Shown here piece by piece: positions 1 through 64,000 of a DNA stretch of 64,000 nt. The number at the start of each line of letters is the position of its first letter. Within the stretch, counting starts at the first letter, position 1. The DNA comes from Bugula neritina (lineage: Eukaryota > Animalia > Bryozoa). The position numbers and the translations under genes are program-made. Where the stretch lies: positions 11,728,698 to 11,792,697 of the forward strand of contig OZ037765.1 of assembly GCA_964035545.1 (NCBI GenBank), in the 5' to 3' direction. The notes under the pieces were generated by a model that did not search any database, was not told the DNA's origin, and worked only from the letters and a program-made list of their open reading frames with translations.

Positions 1-2248
1 TAGAAGGAAAGTGTGTGACCAAATGTGAGGATGGTTACTTCAAGAAAGGCTTGTCTATGGAAGGAATGCAAACTGATTACGTTTGCCATCCTTGCAATCT
101 CCGCTGTGCTACATGTAAAGGTGATTTTATAATTTTAATATGCAGTCTAGTTGTAGCAGTTATAGTAGGAGTTCTCATTGTTAAGAAGCTGATGTCTGTA
201 AGAGTAGATTTTGTCGTAATACAGTTACTTATCTTTTGATCCGAGTTGTTGGGACTCTTTATTAAGTTTACAAATTTACAAAAGTTTGCAAATTCTAATT
301 GATAGAAGCAATTTTTTATCTCCAATAAATGTTGCTGTTGTGTTATGTGTCTGAATATTAAATGTATGTGTAAATTGGAAATCATTATCTTTAATCCCTT
401 TAATATTTCGTGTAAAGCAGGTGTGGAGGGATTTGTTCTTTGGTTGTATTTGCTAGTTTATAAATAATACCTGCACCTACGCAGAGTTTATTGTATTTGT
501 TGTATAATTGTGAAGTTGCATGAGTAAGGTGGTTTATTCCCATGTCCAGGAGAGCTTTCTTCAGAGTGTCTCTCGTGTCGTGATGGTGATGTGTTGTTCC
601 AAGGTCATTGTAAAGAGAGAACTCAATGTTACGACAGTCAGTACTACAATGCCACAGCCAATGTGAGTTATAGCTATTCCTGGCTTACAACAGCCATTAT
701 TCAGAGTTTGTAGGCCATAACAGGGCTGCTTTATGAAATATAGTATGTGAATGTTGTAGACACAAATAACTTTATTCACTTCTCTGACTATGAATTGGGT
801 TATCTAATTATCCACTTCATACAGTTGCAGGTGAGGGTTAAGTATGAATACAATGGATACTGTTACTCATTTATTATCATATTTGTTTATTAATTTATGT
901 AAAATGGGGGTTTTGCTATTGAAAAGGAAAATAAAATGCATGTTTTTGTTGGAGCTATAGTAGCTAGCATACCAGTTACTACAGTTTTCTGGTTGGCTTT
1001 CACTAATAGGAGTGTCTAAGTTGCAACAGCATGTGTGTCAGCTGTGTTGGACCAAGTGAGCATGAGTGTACCTCGTGTGCACCTGGACAAGAGCTCTACC
1101 CAGATACCAAAACCACTTCTTCATCGCCTACAACTCAACGTCCAGTTGGAAAATGTGTTTTGTGCTGCTCTAGTGACCAAACTGACCCTTCTCTTTGCTG
1201 TGATTGCAGTCAACATGGTAAGAACTTGTCACATCTCCACATATACATTTATTCTACAGTATATAAACTAATAGAACTGCTCTTTGATGGACAACAACGC
1301 TATAGTGTATTGCAGTATTTTAAGCATTTTCCAACTACTAAATCCTAAGTAGGCCTAATGGTTACTTACATAGCAACTTACACTGGCATTTTACTGCTGG
1401 CCATTTGACTATCATGTGGAATTTACTCATACAAATATGTGTCAGGTTTCCATAAATTTATTGAATACGCTTGGAGTAGAGTTGCAAGTTTGTAATTTGT
1501 ATTCCACTTTTTGCAATAGAAGTTATTGTGATACATTTAACTTGGTAGGTCGTCTTGCTTTTTTAGAAACTACTTTTATGATTTATTATTTTCATTGAGT
1601 ACTCATAAGTTTTTTACAATGTAAGCACTAATATATTGTGGTATATTTTCGAAATTGCATAAAGTCTCAGGCCTAAATATGTTTTTCTAAGTCGATTTAA
1701 TTCAAAGTGAAGACAGTTTGAAATATATTTTTCTACAGGTGATCACCCATCTCAACTTAGTCAGCTAAAATCTGTACTTGAGAAATGGTAACAGTTGTTC
1801 GTATAATACTCTAAACTCATCCACATTCTTTCTATTATAGCTTCACTGCACTCTTTTCATAACAGTGACGTCTATTTCTTTCATAATAATCTTCTAATTT
1901 CTAGGTTCTCCAGTCTGCGGAAGCATCGATCAAAAGAAAGCCACTACTAAAAGTGTTGAATCTTTGACAATAGAACAACATAGACCTTTCATATCTATTG
2001 TTGTACTTGGAATACTAACATGTGTAGTTTTATATTTCGTTGTATTTTTAATATTGCAATATAGAAGCAATGGGCGCTGTATTTGGCAGTCGTCTTCTTC
2101 TGCACTTCTAGTTGATGGAAATGGGGTTATTGAATATTCTGCATTATCTGACAAAGATAGAGATTATGATACACTATTTGTTGCTGATGATGGCTATTAC
2201 GGAACTTCTAAATCTGATGCACTAAAGCTTAATTATGGCTCAGATTGA
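1..2248 (+). CDS. 3' exons of a furin/PCSK5-like type I membrane protein (furin-like Cys-rich repeats, TM helix, cytosolic tail); 5' part lies outside the window
   Basis: Exons at about <1-120, 550-661, 1010-1217 and 1905-2248 with GT-AG borders. They encode CxxCxxxCxxC furin-like repeats (CHPCNLRCATC, CNSMCVSCVGPSEHECTSC), a TM segment FISIVVLGILTCVVLYFVVFLIL and a tail with a YSAL sorting motif and acidic cluster. The catalytic domain is not visible. Confidence 0.7.
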
Positions 2249-3345
2249 TTTTAATTTTATTTTTCATAGCATTTTATTATAGAATGTCCAATATATTATA
2301 TATCCTGAAAATTATTAACTATATAGAAACATTATGATATAATTCATGTGAAATTTGCAAATTGTTTCAAGATAAATTTGCCAAATGAGCCGTTGAACAA
2401 AGTTGAAATAATTAAACATGCTCGAAATCATTCATTTCAGCCAAAACGCGTTTTTCCACCCCACATTCTAATTGGCCTACCTACCTATTAAATTTATAGC
2501 AGTAAAAATGTATATTAATTGTTATGATAATAGCTATGCAAATTGTTTGACATTTATTTTTGAAAGTGTAATAATATCCTATTTTTGATATTTTTCAGGT
2601 CAGCGGTTTTCTTGTAAGAATTTCATAAAATGTTTTACGACTTCATTTATTTTTCTGCTGCTAACACCTTGTGGTGATTTCAATTTCGAATATTATTTTC
2701 AAATAAAGTTATGGCAAGTCAAATTGTTTTTAGAACAGTTTAATTTTGATGTTTTACCATTTTATTATTAATTATGAATTTTTACAAAGCAACTAATAAC
2801 AAATTCAACGTTTCTTATAAAAAATCTTTTTGGTAACCTTGAAAATTCTTACATAGCTAAGATTTATCTTATACAAGAAGCCCTAAATAGAAAATCAGTT
2901 TGATAAACAGGTAAATATTGCAAAATCAATAGCTTGGATCAGCGTAAAAAGTGAAGTACAATTTAAAGCAAATTACATACCGTTGCTGTTTACTGTAGCT
3001 AGATGTAATAAATATGAGCCTCGATAATGCCTGCAATTTAGGAAATCACATCAACTACAAAGTTAACCTAGATTAAATGTGTTACAATTTATGTACAATC
3101 AATTTGATGCATGATGCAATATACTAAATGACAAAAACCAATGCAAAAATATTTGGACTTCTTTAAATTAATAAAAACAAATATAGAAAAGAAAACTCCT
3201 TGACCAATTTTTAACAACAATTTTTGTACAGCTTAAATTTAGATTTTGAAAAAATTGCAGGCAGAGCATATAAAATGTAACATAAACAAAATACATAATT
3301 ATAAGATTTCTGTAACAAATAGAGTACAAAAGTGTAAATCTTTGC

Positions 3346-6300
3346 TTAAATGCTGTCATAAAGGGCCCTCAGCAGCGACTCAAACCTGGGGTCAAGTCCA
3401 GATCTGTATATACTGTTATAGTTGGTCAGGTAGGCTAAACTGATATTCAATTCTTTGTCAACAAAGACATATTGTCCACCAAAGCCTGAATATCCTATTA
3501 TCTTAGTGCCCTGCAATAGCAAAAGTAAAGTTCTCCGTAAAGATATCTCCAACATTAAATGTGCACGGGTTCAGCAATGCAAATTGATAGCAAATGTTGT
3601 TTGTAAAAAATAGAGCTGAGCTGTGAATGAAGAACACAAAAAGCATCCAGAATAAATGAACAGCTACTAAGTTCATTGAACTGGGCTACTTTTCCAAGAC
3701 AGTTGTTTAATCTGCAATTACAGGTTTTTCATACCAGGTAAATGATTACAGTTTGAAAGACAGGTTGTTAATTTAAAGTGTTTCAAAGCATTCATCACCA
3801 TAAGTAAATGTAGATTCAAAATTAATGACCATACCACAAGTCATTGGCTGTTTGAAATGAGTAGTATTTAGAATTCTTTGCAAAACTTCCTAGTTGCTAT
3901 TACTGGAATCCCACTAACGTACTATATAGGACAGCCCAGCCATCATAAACACTGCACTCATTTTATTGTTTATATTTCTTTTATACAAAAGGTAATCTGC
4001 TTTGGACTTCTCCAGTTTCTGAGATCCAGAGTATGAGCTAACAGTCAACTTGCCAAAACATTATTTTCTGGCAAATAGCATTGGACATTACATCATAACA
4101 ATAATATATAATGCAATTCCACCAGGAAGTGAGCTGGTGGCACATTATCACATACATTTTAACTATTTATAGCTAAAACTCGTGATGTTTTTTGCATCCC
4201 AGTTCAAAGCATGTAGTAAACAAACTGTTAACTCCAAATGATGATAGCTAAGAGAGCCTATCTCTTACCTTAGGAGAATTGCGAACTTGCCCAGCCGCAC
4301 TCATCGTCCAATCACCAATAATTCCTAGCTTTCGGGCCCAACTAGTGTCATGGCTTTGAATTGGTACCTCAGTCATATGACTCCATGTTTGGTGAGATAT
4401 TATTGGTGGAGAGAGATTGTCCTGTCCAACCAGCAGAGCATCATTATACAGCTGAGCTAAAGACCTGGCTGACACGAACCCACTGACGGATCCAACAGAG
4501 GAAGATCTGATTCCTGGGTCATTCAGACGTTTTATCTGTAAAATATCACAATACCCATGTATACATGGTATAATTACTTAGTATACAGCATCTAAAAGTT
4601 TTTATCAATTTTAGTTATATTTTTCCGATTTACATTTTTCAATATGGCATATGGGTCATTTTACTTAATTTAGTACACGTTGGAAATCTCCAGTTTTTAG
4701 CTATTTTTCACAATTTAGCTGCTAATTAACAAGGGATTTTGCCCAAAACTAGTAAAATATCAATAAATACACCTAAATAATCAAGGTTATTTTTAATTTT
4801 GCTTGATTTCCCATGCTTTTCCTAATTTTTCAGCTACTTTTGATTGCGGACCTTTACGGTTTTTTCCGTAACGGTACGCAATCAAAAGTAGCTGAAAAGT
4901 TAGGAAAAGCATGGGAAATCAAGCAAAATTAAAAATAACCTTGATTATTTAGGTGTATTTATTGATATTTTACTAGTTTTGGGCAAAATCCCTTGTTAAT
5001 TAGCAGCTAAATTGTGAAAAATAGCGAAAAACTGGAGATTTCCAGTGTGTGTACTGTGTACTAAATTAAGTAAAACGGCTCACATGCAAAGACAGACATA
5101 AACTGCATTAACTATGAGCACGATATTAGATTTCAGCAGCATGACCTCTGTTGACTAAGAGCATAGTAGACTGAGAGCGTAGTAGACTGAGAGCGTAGTA
5201 GACTGAGAGCATAGTATACTGAGAGCGTAGTAGACTGAGAGTGTAGTAGACTGAGAGCGTAGTAGACTGAGAGTGTAATAGACTGAGAGCGTAGTATACT
5301 GATAGTGTAGTAGACTGAGAGCGTAGTATACTGATAGTGTAGTAGACTAAGAGCATAGTAGACTAAGAGCATAGTAGACTAAGAGCATAGTAGACTGAGA
5401 GCGTAGTATACTGATAGTGTAGTAGACTAAGAGCATAGTAGACTAAGAGCATAGTAGACTGAGAGTGTAGTAGACTGAGAGTGTAGTAGACTAAGAGCAT
5501 AGTAGACTAAGAGCGTAGTAGACTAAGAGCATAGTAGACTAAGAGCGTAGTAGACTAAGAGCGTAGTAGACTGAGAGCATAGTATACTGATAGTGTAGTA
5601 GACTGATAGCGTAGTAGACTGAGAGCATAGTAGACTGAGAGCGTAGTAAACTGACAGAGGACAGCTCGCTTAACTCACCGAATTCATTTCGGTGAACGTA
5701 GAAAATCTCATATAGGATAATAGTGTGTGTATTATTTCCATCGGAGCGAATATTACTTCAAATATGATGGAAAAGCCATGACCACGAACTCGGGCAGCTC
5801 TATGCTGCTCGTGCAATGGAAGTCCAACAAAGAAATCCAAACCTGCAAAATTATTGAGAACCTTTTGTAAACTATTGTAGCCTGAATAATACTACATGCA
5901 TCTTCATAAAGTCAAATACTAAATATACTCTAGAAACTGGTATATTATAGACCACATACTTCATATATTCAGCATACAGTGCAAACATATGATATTTCTA
6001 ATAATTAAATTAAAATGTCCTTTATATGAATTTTATTGAACGAAAAATGACCAGTTTCTGATAATTTACTGGTGGTGAACTTAGTAGTTATATAAAAATT
6101 CAAAGATAAAAGTTGTCATTATTCAGGAAGCAAACTGGTGGAAATGTATGAGTCACAGTAAGTGATACTAAGCAACCGACTACCAAAGCAATAGGTTTGT
6201 ACACAACTGTTGGCACCAGTACAAATAATTATGCAATAGTTATAAAAACATGTGTACCAAGCTTAGATGAAAACTCTTCCTCAAAGAACTGCTTCAGTGA

Positions 6301-9300
6301 TCTATGACTGGGATCCACTCTCTGCACCAGTTGATCTGCATACAACTCCAAAATTCCTTGATCGCTATCCAGTTGTATGAAACCTGAAACACATTAACAG
6401 CTCGCCTGAAACCTGGTAAGTGCAGCACTTTTGGCTGAGTAAAAACAATTTAATCATAACACAGAAGTCTAACTTGTTATTGCATTCAACTTCCTGAAAC
6501 CGAGCGTCATTAACTGTGTGTGTGCCATAATAATTTCTAATACAGCATAATGAAGCAATATCTTTTGACATGATGCAGTATTTTTGCCATGGAAAATGTT
6601 GTGCAAAAAAATTTCAAGATATGTTCCTATCTTACCAGGTGAAGAGAGATACTGACTGGCCAATTCCTCAGATAGTTTATCTGTGTTACTCAGATTTTCT
6701 ATGGATATAGATCGGTTCAACCTTAGCAGTCCGGACTACAAAAGGTACTCTAGGTAGAATTCATCCATACATTGCTTAGTAAATAACATGGTGTATTCTT
6801 ATTTAATGTCACATATTTCCTGAAAATAATAGCTTAGTGTTTTACCAATGTGATTGCTTCTGTTTGATCTAACATTTTTCTTTTACATATCAATTAGATA
6901 CCTGTTACAACATTAGCCTTGTGTGATCATTTAGTGGCAAGTGTATTAGACATGTTATTGACATTATTAACAATAGTGTGTATGCATATATATAAAAAAA
7001 CATTTTCAGCAAAAAACCAATAAATAATTTTCAACTTGAAACATAATTATATGATGCTATAACTGTACAATACCTGTACTGTTTGTTGCATATTGTACTG
7101 TGTAGTGTATACTGCACTTGTGTAACTATGGCCTATTGCATCATATAATACTTTGAATTACTACAACTGAGACGTGCTTTTATAAATACCATGACATGCT
7201 AAATATAGAGAGAGCTCCGCATTGCTGAATAGCAGTTTATAGCTTACTCATGACCTAAAGTCTAAACAATTCAAGTGGAATGATTTTGAAGCTTCACTAA
7301 TCTGCCTGGCACAGACAGTACCTGTCTTGGAGCTATTTTTAGCTGACAGCATCCTAAACAAGAAAGACTGGTAATAATCACCAGCTGCAATTGGTCTTTC
7401 TCAATCATCTAACTTTGTAAACAAACTCAGGTTACATAACTCATCGCCAACTTATAGATAAATTCACAGATGGTTTACCCATATAATTCACAAAGAATGG
7501 AACAAGATAGGATAGCTGTTTATAGTGAACAAATTTTATTCAAAATGTAGCTTGTACTCCCAACATGTATTGAACTATTACCAATTCTCATATTCAACAT
7601 GGTATGCAAGTGCTAATGAAGCTCAGGGTACGACTAGAATCTAGATGTGGACTGTAGTACAAGTCAGTCTGCAGTGAAGTTATGCATACTTCAAGTGAAC
7701 AACTTTACCTGCTCTGACAATAGGTCACGGACTGTCACTTTATCTTTTCCATTAACTCCAAATTCAGGCCAATAAGCTGAGATTGTATTCTCGTAATCAA
7801 CAAACCCCCTTAAGAAACAAGCAATGCAAAGGTTACTGGAAAAAATTGTACTGAAACGAGAAAAAATGTTGAACTTCATGTACAAAATGCAGGCAATAAG
7901 TCTGTAATATTGGTTGGTGCTGCATAAACTTTGGAAGGAACAGTGATCAAGTTAATAACATTCCTTTAATTTGTTCCCAACATCTGTCTTTGCAAACCCT
8001 TATATAATTGCATACTTTGAAGGAAAAAAGTTACTGCATAACTAGAGAATAGACACAACTTTAGAAGCAAAGATACTACATAGTTTTGTATTACATCACT
8101 TTGTGCTTTGATCAAGTAAATAATGCTGGCACCATCAATAAATAACAGATTAATTATCATTTCATGTATTTGAAACAAGATTATCTGGTGGTGCCACTTA
8201 GTTGGTATAGATACAAGATCAGGAGACAGCATGGTTAGCACTACCAGCTAATTGTACAGTTTCAGATGTGAATATCAAGACAGAAAACACATGAAACAGA
8301 GGAATATAATGATATTCAGAATAGGCTGCTTCCAAATAACTCAACTGAGTAACCATAACATTTCTCTCTCGGTAATTTTCAGAAAACCTTAACAAACAAA
8401 TAATAAGGACAGAAATTATACAAAAAAATTTCTTGTCAATTATTCTATTAAAATACCGATTGACTATCATCGCCAATTTCTAAGATTTTTCAAGGCCAGT
8501 GACTGCTTAGAAATTTGTTGTAATTAGAAATCTTTAATGAAGAGTAAATTACTAAATTCTATCTCTGTCACCTGATTTCAAAAAAAATGACTAGCACAAC
8601 TTGAAGTCGCAAGATTCTTCAAGATCTAAAGTAAATGAAGAGAAATGACATTCACAATAAACTGTATATTTTAGACATGACATTAGTATTGGATATAGCT
8701 ACCCACCTTTCATATAGCAATCCAAGGCTTAACGAGATAGCGATGTTATAAAGAGAAAATGTGTTTGCAACAGTTGACTTTTTCCAGGGCTGCCACGCTT
8801 CTATGTCTGCATACCCACCCCACAGATCAACCACAGTCTCTCCGTCTTTAAACACAGCAAATGCAGCTCCTTTTTCTTCTTCTGATAATAGGTGAAGACT
8901 GAAAATATTGAACATATTGTATATATGGTATAGTTTGTGTGTATTTAATGTGCATTAATAAATATCTCTAGCCTTGGAACAAAATTTTTAAACAAAAAAT
9001 AAACAGAAAATGAGGACTTTAAAATAAATTTCTTTACAACATGTGCTTTATTGATAATTGCAACAGGTTAGTCAGTTGGCATTGCGATAAACATGCATGC
9101 AGCACACAATTAAAATTCTGTGAAATATCGCAGGTAGAAATTTACTTGTTACAACTTCGATACTATGACAAGTCATTTTACTATTCTCGAAGCTCACCGA
9201 AATATTTCAGACACTTTTTTTAGTTTTGGTATTACATGGCCATCAATATTTCCTTTTGGTGGATCAGGAGACAAAAGATTTGGTATCCACGCAACGAGAA

Positions 9301-9346
9301 TGGCTGTGGCAAGCACCGTTAGACAACTAGTCCACCAAAAACTCAT
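3346..9346 (-). CDS. Beta-lactamase/serine-hydrolase family protein with N-terminal signal-anchor, 8 exons, predicted catalytically degenerate
   Basis: Exons at about 9346-9198, 8898-8707, 7808-7709, 6736-6636, 6383-6258, 5843-5679, 4536-4270 and 3511-3346. Family motifs: GAAFAVFKDGETVVDLWGGYAD, YWPEFGVNGKDKVTVRDLLS, LVQRVDP..RSL.QFF, GLDFFVGLP, SARSLAQLY, GYSGFGGQYVFVD...ISLAYLTN. An alternative ATG lies at 9364. Confidence 0.85.
4647..5087. mobile_element. Palindromic (foldback) MITE-like element in an intron
   Basis: About 200-bp arms are near-perfect reverse complements (ggaaatctccagtttt...gattgcg / cgcaatc...aaaactggagatttcc) around a short spacer at ~4849-4876. No clear TSD. Confidence 0.8.
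5150..5658. repeat. 16-bp minisatellite (consensus GCRTAGTAGACTRAGA), about 31 copies
   Basis: Direct tandem units visible in sequence; they explain the spurious ORFs at 5126-5372. Confidence 0.95.
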
Positions 9347-12300
9347 GTATTTATTGTTTGTCATCTTTGGTTGTCGGACAACAGGCTGTCCAGGTAATAA
9401 AGCCACCGCACTCTTTTTAGGATAATTCGGCTCCTCCAGCTTGCCTTCGCACATTTTTCAGCTGACACTCTAAGGACATGTCCGTTGCTACAACAGCCAC
9501 AAGCAAAAATTATAACTATAATCACAAGCAGGTTAATAATTATGTTACATAACATAATTTTGCATCAGATAAAAAAATCTCGAAAACTTTCTTTCCCGTC
9601 TAAATCATTAGATGTCAAGCAAATTGAAAGTTTGATTAAAACAAAAATTGTAGTATAATATAATACGTTACAAAATGTAATAAATTCATCAAAATTTGTA
9701 TACTGTTGAGGAATGAGGCTTTTGGTACAGGCTATATACTTTTTGCTTTAAACCATGCAGGCAACAAGGCTTGAAATATTTTTATGTAAGGTACCAGTAT
9801 GTGCAGTTGAATGCCTTTCCTGACATACATACATTCTCACTATAATCTAATCCACTAGCTTAGCATAACATATGTCATGCTAGGCCTGCACATACAAAGT
9901 TTTGAAACTGCAAACTTCTTCTGCGACTATCATTGTGAAATTTAAATAATGTTATTATTTATGAAATCCAATTGCTTTTCTGTTACAGATAACCAAGAAC
10001 CTATTACTAGACTTACTTGATATTAAGGAGGAACTATCCATTATAAGTCATAACTAAGAAATGAATATGACGCAGGTTTCATTGAACGCTTCTATTCAGA
10101 AAAATGCAGATATCAAGAATGGCACTACAGTACAGTTACCTACAAAATAATATACAGTTTTATATTAACATTTAACTTTAATTGGTCTATTTTACAAGGT
10201 CGAGTTAAAATCAAGGTAAATCAAATAAATTCAGAAGCAAACCAAGTCATGGGTACAAAATGTTTCGAAAAAAGTTTCAAGCTAAACCCAGCAATAACTC
10301 AAGTTTAGGTCTAAGGGTATAAATAGGAAAATCCTCCCCCCCCCAATGCATTGTGAGATAGTTACTCATATAGACTAAAAGTTAAGGGTGAACGTGGTCA
10401 CAGGAAAATAAACTATTTAAACCTATGGAGTAATACAATATATAGAAAAAGCTTAATGCACGACTGGATTGGATGGCTAAGCTTGACGGGTCTCATCTAT
10501 CATTATGAATGTGGAGGATTAGACAAGTCACAGCTGTCGACCTAATACTAGAATAACTAGACAAAAGTATTCAAGAGAGGGCAACCATGCTTTTATGTAA
10601 TGTTATTTTAAAAGTAAGTCCCGGAACCTCAATTCATGACTTAATAGAATACCAGATTTGGCTATTTTGCCCCTACACATACATAAGACACAAAAAGGGG
10701 TCCAAGCCCTTCTCGTGAGCTATAAAATTCCATGAGAAATATAATCGTGAGATATGGAACCTTGAGATACAGAAGGAGCGCTATAATCAATATAATAGCA
10801 TCACTAATACTATAAGTATAGCATATCAAACAAATAATAAATATCAATAACAATATAAATGTTATATTTACTGTATATATTTGCAATACTGATAGTAATA
10901 CCAATAGTAACCAGTTGTATAAGAGCAAAATCATAAGCCATAACTCAGTAGACAACACTCCCAATTACAAGTTGAATAGATCAGTGATAAAACATCGACT
11001 CTATAAAATACCTGGATGTCACTCTGCAGTTTTAAAAAGCTTGTATAAAAAATACTAGATGCTAAAAGATAGTTGGGTATGGTTAAAAAAGCTGTTACTG
11101 AGCTCCTGGACCAGCATGGTGGATTGCATGCATTTACAGAGCGTTGAGTCTACCACACCTTGAGTATGATAGCACAGCTTGACACCTAACTTGCAAGAAG
11201 AATATTTCTGACTTTAAAAAAATACGAGTGGATGCTGTACACTTCATAGCCAATATGAAAGGTCACAAAGATGTTGAAAGCGTTATGAAGAAACTCGGCC
11301 TACAGCCCCTTGAGCAAAAAAAACCCAGTCCAGTGTGATGATCAATCCGAGCGAGTTCGAGTTAGTAGTAGCACTAATGGTAGTCATTAAAGTTGACATT
11401 ATGCAGTACATTTTGATTTAGTTATCAAACTGTGCTCTAATAACTATACGTAAATATACATATACTAACTTTATTAACTAAAACTAGTAGTAGTAGTGGC
11501 TGTCCTGCAAGTGCAAGTTGGTATAACTACAAGCGAAACTAATAATTATACTTGAACTTATACTAGCACTATAACATATTATTAAGTTCAACTGCCAAGA
11601 GTAACTGCAAGTATTAGTATAACACTAACAGCACCAGACTGAGTACAAGTACAACTACAAATTTAAGATTACGTTAAAGTAGAATGTTTAGTAAAAGTAA
11701 AACTGCAACTCCGACAGTCAAACATATAAGCTCTAACTGATATTTTATAATTACAACTATAAGTTATGCTTATAGTTATAGTTAAATTAGTTATAACTTA
11801 CAGGTCAATACTTGATACTTATTATTATTTTATATTCATACTTATTATATTTATAATAATGTTATTATAAATATTTTTATTTATTATTATAATTAATATT
11901 ACAATTGAAAGTTATACTTATAACCTTAAACTTAAAGTTAAAACTTCATAATAATCTAAGTTAAATATTAAATTTAAGACCAGATTAACTTTCAGTTTAA
12001 CTTCAGTTATAATTATAATAATAATTATAGTATTAATTGTAATAATCATAAAATTAATTATAATAATTTTAATAATATCAATAATAAATAAATAATCATG
12101 ATCATCATTATGATTATGAAGTATTTATATTTTATATTAAAAATAAATGACTAATGTAGTAATGATTAATTTCATTTTCAACACGAATATTTATTTATAT
12201 TTTAAAATGATAATTATTATGATTATCATAATGACAATCATCATCAATAAGCGTAATCACTAATCATAATGATAATCATTAAATGATTAATGATAGTCAT

Positions 12301-13781
12301 AATCACAATGATTAAATTTAAAATTAATGATAATCAGTAAATCACTATCATAACGCCAGCGGTAACCATAATGATGCAAAGCAAAAAGTGAAAATATGAA
12401 ATGAGCAACTTGAATCACAATAATTAAGTCTTAAGCCTTAAGCTGATACCTATTTGCAACAATAAATTAATGCCTACGGCCTCAGTAACCTTGGTTCAAG
12501 TGAGCAGCCCGTGACCAGTCACACTTGAACATGAATGGTTATAAATCATTCTCGCTGCTGTACGAATTTGAAGAAAACATCGACAACCACGTTGGGTAAA
12601 CAACTCCATAATCATATAACAAACGAGTCTTTAGTTAACTTTACAATCATAATTTGGAAGTTTCTCTGTACACAATGCGGAGTCTAGACTTTAGCTAGAG
12701 TATAGACTATATTTTCACATAATATTGCAACTATGGAAGAATTTGAAAAATAGTTTGCATAGGTTTACCTCATTCTGCAAAATTTTGAGTTTCAGCAAAA
12801 TGGGAATACCTGTGCTGGTGGATGCCAAAAACATACTTTATAGCAAAAAGTTGAAATACAAAATCAGCACTAGTGTTGTTGCTGTGATGGAAAGACATAC
12901 TACAACCTAGATAGTCAATGGCTAACAAACATGTTTTATTACACCACTTTAGTCAAGATTTTGTCTTCTCTACTCATGCCCAGCTGACTGTGAACAAATG
13001 CGAATTTTCAACAAGCTGAAAAATACACTCCACCAGGCTTTTAGATCCTAGTAAGAAAAGAACAATAGCAGCGTTGGCATCATGCTCTTCTTCTCAAAAA
13101 TTCAGGAATTTGAACCCACATCTTCTGAACTGAGACAGCACATACTTTTCTATTAGATTTCATACAACTCATATGTACTTGCAGGCTGCAGTTTCATTGT
13201 TGGAAAATGCCATCATATAAGTTTCCATAAAACTACTAGACTTGCAACTTTGTTAGAAATTATAATGCAAACACATACTTCTAAGCATAAAGCAGAAAGT
13301 TTGATTTAGCAGTTTGGTCAATTATACACTAAGACTTTGGCTTTAGCAGATAACTGACCCAGAACTAGAAATGAGAAACTGCACTTTTGCATGTACAGCT
13401 TAAAATGAGGAGGTGATGCTAGCCAATACAGAGGCACAAAATAATTGGTACTGCACTAAAATACCTTAAGTGTCATAATAATATAAGTTTTATCGAATAG
13501 TGTTTTCTGGCTTGACATTTGAGTTTTGACAATCATAGCTACCAGCTGCTACTAGTTAGACTAAATCATATTTTAAGCATCTCATTACATTTTATTATGT
13601 ACAGTAAAAAAAAAACAAATTATTCAAGTAAAACAAATGGTAAAAATATGCACTTCAGAAAACAATTGGTCTAAAAAAAAATTATTTACCAAATAGAATA
13701 AATTTAAAATAACATTCCTTTTTACAGCATTGCACAGTGCTTTTTATGCACCTGCAGACAATAAAAACCTGCAGTCAGTAA

Positions 13782-14663
13782 TCAAATAAGTTTGTATTCC
13801 TCTACAGCAGAAGAAGGTATCAGCAAAAGAATTGGATGCTCTATTACTACCTTTCCATCAAGATTGTCTCGTAATGTTTTATTTTGATCAAAAAGATAAA
13901 TGGCTTTGGGTTGATTTAAATGTTCTGCGAGCATGCCAATACACATTGACGCTAATGTAGCACCTCCTGCTTCAAATTGGCCACCAAAAGCTCGTTCAAA
14001 CTCTGACCGGAATAATAGTCGACTAGTGAGCTCTGAGACACAATCATCCTTCTCAATTAGAGTTTTTGATTGCAATGAACCGCTAAGTGGTTTTGTACAA
14101 GACAAAGTCTTGTTTGATTCCGTTCCATTTTGATGTTGAGTCATCAAGTTCTCCAACATTTCCTTAATCTTGAGATCTTCATCAACTTTCCGGTCTTCAA
14201 CTTTACGATTATTGAGAACCCACCGAACATGCCAAAACATTTTAGTGCTGCTGTTCACCTTTCTAGGAAGGTTGCAATTACAGAAGGTGCTGTTGGATTT
14301 CCTACGAGCGGTGAGAAAAGGGGCAAGGCGGTATTCGATGTTTCTTAGAGAGGCAGCTTTGCTGAGCTTAGCCAATACCATTTTATTACAATTTAAATGT
14401 TCTGCAGGTTTATTCAGCACACTGTATGCAACACTATCATCCCATTTAGCTCTTTTTGCCGTACGCTCTAGAAAGTTAATGTCATCTTTTAAATTCGCTT
14501 CATTAAATTCTTGAAGAGATATGTAGGACGTAACATTACGTTTTCCGTTGCATTCAGTGTTTTTCTTGTGCATTGTCACACACTGTAGTGAGCAGGTTCG
14601 TATGGAGCACCTCGGGCAACAGTATATTGCTTCTTTGTCACCACAAACTTTACAAATTTGCAT
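13782..14663 (-). CDS. ZNHIT6: Box C/D snoRNA assembly protein BCD1 (zinc finger HIT domain-containing 6)
   Basis: N-terminal zf-HIT CKVC..CPRC..TCSLQCVTMHK, then C.GKR..YI...F....L..D..FLE, RRK.NST, FWHVRW and C-terminal TLRDNLDGKVVIEHP. Single 293-aa ORF. Confidence 0.9.
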   Translation of the reverse strand: MQICKVCGDKEAIYCCPRCSIRTCSLQCVTMHKKNTECNGKRNVTSYISLQEFNEANLKDDINFLERTAKRAKWDDSVAYSVLNKPAEHLNCNKMVLAKLSKAASLRNIEYRLAPFLTARRKSNSTFCNCNLPRKVNSSTKMFWHVRWVLNNRKVEDRKVDEDLKIKEMLENLMTQHQNGTESNKTLSCTKPLSGSLQSKTLIEKDDCVSELTSRLLFRSEFERAFGGQFEAGGATLASMCIGMLAEHLNQPKAIYLFDQNKTLRDNLDGKVVIEHPILLLIPSSAVEEYKLI

Positions 14664-15138
14664 TTTGAAATGTTAGTCTAGTCAAATTTCTAATTAATAA
14701 GAATTATTATCAAATTCAGACTTACTTACGACTATCAGCCATGCTTTTTATTTGTTCGATGAGCTCTCGAGTACAATGCGTGTTATGACAACAGGTCAAT
14801 TACACCTTAATTTATTCTACAGTTTTCTATTTTAGAAAAGATTACTCCTGATTATTACAAAACAAACTTACGCCGAAAAGACAATTCTTAATTATTTAGC
14901 TCAACATTTCGAATATAGTAGCCATCCATTGATTAATAAAGCAGAAAGTGGTCAATAACCAGAATGAACCACTTACAGTTGTAGAGAATTTAACCTGAAG
15001 AATAAATCCATACCAGCTGATCAAGCTCTCTTAAGATTTTCAAATCCATTTCAAACCTAAACTTATAGACAGTTAGAAAACTTGGGCTATTGAAAGTTCT
15101 TTGTTACTGCCCTCAGTGTAGGGTAAATTTTAAGATAC

Positions 15139-15286
15139 TGTTATGCTTTTCAGAATTAGGGTCGATGTGCAACCAAGAGAGTCTATTTATTACTAGAGAA
15201 ACTTCACCGTGATGAGTCGAGTAGATATCGTTATATTTGAATACAAGAATACATAATAAAATCTAATACACAACAGTTAATAATAC
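15139..15286 (-). repeat. Element A 3' LTR, distal part (R/U5)
   Basis: Matches 29777-29924 with 2 substitutions; contains a minus-strand AATAAA. Confidence 0.95.
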
Positions 15287-15591
15287 TGTTATGATTTTCA
15301 GATTTAGGGTTGATGTGCTATCCAGAGAGTCTATTTATTTACTATAGAACTGCACCAGGATAAGTCGAGTGAACGAGTATATTTTACCCACAATTATACA
15401 TCATAAAAACGATACATTATTTCCAAACAAGTTACACATCTAATCTATTTCACACTCTAGCTTCGACTGAGTTAGCAGCGGGAAACTACAATTGCTGCTA
15501 ACTATCAACTACGCTAATTGGCTATTCATTGTTCCGGGTCAATTACGCGACCCTACATGTTGTGCTGCTGGTAGTTCCACGAACCACCACA
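15287..15591 (-). repeat. Element B 3' LTR
   Basis: Identical to 22463-22767; preceded on the minus strand by polypurine tract GGTGGGGGCGG (15592-15602). Confidence 0.95.
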
Positions 15592-15877
15592 CCGCCCCCA
15601 CCAGCAGAAAGCCATCTTTCTGATATATATAAAAAAACATTCATTAATAACTACATACATCAGTGGACAAAAATAACACATAATATACAGAAAGAGACAT
15701 AATAATAATACAGAGTCATCGTAACGATCCGTTGCATACAATTGGCCAGCTGTAGATAGACGAGGAATACTAGCTAGCTGTGGTGTTAGACAGGGGATAA
15801 CCTGTTAAGCAGTCAAACATTTACATGACCTCTTGGCTTCTCCCAAGAGGCGGAGTTGGAGTACTCCGGGTAGTCAA

Positions 15878-16665
15878 CTAGAGTCCTTGTTGGGCACGCC
15901 GGTGCTTGGCTTGGCATGTACGCAGTTTCCGTTTCATACGGCATACGGATCCCTTCAGCTGGAAGAGTCCTGTTGTAGTGTTAAGTAGATCTGGTGCCAG
16001 CTGGGTGAATTCTTCTTGTAATCGCAGAAGGCGTTCTTCTACTGTGGCTAGGCGTACTGGGTCTGGGGACGGTGTCCGTCTGCGGCGCAAGGGTGGACTG
16101 GGGGACCTGGTCCGTCTCTTCGTCGGGGTAGGGGAGATCTCTCCTTCTTCTGGATATGTAATTTCCTCGGGGGTGTATGTAATTTGAGGGCGGTCAGACA
16201 CCAACGGGGATTGTTGGCGGGCGTTGTCTAACACACGTTGGAACCCCGAGGACAGAACGGCTAACAGCATGGCCTTCTTCACCAGAGGTCGTATAAGTGT
16301 GAGGAACTCCGGGTATAGCTTAGCGTCGACCACGTAGTTTTCTCCAGGGAAACAGCCCGCCGCTCTGTGTCTGGTGACGGGGTAGGGATACACATCATTG
16401 TACCCGCAGGGGCAGAATGTCAGTAGGAGATGAGCATTGACGTGTAGTTTAAGGGAGCGGTGAGAGGCGCAATCTTCACCACAGATCTGGCATCTCGTCC
16501 GTCCTCTGGACCCCCAGGCTGTTTCTATTTCTTCTTCTGTTTGTGGAGACACCCACCGCCAACGGCGGTGTAGTGGCTCAGGCCGGTCACCGCTAGCAAA
16601 CTCCTCTGGATACGGAGCGGGAAGTGTTCTATCCCGTACCCTGGTTGTAGCGGGTCGAGTGTAAT
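15878..16665 (-). CDS. Element B accessory gene, predicted exon 2: C2H2 + C2HC zinc fingers, R/S/P-rich segment, coiled coil
   Basis: CQIC-x12-H-x3-H, CPC-x12-H-x4-C, SPTPTKRRTRSPSPPLRRRRTPSP and heptads LATVEERLLRLQEEFTQL. There is no ATG at the ORF start; it is preceded by TATTAAC...CTTTTTCAG, a splice acceptor. Confidence 0.85.
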
Positions 16666-16979
16666 CTGAAAAAGTTTCAACAGTGTTAATACAGTACACT
16701 GCTGTGTTGTCAGCTTGAACAGCTTGGCAACTCCTAATTCAGTTACCTCGTAGAGATTTATGGTAGTGAATAGTCAGATAGAACACGTATTGCAATGAGA
16801 TTATAAAAATCTCTAAGTCAAATTGAGTTCTTACTACGGTATTTCACTAACCTATCTCCAGCTCGATTGACTCAGTGAGTCAGAGCTGAGCGATGCACTC
16901 TAGTTTCGTATTAAGATATAGTTAACTCACCCCACGATCTGTTGTCGTAAGACATACTGAATGTGTGAAATGGTTTGAA

Positions 16980-19900
16980 CTACTGCTTAGAAACACGTCT
17001 ACTCCTGACTGCATCAGCGTATGAAAAGATCGAGCAACGTGGTTGGGGTGCGTGATTAAGACTTTGTGCACCCGGCGGATGAATTTTATTTCTATTTCCG
17101 CCGATGCAAAAGTTGATATTTCCGTGGTGTTGACAACTCCCACATTTGCTCGATTCTTTTCTCGTACGGTTTTCCCCTAGACTTTCATGCGTGCCGCTTT
17201 TAACGCAGTCACATATGAAGTCCTTCAAGTATGCGGGGGGTTGCCTCGTACGCTGTCCCCTTTCTAGGGGGGGTGACACGCTTGCCGGTTCGTTAGTAGG
17301 GGCCTCTAATGGCGTCTCTACTTCACCGTCAGCAGTCACCTCTTCTTGTTCTCCGGATGGAGCCCCTCCCTCCGTGGGGGTTTGCACTTCCGGAACCGGC
17401 TCGGTTTCTGGAAGTGATGGAATTAGACTTGGCGGTGGCGGACACGCTTCTGTTGACAAAAGCTGCCGCTCTTCTCTCACCAAGTTTTCCTCCCGCGGTA
17501 TGACCACTTCGTATTCAGGTCCATGCCGCCGTCGCCCGCGCGTTGTTGTCTGCCTCCTGGGCTCCAACAACGGGGGGGCTTCTCCCACTGCGTCGGGGCT
17601 AGCCCAATACGGTTTCAAGCGAGACTCATTCTGGATAGATACCTGTCCTGAGCGCTCAATCTTGTACGTGTGATTGGGCATAGCCTCGACAACCACGTAG
17701 GGGCCTACGAACTTAGGCTTCAGCTTATCAGCCTGTCCGCGGTGCCTACGGTAATTGACCATCCACACCTTATCTCCCCTTTGATAGAGGGGTGGTTCAT
17801 CGGAATCTTCGTGCCGCACCTTCAACTGCTGTTGGCGCAGTATATCGTGTGCGGCCTTCATCCGTTCCACTAGTTCACTGGCATACTCGTGGACTGAGTT
17901 ATCTTGCTCTGGAACGTGATAGGTGAGATGGTCGGGGACACGAGTCTCTCTCCCGAGCATCAAGAGGTTTGGGGTCTCACCAGTACTGGTGTGTGGGGTG
18001 CTACGGTATGCACGCATGACTTGCGGCAACACCGTATCCCATTCCTCTTGACCTCGTCCAAGGAGGAGACTCCGGAGCGCATCACCTAGCATCCGGTTGT
18101 TGCGCTCCACCACCCCGTTACCTTGAGGGTGGTAGGGGGTGGTCCTGCTCTGATTTACTCCCCAGAGGCGGCAAAGGTCGCTCATCAGTTGAGACTGGAA
18201 TTGAGCGCCTTGATCAGAGTGTATCTGTTCGGGGAGCCCAAAATAACAGAATACATGTTGGTCTAGTGCCCTGGCCACTGTTGGGGCTGACGCATCTGGG
18301 ATAGCCAGAGCATCCGCCCACCTAGTAAAGTGGTCGGTTAGTACTAGGATCCAATTATTGCCTCTGGGGGTCAGGGGCATGGGTCCGACCAGGTCTACAG
18401 CGACTACTTGCCAGGGTCTACCAGCGTATAGCCTCCGCCGTCCTGCTTCACCAGGGGGGCGGCTATGCTTACTGGCCTGGCAGATTTCACACTGTTTGAC
18501 TCTGAGCCGGACATCACGCTCCATTTGTGGCCAATACCACCGGAGTCGTAATTTGGACATCACTCGCTTGACCCCTGCGTGGGCCTGCTTGTGAGTATCC
18601 CAAATCAACTCACGGCGGATGGCTGTGGGGCAGACTACCCTCTTCCTTTCTGGGTGTCTGCCGCTGGCAGCTAGAGAGATGGTTAGCAGCCCATCCTGCC
18701 CGATCCGCAGCGAGTCCCAACGCTGACAGTATAGCCGGAACTCGGCGCATCCCTGTCGTATGCGTTCCTCGCTGGGTCGTCGCCCTTCCCTTTTGGCCCG
18801 GTATATGTCTGCCACGACTCCAGGCAGCTCTTCTTGGAGCTTCTTCAGCTCTCGAACATTACCGGCCAGTACAGGGTTGGCGCGGAGGTTTTGTACATCC
18901 TCCGGGGATTCATCAACTCTTTGCCTGAGTTGACCTTGATCCCAGTCAAACGGTGCTCCGTGATGAGCCAGCGTCTCCAACTCGCATCGTGGGGGACCTC
19001 CATCCCTCCTCTCGATGTTGAGACACTGTTTGCAACCTCCGTCAGGTCGACGACTCAAACCATCCGCATTGCTGTGTCTCTTGCCCGGTCGATGTTCGAT
19101 CCGGTATGAGAATTCAGCTAGGATTTCGAGCCACCGGGCGACCTGACTAGAGGGCTCTGCTCTCCTGCACAACCAGATCAGCGAGGCATGATCCGTACGC
19201 AGCCGGAACTTCCTGCCATATAGGTATGGTCTGAAGTGCTTCACTGACTTGATTACTGCCAGCAGCTCCTTGCGGGTAGTGAGAGAGACTTGCTGTAGTA
19301 GGCTACTACTACCTCTCGGCCTTCCTGCACTTGTGACAGCACAGCGCCAACATTCTGGTCACTGGCGTCCGTGTCTAGGATGTACTCCAGAGTGGGGTCT
19401 GGGTAGGCCAAGATGGGCGCCGTTAGGAGGCAGCCCTTGAGGCGGTCGAACGCTTCTTGTTCGACTGGAGTCCACTGCCACGTCACTCCCTTTGCGGTGA
19501 GCCGGTTTAACGGCTGGGCTATGCCCGCAAAGTCTGGTATGTATTGCCTGTAATACCCTACCAGCCCCAAGAAAGCCCGGAGTCCGGTCAAGTCTTGGGG
19601 GGTGACCCAGTCTTCTACTGCCCGTACCTTTTCGGGATCCGTTGCCACGCCGTTCCGACCGACAACGTGCCCCAGGTACTTGACCTCCGGCTGCAATAGA
19701 GCGCACTTGGAAGGTTTGAGCTTAAGACCGGCACCTCGGAGTCTCTCGAAAACCTCCTGCAGACGACTGACATGTGTCTCGAAGTCTGGAGAGATTACGA
19801 TGACATCATCGAGGTAGACCAGCAGTGTCTTCCAATGGAGTCCGCTAAGGACTTGTTCCATCAGCCTCTGGAAGGTGGCTGGGGCGGAGGTTAACCCGAA

Positions 19901-21529
19901 GGGCAGCACCTTCCACTTCCACAAACCGTCCCGTGTGATAAACGCCGCTTTCTCTTGGGCGTCGGGACTCAGAGGAACCTGCCAATAGCCGCTTAGCAAG
20001 TCTAACGTACTGAAGTACTTGCTGCCGGCTAGGGCGTCCAATGACTCGTCAATACGAGGTAGAGGGTAGGCGTCCTGTATGGTTACGCTATTGAGTTTGC
20101 GGTAGTCCACACAGAACCGCCAACTGCCGTCTTTCTTCCGGACCAGTACGACTGGCGAGCTCCACGCACTATGGGCGGGCTCTATCAGTCCCCGGTCCAG
20201 AAGATCCCGTACTTGTCGGCTAACCTCCTTCTCTTTCTCCGGCCCCAGCCTGCGCGTGGGCTGCCGGACAGGGACTGTCCCTGCAGTCAGCGGTATTTTG
20301 TGTCTGACAATTCCAGTCAGTCTCACGTCATGCTCTCCGCTGCTGAACACATCTCCGTAGTCGCGTAGTAACTTAGCCATAGCTTGGCGTTCCTTGTTAC
20401 TCGCGCAGCCGCCACTGGCTGTTTCATATAACTCCCGGAGATGTGTTGGGACTGCCCCTCGTCCCTGAATAGGGTGTCGAGGGAGTGCCTCCGTCGCATC
20501 ATCCAGCGACGGGCCTACGTCTCCCTCCTGAACAGAGTGAAAACGGCCCAGCATCGACCCAGCCGGGAGCTTGATAGGCTCGGTAAAAAGGTTGACGCAC
20601 TGCACTAAGATCTCCCCTTGCTCAGTCAGCTGATTCAGACTGCTGGCAAGTTGGATCTTTTCGTGCGCGCCTTCAACCACCCCGAGTCCAGAGATCCGGC
20701 TACTATTCACCCTGCAGTGAATGGTAGCCCGGGAGCGGCCTGGTATGGTACGGTTGCGTACCACTTGCACACCTCCCACTAAAGGGCGGCCGAACTTGTC
20801 GACGCAGGCGAGTTCCCGCCCGGACATCATCATTGCAGATCTGCTAAAATCTATGTGACATCCGTGCCGTTTAAGGAACGGCATCCCGAGGATAGCATCC
20901 TCCTTGAGCTGACTGACGATGAACGTCTCTTGGATCGTTTGATCGCGGACTCGTCCCGTCAGCTCAATTATACCATAGAAGGGAAGGCACGACCCGTCAG
21001 CTAGGGTGCCGTATTCCCCTTCGTATGCTTCCATCTCGCCCCTGACCCTAGCACTGAGGGTGTCGAAGAGTTGGTGGCTTAAGAGGTTTGTGGTACAGCC
21101 CGAATCAATGAGAAAAGTAACAGCTTTGCCTTCCAGTTTACCGGGCAAGAAATAGCTGTTCCCATGGGGCTGCACCTGAACTCTCCCTTCAGGCCTTACT
21201 CTCGCAGGGAGTACCTCCCTCGCTTTGGGTCGCGAAGGAGGTCTTTTGGGGCGGTGGTAGGTAGGCCTCGGGGGTGCCGAGGCTAGATTCTCAGCTACCT
21301 TTGTGTGCTCCCATCCAGATTCTTGGACTTGTAGCCCTGTGAATCTGTTGTGAAGGGGCATAGAAAAGGCAGCTGCGGGGCGAAGCCCCTTGCTGGTCCG
21401 TCGTGGCTGTTGCCACTGTTGGTTGCCAGTACGCGGTACCCGTCTGGGTGACCTGCGTTTCTTCTTCCCTGGAGGTTTCATCGTCGGCCCGCGGAAGGTG
21501 GGAACATCTGCGGGCCGCGGTAGTTTAAC
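16980..21529 (-). pseudogene. pol: Element B pol (protease, RT, RNase H, integrase) broken by a 22-nt frameshift deletion in RNase H
   Basis: LIDSG protease, YLDD RT, LDTDAS RNase H, HHCC and D,D-35-E integrase (VAVDLVGP, IHSDQG, GVVER), GPY motif. Relative to 26651-26672 of element A, 22 nt are missing at 19280/19281. Confidence 0.92.
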
Positions 21530-22431
21530 CCCTGATTTAGGAAGGGGCAATATCGGCGGAAATGTCCTTGATTTCCGCACTCCCAGCAAAAACTGACTGT
21601 TTCTCCCTGTGGCGGCGCCGATGGCCGCATGGGCTCAGGGGCGGTACTCACTGGGGTTTGTGGTGTCAGTGTTGCTATCAGCTTGGCTAGCATGTCTGTC
21701 AGTTGAGTGACTTTCGATGCCGTCGCCAACTGGGACACGGCAGCCGCGGCGGGGGTTTCCTCCCCTTGTCCTGCGGCCGTGTCTGCGCGGTCTATCTCCA
21801 CTTGACGGGAGCTTCCGCGACTTTTATGCATTTGATTAGCTAGGAGGTAAGCTTCCCCCTCAGTCAGAGCATCTTCAACGGTGGTGACTCCCCTAGCTAG
21901 AAACTGGTGGTGGAGACCCAGATCGTCGACAGATGCTATGAAAGCGTCGAGGGTATACCTCTCGCGGTTGACTGGGGGCAAGTCGTTGTACGCGATCTGT
22001 GCCAGCTTCATGACCGCGGCGGCGTGCTCCCGCAGCGGGGTGCGGGGATCACGCCGCAACCTCTGCAATCGGGCCCTGGCATCTGTAGCAGAGAGGCCGA
22101 AGCGGGCCCGCAGAGAAGCAAAGATATTATCAATGTCTACGCCCAGCCCATAAGGCTTGGCTTTGTCCATCAATGCCATTCTAAGCTTCAGCAAGGCCAC
22201 CCTAGGGGGCCACTGGGCGACGTCCATTACGTCGCTAAGCTCTTGGATAAATTGTTCCACCTCCTCTTCACCCGTGAAGGTGGGCGCTTTTAACCTGTAG
22301 CGGTCCTCAGCTAGTTCTCGCGGAACTCTTCGCTCTTCTACTACATGGTTAACAGGCATTGTCTCTACAGCATTGTCTCTACGCTCACCTTCGATTGCCG
22401 GTGGTTGAGTTCCAGCATTTTCAGTCTCCAT
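21478..22431 (-). CDS. gag: Element B gag with CCHC zinc knuckle
   Basis: 317 aa; LKAPTFTGEEEVEQFI capsid-like start and CWECGNQGHFRRYC knuckle; begins just after the PBS. Confidence 0.92.
   Translation of the reverse strand: METENAGTQPPAIEGERRDNAVETMPVNHVVEERRVPRELAEDRYRLKAPTFTGEEEVEQFIQELSDVMDVAQWPPRVALLKLRMALMDKAKPYGLGVDIDNIFASLRARFGLSATDARARLQRLRRDPRTPLREHAAAVMKLAQIAYNDLPPVNRERYTLDAFIASVDDLGLHHQFLARGVTTVEDALTEGEAYLLANQMHKSRGSSRQVEIDRADTAAGQGEETPAAAAVSQLATASKVTQLTDMLAKLIATLTPQTPVSTAPEPMRPSAPPQGETVSFCWECGNQGHFRRYCPFLNQGLNYRGPQMFPPSAGRR
21485..21529 (-). promoter_or_regulatory. Predicted -1 ribosomal frameshift signal of element B (G_UUA_AAC, 5-nt spacer, GC hairpin)
   Basis: Heptamer 21529-21523 is in gag phase; stem CGGCCCGC/GCGGGCCG; the -1 frame reads VKLPRPADVP into pol. 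Confidence 0.75.
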
Positions 22432-22443
22432 CTTGGATGCACT

Positions 22444-22461
22444 ATCTCACCGCTGCCACCA
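22444..22461 (-). promoter_or_regulatory. Primer-binding site of element B, tRNA-Leu
   Basis: Minus strand TGGTGGCAGCGGTGAGAT, 1 nt after the 5' LTR; complementary (1 mismatch) to the 3' end of animal tRNA-Leu(AAG/UAG), ...AUCCCACCGCUGCCACCA. Confidence 0.85.
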
Positions 22462-22462
22462 C

Positions 22463-22767
22463 TGTTATGATTTTCAGATTTAGGGTTGATGTGCTATCCA
22501 GAGAGTCTATTTATTTACTATAGAACTGCACCAGGATAAGTCGAGTGAACGAGTATATTTTACCCACAATTATACATCATAAAAACGATACATTATTTCC
22601 AAACAAGTTACACATCTAATCTATTTCACACTCTAGCTTCGACTGAGTTAGCAGCGGGAAACTACAATTGCTGCTAACTATCAACTACGCTAATTGGCTA
22701 TTCATTGTTCCGGGTCAATTACGCGACCCTACATGTTGTGCTGCTGGTAGTTCCACGAACCACCACA
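22463..22767 (-). repeat. Element B 5' LTR
   Basis: TG...CA ends; on the minus strand: CCAAT (22697-22693), 10-bp inverted repeat (22646-22679), TCAGTC initiator-like motif (22646-22641), AATAAA (~22515-22510). Confidence 0.95.
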
Positions 22768-22771
22768 ATAC

Positions 22772-22929
22772 ACACGTCTATTTAATTTACAGCACTATCC
22801 TCAACTGGGCTAGTAGCGCGAAGCTGCTACTATTATTTATAAGCAGCTTAGCTAATTGGCTAATACATCGTTCCGGGTCAATACGCAACCTTGCGTATTG
22901 TGTTGCTGGTAGCTCCACGAGCCACCACA
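22772..22929 (-). repeat. Element A 3' LTR, proximal part (U3/start of R)
   Basis: Matches 29925-30075 apart from 1 substitution and a 7-bp indel; preceded on the minus strand by PPT GGAGGGGGCAG (22930-22940). Confidence 0.95.
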
Positions 22930-23206
22930 CTGCCCCCTCCAGCAGAAAGCCCTCTTTCTGATAAAAATATAATTCACATAAAAAAACGTATACATCGGTG
23001 GGCAGATAGAGAACAGTACAAAAGTATATACAAGAGCCAACTGATTAGAGATACAGGTATATATATATAAAAAAAATATGTACAATGAATGATGCAAGTA
23101 TGTAAAAGAAAGTCTTATTTACATGTAGAGTACGTGCCACCGTAACGGAAGGAAATGCCACAGAAAGGTAGGGGAAGAGTAGTATGGAGTTGGAGATGGA
23201 CTCAGG

Positions 23207-24000
23207 TTAATCGTGGGCCGCCCGCTTCATGCGTTTAATAGACTCCTGTAGATACTTGAGTTCGCTGGATGCAGCATGCACGCGCGGGGCCAGTCTATAC
23301 ACTTCTTGCTCCAGGTCGTGTGCCCTAGCTTCTACTTCACGTAAGTTGCGGGCCAGAGGGGATGAACGAGAGAAAGCCTGCTGTCTGTGCCTTTTTCGTT
23401 CTGAAGATGGAAGTGGGGAAGGGAGCGTATATGCCTTCGTGTCTACCCTCTGTAGTACGACACGGGGGAGTGTATGCGGTTGGCGTATAGGACTGAGAGG
23501 TGGGGAGTTAGCTGATTTTGTAGGCTTATCCATGATTTCAGAGATGATGGGTCGAGGGGAGGGAAAGCCTTGCTCCAGGCGAGACAGCCGAGCCGAGTCG
23601 GTGATGAGGGGTCTGATGGCGTTAAGGAATGCGGGATATGATGATTTGTCTACTTCATAGATGTGTCCTTGAAAGCACTGCATAGTGCGTTGGTGACGCA
23701 GTAGATAATCACGATTGTAACTATATTCTCCGCAGGGGCAGAACGTTGTGTTGTAATGCTGCGGCAAGTGGACTCTCAGCCTACGATGGGTTGTAAACCG
23801 CTGCTGACATAGGCGGCATTCGCGGTTACTGTCATCTCCTCTATGAGTCTTAATCTCCTTCTCTGTGGCAGGGGTAGTCCAGTTAGAGGTTGCTTCCAAC
23901 TGGGGTGGTAGTTGTCTGGTTGTGGAAGTTGGTGGGGCCGGCTCTGGGTCCCACGCCATCTCTAGAGAAGGCATGCCCGGAGAGACGGACGCGAGTGTGT
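23207..24000 (-). CDS. Element A accessory domain/gene, predicted exon 2: C2H2 + C2HC zinc fingers, S/P/R-rich segment, coiled coil; also in frame with integrase
   Basis: CRLC-x12-H-x3-H, CPC-x12-H-x5-C, YEVD...YPAFLNAIRPL, LREVEARAHDLEQEVYRLAP...IKRMKR. Homologous to 15878-16665. Acceptor ATCTAAC...CTACTTTTGCAG ends at 24001. Confidence 0.85.
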
Positions 24001-27000
24001 CTGCAAAAGTAGAATTATTGTTAGATCGCGGTGGATCTTTACAACATAATTCTAGTGACTGTCGACTGTTACTAGCCTGAGAGTCACAACTTTTGGAATG
24101 CACTCGAAGAACCAGTGAATCATGTGTGGACTGACCAAGAACAGTGTCTAGCTCCAGGTCTAACAGACCGTCGGCCATTACAGTGTCTTCATCGTCATTC
24201 ACGTGAAACGTGGTTCCCAGTAATTCTGATTCAATCTGGTGAATTAGTTCAGAATTTACTGGCATCGAGCCCGTTTCCATGGATAGGAATACAAGACTTA
24301 TACTGGCCTTACCTGTGAACTCGGTATTAATGTCCATACTCAACGTTCTTGGTAAGATTGGAGCTGGTTGTGAGATACGTCTGCCTTTGGCGATGTCAGC
24401 GTAAGAAAAGGCTGAGCATCGTTTCTGAGGCACGAGGTCGGAACTATTTGCTTTACGCGCATTAATTCCTCCCACTATTCCGCCCTCGCAAAAGTTGATA
24501 TTTGCGTGGGGTTCACAACTCCAACATTTTATCGTACGGTTTTCCCCTAGACTTTCATGCGTGCCGCTTTTAATGCAGTCACATACGAAGTCTTTTAAAT
24601 ATGGTGGGGGTTTCCTCGTACGCTGTCCCCGTTCTAGGGGGGGTGATACGCTCGCCGGTTTATTAGTAGGGGCCTCTAATGGCATCTCTACTTCACCGTT
24701 AGCGGTCACCTCTTCTTGTTCTCCGGATGGAGCCCCTCCCTCCGTGGGGGTTTGCACTTCCGGAACCGGCTCGGTTTCTGGAAGTGATGGAATTAGACTT
24801 GGCGGTGGCGGACACGCTTCTGTTGACAAAAGCTGTCGCTCCTCTCTCACCAAGTTTTCCTCCCGCGGTATGACTACTTCGTATTCAGGTCCATGCCGCC
24901 GTCGCCCGCGTGTTGTTGTCTGCCTCCTGGGCTCCAACAACGGGGGGGCTTCTCCCACTGCGTCGGGGCTAGCCCAATACGGCTTCAAGCGAGACTCATT
25001 CTGGATAGACACCTGTCCTGAGCGCTCAATCTTGTACGTATGGTTGGGCATAGCCTCGACGATCACGTAGGGTCCCATGAACTTAGGCTTTAATTTGTCA
25101 GCTTGCCCGCGACGCCTACGGTAATTGACCATCCACACCTTATCTCCCGTTTGGTAGAGAGGTGGTTCCTCGGAATCTTTGTGCCGCACCTTCCACTGCT
25201 GTTGGCGCAGTATATCGTGTGCGGCCTTCATCCGTTCCACTAGTTCACTGGCATACTCGTGAACCGAGTTGTCTTGCTCTGGAACGTGGTAGGTAAGATG
25301 GTCAGGGACACGAGTCTCTCTCCTGAGCATCAAGAGGTTTGGGGTCTCACCAGTACTGGTGTGTGGGGTGCTACGGTATGCACGCATGACTTGCGGCAAC
25401 ACTGTATCCCATTCCTCTTGGCCGCGTCCAAGGAGGAGACTCCGGAGCGCATCACCTAGCATCCGGTTGTTGCGCTCCACCACCCCGTTACCTTGAGGGT
25501 GGTAGGGGGTGGTCCGGCTCTGATTTACTCCCCAGAGGTGGCAAAGGTCGCTCATCAGTTGAGACTGGAACTGAGCGCCTTGATCAGAGTGTATCTGTTC
25601 GGGGAGACCAAAATAACAGAATACATGTTGGTCTAATGCCCTGGCCACTGTTGGGGCTGACGCATCTGGGATTGCCAGAGCATCCGCCCACCTAGTAAAG
25701 TGGTCGGTCAGTACTAAGATCCAACTATTGCCTCTGGGGGTCAGGGGCATGGGTCCGACCAGGTCTACAGCGACTACTTGCCAGGGCCTTCCAGCATATA
25801 GCCTCCGCCGTCTCGCTTCACCAGGGGGACGGCTATGCTTACTGGCCTGGCAGATCTCACACTGTTTGACTCTGAGTCGGGCGTCACGCTCCATTTGTGG
25901 CCAATACCACCGGAGCCGTAATTTGGAGATCACTCTCTTGACCCCTGCGTGGGCCTGTTTGTGAGTGTCCCAAATCAGCTCACGGCGGATGGCAGTGGGA
26001 CAGACCACCCTCTTCCTTTCCGGGTGTCTGCCGCTGGCAGCTAGAGAAATGGTTAGTAACCCATCCTGCCCGATCCGCAGCGAGTCCCAACGCTGGCAGT
26101 ATAGCCGGAACTCGGCGCATCCCTGTTTTATGCGTTCCTCGCTGGGTCGTCGCCCTTCCTTTTTGGCCCGATATATGTCTGCCACTACTCCAGGCAGCTC
26201 TTCTTGGAGCTTCTTCAGCTCTCGGACATTATCGGCCAGTACAGGGTTGGCGCGGAGGTTTTGTACAACCTCCGGGGACTCGTCAATCTCCTGTCTGAGT
26301 TGACCCTGGTCCCAGTCAAACGGTGCTCCGTGGTGAGCCAGCGTCTCCAACTCACATCGCGGGGGACCTCCGTCCCTTCTCTCGATGTTGAGACACTGTT
26401 TGCAACCTCCATCAGGTCGGCGGCTCAAGCCATCCGCATTGCTGTGTCTCCTGTCCGGTCGATGTTCGATCCGGTAGGAGAATTCAGCTAGGATTTCGAG
26501 CCACCGGGCGACCTGACTGGAGGGCTCTGCTCTCTTGCACAACCAGATCAGCGAGGCATGATCCGTACGCAGCCAGAACTTCCTGCCGTATAAGTATGGT
26601 CTGAAGTGCTTCACTGACTTGATTACCGCCAGCAGCTCCTTGCGGGTAGTGCAGTAATTTCGTTCAGCGGGTGAGAGAGACTTGCTGTAGTGGGCTACTA
26701 CTACCTCTCGGCCTTCCTGCACTTGAGACAGCACAGTGCCAACATTTTGGTCACTGGCGTCCGTGTCGAGGATGTACTCCAGAGTGGGGTCTGGGTAGGC
26801 CAAGATGGGCGCCGTTAGTAGGCAGCCCTTGAGGCGGTCGAACGCTTCTTGTTCGACTGGGGTCCACTGCCACATCACTCCCTTTGCGGTGAGCCGGTTT
26901 AACGGCTGCGCTATGCCCGCAAAGTCTGGTATGTATTGCCTGTAATACCCTACCAGCCCCAAGAAAGCCCGGAGTCCGGTCAAGTCTTGGGGGGTGACCC

Positions 27001-28872
27001 AGTCTTTTATCGCCCGTACCTTTTCGGGATCCGTTGCCACACCGTTTCGACCGACAACGTGCCCCAGGTACTTGACCTCCGGCTGCAATAGAGCGCACTT
27101 GGAAGGTTTGAGCTTAAGACCGGCACCTCGGAGTCTCTTGAAAACCTCCTGCAGACGACTGACATGCGTCTCGAAGTCTGGGGAGATCACGATGACATCA
27201 TCGAGGTAGACCAGCAGTGTCTTCCAATGGAGCCCGCTAAGAACTTGCTCCATCAGCCTCTGGAAGGTGGCTGGGGCGGAGGTTAACGCGAAGGGCAGCA
27301 CCTTCCACTTCCACAACCCGTCCCCTGTGATAAACGCCGCTTTCTCTCGGGCGTCGGGACTCAGACGGACTTGCCAGTAGCCACTCAGCAAGTCTAACGT
27401 ACTGAAGTACTTGCTGCCGGCTAGGGCGTCCAATGACTCGTCAATACGAGGTAGAGGGTAGGCGTCCTGTATGGTTACGTTATTGAGTTTGCAGTAATCC
27501 ACACAGAACCGCCAACTGCCGTCTTTCTTCCGGACCAGTACGACCGGCGAGCTCCACGCACTATGGGCGGGCTCTATCAGTCCCCGGTCCAGAAGATCCC
27601 GTACTTGTCGGCTAACCTCCTTCTCTTTCTCCGGCCCCAGCCTATGTGTGGGTTGGCGGACAGGGACTGTCCCTGCAGTCAGCGGTATTTCGTGTCTGAC
27701 AACTCCAGTCAGCCCCACGTCATGATCTCCGCTGCTAAACACATCACCGTAGTCGCGTAGCAACTTCGCCATCGCTTGGCGTTCCTTGTTGCTCGCGCAG
27801 CCGCCACAGGCTGTTTCATATAACTCCCGGAGATGTGCTGGGACTGCCCCTCGTCCCTGAATAGGGTGTCGAGGGGGCGTCTCCGTCGCGTCACCCAGCG
27901 ACGGGCCCACGTCCTCTTCCTGGACGGAGTGGAACCGGCCCAGCATTGACCCAGCTGGGAGCTCAATGGGCTCGGTAAAGGGGTTGACACACTACACTAA
28001 GACCTCCCCTCGTTCAGTTAGTCGGTTTAAACTACTAGCGAGTTGGATCCTTTCGTGCGCGCCTTCAACGACCCCGAGCCTGGCTATCCGGTTGCTGTTC
28101 ACTCGGCAGTGGATAGTAGCTCTGGAGCGTCCGGGCACGGTGCAGTTTCGCACTACCTGAACACCGCCCACCAGAGGACGCCCAAACTTATCCACACAGG
28201 CGAGTTCTCGCCCGCCCATCAGCACCACCGACTTGCTGAAGTCTATTCGGCACTGGTGTTGCTTCAAGAAGGGCATTCCGAGGATAGCATCTTCCTCCAG
28301 TTGGCTTATGAGAAAAGTCTCCTGTACAGCCTGGTCTCGGACACGCCCAGGGAGCTCGATAATACCGTAGAATGGAATACATGACCCGTCTGCCAGGGTG
28401 CCATGTTCCCCCGTATACGGTCGTACTCTATCCCTGTCCCGGCGGGGCAGTGCCTCAAAGACTCTACGACTGAGAAGATTAGTAGTACAACCGGAGTCGA
28501 GCAGGAAAGTGACGGCGTTGCCGGCCACCTTTCCGGGTAGGAAATAGCTCTCTCCATGTGGTTGTACTTTCACCCCCCCCGCATGTGCTGTCCTAGATTG
28601 GTAGGACGGCGGGGGTTTCACCCGTGGTTTACGAGGTTTCCGGCGGCAAGGTTGGTGCCGGCGGGGTTTGGGGCTCTCCACTGGGCCTTCCGGCTCCATT
28701 TCAGTGGCGGGCTCCTCCTCCTGAGGTAACCGGTTCCACCGGTTGGCGAGTGGCAGGGAGAAGGTACTTGGCCGTTGTGAGGGCCTGCTAGTCCTGCGTG
28801 GTACCTGCCACTCGGGGGGAGTGTTCCGTCGTGTCCGTACGGACAGACGACGGCGTGTCCCACCAGACTCTT

Positions 28873-29742
28873 TCAGTTGCGGCCCGCGGGGAGGGAGAGC
28901 GTCCGCGGGCCGTGACAGTTTAACGCCCCCTGGTATTGGGGTCGTCCTTTCTGTCCATGGTCCTGACCAGCACTACTCCAGCCCTGCCTCACAGGTGTTG
29001 GGGGCAACCGCAGGGCCTGACCGGGGCCAGCGCCGGCCAGAATTGTTACCAGCTGTCCCAGCATCTCTACCATACGGTCCACTTCGGCTTCCAGCGGGGG
29101 GGGGGCTTTGGGGCCTGTCGTGGCCCTGGCAGCACTGACTCCAACTACTGGTGGGTTCCGTTGTGCTCGATGCATTTGGGTAGCCAACAGGTAAGCTTCT
29201 CCAGCCTTCAGGGCATCCTCTATTCTGGTTATCCCTTTAGCTCGAAGTTGATGGTGTAGGCCCAGGTCGTTTAGTGACTGGACAAAGGCGTCGTATGTGT
29301 AACGCTCTTGGGGTGGCACTGGTAGGTCACCATACGCAATCTGTGCCAGCTTCTTCACCGTCGCGGCATGTTCTTGCAGCGAGGTCCGCGGGGTGCGGCA
29401 CAATCTCTGTAGCTTGGTCCTAGCGTCTATTGCGGAGATGCCAAAACGGGCCCGCAGCGCAGCCAGTATCCCGTTTACGTCCGTTCCCACTCCGTACGGC
29501 TTGGCTTGCTCCGTCAACGCTCTCCGCAATTGGATAAGGGCCACTCTATGCGGCCATTGAGCAATATCCATTACCTCACTAAACTCTTGTATAAACTGTT
29601 CGACATCTTCTGACCCAGTAAAGGTGGGAGCTTTCAAGCAATATCTATAAGCTTCTTCTCCCTCACGATTCACAGGATTAACATCATTTCTACGCTCACC
29701 TTCTACTGGGGGTGGTTGCATTCTAGCATTTTCAGTCTCCAT
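28873..29742 (-). CDS. gag: Element A gag, zinc knuckle degenerate
   Basis: ATG at 29742 (METENARMQPPPVEGERR); homologous to element B gag (LKAPTFTG..VEQFIQE, ARFG.SA.DAR..LQRL, DLGLHHQ). Confidence 0.9.
   Translation of the reverse strand: METENARMQPPPVEGERRNDVNPVNREGEEAYRYCLKAPTFTGSEDVEQFIQEFSEVMDIAQWPHRVALIQLRRALTEQAKPYGVGTDVNGILAALRARFGISAIDARTKLQRLCRTPRTSLQEHAATVKKLAQIAYGDLPVPPQERYTYDAFVQSLNDLGLHHQLRAKGITRIEDALKAGEAYLLATQMHRAQRNPPVVGVSAARATTGPKAPPPLEAEVDRMVEMLGQLVTILAGAGPGQALRLPPTPVRQGWSSAGQDHGQKGRPQYQGALNCHGPRTLSLPAGRN
28880..28924 (-). promoter_or_regulatory. Predicted -1 frameshift signal of element A (G_UUA_AAC, 5-nt spacer, 10-bp GC hairpin)
   Basis: Heptamer 28924-28918; stem CGGCCCGCGG/CCGCGGGCCG; the -1 frame is in frame with the protease ORF at 28699. 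Confidence 0.75.
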
Positions 29743-29756
29743 CTTTGATGTACACA

Positions 29757-29775
29757 AATCCCACCGCTGCCACCA
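29757..29775 (-). promoter_or_regulatory. Primer-binding site of element A, tRNA-Leu
   Basis: Plus strand AATCCCACCGCTGCCACCA equals the 3' end plus CCA of animal tRNA-Leu(AAG/UAG); 1 nt from the LTR. Confidence 0.9.
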
Positions 29776-29776
29776 C

Positions 29777-30075
29777 TGTTATGCTTTTCAGAATTAGGGT
29801 CGATGTGCAATCAAGAGAGTCTATTTATTACTAGAGAAACTTCACCGTGATGAGTCGAGTAGATATCGTTATATTTGAATACAAGATTACATAATAAAAT
29901 CTAATACACAACAGTTAATAATACACACGTCTATTTAATTTACAGCAATATCCTCAACTGGGCTAGTAGCGCGAAGCTGCTACTATTATTTATAAGCAGC
30001 TTAGCTAATTGGCTAATACATCGTTCCGGGTCAATACGCAACCTTGCGTATTGTGTTGCTGGTAGCTCCACCACA
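29777..30075 (-). repeat. Element A 5' LTR
   Basis: 299 bp, TG...CA; minus-strand CCAAT, TTATAAA TATA-like box, hairpin TAGTAGC/GCTACTA, AATAAA. Confidence 0.95.
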
Positions 30076-30891
30076 ATACTAAACTAATAGCTAATGCTTA
30101 TGCAGTCTTAAGATTTTTGCAAAGTTGCACAATGTAAAAATTTAATTAAATGGAAAAAAGATGTTATGCAATATTATATATTTTTTGCTGATATTAATGC
30201 AGCACTATTAAATTTTGCACAATTAGTCAAGTTTGAACAAATAGATTGGAAAAAATTGACGAAATTCATGATTTTGAATTGAAAAGATCTTATTAAATGT
30301 TGCCATAAATCTGTAATCATATATAATGAGTGTTTAAATTTATATTTTGTTTTAGAAGAGCTTGCATGTAGCAAAAATACATTATATCATAAGTCTGTTA
30401 AACTATGATATAATGTATTATAGTTTTATTCAATCAGCAATTGGTTTAGTCTTAAAGCTGCTTAGGAGAAAAAGGCAAAATGGGCGAAATTTTTGTTATG
30501 AAACATCAGCAAGAAGTGATAGACTGGTCAAACCAGTGTTCTCATATTGAGTTGCAACTTAACAAATAAATTTGCATAAATTAAAATACACAATATATTG
30601 AAACTATGCAAAAATAACAAAATTTTAACCACCATTCAAGTTATTTTGATTATTAAAAGTTTTTGCAAGACAGTGATAACATGGTGTTTACCTTGTATAT
30701 AAAATACTTGTCAGCTGGTCTCTTTGATATTTAATTCTTGCGACGTTTGTATATGAGAGATTTTTGTTTTGTGGGTAAAGCTTTATTTTAGTGAAAACAC
30801 TCAGCGTCTGCTGTGCATGGTCAGAAGTTTCTAAGCAGCCATAAAGCTAGGTTGTAAAATCTTTTTAACCTAATTATGCATTTGTCTGTAT

Positions 30892-31027
<136 letters not shown>

Positions 31028-32319
31028 TTTAGATATCCACCTCAACCTCACAAACGAGATATACCAACCATATAACAAACCAAGGCCACAAAGAAGGACA
31101 TATGCAACATTTTCAAGCAATATGGATTAGGAATCACAATTGAGGCAAATAAAAAGACAGTAAATTTTTTAGATATCCACCTCAACCTCACAAACGGGAT
31201 ATACCAACCATATAACAAGCCAAACAATATCCCCACATATGTTCATGCAAAATCCAACCACCCACCATCTATTACTCGCAACATTCCAGAATCCATAAAT
31301 AGACGACTCTCATCCATCTCATCCAACTCCACCACATTCAACAACAACACAGCAATCTACCAACAAGCACTCATTAAAAGCGGATACAATCATAAGCTAA
31401 ATTTTCACACACCCGCAGAGGTCACAAAGAAACCAAATCGTAGAAGGAAGGTAACATGGTTTAACCCTCCTTTTAGTAAAAACGTAACTAATAACATCGG
31501 AAAAGAGTTTATCAAAATCATCAGCGAGGAGTTTCCTCCAAGCCATGAACTCTACAGAATTTTTAATAGGAAAACATTAAAACTGTCATATAGCTGCATG
31601 CCCAACATAGCAGCAATCATAAATGGTCACAATAAGAAAGTATTGAAATCAGAAGAACATGAACACCACACAAAGCCATGTAACTGCAAAACTAAAAACA
31701 ATTGCCCACTGAGTGGCCAGTGCTGCACTGAGGCTGTCGTTTACCAGGCAACAGTCACAAACAACAACAACACAGCAGTAGAGACATACGTGGGACTAAC
31801 CCAGAACCAGTTCAAGTATCGATACAATAACCACACAGCCAGCTTCAAAAACACCAGTAAACAAAACTCTACTGAGCTGAGCAAATATATCTGGAAATTA
31901 AAGAACAATAATATAGCTTATGAGATAAAGGGGAAAATTCTAGCCAGAGCACAACCATGCAACAAGCAGTCACCACTCTGCAAGCTGTGCCTGCTAGAAA
32001 AATACTTTATAATTTGCAAGCCACATCTATCCTCACTCGACAGCCGTAATGAGATCATAACAACATGCAGGCACGCTAGAAATCTCCTCCTAGAGAATGT
32101 GACTTGACATTTTAATCTCTTAATTACTTTTATTCCATCTATTTATGTATTTTAATCCATTGGCTTTATAGCTTTTACACACATTTCTCATACATATATA
32201 TAGTATGTTTTTATTCTTGTTACACTACATCTTAACATTTTATCTGAAGATTGTGTACATTCAATGCACATGAAACTAGTAGTAATAAAGTGTTTTAAAT
32301 CAAATTTTATCGTTCATTA

Positions 32320-32323
<4 letters not shown>
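31028..32323 (+). mobile_element. 5'-truncated Penelope-like retroelement with C-terminal GIY-YIG endonuclease, inserted in (TA)n
   Basis: Open frame ~31085-32107 encodes the RT end (GITIEANKKTVNFLDIHLNL), thumb (YVHAKSNHPPSI, WFNPPFS), CNC...CPLSGQC linker, VVY...YVGLT..FKYRY..H GIY-YIG and CKLCLLEK. (TA)n on both sides. Confidence 0.9.
32234..32294 (+). ncRNA. Minimal type I hammerhead ribozyme in the 3' region of the Penelope-like element
   Basis: Stem I aacattttat/ataaagtgtt; core CUGAAGA (32244-32250); stem II tgtgta/tgcaca; GAAA (32272-32275); tiny stem III containing the palindrome ACTAGT; GUA cleavage triplet at 32282-32284. Confidence 0.8.

Positions 32324-32353
<30 letters not shown>
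32324..32353. repeat. (TA)n microsatellite, right flank of the Penelope-like element
   Basis: About 15 TA units. Confidence 0.95.
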
Positions 32354-32356
<3 letters not shown>

Positions 32357-33754
32357 GAAATGAAGCTTGGTCAACCCACACCTGTCATCAGTGAATTCTA
32401 CAAACAATCTATCAATTCATCATAACTTGCTAAATTCTGCCTAATTGTTAACACAGCATTTTTTGTAAGTAAAACCAATTTCACTTTGACATCAACTTAT
32501 TAACCAGCTTAAAATATTTGTGAAGCATTTATTGATTAGTCAGGTCACTCAGGTTGGTAAACTGTCAATGATGTTAATTAAATTGATTTTTATATTTCAT
32601 TTGGATTCTGCTCAGTTCATAACTGTTCAAAAATAACACAAGAATTAACAAAATGCAAGCGTTAGGAAGTCAAAACAAAAAGCTAGTAAGACTATTTGTT
32701 ACTGCAAAAGATTCAAAAGCCGTTTTTCCGTTGAGGCTATGTAGTATTGTAAGTGTGACAATAACTTAATCAAGTTTTCTAACTAATACACCTTCTTGAT
32801 AAGTTTTATGAACCACCAAATAGGGCAAATTTAAAATATACAACTTAAATTTCCAGTACCCATCTAAAGATGAAAAGTGAACATGATGGCATGCCTAATT
32901 ATTTGACTTTAAACTATTTTATGGTTAAAAAGGACAGCAATTGTTGCCATCTATAGTTTGTAAAACAAATTTTAAGGACCTTAGCCATAAAAATTCTGGA
33001 AAATTTTAATCTTAATGCTTACAACTTAGTATGTGGTTAATAAGAGTGATGAAGTCAAGCAGAGTAGGTGACACAAAACTATTTATTGTTACAAATACAA
33101 TGTTGAAAATAAAGATGGACTACATGAACCAAAGTGCTATGAAAATAATTATATAAACAAAATGATTTGTGCAAAACTTTCACAAAGTAAGATTGTCAAT
33201 ATTATATTGCTTCAAAAATGTAACATTACATGTTGTTAATAATTGTTGCAGAAAAATAATTATAAGTGCATATATATTTAAAAACTTAAGTTTTAGTTAA
33301 TAAAGCTATTTGAAAATCAAGAGAGAAAACCATTCATTCAAGTATAGAATAGTATGATTAATTAGTCATAATGGACCAAGTTATTATTATACTTTACATT
33401 AAAATGTATGGGGTGTATTATAAAAGTTATCATATGCTAATAAAATAAAATGTCAACAAAAACTAGCTATTATTGTAGTACATTTCTAATACTAATGAAT
33501 TTAGCAAATGACTTGGCAAAAATGCTAACATTTGCTATGAAAGTTGATGTCATAAAGTAAATGAAGATTAACAAATTGCGTTCCATATTAAATACTACAG
33601 TTGCTAACTAGGACATGTTATATCTAGGATAGGCCGAGTGAAAAATCATTCTGAATGTGGATTGTGCTGAAGAGATACGGCTTGGTATAGCTTATGGACG
33701 GATAGAACTTAAAGTAAACCAATAGTTATTAATGGAACTAAAATAAATGTCATG

Positions 33755-36700
33755 CTACTCACATGCTAATTTACTATCAAAACTGCTCAAGGCTATAGCA
33801 AATGCTTGCAAAGCACACATTGGATATCTATAATCCATAGTGAACACATCTTCTGCAACTCGGCCAAATTGCATGACAATATAATCCACGTCATTGTCGT
33901 GAACAATTTGAAAATTTTTAACAGAAGCATGAGTGACCCGGCCATGAAAATTAAGCACGTATGATTGAGTTTCCTCATTCCACACAGGCGTTTTGTTGTG
34001 TAGTTCAATAAGATTTTCCATTTGCTTGCGTTTCCATCGGTTCACAATACCTTCATTTTCATTGCTAGGCTGAACTTCCACCCGATCTTGATCCAGGTTC
34101 ATGCCAGGAATTATGCAACTCATTTTTCTGGGACCTTTAAATCCTAAGACATTTGTGTCATACACAATGGCAGCCAACTCCTTCCTAAGACTTTGTCCGG
34201 AGCCTTTGCCGGGAGCCTCACCATTATCAAACACGGTGAACTGAGTGCCCAGCCTATTAGAGCGTAGTTTCCCTACGTAGGTGTCGCTCTCTCTCCCTAA
34301 ATCAGTGGGATCAATAGAGATAAGGTAGTTACTAGTAGCACTCTTTTTACGCTTTCTTCCAGCCAATAGAAAGATTTTTCGGTTATCTTCTCTCTCCATG
34401 TGAAGGTAGTACGTTGGGTACATGGTCCTATCCACTCCCTTCTTATCTCTGGTTATTCTGCATTTAATTTGCGTATGTTGTGCAGCAGGCCGCAATACAA
34501 ATGCTTCCAAGCTGTCAGTTGGATCAAAAGTAGTGTTGAATGCTTCATCCCCTCCACCAGAGGCTAATTCTCTACAAAATTTTTAACAAAAAATTAAACT
34601 TAGCAAAATTTGAGCCTTTTTATCTACGTTAGTTTACATTTTTAAGCTACACTTACTTTTTAAAATGCATTTTATTAATTATAAAACAAAAGTATATAAA
34701 AATTATTAATAATTGAATAACGATTTAGTCAACAATAAAACAAAATTAAATTGAGTTTTATTTTGTAAAAAGTATTGCAGTGTAAGAACTGTTCTGTTTG
34801 TACTTATAGCATATATGAATGCACAGAGCCTCCCTGCAACTTTTCGTTAAAATATATGATTTGCAATGAAAAATAAAATAATAGAACAAAAGTGTAAAAA
34901 CCGAATGTTTACCAGAAATGTATACTAACCGTTTGTTGTTGACTGCAGAAATATCCCGAGTGTTTGTGAATACATCTGGTGGACTACTAGGCTGTGCCTC
35001 CTGAAATTATCACAAAATTAGGGCCATAAAACTTAAGCACATAACATAATAACCTCATAATGAGGCCATTTGTCAAGGTTAATTGATTAACTAGGCTATT
35101 TATGGTTAACTAAGGACTGTGAATTACAGCTAGCTTTCAGATTTTCTAATCTGATCAAAACATCTAGTACACTAGAACTAGACATATAAAAACAAAACCT
35201 CACAGGGGTAACAATTGCTGCTATTCATTTATGCAAGTGTATAATATTACTTCAAACCAAAACCGGTATTGTCTAAGCTGATGTTTATTTAAGGCATTCT
35301 ATAAGATTCTAACATACAATGGTTATACAGCATTTGGCCTACAAATAGTACAAGCAACGTTAACTTTTTATAAGATCTGTTGTATTCCACCCTGTTGATA
35401 ATGGGTAATTAACTGATAACTGATAACAATTTACATCTCCTGACCTCATGTGTAACTGGCACAACCACCTGGCATTTTTACCACCACAATAAAAATCTTA
35501 ATTATAACTGATTCAAACAAAAATTGGCCCAAATTTTAACCTGAGCCATCAAATTTTCTTTATGAAAAAGGCACTGAGACACTGGGCACTAGTTGCTATT
35601 ACTAGTTAACTGGTAACTCTTTTATTAACTCAATTTATAGCTTGCAGCTACTCTAAATATTACATCTACTATGGGAAATGAATTACCACAGGCACAGGTG
35701 TTCACAGCCCTACAATTGAAAATTTTCGAGACACCCCAGAGCTCAGTTGATACTGTAGCTTTTACTGCACAAGTAATCATCTCTTCAATTACTGGCAACG
35801 CAAATCAGCTGAGTAGGGGGCATGTAACAAAATACGACATTGAAAACTAGATGCATAAACATGCAGGAACTTTCATCATAAAAACAATAACATTTTACTG
35901 AGCTGTAGCTGCAGGGCTGAGACTAATATATTTAGTGACTGTGTGTCACCATACTGCTAGTGAAGAGATATGTGAAAATCAATATACTCTATCATATTCA
36001 TCACTCATATTCAGCTTAATTTCCATAAAAACTGATTACTTTAACAACCAGGCAACTAATGACTAAAATCTAAAATAGCTGATGAAAACTTAACATGTCT
36101 TATATACCTAATGACTGAAACGTACCTGAGTAATGTTAGAGTCAGGTATAACTGCTGTCTCCAACTCATCTTCATCTTCAGACCCAAAAGCTTGCTTCTG
36201 TTCGACTACTTGCGCTTTGGGAGGCACAACTTCCTCGGCTTCGCGCCGATTTTTTTTCTTTGATTTCTTTTGCTTTTGTGGTGGAGGCTGTTGCACTGGC
36301 TGCTCTACGGGTTTTGGTGGAGTTTGCATTTGGTTAGTGGATAGATTGCTAGCCTGGCTCTGGGATTTCTTGGGAAGAGAAATATTTGAACTCACAATGT
36401 CACTTTCGGATAGGGATCCATCAGATTCATCTATGACATCAGGTGGAGCCACATTCACTACTTTTACACTTGTACCAACCGGTTCCGCAGTTTCCCCATT
36501 ATCATTGTAAGCTTCCGGATTATCATAGGCATATCTACTTGCACCTTCCGAGGGTTCAGACGAATTATTTACCAGTGGAGTTTTTCCATCTCTCTTTCTA
36601 GCACTTGACACTTCATTTCGCTCAATTTTTCCTAACTGGTGTCTCCGCTTCTTTTTTTCTTGTTGCTCCCTGAGCCTTCGTTGTCTTTCAAGTTGAGCCA

Positions 36701-36776
36701 TCCTCATGTCATTGGCAGGGGAGTCCGATCGGATTTCATTGTCTACCAAGCCAGGAGGTGTTCCCCACTCAGACAT
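33755..36776 (-). CDS. TUB: Tubby-family protein (TUB/TULP), 3 coding exons
   Basis: Exons 36776-36126, 35000-34930 and 34571-33755 join in frame. N-terminal [17 protein letters not shown] segment; tubby domain [33 protein letters not shown], ending FDSKLACE. Confidence 0.95.
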
Positions 36777-38269
36777 AGTAGCACAGGTTTTGCCCTACAC
36801 AATGATTGATATAACAATAATATTTAAGCATATTTAAATATATTTGTTGTTCATGACTTTTAATTTTAAAAATTCAAGTTTACAAATCATAGTAGCCAAC
36901 TATTACATTAAATAATAAATATAAGTAAACAAAGATCTTAAACAGACCAACACCCAGCCTAATTCCAGAGCTATTAACGAGTATTATTGGTAAACATAAA
37001 TTTCTTTGTTGTGTATATATATATACCATATACGGCAACATTAGCAACCACAACCAGAGAATTCTCAAATGAGTCACCTCAAAAATTTAACTGTAAAAAC
37101 AGCAAATATATCAAACCACAATGTCAACCAAAAATAGCTGCCACACCCAACACCAAAAATATGTAGAGACAATACAGACTGAGTCTAAATCTAGTCTATA
37201 CAATCACAGGACACCATTCAACAATCACAATGCTGCAACAAAAAAATGCACTGAACTGAGTAACCGAATGTAGCAATTACAAAATAAGAGCACAGAATTT
37301 GATACAACATAAAAAAATCCTTCAAAAAACTTCATTTAATACGTAAAACAAACGATGCAACTTATGAGTATCAGTATGTAAAACCATTATTCAAATTATT
37401 AAATCAGTTTGAGTTATGAGTTACTGGCCGAAATTTAAAAAGTTGTAATTTTACTACTAGTGTGGCAATAACTACAATTAAAGCTACAGAGCATATAATT
37501 TCATCAATATCAATATGAAGATGGAATCAAAATTAAATCCTAAATTACTATCACTACCAGTATGGGTATCGGCACAAGTATGAGTATCAGTATCACTTCA
37601 AGCGTGAGACGAGTATAACTTAAACTACGAGCCTAAGACTATCACCATTGCTATGAGTACTACATTTCATATCATCGTAACTGAAAGTTTTCACATCAAT
37701 ATTACACATTCACTTTTGTCATACACGGGTATAGCAAAATTTATCGCTCTTACCAAATTTTGCAGAAAGCAGTATTCAATTATTTATGACTATCCAGTGG
37801 AACTGGTAAAAAAAATTGAAGGAATTATAATCGTAGTACGCATGCGTGGGCTACATATTCCGCAGCTGCGCCATAGCAACGTATAAACTTTAATAAGCTC
37901 TACGCATAATCTCATAAAAAATTATTTTTTTATTTTTAGTTATAAACATTTGTTTAATAATTTTTATATTACATTGTAAAAATTTAAAATTCAAAATTTG
38001 TTTTATTGTTTTATGTGTGCAAAGTTTCGAAGCTTTTGCAAAATTGTAGCGATCAAAGCGACTTTCGCAAGTAAATTACTTCCTATGTATCACGCGTCAA
38101 CTATAACCAAGTAATTTCAATTTGAATTTATTAATTGTAATGATTATTCATCATTCAATTTCCTCAATATGATTAGAATAACAATCAATGAATAAAATGG
38201 TTGTACTATTCAATTATTGATTTTAAAATAGTTGTTGTCAATCTCAATTCTCACCATATCAATTACTAG

Positions 38270-39140
38270 TAGTATTACTTATACTTATACTTATACTAAT
38301 ACTTATACTAATACTTATAGTTATAGTAATACTAATAGTAATACTAATACTAATAGTAATACTAATAGTAATACTAATAGTTTAAGTTAATCACTAAATC
38401 TTAATGTTATTATTTATTTACTATTACTATTAGTATTACTATTACTATGTATTACTAATACTAATACTATTAGTATTACTTATAGTTATAGTATTAGTTA
38501 TACTTATACTTTAACTTATAGTTATAGTTATTAGTTATTGCTATTACTATTAGTATTACTATTACTATTAGTATTAGTATTACTATGTATATTACTATTA
38601 CTATTAGTATTAGTAAATTACAATAACAATAAGTATAACATTAACTATAACTTATAGTATAAGTATAACATGATCATTATGATTATGATTAACTTTAAGT
38701 TTAACAACTAACAAATGACATGAAATGTGAATGATGAATTTGAAACAAGAAAAAGAAAAATGAGAAAAGTTATAATATTAATCATAATGTCAATCATAAT
38801 CATAATCAATATTATTATCATTAATATTATTCAATAATCAATATGAAATTGAATACTTGCTAGTTGCTACAAATTGAAATTGAAATACAATATCAAATTC
38901 AATTACAATATGAAATGGAATATGAATTACTGTTACTATTACTATTAGTATAGTAATAAAATACAATATAGACTATAGACATAGTCTTACTTTACTCCTT
39001 AGTATTACTATTACTATTAGTATTAGTAATACTAATAGTAATACTTATGGACATGCCACATGGCACATAGGTAATAAGTTTAAGTTTTACTAATAGTAAT
39101 ACTAATAGTCATACTGTTAATATTATCAGTATTACTATTA
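38270..39140. repeat. AT-rich low-complexity tract with 3/6-nt periodicity (AGTATT/ACTATT/AATACT)
   Basis: Visible degenerate hexamer runs in both orientations. Confidence 0.8.
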
Positions 39141-39736
39141 AAATATCACATTCAAAATGACAGTTAATTTCAATTTGAATGACAATAACTATAAATGAAT
39201 ATCAATATCAAATTTAAAAAGCAAGGTGCTGCTAAGCATATATAAAAATTAAAAACAATAGATTAATACTTATATTGTAGTTTAAATATAATTATATTAA
39301 AATTAAATATAAGCGAATTTAATTTAATATAAATTAAAATATTGAAATGAAAAGGAATTTAGTTTTATAATGACAATATTATAATTAATAGTATACTACA
39401 AGTTAAAGTAAAAATTAAAATACTTATGATTGGATTTTTTATATATCATTTAAATGTAATATTTATAGTGATATTCATATTTTGCTTGTAGTTGTAGTTA
39501 TTTCTATAACTATAATAATAAACACAAGTCTTACTAATAGTATAAAATCAACCTTTGAACACTAGTATTACTATTAGTAAGTTTAAAATTATACTTGATA
39601 AGAGATAACTTATACTATCGGATAACAATCAAATGGGCATAATCACTTCATAATTATTATTATTATAGTTGTCTTTACCTGTAAAACACGTTGTCATGTT
39701 CGTGATATTGTTATTGTTGTTGCTTGTAAGTAACCG

Positions 39737-40170
39737 GGTTACTGTCATTTCGTATACAAAATGGTCGTTTCTTACATAAACTACTGTCCATTTTGTACAC
39801 GAAATGAATAATAGATTACTCCACTAGATAAACACTTGAATGATACTAGTTTACTTGTTTATTGCATTCCAGCATATTTTTCATTTTGAATCAAAAAATA
39901 TATTCAATAACCATTACTATGCGCTGCCATCTACTAATAACAATATCTAAACCAAAAGAGCAGTTTCCCCCTAACAACTACATTTCACAATAATGTGCAA
40001 GTTACTTGTAAGTATTACTGTATGACTCATGCATCAAATAACAAATAAATATAAAAAAGTATGTACTTTAGTTAATTTACATTGATGTGTACGCAACGAC
40101 CTATTAGATGTGTACGGAATGACCCGAAAATGTGGGTACGAAATTACTTGTGTATGAAATGACCTGCACC
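39737..40170. mobile_element. Degenerate TIR element with repeated GTCATTTCGTAC-like subterminal motifs
   Basis: About 3 GTCATTTCGTA(T)AC-like copies at the left end and 4 reverse-complement GTACGAAATGAC-like copies at the right end; no TSD recognised. Confidence 0.5.
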
Positions 40171-40861
40171 TACTAATACCCATACCAAAGAATATCAATA
40201 TGTTTTTTTAAACTGTGAATAAAACACATTTTAGTTGTATTCTTGTTATACACCATCCATATAAAAGAGTAGTTCATTAGTTGTCACTTGTTATTTGTTG
40301 GCATTTCTTTCCATAACCTTTTATCACAATGTAAATAGAAATAAAGCATTTTTCTTGTTATTATTGTTAATGATCATAATTTGCTACTGGTAAATTAAAA
40401 AGATAAACTTTCAAATTAGAATAAGACATTTAGCTGCCATTACAGGATCTATAATGAGATTCTTTTTGTGAGTTTCAACTTATCATGCTACTTCACCATT
40501 TTAAAGCTATAAATTAACTAATACTTTTTGAGATTTTTTTCAACTTCAACTAATCACTAATAATTAGTCTTAGCAACCATTTTATATATTCAGACTTATT
40601 AGCAGTTTAATAATTTTTGTCAGCTACTGGAAGTTTTACAGAGTGGGCTAATAGTGTTCTAGGACTATTTTAGGAGGTTGTAAAAGGTCTTGTCTTTTTT
40701 AGTTTTAAGGGGTCTTTTATATTTTTACATTCTTTTTATATACATTTCAAGTGGGTAGTATATTTTTATAAACAGTTTTTAACAGTCTGGTGTTAAATTT
40801 GCTTGTAAAAGTTTGTTTTATTTTTTTGTAGAAAACGAAAATAAAATTTTGTTCTAAAGTT

Positions 40862-43844
40862 ATGCCACAAGATTCACGAAGAAACTGTCACACAGATGAG
40901 TCTTATCATCCTGATAGATTTCTGAGCATTAGTAAATTCAACACTCAGAATAAAACTACAGTTGTTAGTTCTATTATTATGTCTGTAGATCTTGTTATGC
41001 TCTTAAAAAGTATCCAGTAATACTCCAAAATTGATACTCTAGGAATGTAATCAAACTTATAAGTAAAAATAATTTTAATGTTGATGAAATAATTGTCCAT
41101 TTGAATAACACTTTCTGACTATTATTTAAAAGTTTTATTGTTGTTCATTGTTTGAAATTTTAGATAAATGATAATGGTCTAAGAATTGATGGACGGAGTC
41201 CATCTGATTCCAGGCCTATATGTAAGTAAAAACAATTATTTCTTTTTACCTTGAAAAGTTTTCAGCTTACATCAAAATACCATATTAGAATATGTAAAAT
41301 ATTTCTTTGTTCTCTTCTTTTATTTTTAGTTCTAGAAACTGGTTTTGTCACAAGAAGTAAAGGATCTTCTTACATTGAAATTGGCAACACTAAAGTGATT
41401 TGCGCATGGTGTGTACTAACTAAAGCTACTGTTATTAGCAGTCGAGTTTTCGTGATGATTCTTTTGGCGGTTATTTATTTAGTGTGTTTTAAGCTCTTAC
41501 TGTATTTTTATTTGTTATCAGCTATGGGCCAAAACAATTGCAGAGCAAAGACACTGGCTTAAGAAAAGGAGTGCTGTCCTGTGAGCTGAAGTATGCCAGT
41601 TTCGCTTCTGCAGTGCACAAAACTGACCAAGCCAACATGTTGGAAAAGGAATATTCAGTACTAATGGTGGATGCCCTGAGTCCCTGTATAATACTGGTAT
41701 ATGTCTACGAATCAGTGAATGGTTTTAAATGAATAGATGATGCAGTTACCTAATTATTTTTTTATTGTAATGAAATGTAATTTTATTGTTTTGTGCATAT
41801 AAAAACCTGCATAGAAGGGATATTTCTTCAAATCGTCGAATTGATTTTATTTCTTGTTTATTTTTAGGATCGATTCCCTAAGGCACAAGTGGATATCTTT
41901 GTAACTATTTTAGAAGATGGTGGAAGTGGTATGTAAATTTGTATTTTAGCTGTAGATGAAAATTTATTTATAATGCGATATTTAATATATATTCTTATAA
42001 TTATATTTTAGGATTATTTAGCATAACTTTAAAAGCTCTCATCTCTACTGGCATAGATATCTGTTGAAAATTGCTGTAAATACCTTTTTTATAAGTTAGA
42101 AAACAGGGTGCATTTGTAATTGACAGTTAGAAATGATTCACATGTAACTAGGGTTTCACCAGTCTCACTACTTTATGGATACTTTTGGCTGTGCAATATA
42201 GAGTTTCATTATAACTCAGAAAAATGCTTCAAGTTTTTCATAAAATGACTCCTTTCAACGACTTACCAATAGTGAGAACAGCTGCGTACAATGAGTTATG
42301 GCTAAAATCTCAAACTTTCTATCTGTTGCTGAAGAGCAGTGTAAGCTGCTTACTAAAATGTGTTAATATAATTGTCTATGAGTTCAAGTGTTGAAAATAT
42401 TTGAAAATCTTTTGTACAAACTTTCTTTTTAGCCTCATTTTGTAAATCTAAATTTTTAACCCAACAATTTTTATTTATTGTGCAACACATTGTCAAAGTA
42501 TAATGCTGAAATGTTAAATTAGGTGCTACAAATTCAAATACACACACAATGCCTAATGTTGCCCTCACAATAATATATCCAAGTGCAAAAATAGGCAGCT
42601 AATTTTCAAGAGCATGTCAAGACTGAACACAACTTCAACAGTTATGTGATCTAATGAATATTTTACGCATTTCATTGTTAATTGCACTAAAGTATACTTG
42701 TGTATAACTATCTAATCAAAAAACTAAGTTTGTAGTGCTATAATTTCAATCTAATTAGTTCTGTTGACATAGTACATATTCTGTTTAATCTAATCAATTC
42801 TGGTGACATAATGCATGTTCTCTTTACTTTGTTTTTTAGCTTTCCCTGCTGCAATCACTGCAGCTTCACTTGCATTAGCAGATGCAGGTATTGAACTCTA
42901 CAGTTTGGCTATTGGTGCTTCACTGGTGAGTGAAAACTCTTTACTACTTTAAATTATTGTGCTCAGTTGAGATAGGCTAGTTTCCAACTACTTGTAATCT
43001 TTTAAGCTTTTACACTATTAAAGTTAACAATATATAGTGGTGTCAATTTTATATTAGCAGAACTAATTATTGTGGATTTAATATGTTAACATGATTTCAA
43101 GAGCTGAAAAATCCATATATAGGTTGAATATTTCCTGTGCAATAGCATATCTTGAAAAATCTATGTAGGTTTCCATTTTGGAGTTATCATTACTGGTACT
43201 AAAAATTTTATCAAGAAATGTATGCAACAATTACAACAGCATAATCAGGAAATTATTAACAAAATATGTTTTATTTTCAGCAACAACATAAAGAATGGGC
43301 TCTTTTGGACCCAACTCACGAAGAAGAAAACATGGTAAAATTCAAATTTCATTTTGCCTAATACGACTTTGAATTTTCTTATGCTCTGGTGCGTCCAAAA
43401 AATAACAATACATTTATTTATGCTCAAGGTTTGTTCAACTAAACTAAGACTATATACTTTATAAAGGTGGCGATGCTAGGTGAATGTACAGGATCACTAT
43501 GCATAGCATATATGCCAGGATTATCACAAGTAAGCATGGTGTCTCAACAAGGATATTTAACCCATCAGCGGTTAACACAGGTACAGCTCTCTAAAAGTTT
43601 ACATTATACTTTATTTTAATTTGAAAAATTACTAAAATTCAAGAAAATAATAAGGTCTCATTTTACACAAGGTCTCATCATTAAACATTTGAAAAATTAA
43701 TCTATACAATACAAAACTTGGTTCTTAATTCAGGGGATGGTGACATTGATCGAGTTGTGCAAGGATGTTTCAACACTGGTACGAAGATGTCTGATGAATT
43801 CAATTCAACGGAAAGGTCAACAAGAGAGCAGTGTTGGTGACTGA
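40862..43844 (+). CDS. EXOSC6: Exosome complex component MTR3 (RNase PH family), about 9 exons
   Basis: MPQDSRR start, R.DGR, GSSYIEIGNTKVICA.YGP, LSCELKYASFA, DRFPKAQVDIFVTILEDGGS, AITAASLALADAGIELY. GT-AG exons at about 40862-40960, 41164-41221, 41330-41408, 41522-41696, 41869-41928, 42840-42925, 43281-43335, 43467-43580 and 43734-43844. Confidence 0.9.
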
Positions 43845-43882
43845 TAGCCTCTTACGTCTGCCTTACGAAGCCACTTCTGTAT

Positions 43883-45431
43883 TTATCTTTCTGACATGTC
43901 TGTAATGTTGGGCTTCAAACGCTTGCACAACTGAAGATGGTCTTTATTTTTAATTTGATAGCTATAAAAAATATAACATAAAATATAATCGTATGCATAT
44001 TAAGGATTGAATGCAAATATAGCCAAATATGGTGTTTCTGTCCAACAAATTGTTCATACATGTAAATAAATTTTATAGTATTGAAATCAAAATTAAAAAT
44101 TTACTCTTGAATAGTTTTGTTATTATCAGTCAACTTGTTCCTGTGGTGTACTATCCAATGTTTTCTCCAAAAGTACTTCCAACTAAGGTGTGTAGTGTGC
44201 TTTTTTTGTCTTTCCATGTATCTGCCAACTTGTTTCTCTAATAAAAACAACATAAGTAATCCAATACACTTAAAAAAGAAATAGTGCAACTTACTGTAAA
44301 TATACAAGTCAAACAGGGTACGAGCCTTAATGTTTCACTATTGCTGTTCTATTCATAGTTATTCAACTCAAAACTAATCCGTTAAAATGGCCGAAATATT
44401 AGTTTCAAATTAAGATGGCCATTAAGTTAAACCTAATAATACAGTAATGAAATGAACTGTAAGTTGAAGAAAGAAAGAAATTTTTTTTCATGTTAAAAGT
44501 TGGGAGCTATCCAAGAAAGTTAAAGTACATGGACAAAAAGTTATATGCATGTATATATTTCTCTGATGGCATCATTTAGCACAACCTACTTATTCCTTTT
44601 TGAAAGCAAATGTTTGGTGAGCATCAAAGGTTGCCATCTTCAGTCTAAATGAAGTGAGAACACAGGCGTAGGGAGTTTTCATTTATTGTTATAAGAGGGT
44701 AGAATCTTGTATATAGTTATCATAAGATCAATTTAACAACAAATATGCAGTATAAGAGGTTCAACATGCGCATGCTAACAATATTAAAATGTATTATTAC
44801 CATAGATTATCTGCAACAAGGAAAAAAGCTCTACACTAAAAATGTACCAAAATACCCTGAACTATATATGCTAGAGCCGGAAATCAATTAAAGCTCTACT
44901 ATAATTCAGTGTACCACAATGTTGCCTATCAGAACCAGGGGATATTGCTATCACTTTACCTATTGCAATCTTTAGGTCTTTAATAGTACTTTTATTGACA
45001 ACAGCAAGTTTAATTGTCTCCAGTGGAGGTCTATCAAGATAAAGACTTATGGATTGTCCATATTCTACAGCAATCTGAGACTGGATCTCAATCAGAGTAG
45101 AATCTGAAGGTAGATCAGATACTAGTGGGTCGTCCTATAGCACACACTTATTGCCAGCATACGTGCTTTCTTACAAGCATTCAATAACTGATTTGAACTA
45201 AATACATAGTAGTACTAAACACAAAGTAATATTCAGATGATATTATATTACAAACTAGCAAAGAGGTAACATGATTTAAATTAGCACACGCAAAACATTT
45301 TATGAATTTTAGTAATTTAGCTAATATTAAACTTGTATTTAGAATCATACCTTTATAAGTTCTGCTAATGATGCAGAAACAATGCTACAAATCTCTATAT
45401 GTGACAATTCTTCATCTTCAATTTGTTCCAT
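43883..45431 (-). CDS. SNRNP25: U11/U12 snRNP 25 kDa protein (ubiquitin-like fold), 4 coding exons
   Basis: Exons at about 45431-45351, 45135-44960, 44237-44105 and 43961-43883. Motifs DPLVSDLP...EI.SQIAVEYGQSI, TIKDLKIAI, LSWKYFWRKH, KLTDNNKTI.EYQIKNKD.L...KRLK. Confidence 0.88.
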
Positions 45432-46040
45432 GCCTTTAACCAAACTTTCTCTAATAGTTAAATATTAATTAGAAACATTTTAGGCCAACAATGTAAAAGT
45501 GTTAAAAAGATATCACGGTGTAATATTACTGCAAGATTATATGTCACAGCACACTTTTATATAAAAGTAAAATGTAGAAATAGCTTTTATGTGTTACAGT
45601 GCAAGTAATTAAATTTAAAAAAATTATCCCACATAAAAAGTCGAAACAATGTGTACAAGCAACCAGATAGTTTAATCTTTTTGTGAAATGTAAATCTGCA
45701 GATACAAACACTTTAATGAACAAAGGGTATATTTTAGTTTTTAGCTGCATACGAATCTTTAACTGCTTCAAAAGCTTTTAAAATTTGAAATTAATGTTAT
45801 TCTACACACAGCAGACCTATTTGCTAAAACTGATATTACATATTTGTTAAAAATAACAACTAACATTTTGTCATTTTACAAACAACTTCCCTAAAAACTT
45901 GATCAATACAAAGTTGCTCCTGTCCAAAATCACAAGAAATAAGTCAGTTTTTACATTTCTACTCTGAATACAAAATAAAAAGGAATCTACACATTAACTT
46001 TTACAAGGAAAACTTAAACTTTACATGATAAGTGCTGCAT

Positions 46041-47744
46041 GGGTGTGACTAAAATGAGTGGCCACCGGGTGTCGCGGTCCATGACACCCATTTTAGTCAT
46101 AAGGAGGGGTTTTGACTAGAATGGGTGTCACGAAAAATTTTCGTTTTATTTTCAGATTTTTAGACATTTGTGACTGCTGAAATTGTTATTAAATAAATCT
46201 TCAGTAAATAATTAACGTTTCACAATTGTTTAAACCAAAAAACATAAATAAATAATGATTAAATTAAATTAATTTCAACAAAAACTAAACTTATCGAGAG
46301 TTATCTTTCCTCATCAAAAATTTAATTTTTACTTAATTTTACTGTTATCGTTATGATCATAGACATGCTAACTTATGAAACATATACTTTAAACTAATAA
46401 AGATGTTTTGAGCAATATTAACAAACAAAAATGTCTACAAAATGTGAAAACAAAACTAAAAATCTTCGCGACACCCATTTTAGTCAAAACACCCACCAGT
46501 GACTAAAATGGGTGTCACGGTGATTTTTGCTTTACTTTTAGCTTTCTGGGCGGCTTTGGATACTATAAATTATGTCATGTTGAAACTTTTACTTGCTTTT
46601 ACTATTTAAATTATTAAAATCTCTAATACTCACAAATATTATAAAAAAAATCATAAAAACATAACTAAGAACTAAGGGAAGATAACTCTAGGCAGTGTCA
46701 CTGATAGTTTCGGTTTTTATTATATTTTATTATTATTGTAAATTATTATTTAATACTACTGTCATTTGGGGTGAAACAGTTATTATATATTAAAGTTTCT
46801 CTAAAACTTTGATCAACAACCAATTTAGCAACAAAAATTGCCAAAAAGCTAAAGAATAAAGCAAAAATCACTGTGACACCCATTTTATTCAAAGCACCCC
46901 CCAAATGACTAAAATGGGTGTCGCAAAGATTTTTAGTTTTATTTTCACATTTTGTGAACATTTTTTTTGTTAATATTCCTCTCGCTATTTTTACTAGTTT
47001 ATTGTATATGGTTCCATAGTCAGCATGTCTAGAAACTGAAAAATAACTATGAAATTAAGTTAAAATACATGTATTGAATTCTTTGCGACACCCCCTAGTT
47101 TTTGACCCCAAGGGTTTTCACAATGACTTTAATTTTATTTATTTTTATGTTGCAGTTTCATAACTTTTTAGTTAGCTAAGTAGGTGTGAAAATGCAAAAG
47201 CAGTTTAATGATGTCAATTGTAAAATTATATTTGTTCTCAATGCTAAATGCTGATCAAAAATTCTTGTGACACCCATTTTAGTCATTCTGGGTTATTTTA
47301 ACTAAAATGGGTGTCGCGAAGATTTTTAGTTTTGTTTTCACATTTTGTAGACATTTTTGTTTGTTAATATTGCTCAAAACGTTTTTAATAGTTCAAAGTA
47401 TATTTTTCATAAGTTAGCATGTCTATGATCATAATGATAACAGCAAAATTGAGTAAAAATTAAATTTTTGATGAGGAAAGATAACTCTCAATAAGTTTAG
47501 TTTTTGTTGAAATTAATTTAATTTAACCATTATTTATTTATGTTTTTTTGATTTAAACAATTGCAAAACGTTAATTATTCACTGAAGATTTATTTAATAA
47601 CAATTTCAGCAGTCACAAATGTCTAAAAATCTGAAAACAAAACGAAAATTTTTCGTGACACCCATTTTAGTCGAAACCCTCCTTATGACTAAAATGGGTG
47701 TCATGGACCGCGACACCCGGTGGCCACCCATTTTAGTCACATCC
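46041..47744. mobile_element. Non-autonomous Mutator/foldback-like DNA transposon with ~450-bp TIRs and 9-bp TSD
   Basis: TSD GTGCTGCAT at 46032-46040 and 47745-47753; ends GGGTGTGACTAAAATG...CATTTTAGTCACATCC; no transposase ORF. Confidence 0.88.
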
Positions 47745-48129
47745 GTGCTGCATCAATTACACAATTGATAAAAAATTTGAATGAGACAGTTAGCATTTAA
47801 AAAACCTCTGTCTTTAACATTAAGTTTAACACTTCCTATAAAACTAAGTGATTCTAATATAAATTAAATGACATTGCTCATGTCAACCCTACCAATAGAA
47901 ACGTAAAACTAAATACAAATATATGTTATTATTATTTCAATATTTTTCAGCTTCAAGTTCATATGCTAAAAGTCACCTATCAACACATTTACACCTTTAT
48001 ATCATAAACATACATTTATATAGTATAAGTTGAAAGTATATAGTTATACATTTAGCAATAACTTGAAAATTTACTCAAAATAAAAATGAGTGTCGGGGAT
48101 AACTAGACCATAACCATTAAGTAATTTAG

Positions 48130-49010
48130 TATAACTGTAACTGTAAGAAGTGTACTGATGTGACTTCGTTAATCTCACTACGAGCATCAGTATGACTATT
48201 ACTGACTATTACTATGATTATGAAGTAGGAGTTCAATTTTTATCATTATGAGTATAGCTATAACTACAACTAAAAGTCAAATTATAACTGCAATACTATA
48301 ACTATAAGTATAACTGTATAAGTATAAGCTAGGAAGTATCACTATTACTATTAGTATTAGTATTACTATTAGTGTTACTATTAATATGTGAAGTTTAAGT
48401 CAGTTATACTGATTGACTTTGAATGACATCAGGTTCAAAATCATACTCATAAGTCTCATACTGTACTGGCTCTGAGTATTAGATTTAGTATGACTATCAC
48501 CATCAATATGACTAGAAGTGACTATGAGTATCAGTACGACTATCAGTATGAGTATCACTATCGCTACGATTATCAATATCAACATGAAAACTGTAAGCAT
48601 AATCATAATGATAATTAAATTTAAAGGTTATCAATATTTATGATTATGGCTTAGCCTTAGGCTTATGTCAGTTGAGTTACGAGTATCATTATCAGCATGA
48701 GTATCAGTATCAGTATGAGTATGACATTAGTAATGGTATGGCTATGAGTATCAGTATCACTATCATATTCATACTCATAGTCATACTCATACTGACTATC
48801 ACTATGACTATCACTATCAGTGAGTACTGAGTATCAGTATGAGTATGACAGTATCAGTATGAGCAGCACAGTATGATTATGAGCATCATTCTATGTCTAT
48901 GAACCATGAGCACTATTTAGAGTCTGAAATATAACCACGATGACCACCATAATCATAATGATAATGATATTGTAATGGACAGTCACGGTAAGTATTATTA
49001 TTATAATGAT
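48130..49010. repeat. Low-complexity tract with hexamer periodicity (GAGTAT/CAGTAT/CACTAT)
   Basis: Visible degenerate 6-nt repeats, e.g. atgagtatcagtatcagtatgagtatgac. Confidence 0.8.
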
Positions 49011-50424
49011 ACTGTAGTTCATCAGAAATCACTTGATGCAGCACAAACTAGGGGTCACTAAGCGTAGTAGTTTGAGATCATCGAAGTTTGGACAATGGTG
49101 TGCAAATAGGCGCTGCAATCAGTGTGACTTCAAACTTTAGGCTGCATCTAACAACTTGTATAAAACTCGCTATGGGTGTGCAAGTCCAGGATGCGGCTGT
49201 TTTTCCGATAGTGCAAGGGGAAAAACTATTTGATTTGAGAATTACCCCCTCCCACTCAATTTCACGTATATTATAAGTTATTATACTTGTTCATCAAGGA
49301 ACTTATTATAGATTTATTTAACCCTTTGATTAAACTGAATCAAACCAGCTCAATGAAGTCACCCTCAAGTATAACATTTTATAGCTCAATTGGCAAATTT
49401 TATGCACTATAATTATAGACAATATATGGTTCAAAAGTGTTTGTCCTCACCCATCAAGTAATATGTAAAGATTTCTTATTACGGTGTAATACTGTAGTGG
49501 ATTTTGGAATGCATAAGTATTTGATGCATGTTATAATTCATATACAAGTTACAAACTTATGCAGTCCTTTTACTTATTTATAAGTGACTATCACTTTGTG
49601 TATTTTTATCAACCATCAAAAAATGTGTACCTGGTTAATATATCATATAAAAATCTTGGCTACATATATTTACAGCTTGTTATAGGCATAACATTTTTAT
49701 AGTCAGGATTGAGATTTGGAAGAAATTTTAGATATGTTTTTGGTTAGGTATTTTAAATATAGTTCTTTATTGGTAACAACACAAAACCTCATTACACAGT
49801 CTAACAGTTGTATTATTATTAGCTAAAAGTTTAGCTGCAACTTTTTAAAATCATATGCTATAATATAATATGTAATAAACTGTTTTAATTTGACTATTCA
49901 AGTAAGTTTTTAGCACTGTTGTAAAGAATGTACACAAATAAGCCACAGCATCTCTGACACTATTCAGGCAGAAATAAGATTTATCTGCAGTATGGTTTTC
50001 ATTACATTCTCAGGTTGTCTAATTGTAAGTACAGCTCATAACTTCCATAAATTAAATTAGTTTACTGTTAACAATTAATTAAATCTGATCATCTCAGAAT
50101 AGTTATTACCTGAAAGTGATAAACTTTCTTTATTTTTTGTTGTTGCCTGGCTTGTAACTGCTTATTACAGTTATAACTAGCTTCATATCTTTTACCTAGA
50201 GTCAATTTTTATTAATTTTCCTATATATTGCTATACACAGGAGCAAAACTCTGAAAGGATTGGAAGGATTGTAACAGTTTATGGCAACACAAGAGTTATC
50301 TTTCCTTTCTGTTTCCTATTGCAGCATTTGAGAAACCTCTCTTCTCCCAAGTTACTAGTCTCTACATTGATCAGCAGATAATTGCTCACGAGTGGTTGTA
50401 TAGAGGCAATATTAGCCACTCTTA

Positions 50425-50768
50425 GCCCAGGGCCACACTGTGCGTATTTTCGAATGCGAAAATTGAAACCACAAGTAGCAAAGGTGTCCGCTGTAGCGTC
50501 AGTGATGCGTGATAAATAAAGCTTTCATTTATAAATCGCATTCGCTTTCAATAAAACGCAATTTACTGGAATGTAGCACTAAAATAAAGAAATTGGGCTC
50601 GCTGAATAACTACCAGCCAATTAGGTGACGACGACAGAGACGATTCGCACTTGCGTTGAGAATGCTGAGCGACAAGTGCGAATGTTTTCTCAACGCGTAC
50701 AGTGGACACCTTTGCTACTTGTGATTTCAATTGTCGCATGCGAAAATACACACAGTGTGGCCCTAGGC
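50425..50768. mobile_element. PIF/Harbinger (Tourist)-like MITE
   Basis: About 70-bp imperfect TIRs GCCCAGGGCCACACTGTG.../...CACAGTGTGGCCCTAGGC flanked by TTA on both sides. Confidence 0.8.
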
Positions 50769-51158
50769 TTACATAGCAAAATTCTCTGCATTAGCATGGT
50801 CTAATATGATTTGGTTTTGCAAAATTTGATGCACAGCCGATTGGAAGTAACTTGAAATCCAATTTCAATTATTTTTGACCTACTTTATGCAAGAATACTT
50901 GAAAAGTTATACAATGTCACTCTAACGGCAAAGGTACAACATGGCTGAATTTTTATTGCTCATGATAAAGCAAAAGTGCTAACAACAAAATGACTGTGAG
51001 TTATAGTTACCATTCAAAGGTTGTAAATTATTTTAACTCACCTTATTACAAGTTTAGTAAGCTAGTATTTTCTATCAAAAATAGGCAAACACCTTTTAAA
51101 TAAGGCATTATTCTCAAAAAGCTCTAATGAGTCATTGCCGTTTTAAAATGGTCTGGAG

Positions 51159-51473
51159 CAGGGCTGCCCAACAGGAGGCACAGGGCCAGATGCGGCCCCA
51201 GTCTACATTTATGTGGCCCTCAAAGGCATAACAAATAAAATTATTTTTTACAGTACATATGGGTTACAGTGAAAAATGTAAATGCTACAAAACTTGCAGC
51301 CTGCAGTAATTGTTGGGACTTCATCATGTAATAATTCATAGGAATTTGGAATAAAGTATTTTGAAAATTACTAATGCTGTGACCCCAGTTCAAGCTAAAG
51401 TTTACAATGTGGCCCTCGTCACCTGATTCTTCCCTTTCAGTGGCCCCTGCTCTGTAAAGGTTGGACACTTCTG
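51159..51473. mobile_element. hAT (Charlie-like) MITE
   Basis: 8-bp TSD GTCTGGAG at 51151-51158 and 51474-51481; TIRs CAGGGCTGCCCAAC / GTTGGACACTTCTG; internal repeated TGGCCC motifs. Confidence 0.85.
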
Positions 51474-52609
51474 GTCTGGAGTATTTAACTATAGTTACAA
51501 AAAGCAAAAAATAAGAGGTGCATATAATAACAATTTCATAGCGATATCATATACCAAACAATGTAAATGATTCAACATTTTTTAAAATACTTGGATAGTG
51601 TCGTAAATTTGAAAATTAGACAGTGAGATTTTCGGCAAAGCAAGCTTTATATATATTTTGAAATTGCAGGCTAGTAAAAAATAAAGGACTGGATTCTTTA
51701 CACTTTACAGTTGAATACACACCTATAGACCTATAGTATGTAGGCAGTATCAATGGAGATTTTCATCTGAATAAGCAAGTTACTTATAATCAGTGCATAA
51801 TAGTATGGATTTTTTTTGTGCATTGCACTGTTCAAGACAAATCAATCGCTCAGCAAATTGTGCCACTATACAAAGACCATAAATTCAATATTTCAACAAT
51901 TTACAGCATATTATTATTGTTCAAGGGATCAGTACTATGTATGCATTTGTATAATTCTTGTAAACTTTACCTCCATTCAACAATAGTATTGTCTTCAAAT
52001 AGCCGGTGCAGATATTATCAATAGAACAATAACTATAACTATAATGAGTTTTAGTTATTGGTACATATCATTTGCATATTTACTTATACTTGAGCCAAAT
52101 AATCAGAGTAAAATATTAGTACAACACATTTCAGTATGAAGTTTCTGTAACAGGAACTTTTTTAGCAAAAGCTTGAATTGTCTGTTATTGGCTACCAATA
52201 TTCTTGTATGAATCAGTGCAGATAAAGAAGTAGGGGAGAAAAGTTAGCTGTATATTCACCTCACTCATAGTTTTTACTTTGCATGAAGATGCACATAACT
52301 TTCTATTTATTAACAAAATAATTTTTACAGTCTGTATATGGAATAAATATACGCTGTTGGCAATAAACAAAATCCTAGTCTGAGTTATATTGCAGCATGC
52401 GGTGCCTTACAACAATAGTGCTGTGTGTACAGTGTCATGCAAATGGCTTTGTTCAAACAGTAACATTGTAATGCTAATTTACGGGCCGCCTTAAAAGACA
52501 GTTTAAACATACCTGTATCACTATTGGCTGAATTATCACTAGGCAAGCCAACTGTATCTTTTATAACAACTTAGATAGTGCTGGCCAATCAACCCTGTGT
52601 CTGGAAAAG

Positions 52610-52619
52610 GGGAATTCCC
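52610..52619. promoter_or_regulatory. Palindromic NF-kappaB/Rel consensus site upstream of the IRF gene
   Basis: GGGAATTCCC matches GGGRNWYYCC exactly; ~370 bp before the ATG; TATA-like TATATATAAAG at ~52775. Confidence 0.55.
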
Positions 52620-52985
52620 TACAACAAAATTTTGCAGCCAAGTAAAATAGTTGGCTATTCAATAATCACAAGGAACTAAATTGTATGCTCCACTATTTTA
52701 GTCAATAGGCAAAGCTTATGTTCCCATATCTGAGTCAACAGCAAATCCAGGACAACCTAACACGCTTTGTGTAATATATATAAAGTGTATTCATGTCTCT
52801 AAAGAACATTCATATCAAAGTGAGGCTAGGGTGATAGCAAGTGATAACTTCTGTCAGCTATTAGTACAAGAGTATAACTATATATACACACTTTTAGATG
52901 CTGATAAAAGTCAGAGAATAGAGTTGGGCTACTTATTAGTTTTATTTTTAAATAGTTAGTTTGAGCTGTCAAGACACAACGCCAA

Positions 52986-55851
52986 ATGCCGAATTCTAAA
53001 CCTGAGAAAATGCGTATTCACGCTTGGTTAAAAAAAGTGGTCAATGATCCTACTTTTTCCACAGCTTTATGGTGGCACAAGCGTGAAAAAGGACTGCTCG
53101 CAATTCACTGGAAGCATGCTTCATATGATGATTATGATGCAACAGATTCTGCTTTGTTTAAGCAATGGGCTATTGACAACCGTAAGTAAAATTGATGGAA
53201 GTGCTGTCGTCTTGGTACAAGTAGGAACATGTAGCTATTTACAACTATGGATGGATATAGCTAGATAAATGTTGTGCCTAATCCCACTGTGGGTTCTGTC
53301 ATATTTTTGCATGAGAGATCAACATATGATATTTTAGTTATAATATTAACCTTATTCTTAAAGGCTGCAGTACTATTCCTGTACTAATTATGGTTATCTC
53401 TAAGGCTAATCTTATTTGAATGATAAACAGTATAGGATTTAGATGGCAAAAATGATGAATTTTGTTGCATGTTTTTCAGTTCTTATATAATCTTTGTTTG
53501 AGACTGATGAGCTATGCCAGTAATCGAGGGTGCATGATTTTTTGAGTAAGCTCTAGCTTGGTTTTCAAAACATGACATTATTGCTCAACAATCAATATTA
53601 TCTGATTATTACAGCCTATAGAATTATATTTATTTGGTATATAGAATATAGAAATCAATATTAATTATTATATTGCTTATAGTTATTGTTAGCTATAGAC
53701 TTAGAGTGCAATACAACTATAGTTTATCACAAACTCACTCTGCTTGCCTTGTTGAAACAAAACTATTTGTATAACTGTTCAACTTGTTTCTGGTTAAATA
53801 TCTTTTTATCTGTATTTTTATTTTGTTAAATATAACAAATATAACACCAAAACTATATATTATAACTAAGGAGTTGAGTTAGAAACCTAAGGTCAACTAT
53901 TTTTATCCACACAACTGAATGTTGCTATATCCAAGTTAACACTGTTAATACTTACACATTATGTAAGTTATTCATCAATCTTCCTAAAAGCCTATAGTAT
54001 CAATGACTATATATGGCCTGTTTGGATTTGCTAGAAATAATCCATATATTCAAATGTCGTTTTTAAATTCCAATCACTGTCATAAAGGGACATTTAACAA
54101 AAACTGTGACAGTTTTGTAATGTTTTACTTACTATGCAGACCGATATGATTTGGATGCTCAAGATTCACCAGAAGAACGCAAACGATGGAAGACCAACTT
54201 TAGATGTGCACTCCATAGTGCAACCGATATTAAAAAGATAGACACTTTGAGCGGTACCAGGATGAGAAAGCAATCCTACCGAGTATTCCAGCTGCTAGAA
54301 AAGCCAGATCCAGAAAAAGTTGTTCAGAGTAAGCTTAAAGTTGACTAATCCATTGCAATGTATACTGATAGTTATAAAACTCACCAACCCTGTGAGAAAC
54401 TCTGATTGTAAGGCTTTTTTTCTAAATTGGGCTCAGACCTTGTATCTAAAGTAGCACAGACGCAATTATAATTAGCTGTCCTTTTAACATCACCACCTGT
54501 CTTTAAACTTGACCCACTAACCTTGTGTTTAACCAGACCACAGGTGCTCCCTTTTACATTTAAAGATATACTTGTTCTACAACCTTTACTAGTGTTACTA
54601 GAAATTGGCTTGGTAAACAGAATTGTAACACTAACAATTCAAATATAAAGCAGTCCATATAGTAACATAGTTTCAACTTATTAGATCAAGTCAGTCTATA
54701 ATACTAGCTGCTAATGTGAGCTTTTCAAAATTCTTATCAGCCATAATATCTTTAGCCTTGTCATCAACTAAAGCCTTCAGTTTAGAAAACTCTAATACAA
54801 AATGACAATTGTTTACAGCAGTGTATAAGAGTATGCTACTTCATATTGCTCTCTGTTACAGAGAAGAAAAGTAACAGAGAGGCAGCTAAAAGCAAATTGA
54901 AACAAAAAGGCGAAAAACGATGTTATAGATCCAGGGTGAATAAATGACTATTTTTATATATTGAGTTTACTTATGTTTTTCATTGGCACTAAGAGCTAGA
55001 ATAAATTAAAACAATACACTGGTCAACTTCCAAAGCATGCAATAGAAAGTAATATTATACTAAATATATTATAAGGGATATCAGTTATACACTATAGTAT
55101 ACTAATATACATATCGTAATACAATATTGTAACTGGTACCTGTATAGAACACATAATATTCTATTCAGGAAGTTTCCAACACTGTATATAGCTATTACAT
55201 TCTATTTTTAAAGCTGAACAAATGTAGAAAGGAATGCAAGTCTGAGCCAAAAACTTTTGGAGAATCCTCAACAGAAAACACATTTTTCAAAAGCGAAGCA
55301 ACAAAGGTTAAAATCGAGCCCATTAATCCCCATTCCATGTATCGGTCTAGTGGTTCAAGTTTCAATGTAGAATCCGTAGACAAATATGACCAGGATGCAT
55401 CACTGCCTGCAACACTAGACGATCTTCATGAAGATGAAGCTTACTTCTCCTTTTCAGACTCCGCATCAGAAAATTCTCATGGTGGGTTGGTTGTAAAAAT
55501 ATACTCCTTGAAAGCTTGATTATTGAAATGAAGGTGAAACTACTTTAAACTTGACGGCAAAAACTGTTTAATTGGTACTTAATTGCGTAATGGTGAATTG
55601 AATTTGCTTTAGAAACCAGTTACAGCCCAGTTACCAAATCTGAGGCAGCCAGCAGCAATAGCTACTTTATTCCCCTTGCACCAGTGGAAACTATATTTCA
55701 CCAGCAACATCTTGAACATTTTCCTTCAACAACTGGAGAGTCTGAAATCTACACACAAGAATATTTTGAGATGGATACCGATGAAGGGGTAATGGAAGAA
55801 TATGCTACCACCAATGATACAGGCAATGTGAGTCAATATGAACTGCAGTAG
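52986..55851 (+). CDS. Interferon regulatory factor, IRF1/2-like
   Basis: Tryptophan-pentad DNA-binding domain: MRIHAWL, LWW, IHWKHAS, LFKQWA, RWKTNFRCALHS, YRVFQLL. Exons at about 52986-53181, 54140-54328, 54862-54935, 55214-55482 and 55613 onward; acidic C-terminus. The 3' end is uncertain: a GTGAGT donor at 55828 could add exons near 55962 and 56646. Confidence 0.88.
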
Positions 55852-57871
55852 TTTTTATTTTGAAAATGTTAGCTGAAATCTTTTATATTAGGAAAGTGTT
55901 GTTAAATATGAAAATAATATTAATTTATAGTCACAGTAATTTTCTTTGTATCTAATTCTAGTTGTACTTAGCATGTGGCCAATGGGGGACCAAAGTTAGT
56001 GAAGACTCATGCATTCATTCTCAGAACGTCATAACTGAATTTTACACTGATCACCAGAATTCACAACTAAGCTCTGCAATACATCAAGGTATTGTGGTTA
56101 CTAGAACAACCTGTTTAAGATACAATATACACAGTAAAAGTTTGAATTGTAAATATTTACATATATTGCTGCTTCATGCATAAGAAGTATGACTAGGGAA
56201 GGTGGAAATCGATTGAAGCAGCGCAAAGTTGGGTTTCTCGAGTTTGGATTTCAGACAACAATATTTATAGTTTATACAAACACTGCCCTTATTGCCTCAA
56301 ACTTTGTGCTGCATCTAGCGATTTCTGAGGTAGGTGCAGTAATGGAGACATTAAGAAAAGCCAATGTTCTAGATTAGAAACCTCAACCATGCCCAAAACC
56401 TAAATTTAACAAGAAAATGAACGTGCTTAAGCTATTTAAATTTTTTCATCACTGCCCCTAAATGGTACTACCTAAATACAAAAACAGATGTTCTGTATGA
56501 ATTCAAGAAAGGTTTATCCAACACCTAAAGATAAGCATTAGGTCACCCTACTACAGATAACTATGCTAAATCTAGACTATATTTAATTTAAGTTTCCAAG
56601 AACTGTTATCATTATTTGCTAGTAGATTTACGTTATAAATTTCAGATAAAAACTACTCTCTTACACCTCTATGATGAAATTTGACAGCCACTCAAGCTAT
56701 CGGCATTTTGGTTGCAAGTCTGAGATAAAGCTACCTTGACCTTAAGCCTATGAACCAATTCTTTTGGAGAATTGAACTGGATGTAAATCAAAAGTAGTTT
56801 TTTTGTATGTAGAGTGAGTGATATTAAAGTATTTCATAAAGCCTCCAGTGCTAGTTTCAATTGTGTGTCAAAGGAACATGCATACCAGGAATACAACATG
56901 TAATATAGTATCTGTAAATATGATTATAAATATTTAAGCATGCCAGGTTATTCATTTATACTAAATAAAAGTTACACCCTTGAATAATGGCCTGTTTTTT
57001 CTGAGCACATCTTTGATCCATCAAAAAACTTTATTTTCTGAAAGGTGCTGTGCTAGTTTGGATGCAGCGCTAGTTGGGATGCAAATATCTTGTGGATATT
57101 CCACAACATTACTGGGAAAAAACTAGTAAATCCCCAACACACAAGTTGCATCTTCCTTCGGAAAAACATTTTTCCATAATAGCCTACTTGGGTATTGAGA
57201 TGAGTCAACAAGGAAGTTTCCAGGGGCAATGGAAAACCCGCCTTGTAGCTATTGGGATTTCGTATGATGCAATAATAGCTAGCACTAACCGTGCTAGTAT
57301 AAACACTGTTGTAGTTATTCTGGATCGGTGCCAAATATTGCGAAATAACGCTATTCTAGTTATAGAGTAGAAGTTGAACTGGCATTCATTAGTTTGACAA
57401 ATGTTGGCCGTAGACGGAACCTTTCTGACAGCTATGCAGTAGAACACTGTTGAAGTTATTTATTATTTCATGACAGAGGTATGAGGAACTTTTATACAAA
57501 AAAGCTGCAACAGCTGTAGCTCACAAACATTTCCTAATAATTGAGTTACATTACTTGCCTTCTAAAAGTAATGCAGATGACTACCAGCAAAGTATTAGTA
57601 ACCATTATAAAAATAATGAAAACTAAGCTTGCTTAAATTTGTGACTCGCATTAACACTGAGTACAGACTGTACAATTCAACATAAGTTTTGCACTGACTG
57701 TGCTATTAAATTATTCCTCCCACAGTTAAAATATAAAAATTAGCTATCGGCAGCACAATATTATACTAGTAAGTTACATCAACTAACTGCTCCTACCAAC
57801 TGTATCAGATTTTGGGAAACTTTTCAAATTATTTTCACCAATGCAAGCATTAACTAGCCATTAAATTAATA

Positions 57872-60800
57872 TCAGTCAAATTTAATTTTCTTGTTCTGTG
57901 GCTGAGAATAATTGTCTCTCTGAAATGATCTTTTAAACCCTCCATATCCATTAGCCCTGGGACCTTTCGATGGTGCATAACCAGATGGTGGTATGTAGGA
58001 CTTCAGCTGAGGCAGTTCTTTTGCCTTGACTATACTGTCGCTTTTACCTTCAAAAAGTAAACTGGCCTCATATTTTGCAGAATCTTCTTGAGACAGATCA
58101 AATGCAGCTCCCTACAAAATAACAAAATGTAAGCCATCTTCTGCTATATATTATTTGGCTGCTTCAACTTGCATTCAATGTATAACTTTGTATAGGAACA
58201 CTTATTATACCTTCATATCATTGGTCAGTGTTAGATTGTTTATGGAGCCGGAGATATCTGGGCATCTGTTGTTCAACACATTGTACACATAACCCTTAAA
58301 ACGCATTGTTGCTGTCGTTGTATACAGATAAGTCACAAAACCCTGAAAGAACAGTTACAGCACTACAACAGTCCATAGCAATGTAATATACCACCTGTCA
58401 CTGATTGTTGTTATCCACCAAAAGCTTTTACCAATGTCCGTTTATAACTGAAAACACACAAATGACTAGATAATGTAAGGTAAGAGCTGAATAAGTACTT
58501 ATCACAAAGTCAACAACCTAATTTCTTAGAATACTATAAGATCAACTTATATCACAAACTTGCTAGTCAGATTGCTCATAGTATGGAAAGCAAAATGTTA
58601 AAATTCATCACGCAAGTAGCAAAAAACATTCAAAATATGATGCCAAACAAACCTCTCTTGAATTGATAAGCGATTGGTGCTTAACTTTGGTATTGCCAGT
58701 GGCAATAGCAATGAGCATAGCTGCAGTTTCTACTGGCCCTCTAGCACTTATCAATTCCTCAGCTGTTTCTCGGAATTTGTCGATAATCTCTCCGTCTATC
58801 TGCCCCATGGAACTATTTAGATAAAACTTGCTAAATTATTAAAAGATCTTCGCGCAATCAAAGTGTTTTAAAAGTAGTCAACAATATAAAAGCAAGCACT
58901 CACAACATTTTAGATAAAAATAACAGACAGTATTTACAGTTAAACATCTGATGCTAAAAAGATCATGATCAAACACCAACTTGATTATTTCTTTTATTCC
59001 TCTTGATGCCAGCTGGTCATGGGATGGTAAATTCACTCTCTCAAAAGACATTCTCTGAAAATAGAAATAATAAGATACAATAATAATGCCATTACAAATT
59101 TAGTGCAGATTCGAGTGTAAAGAGTAATAACTCACGGCAGCTCGCTCCACCCGGAACAGATCACCTTCATTTTTTGGACTGTACAAGCAGATGGATATGC
59201 CAGATTTACCAGCTCTTCCTGTACGACCAGACCGGTGAATATACGACTCTATATCCTAACAAAGGGAAGGAAATCAATGTATTCAAATTTATATTCACAT
59301 TCAATACTCAATATTAATTCAAGTTAAGGAAAGTAGTCTAAAAGACTAGGTAAATAAAAGTTAAAAGATTAGTCAATAGTCACTATTGACATAATGATTC
59401 ACACATTGAATGCACATACATTGCTGGTAGTCTAAAACAAATTGCTTTCCTACAAGGAACTAAATGCCAGGGCATTGATGACTTTATTTGAACAATAAAC
59501 GCTAGTTTGATGATGAGCTCATTCACTCAAGCAGTTGTGACTCATATGTGACTCAAGGCAAGCCTGACAATTTATCTAATGAAGATATGAAACTGTCTAG
59601 CATATGTATATACTTTACCGTAGGGGGATTGGTCTGTATTACCACATCAACTTCCTTTATATCAAGGCCTCTAGCTGCTACATTGGTTGTGATAAGTACC
59701 TTGACAGAACCGGCTCTGAATTGCTGTAAAATAACAATTATATTTTCTGAACTTTTCTGTTCATCTGGTTATACACGATGGGGCCTCAAAGCAACTTTCA
59801 AAAATCCATGACCTACAGCTCACTCAAATATCAGCAAGACCTGAGAAAAGTAGAAATGTAAAACCTCTTACTGCTAAAACACTTTCACGTGAAGCTTGCT
59901 TGACATCACCATGCAATTTTTCTTTATTTTGTTTAATATCTGGACACATGGCTAATTCATCTACATCCCTCTTGGTTTCACAGAAAACCATTACCCTGCC
60001 AGATTCACCACTGTAAAACTGTATTATTCTACTTATATCTGAAGCTCGGTCGGAATAGTAAGATCTTATGGCTAGATGCTACAAAAGACATGAAGTGTGT
60101 CACCTGAATGACAGTAAACACAACAGCTGTGTTTGGCCCGGACTTTTGCTGACCTGATTTGAAACATCATTATTCAGCTAAAAATACTAAAATGTCATGG
60201 ACAGTGTTTATGCTAGCAAACATAGATATGTAAATATTGAAAGTCTACTGTACTTAAACACATCTTATCTCATTTGCTCAGATAAAGCTTTTTTTGCGAT
60301 TCCAATTGCCAAGTCATAAAATGATAAACTGATTGTGATGTAATAAGGCAGCTATGATACTTAAACAATTCAATAAGGCCAACAGTAGCGTTTTAGATAG
60401 GTTGGCACAGATAGTGAATGGCAAACATTAATTTAGTAGAAAATAATATGTTATGGAAACACACCTTGACATTCTTTGCTGTTTGATTCACAGAGTTGCC
60501 CACAAGGTCTATAACTGGAGGCATCGTTAGCATGTACTTGGCTGCCGTTTTCTTCACCCAATCAGGTAACGTTGCAGAAAAAAACAAGGTTTGTGGTTGT
60601 TTGTCCGCATCTCCTATAAAGAAGGAATTTAAAACAGACAACTATAAATAAATATCAAAGATTTTGTTAGAGTGTTGTGAAGACTGGTGGAAAAAAGTCA
60701 ATATGAACAGAAAAGCAAGACCACTTTATATTCTCAACATATAAAAACTGTCAAGGTAAAATTTCAATTCACACTTTTATAGCACTAAGAATACATATTC

Positions 60801-63585
60801 TGAACACATAACAGCTTAGGTTTTGCTCAGGCATTTTAAATTAAAGTTCTTTTATATAGCTGCAGGGATAGCCTTCATTTTTAGGTTTACAAAACTTCAA
60901 CATAACCGTTAAGAATTTAGATCATTCCACAATCAGGAAAACTCTCTATTTTTAACTAGCTTGCAAAAATGAATTCTATACCTAGAAGTTAAGTCATGGT
61001 GAAAGATTATTCAATAATATGATTCTTTGACCCAATACCTAATGTGAAGGTCATTGCTGATAACTAAATTATCACATTCCTTGTAGCGCTTCACTGTTTG
61101 GCTTTAAGCCAACAGTTTAGTACTGTTTATACTTTATATAGTTAAATACTGCTTGTTTAATACTTAATACTGTTTATTCTTTATATAGCAGTAATAACAC
61201 TGTAAACATTTTTCAACTCTTGTCAAACGGAATATTTGCAATATTGATTTCAAAAGTATTATCAAACAAGTATATAGATTTATTATGTTTTAGCCATGAT
61301 TATCTTCTATAAAATAAGAGGTAAAAGTAGCATAGCTGACTTAAGGTAGTTTGCTAAGAGTAACCTTATACTTTATATTAAATGAAGCTGTTTACACACC
61401 TCACCATTGATTTTCTGCCATAATAATGGCCACTCATATGCAAACAATGTTCTTAATTTGCACGGCATACTCAGAAAAAGTTACCGAAATTTGAGTCTTG
61501 GTTGAATACCTAATTTAGCTCAGAATGAACGACCCAGACTGAGTATGCCATACAATTTTCAATCACAAAGATTTGCTTTCAGCTGTTCACTCAAGCATTT
61601 AGCCTGCCAGCCTAATTGTATACACCCAGCCACCATGAATAATTTCATTTATAGTTATTTGAGCACCAGTGCTCCATCATTATTAGGACTTGGGCACTAC
61701 TAAGCCACTAACTGTGCAACAGCTAAGTTGCATTATTAGCTAAGATATGATACTTTTGCTGGCTGTTCGATTGGAGGGTGTAAAATGTGAAGAAGGCACC
61801 ACTGCTTAGTTGTAATTGCTGCAAGTCCACACCTCAAGTTGAGTTGATAATTCAACATTTAATTTTATCAGTAAGGAGCTAATTACCCAACGGATTTTCA
61901 GTAATATCATATCTATTGGTGGTCACTAGCCACCATGTTTGAGCTAGTGTTCTGAAACAAAGAAGCAAACATTTGAAGGCCAGATAAACTTACGATTAGT
62001 TTTAATAACGTTTCTGCAAGATTGTAAATGCCAACCTTTCTGATATGAATGTGATATGATTTGTTCAACATCGTCGGCAAAACCCATATCCAACATCTGA
62101 TCCACTTCGTCTAAAACAACATGCTGTAGTTGCCCAGTATTGAGTTTGTTTTTGTTAACCCAGTCTAAAATTCGGCCAGGCGTACCTATTAATATGTCGA
62201 TACCATTCCTCAATGCTTGTTCTACAATAAGGAAAATCAATAATAATTTCATTGTATGTAGCAACTATTAAGATGACTGGATTGATACCAAACCTTCATC
62301 AGTGAGAATTAATGCAAATATTAGTCAATACTCACAAAAATCATGTTGAAAAGCTGTAATTTGAACTACCTTGAGAGTGAAATGGTACTCCGCCATAGAA
62401 AGCATGTATACTAAGCAGTGTTGAGGTAGCAAGAGATTTAAAGTCCTTGCAAACTTGATTGACCAACTCTCTGGTAGGAGCCAAGACTATGACCTGCAGA
62501 TAGAATTGTCATATTTAATGTTCATCCGTAACCATGGAAACTTTCAATAAACTAATGTGTGGATAACTTGACAGCTAATGCAAAGCTCCCCAAATGTTGA
62601 CAGCAATTTTAAACAACTTTCAAACTCTGTGAGAGAGCATAAACACATAAGAGCCTACATTTTACCCAAACGAACTATTTCACTCATGAAATTTAAATTG
62701 TTTTGGAAACAAAGTGGACACTGTCACACTCAAATGAAAACATTGCCTTAAAGAAATTTATTCCAACCTGATAGTTGCATAAAAACAAACCCTTGGAGGA
62801 CGACCTCTGTTCTTTTGTGGTAGCTCAGTCTCCAGTTTCTCCACCAGCGGCAAGGCAAACGCTAACTGAAAAATTGAAAAGCATATTTGTACACATGGAA
62901 AAGATGTTTCTGTACAATCCTTGGAATAACTACTGTGCAAACATTGAGTTATAGTTATTATATGCGCACATGCAAAATTTGTTTTACTGCCAACATTAGT
63001 GCTGATGAGAAATCAATAATAAAAAAAACAAACTTATTTAAAAGATTAAATATATAACTTCTCATCAAATTTCCCAAATGAATGTTGCTTGTGATGACTG
63101 AATTGACTACACACAGTTATATTAACTATTTTTATTGAACCAGAAAAATCTAGGCATTTAATCTAACATTTATGTTACAACGAACCGTTTTGCCAGTGCC
63201 TGTTCTTGCCTTAGCTATCACATCTTTTCCCTCAAGAACTTTTTGGAATGTTTTCACTTGTACAGGGAACAAGTATTTTATACCTTTAGCTAAAACAGAA
63301 GAGTTTAAAAATACAATTAGTGCATTTTTTATATTTATAACAATAGTACCAAGTGATGGACTAAAAACTTCTGATATACAGCTAGCAACCTAGAAAGGAT
63401 AAAAGCACACCTTGAAGTTTTTCAATAGTTTTGGCACGAATTGGAAAGTTACTGAACTGGCCATCCTTGTGCTCACTGGGTATTTCATCTACCGCCTCTT
63501 TACCATTTTTTACAGATTGGTCTTCAGACTTTTCCGTTTTCTTAACTTTCTTTTTTTTCACAGCTTTATCTGGCGAAACATAGGC
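57872..63585 (-). CDS. DDX21: Nucleolar RNA helicase 2 (DDX21/DDX50 family); first exon(s) not resolved in the window
   Basis: Motifs [23 protein letters not shown] (DDX21/50 signature), [21 protein letters not shown], a GUCT-like C-terminal domain and a KKIKFD stop, spread over about 13 GT-AG exons. Confidence 0.93.
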
Positions 63586-64000
63586 CTGCAATATTTGTTA
63601 TATATTTTCAAAACTTTGTTGACCAATGAATATGAACACTAGCACAACAGTAGAAAAGTTGAAGAATGGAAAAAATAGGCAACAAGAATTTAAATAACAT
63701 CTAGAAATTCATCGCTCCAAAGAATATGTGACAATATGCCACAAGACCAGAGATGTGATTGTGAAGTCCAGTAACTTGCTCTTACAATGTGAAGTTTTCT
63801 TGTCAAAAACGTGAGCAATTTAAAAACCATACTATATTTTAGCAACATTTTAAATCTTTTATTCAACTTTAACAATATTAGGTTGATAAACCCAGTTTCA
63901 GATTTTTCGATGATGATTGTGATCAAACACAAGCAGCGTGAGAAAACAACACTAAAAGCACAAACAGTGGAATATCTTGCAACTATAATCTGCTCCAGAC

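Follow-up and report, generated by a model that had tools for sequence, protein, structure and literature searches.

Retroviruses and errantiviruses carry an env gene between integrase and the 3' LTR and express it by splicing from near the 5' end. Within the window, a 64,000-nt stretch of Bugula neritina DNA, two Ty3/gypsy retrotransposons (A and B) each have an accessory coding region at this position that does not resemble env, which raises the question of what this region encodes, how it is expressed and what it does for the element.

Nested elements and their accessory gene

Both elements have the LTRs, primer-binding site (PBS), polypurine tract (PPT), target duplication, gag and PR-RT-RH-IN order of pol that define Ty3/gypsy LTR retrotransposons (Table 1). 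They do not lie side by side but are nested, with element A inserted within the 3' LTR of element B. The two LTRs of element A are identical and its pol copy contains a frameshift in the RNase H region; in the pol copy of element B, an in-frame stop separates protease from RT, and the PBS of this element is presumably tRNA-Leu-like. A stop after integrase closes the frame towards the accessory exon in element A, whilst element B reads from integrase into this exon as one open frame (ORF 23207-27991). The absence of an initiating ATG was ascribed to the wrong element; it is the exon at 15878 that has no early Met, its first being residue 132, and that at 23207 has upstream Mets in the open frame shared with pol.

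Table 1. Features of elements A and B in the window (a slash marks the exon-intron boundary)
Feature	Position	Strand	Remarks
B 5' LTR	29777..30075	-	299 bp, TGT...ACA
B GTAT target duplication	30076-30079 and 15135-15138		
B PBS	29759..29776	-	
B gag	28873..29742	-	
B exon 1	29700..29742	-	43-nt Gag leader, donor GAAG/GTGAGC, phase 1
B pol	24370..28972	-	PR-RT-RH-IN
B mini-exon	24313..24337	-	ATG + 22 nt (8 codons + 1 nt), donor CAG/GTAAGG, phase 1
B short intron	24001..24312	-	312 nt; branch CTAAC 24021-24025; acceptor AG 24001-24002
B accessory exon	23207..24000	-	794 nt with stop; encodes a linker, the zinc core, a basic S/T-P tract and the coiled coil
B PPT	about 22930-22944		directly upstream of 3' LTR first part
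B 3' LTR, first part	22772..22929	-	interrupted by element A
B 3' LTR, second part	15139..15282	-	
A GTAT target duplication	22768-22771 and 15283-15286		
A 5' LTR	22463..22767	-	305 bp
A gag	21478..22431	-	weak CCHC knuckle match
A exon 1	22389..22431	-	43-nt Gag leader, donor GAAG/GTGAGC, phase 1
A pol	16980..21634	-	PR-RT-RH-IN; stop at 16980-16982
A mini-exon	16931..16955	-	ATG + 22 nt (8 codons + 1 nt), donor GGG/GTGAGT, phase 1
A short intron	16666..16930	-	265 nt; branch TTAAC 16685-16689; acceptor AG 16666-16667
A accessory exon	15878..16665	-	788 nt with stop
A zinc core	about 16160-16570	-	compact
A coiled coil	about 15881-16060	-	
A PPT	about 15592-15606		
A 3' LTR	15287..15591	-	

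The accessory exons of A and B are homologs of one another, with 31% identity over 245 aa (E 2e-29), and both contain a C-x2-C-x12-H-x3-H finger, a CPC-x12-H-x4/5-C finger and a predicted C-terminal helix, in agreement with the two fingers and C-terminal coiled coil described initially. The label RS-rich was an overstatement, since each exon has three RS/SR dipeptides and none of the long RS/SR runs of SR proteins; the tract is basic and S/T-P-rich, with 9 and 7 SP/TP dipeptides in the two exons, and the basic runs form a possible nuclear signal by sequence. RMKR, given as the end of the protein, is not its C-terminus. That the gene is not env holds: the highest 19-residue hydropathy, by which transmembrane and signal segments were judged, is 1.5 (A) and 0.42 (B), no Pfam env family matches the window proteins at E<=1, and the product is predicted to be a soluble zinc core with a coiled coil, in contrast to errantivirus-like env, a membrane glycoprotein that has a signal peptide, a fusion peptide and a TM anchor. 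The spliced env of retroviruses and errantiviruses, as described in PMC13524379, shares the position between integrase and the 3' LTR and splicing from near the 5' end, whereas the accessory protein has about 270 aa, no hydrophobic anchor and, where env has its glycoprotein ectodomain, zinc fingers.

Structure prediction, proposed with the initial annotation, gave a coiled coil and a compact zinc core (pLDDT 93.6, pTM 0.83), in which the two fingers and the helices that flank them are predicted to form a single 130-residue domain. This packing is unlike typical DNA-reading finger arrays, as are the shortness of the linker and the conservation of a hydrophobic residue at helix position 6. The first finger has canonical C2H2 spacing; the window proteins score 12.6-15.9 bits, below the Pfam cut-offs of 25.2 and 27 (PF00096/PF13894), and the two-copy homolog P0300 passes the Pfam cut-off. 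The canonical first finger and the CxC-x12-H spacing of the second recall Kruppel-type C2H2 fingers and the fourth, C2HC finger of plant BIRD/IDD proteins (PF22992), with weak matches (JACKDAW, E 8; PF22992 in 1 of 51 at E 0.07), but the predicted one-domain packing differs and no whole-domain match passes threshold. Foldseek found nothing at E<=0.001 in PDB or BFVD (E 0.88 or more). VIA-align matched the full model to coiled coils only (best Z 5.8) and the core at Z 4 or less, the best being Kaiso, a DNA-binding tandem C2H2 protein (Z 4.0, rmsd 2.9, 57 aligned); the ESM Atlas matches were clusters without a name (0.90-0.94) and generic C2H2 clusters, and yielded no informative taxa. These negative searches do not prove that the modelled core is a new fold. 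It is a compact C2H2 and CxC-x12-H domain to which no named family corresponds beyond weak generic zinc-finger matches.

Splice signals and a natural spliced form

The gag ATGs lie at 22431 (A) and 29742 (B), with donors after 22389 and 29700, and the phase-1 acceptors are TTTTTCAG/16665 in A and TTTTGCAG/24000 in B, each with a branch A (in TTAAC and CTAAC respectively) 21 nt ahead of the exon start. Removal of the introns of 5723 nt (A) and 5699 nt (B) joins coding sequences of 831 nt (276 aa) and 837 nt (278 aa). The donors 43 nt after the gag ATG, branch points, acceptor phases and protein lengths first annotated are all confirmed. Of the 279 YAG sites in A, 1 is T-rich and has a YTAAY branch point, and of the 246 in B, 2 do; in both elements these include the acceptor predicted here. 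By these counts, from a filter defined after the splice sites were already known, the acceptor signals are more than chance.

Just after pol, A and B have aligned ATG mini-exons with phase-1 donors, absent from the initial annotation, which predict a second route: joining of the mini-exon across the 265- or 312-nt short intron would produce a protein that lacks the Gag leader. In A, this intron contains stops in the accessory frame. In B it is a multiple of three and open, with an acidic, Leu-rich translation that may be non-coding, since its substitutions (mean BLOSUM -0.56) are not conservative beyond the level expected of random single-base changes (neutral, -0.40; zinc core, -0.05); from a stop fraction of 3.4%, we estimate that it would stay open by chance in about half of lineages. 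Folding of the two short introns gives z -3.3 and -3.5, yet 9 of 28 element A windows reach z -3 or lower, and this folding is not used as evidence for a structured response element; no Rfam match was found.

Searches with the two accessory proteins found 72 and 63 homologs, and 310 clusters at 50% identity match a zinc-core profile, counts that are not independent events owing to common descent and most probably represent few host species. All 51 of 51 aligned rows, which have 18-37% identity to the first, share the first Cys pair, the first His and the second Cys of CxC, and 17 of 30 profile matches have a heptad segment at the C-terminus, compared with 0.2 in shuffles. Integrase, pre-RT or protease parts, detailed below, tie distant homologs to retroelements. 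Among copy variants in the accessory exons, 6 of only 16 are synonymous, against about 28% under neutrality.

The splice signals are conserved at residue level, as the initial annotation required of a real junction. A residue pair compatible with the donor (G/GTRAG) follows a leader of 9, 10 or 14 aa in 41 of the 45 gag relatives with a readable N-terminus (120 listed; background 2.3% per position, five positions allowed), and the variants, Ser and Arg, have codons that retain GT. In unspliced gene calls, the residue ahead of the accessory exon is L, V or S, with codons able to keep NYA/G; such a residue is found, against a background of 12%, in all 44 B-type relatives that carry the motif (of 74 examined) and in 20 of 23 A-type motif matches (of 72 examined), the remaining three being two mis-hits and the database protein P0023.

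P0023, from a JGI contig of 5320 nt, consists of a Gag leader of 14 residues and the accessory exon, which meet precisely at the predicted junction. Its first 14 residues equal the start of the gag relative P0206, and they are followed by the exon-2 start found in the genomic relative P0028. It alone among 282 accessory-search proteins has the leader (score 73, next 34). This single record may stem from an RNA contig or from a spliced RNA that was copied back into DNA, and a chance deletion is less likely; scans of viral, metagenome and genome contigs found no confirmed DNA locus of the relatives. The window is covered by one RNA run (share 0.14) and one run of unrecorded kind (share 0.53). 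The junctions 22389 to 16665 and 29700 to 24000 are not among the joints listed (15 of 93) for the RNA run, whose 26 low-depth contigs cannot show absence; it has no contig at the A acceptor, and the 6 of 9 loose ends listed there for the second run contain no gag leader. Splicing to the Gag leader is very probably real, and the sequence comparisons support a non-env accessory gene under long-term conservation that would be expressed through it.

A candidate nuclear regulator

Complex retroviruses encode small spliced accessory proteins, Rev/Rex/Rec and Tas/Tax. The accessory protein resembles these as a small, spliced, basic and predicted oligomeric nuclear protein with a gene near the 3' end; it differs in being carried by an LTR retrotransposon and in having no clear leucine-rich export signal, and has no match in Pfam, PDB or BFVD. 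Its zinc fingers, basic tract and coiled coil fit a nuclear regulator. The initial annotation had favoured such a role, listing four functions without a choice. The protein is likely to be a functional nuclear regulator of the element.

The initial annotation regarded such a protein as of a kind not recognised in Ty3/gypsy elements, but Cer1 of Caenorhabditis elegans, itself a Ty3/gypsy element, is a precedent (PMC10309623, PMC3315495). As described in PMC10309623, where Rev serves as a comparison, the Cer1 CERV protein is translated from a spliced mRNA that shares the Gag N-terminus and ends in an ORF in the env slot; it is nuclear and required for genomic RNA export. Export depends on a Cys-rich loop of CERV, which is also predicted to form oligomers and has an essential phospho-site ascribed to a proline-directed kinase. 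Cer1 genomic RNA must skip consensus splice sites (PMC3315495). An env-slot protein spliced to Gag is therefore already known as a concept. The likeness extends to the non-env ORF, the junction with the Gag N-terminus (here from sequence and P0023), a last exon that shares the frame of the polyprotein (in the present case, that of element B), and the combination of a Cys-rich part, a helical oligomerisation part and a basic nuclear signal. CERV, however, is described as a protein of 517 aa from five exons with H, M (C4-type loop) and G-protein-like domains, and no homolog is reported for it outside nematodes; the accessory protein has about 277 aa, two exons and a C2H2 and CxC-x12-H core, and fold searches of its model (zinc core and coiled coil) matched no G-protein-like fold. 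As it appears to lack the domains described for CERV, it is probably an independent solution.

Other gypsy elements, of bdelloids and plants, likewise have non-env extra ORFs after pol. PMC5408684 names env-like, GDSL and DEDDy ORFs; neither 'zinc' nor 'finger' occurs in the main text of that paper. The literature search, over main texts of open papers, found Cer1 CERV as the only other gypsy accessory protein of the Rev/Tas type and no description of the present family; a prior repeat-library entry is possible.

We tentatively favour a CERV/Rev-like nuclear regulator that lets unspliced genomic RNA escape splicing and exit the nucleus. LTR transcription would first yield the short spliced RNA, in which the accessory exon is joined to the first 14 gag codons (10 in other subfamilies), a joined form that at least one natural relative displays. 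The protein would enter the nucleus through its basic tract, oligomerise via the C-terminal coiled coil and bind element RNA with the zinc core, through the basic face of this domain; with its accumulation, output would shift to unspliced gag-pol RNA, which must skip a strong donor and acceptor. That export or anti-splicing is the step acted on is one possibility. Leucine-rich export-signal matches in the two exons lie only in the zinc core or N-terminal linker, which counts against export, as do the DNA-binding C2H2 nearest folds and upstream acidic Leu-rich patches, both of which fit a transcription factor.

Those features lead to a rather doubtful alternative, a foamy-virus Tas-like transactivator of the element's own LTR, in which the zinc core would bind U3, the coiled coil dimerise and an acidic patch activate. 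The nearest sequences as well as folds are DNA-binding C2H2 fingers, although all structural matches are weak. Acidic W/F/Y/L-rich 39-mers, a rule from the activation-domain literature, were found on the upstream side of the core in 23 of 39 B-type relatives (13.0 in shuffles) and 15 of 42 profile matches (6.3 expected), and downstream in 0/39 and 4/39; the A-type relatives lack the patch (0 of 2 long N-termini). An acidic patch would be added in B-type elements if the open 312-nt intron were retained, but the unconservative substitutions noted above argue that this stretch may be non-coding. The LTRs of A and B also retain a common stretch adjoining CCAAT.

It is improbable that the protein serves chromatin protection or placement, as an anti-silencing factor or as an integration-targeting partner also made as a C-terminal extension of integrase. 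The uninterrupted pol frame of B and GTAT at both insertion sites are in keeping with such a role, as is the integrase tail in the same ORF of the distant homologs P0292, P0373 and P0391; P0357 and P0397 contain integrase or pre-RT pieces. Against it stand the closed frame of A, the protease-only fusions of P0379, P0387 and P0401, without integrase within the ORF, and the conserved splice signals and P0023, which indicate a product without integrase. A captured host zinc-finger fragment carried as passive cargo, with chance or decaying splice signals, would fit the missing RNA junctions and three profile matches (P0267, P0300 and P0364) that have two domain copies and no retroelement part, but is highly improbable given zinc ligands invariant across deep branches, conserved donor and acceptor patterns and the natural spliced form.

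Wider significance

On a broader and rather unlikely reading, a widespread invertebrate gypsy lineage would have turned 'complex' independently of retroviruses and Cer1, with the undescribed zinc domain as a Rev-/Tas-type master regulator under a two-donor switch, in which the long intron would give a Gag-leader form and the short intron a mini-exon form, and B-type elements would also make a form that retains the intron and thereby has an acidic activation patch; protease-only non-autonomous derivatives would have kept the domain, which hosts may have domesticated. To our knowledge, export of unspliced RNA and self-regulation are known for very few intron-bearing LTR retrotransposons. The family provides a new domain for annotation, along with a small protein whose predicted junctions are exact, and, if this reading is true, Rev-/Tas-like regulators would have arisen more than once outside retroviruses, here from an unrelated zinc-finger family with hundreds of divergent relatives.

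A zinc-domain accessory gene

The coding region between integrase and the 3' LTR of elements A and B, two nested Ty3/gypsy LTR retrotransposons, is a real and conserved accessory gene that belongs to an unnamed zinc-domain family. The homology of the two exons, proposed in the initial annotation, is borne out by their alignment (31% over 245 aa). Searches found 72 relatives of the A protein (A-type) and 63 of the B protein (B-type), and a profile search returned 310 clusters at 50% identity, 121 of them at E ≤ 1e-10, the best 150 of the 310 being listed.

The shared core carries the motifs W-x4-T-x3-I, C-x2-C-x11/12-H-x3-H, [FY]C-x-CG-x11-H and Y-x-V-D; in the second zinc site, the fourth ligand varies among relatives. 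It is predicted as a single compact domain (pLDDT 93.6, pTM 0.83), after which the model has a basic S/T-P tract that is disordered and then a long helix; this C-terminal helix shows a heptad-like pattern in 17 of 30 profile hits. The basic tract had been called RS-rich, but with three RS/SR dipeptides per exon it is no RS domain, and RMKR, taken for the C-terminal end, is not terminal. Pfam searches of the window proteins and relatives found no family spanning the zinc core, and fold searches of the model gave nothing beyond weak C2H2 matches.

The wider family is tied to retroelements, because among the matches listed (profile hits and cluster members) at least eight join integrase-tail, pre-RT or protease sequence to the zinc domain in the same ORF. 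Three database proteins (P0379, P0387 and P0401) are single ORFs of 833–1208 aa in which a gypsy protease is fused with the zinc domain and neither RT nor integrase is matched, and these are possibly non-autonomous elements; three others (P0267, P0300 and P0364) contain the zinc domain twice, with no retroelement part, and may be domesticated host genes.

Splice signals and predicted products

The accessory gene is very probably spliced, as judged from signals in the elements and their relatives. Recomputation reproduced every coordinate, phase and length proposed for the donors, acceptors and products, in which the Gag leader (the first 43 nt of gag, up to a phase-1 donor) is joined to the accessory exon. 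In element B the exon, at 23207, shares its frame with pol with no stop between. The predicted acceptors pass a T-rich-tract and branch-point filter, chosen after they were known, that admits 1 of 279 YAG sites in A and 2 of 246 in B. The one shallow RNA run matching the stretch, whose contigs do not reach the A acceptor, showed neither predicted junction among the 15 of 93 joints listed.

The first 14 residues of P0023, a database relative, are identical to the start of the gag relative P0206 and give way to the accessory exon where the junction was predicted. This leader is matched at 12 or more positions by 17 of the 120 gag relatives listed; among the 282 accessory-search proteins, P0023 alone has a Gag-type leader. 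Its sibling records begin at Val or Leu, or read through the intron; the gene caller is therefore inferred to ignore introns and P0023 to be contiguous on its 5320-nt contig, which would thus represent either RNA or a retro-copy of a spliced transcript, judging from the protein records.

Of the 120 gag relatives listed, 45 have a readable N-terminus, and 41 of these keep a donor-compatible residue pair, after leaders of 14 (22 relatives), 10 (18) or 9 residues (1); the other 75 were left out as unreadable. The residue preceding the exon switches among L, V and S in 44/44 B-type and 20/23 A-type motif hits, against a background of 12%, which is what retention of an AG, not of an amino acid, would produce. 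Through common ancestry these counts are not independent events.

A second route, overlooked in the initial annotation, may begin just past the end of pol, where both elements have a mini-exon with an ATG and, 25 nt on, a phase-1 donor that is one of 11 GTRAG sites in each. The mini-exons align gap-free with each other and with the pol tail, although their eight codons differ, and the B-type relative P0295 opens with a similar peptide lacking the donor-compatible Gly. Removal of a 265-nt (A) or 312-nt (B) intron would yield proteins of 270 and 272 aa lacking the Gag leader. The short intron of B is an open frame, and its translation contains an acidic, Leu-rich stretch common to 23 of 39 B-type relatives. 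Because this translation is better conserved than the exon linker (0.72 vs 0.47) but its substitutions are not conservative, what is constrained may be the nucleic acid itself, possibly as a cis-element.

Anatomy and surroundings of the elements

Both elements have the domain order PR-RT-RH-IN (Pfam), and element A is inserted in the 3' LTR of element B. GTAT is duplicated around both insertions, which suggests a target preference. Pol is broken in each copy, by a frameshift in the RNase H region of A and, in B, by an in-frame stop that separates protease from RT. Pol is 90–95% identical between the two, whereas divergence is far greater in LTR, gag and accessory gene; recombination probably swapped pol between the subfamilies, because RT-IN identity is 94.6% vs 66.5% for gag and 54% for the accessory exon. 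A candidate signal for −1 frameshifting, GTTAAAC, occurs within both gag/pol overlaps, and about 90–350 nt downstream of it in A is that element's most structured window (z −7.4). The host animal genome is AT-rich and intron-bearing.

Coordinates of features in and around elements A and B
Feature	Position	Strand	Remark
Mini-exon A	16955-16931	minus	ATG and phase-1 donor
Mini-exon B	24337-24313	minus	ATG and phase-1 donor
Short intron B	24001-24312	minus	
LTRs, A	22463-22767, 15287-15591	minus	0 differences in 305 bp
5' LTR, B	29777-30075	minus	296/299 aligned bases equal to its 3' LTR
Nested pair	15135-30079	minus	
Pol, A	17096-21175	minus	
Pol, B	24478-28567	minus	
GTTAAAC, A	21523-21529		
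GTTAAAC, B	28918-28924		
Structured window, A	21171-21435		
Host gene	13782-14672		no introns; zf-HIT and BCD1 domains; adjoins insertion
ORF	31076-32107		presumably RT end and GIY-YIG endonuclease of a Penelope-like element (by eye); long (TA)n run alongside
Host exons	33755-36794		presumably tubby-family gene (by eye)
Host exons	1010-2248		presumably furin/PCSK-like membrane protein (by eye)
Host exon(s)	41230-41562		presumably exosome subunit (by eye)
Host exon(s)	61944-62264		presumably DEAD-box helicase (by eye)
Repeat	5042-5770		16-bp tandem array
Repeat	46082-47361		approximately 390-bp repeat family

Comparison and proposed function

The accessory protein is not an env. In gene design it is like CERV, the env-slot protein of Cer1, although the H, M and G domains described for CERV are not seen in it; the comparison uses CERV's description, and membership is not claimed. 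In the literature searched (PMC10309623, PMC3315495, PMC5408684, PMC7998251, PMC13524379, PMC8220671), repeat libraries being outside the scope, the zinc-domain family was not found, and the non-env ORF3 types described there, CERV among them, are of other kinds (PMC10309623, PMC5408684).

Our tentative first choice is a role in RNA export or anti-splicing, because of the CERV-like gene logic, basic zinc domain, oligomerisation helix and many proline-directed sites. Transactivation of the LTR, a possible and close second, would fit the nearest folds, which bind DNA, the acidic patches often found upstream of the core and the finding of no export signal outside it. A role in chromatin protection or targeting is unlikely, and passive cargo very improbable.

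An element that combines a strong gag donor with a strong acceptor beyond pol would have to keep most of its genomic RNA from splicing or retention, a problem that Cer1 meets through CERV, itself made from spliced RNA (PMC10309623, PMC3315495); the accessory protein, in an export or anti-splicing role, might serve A and B likewise.
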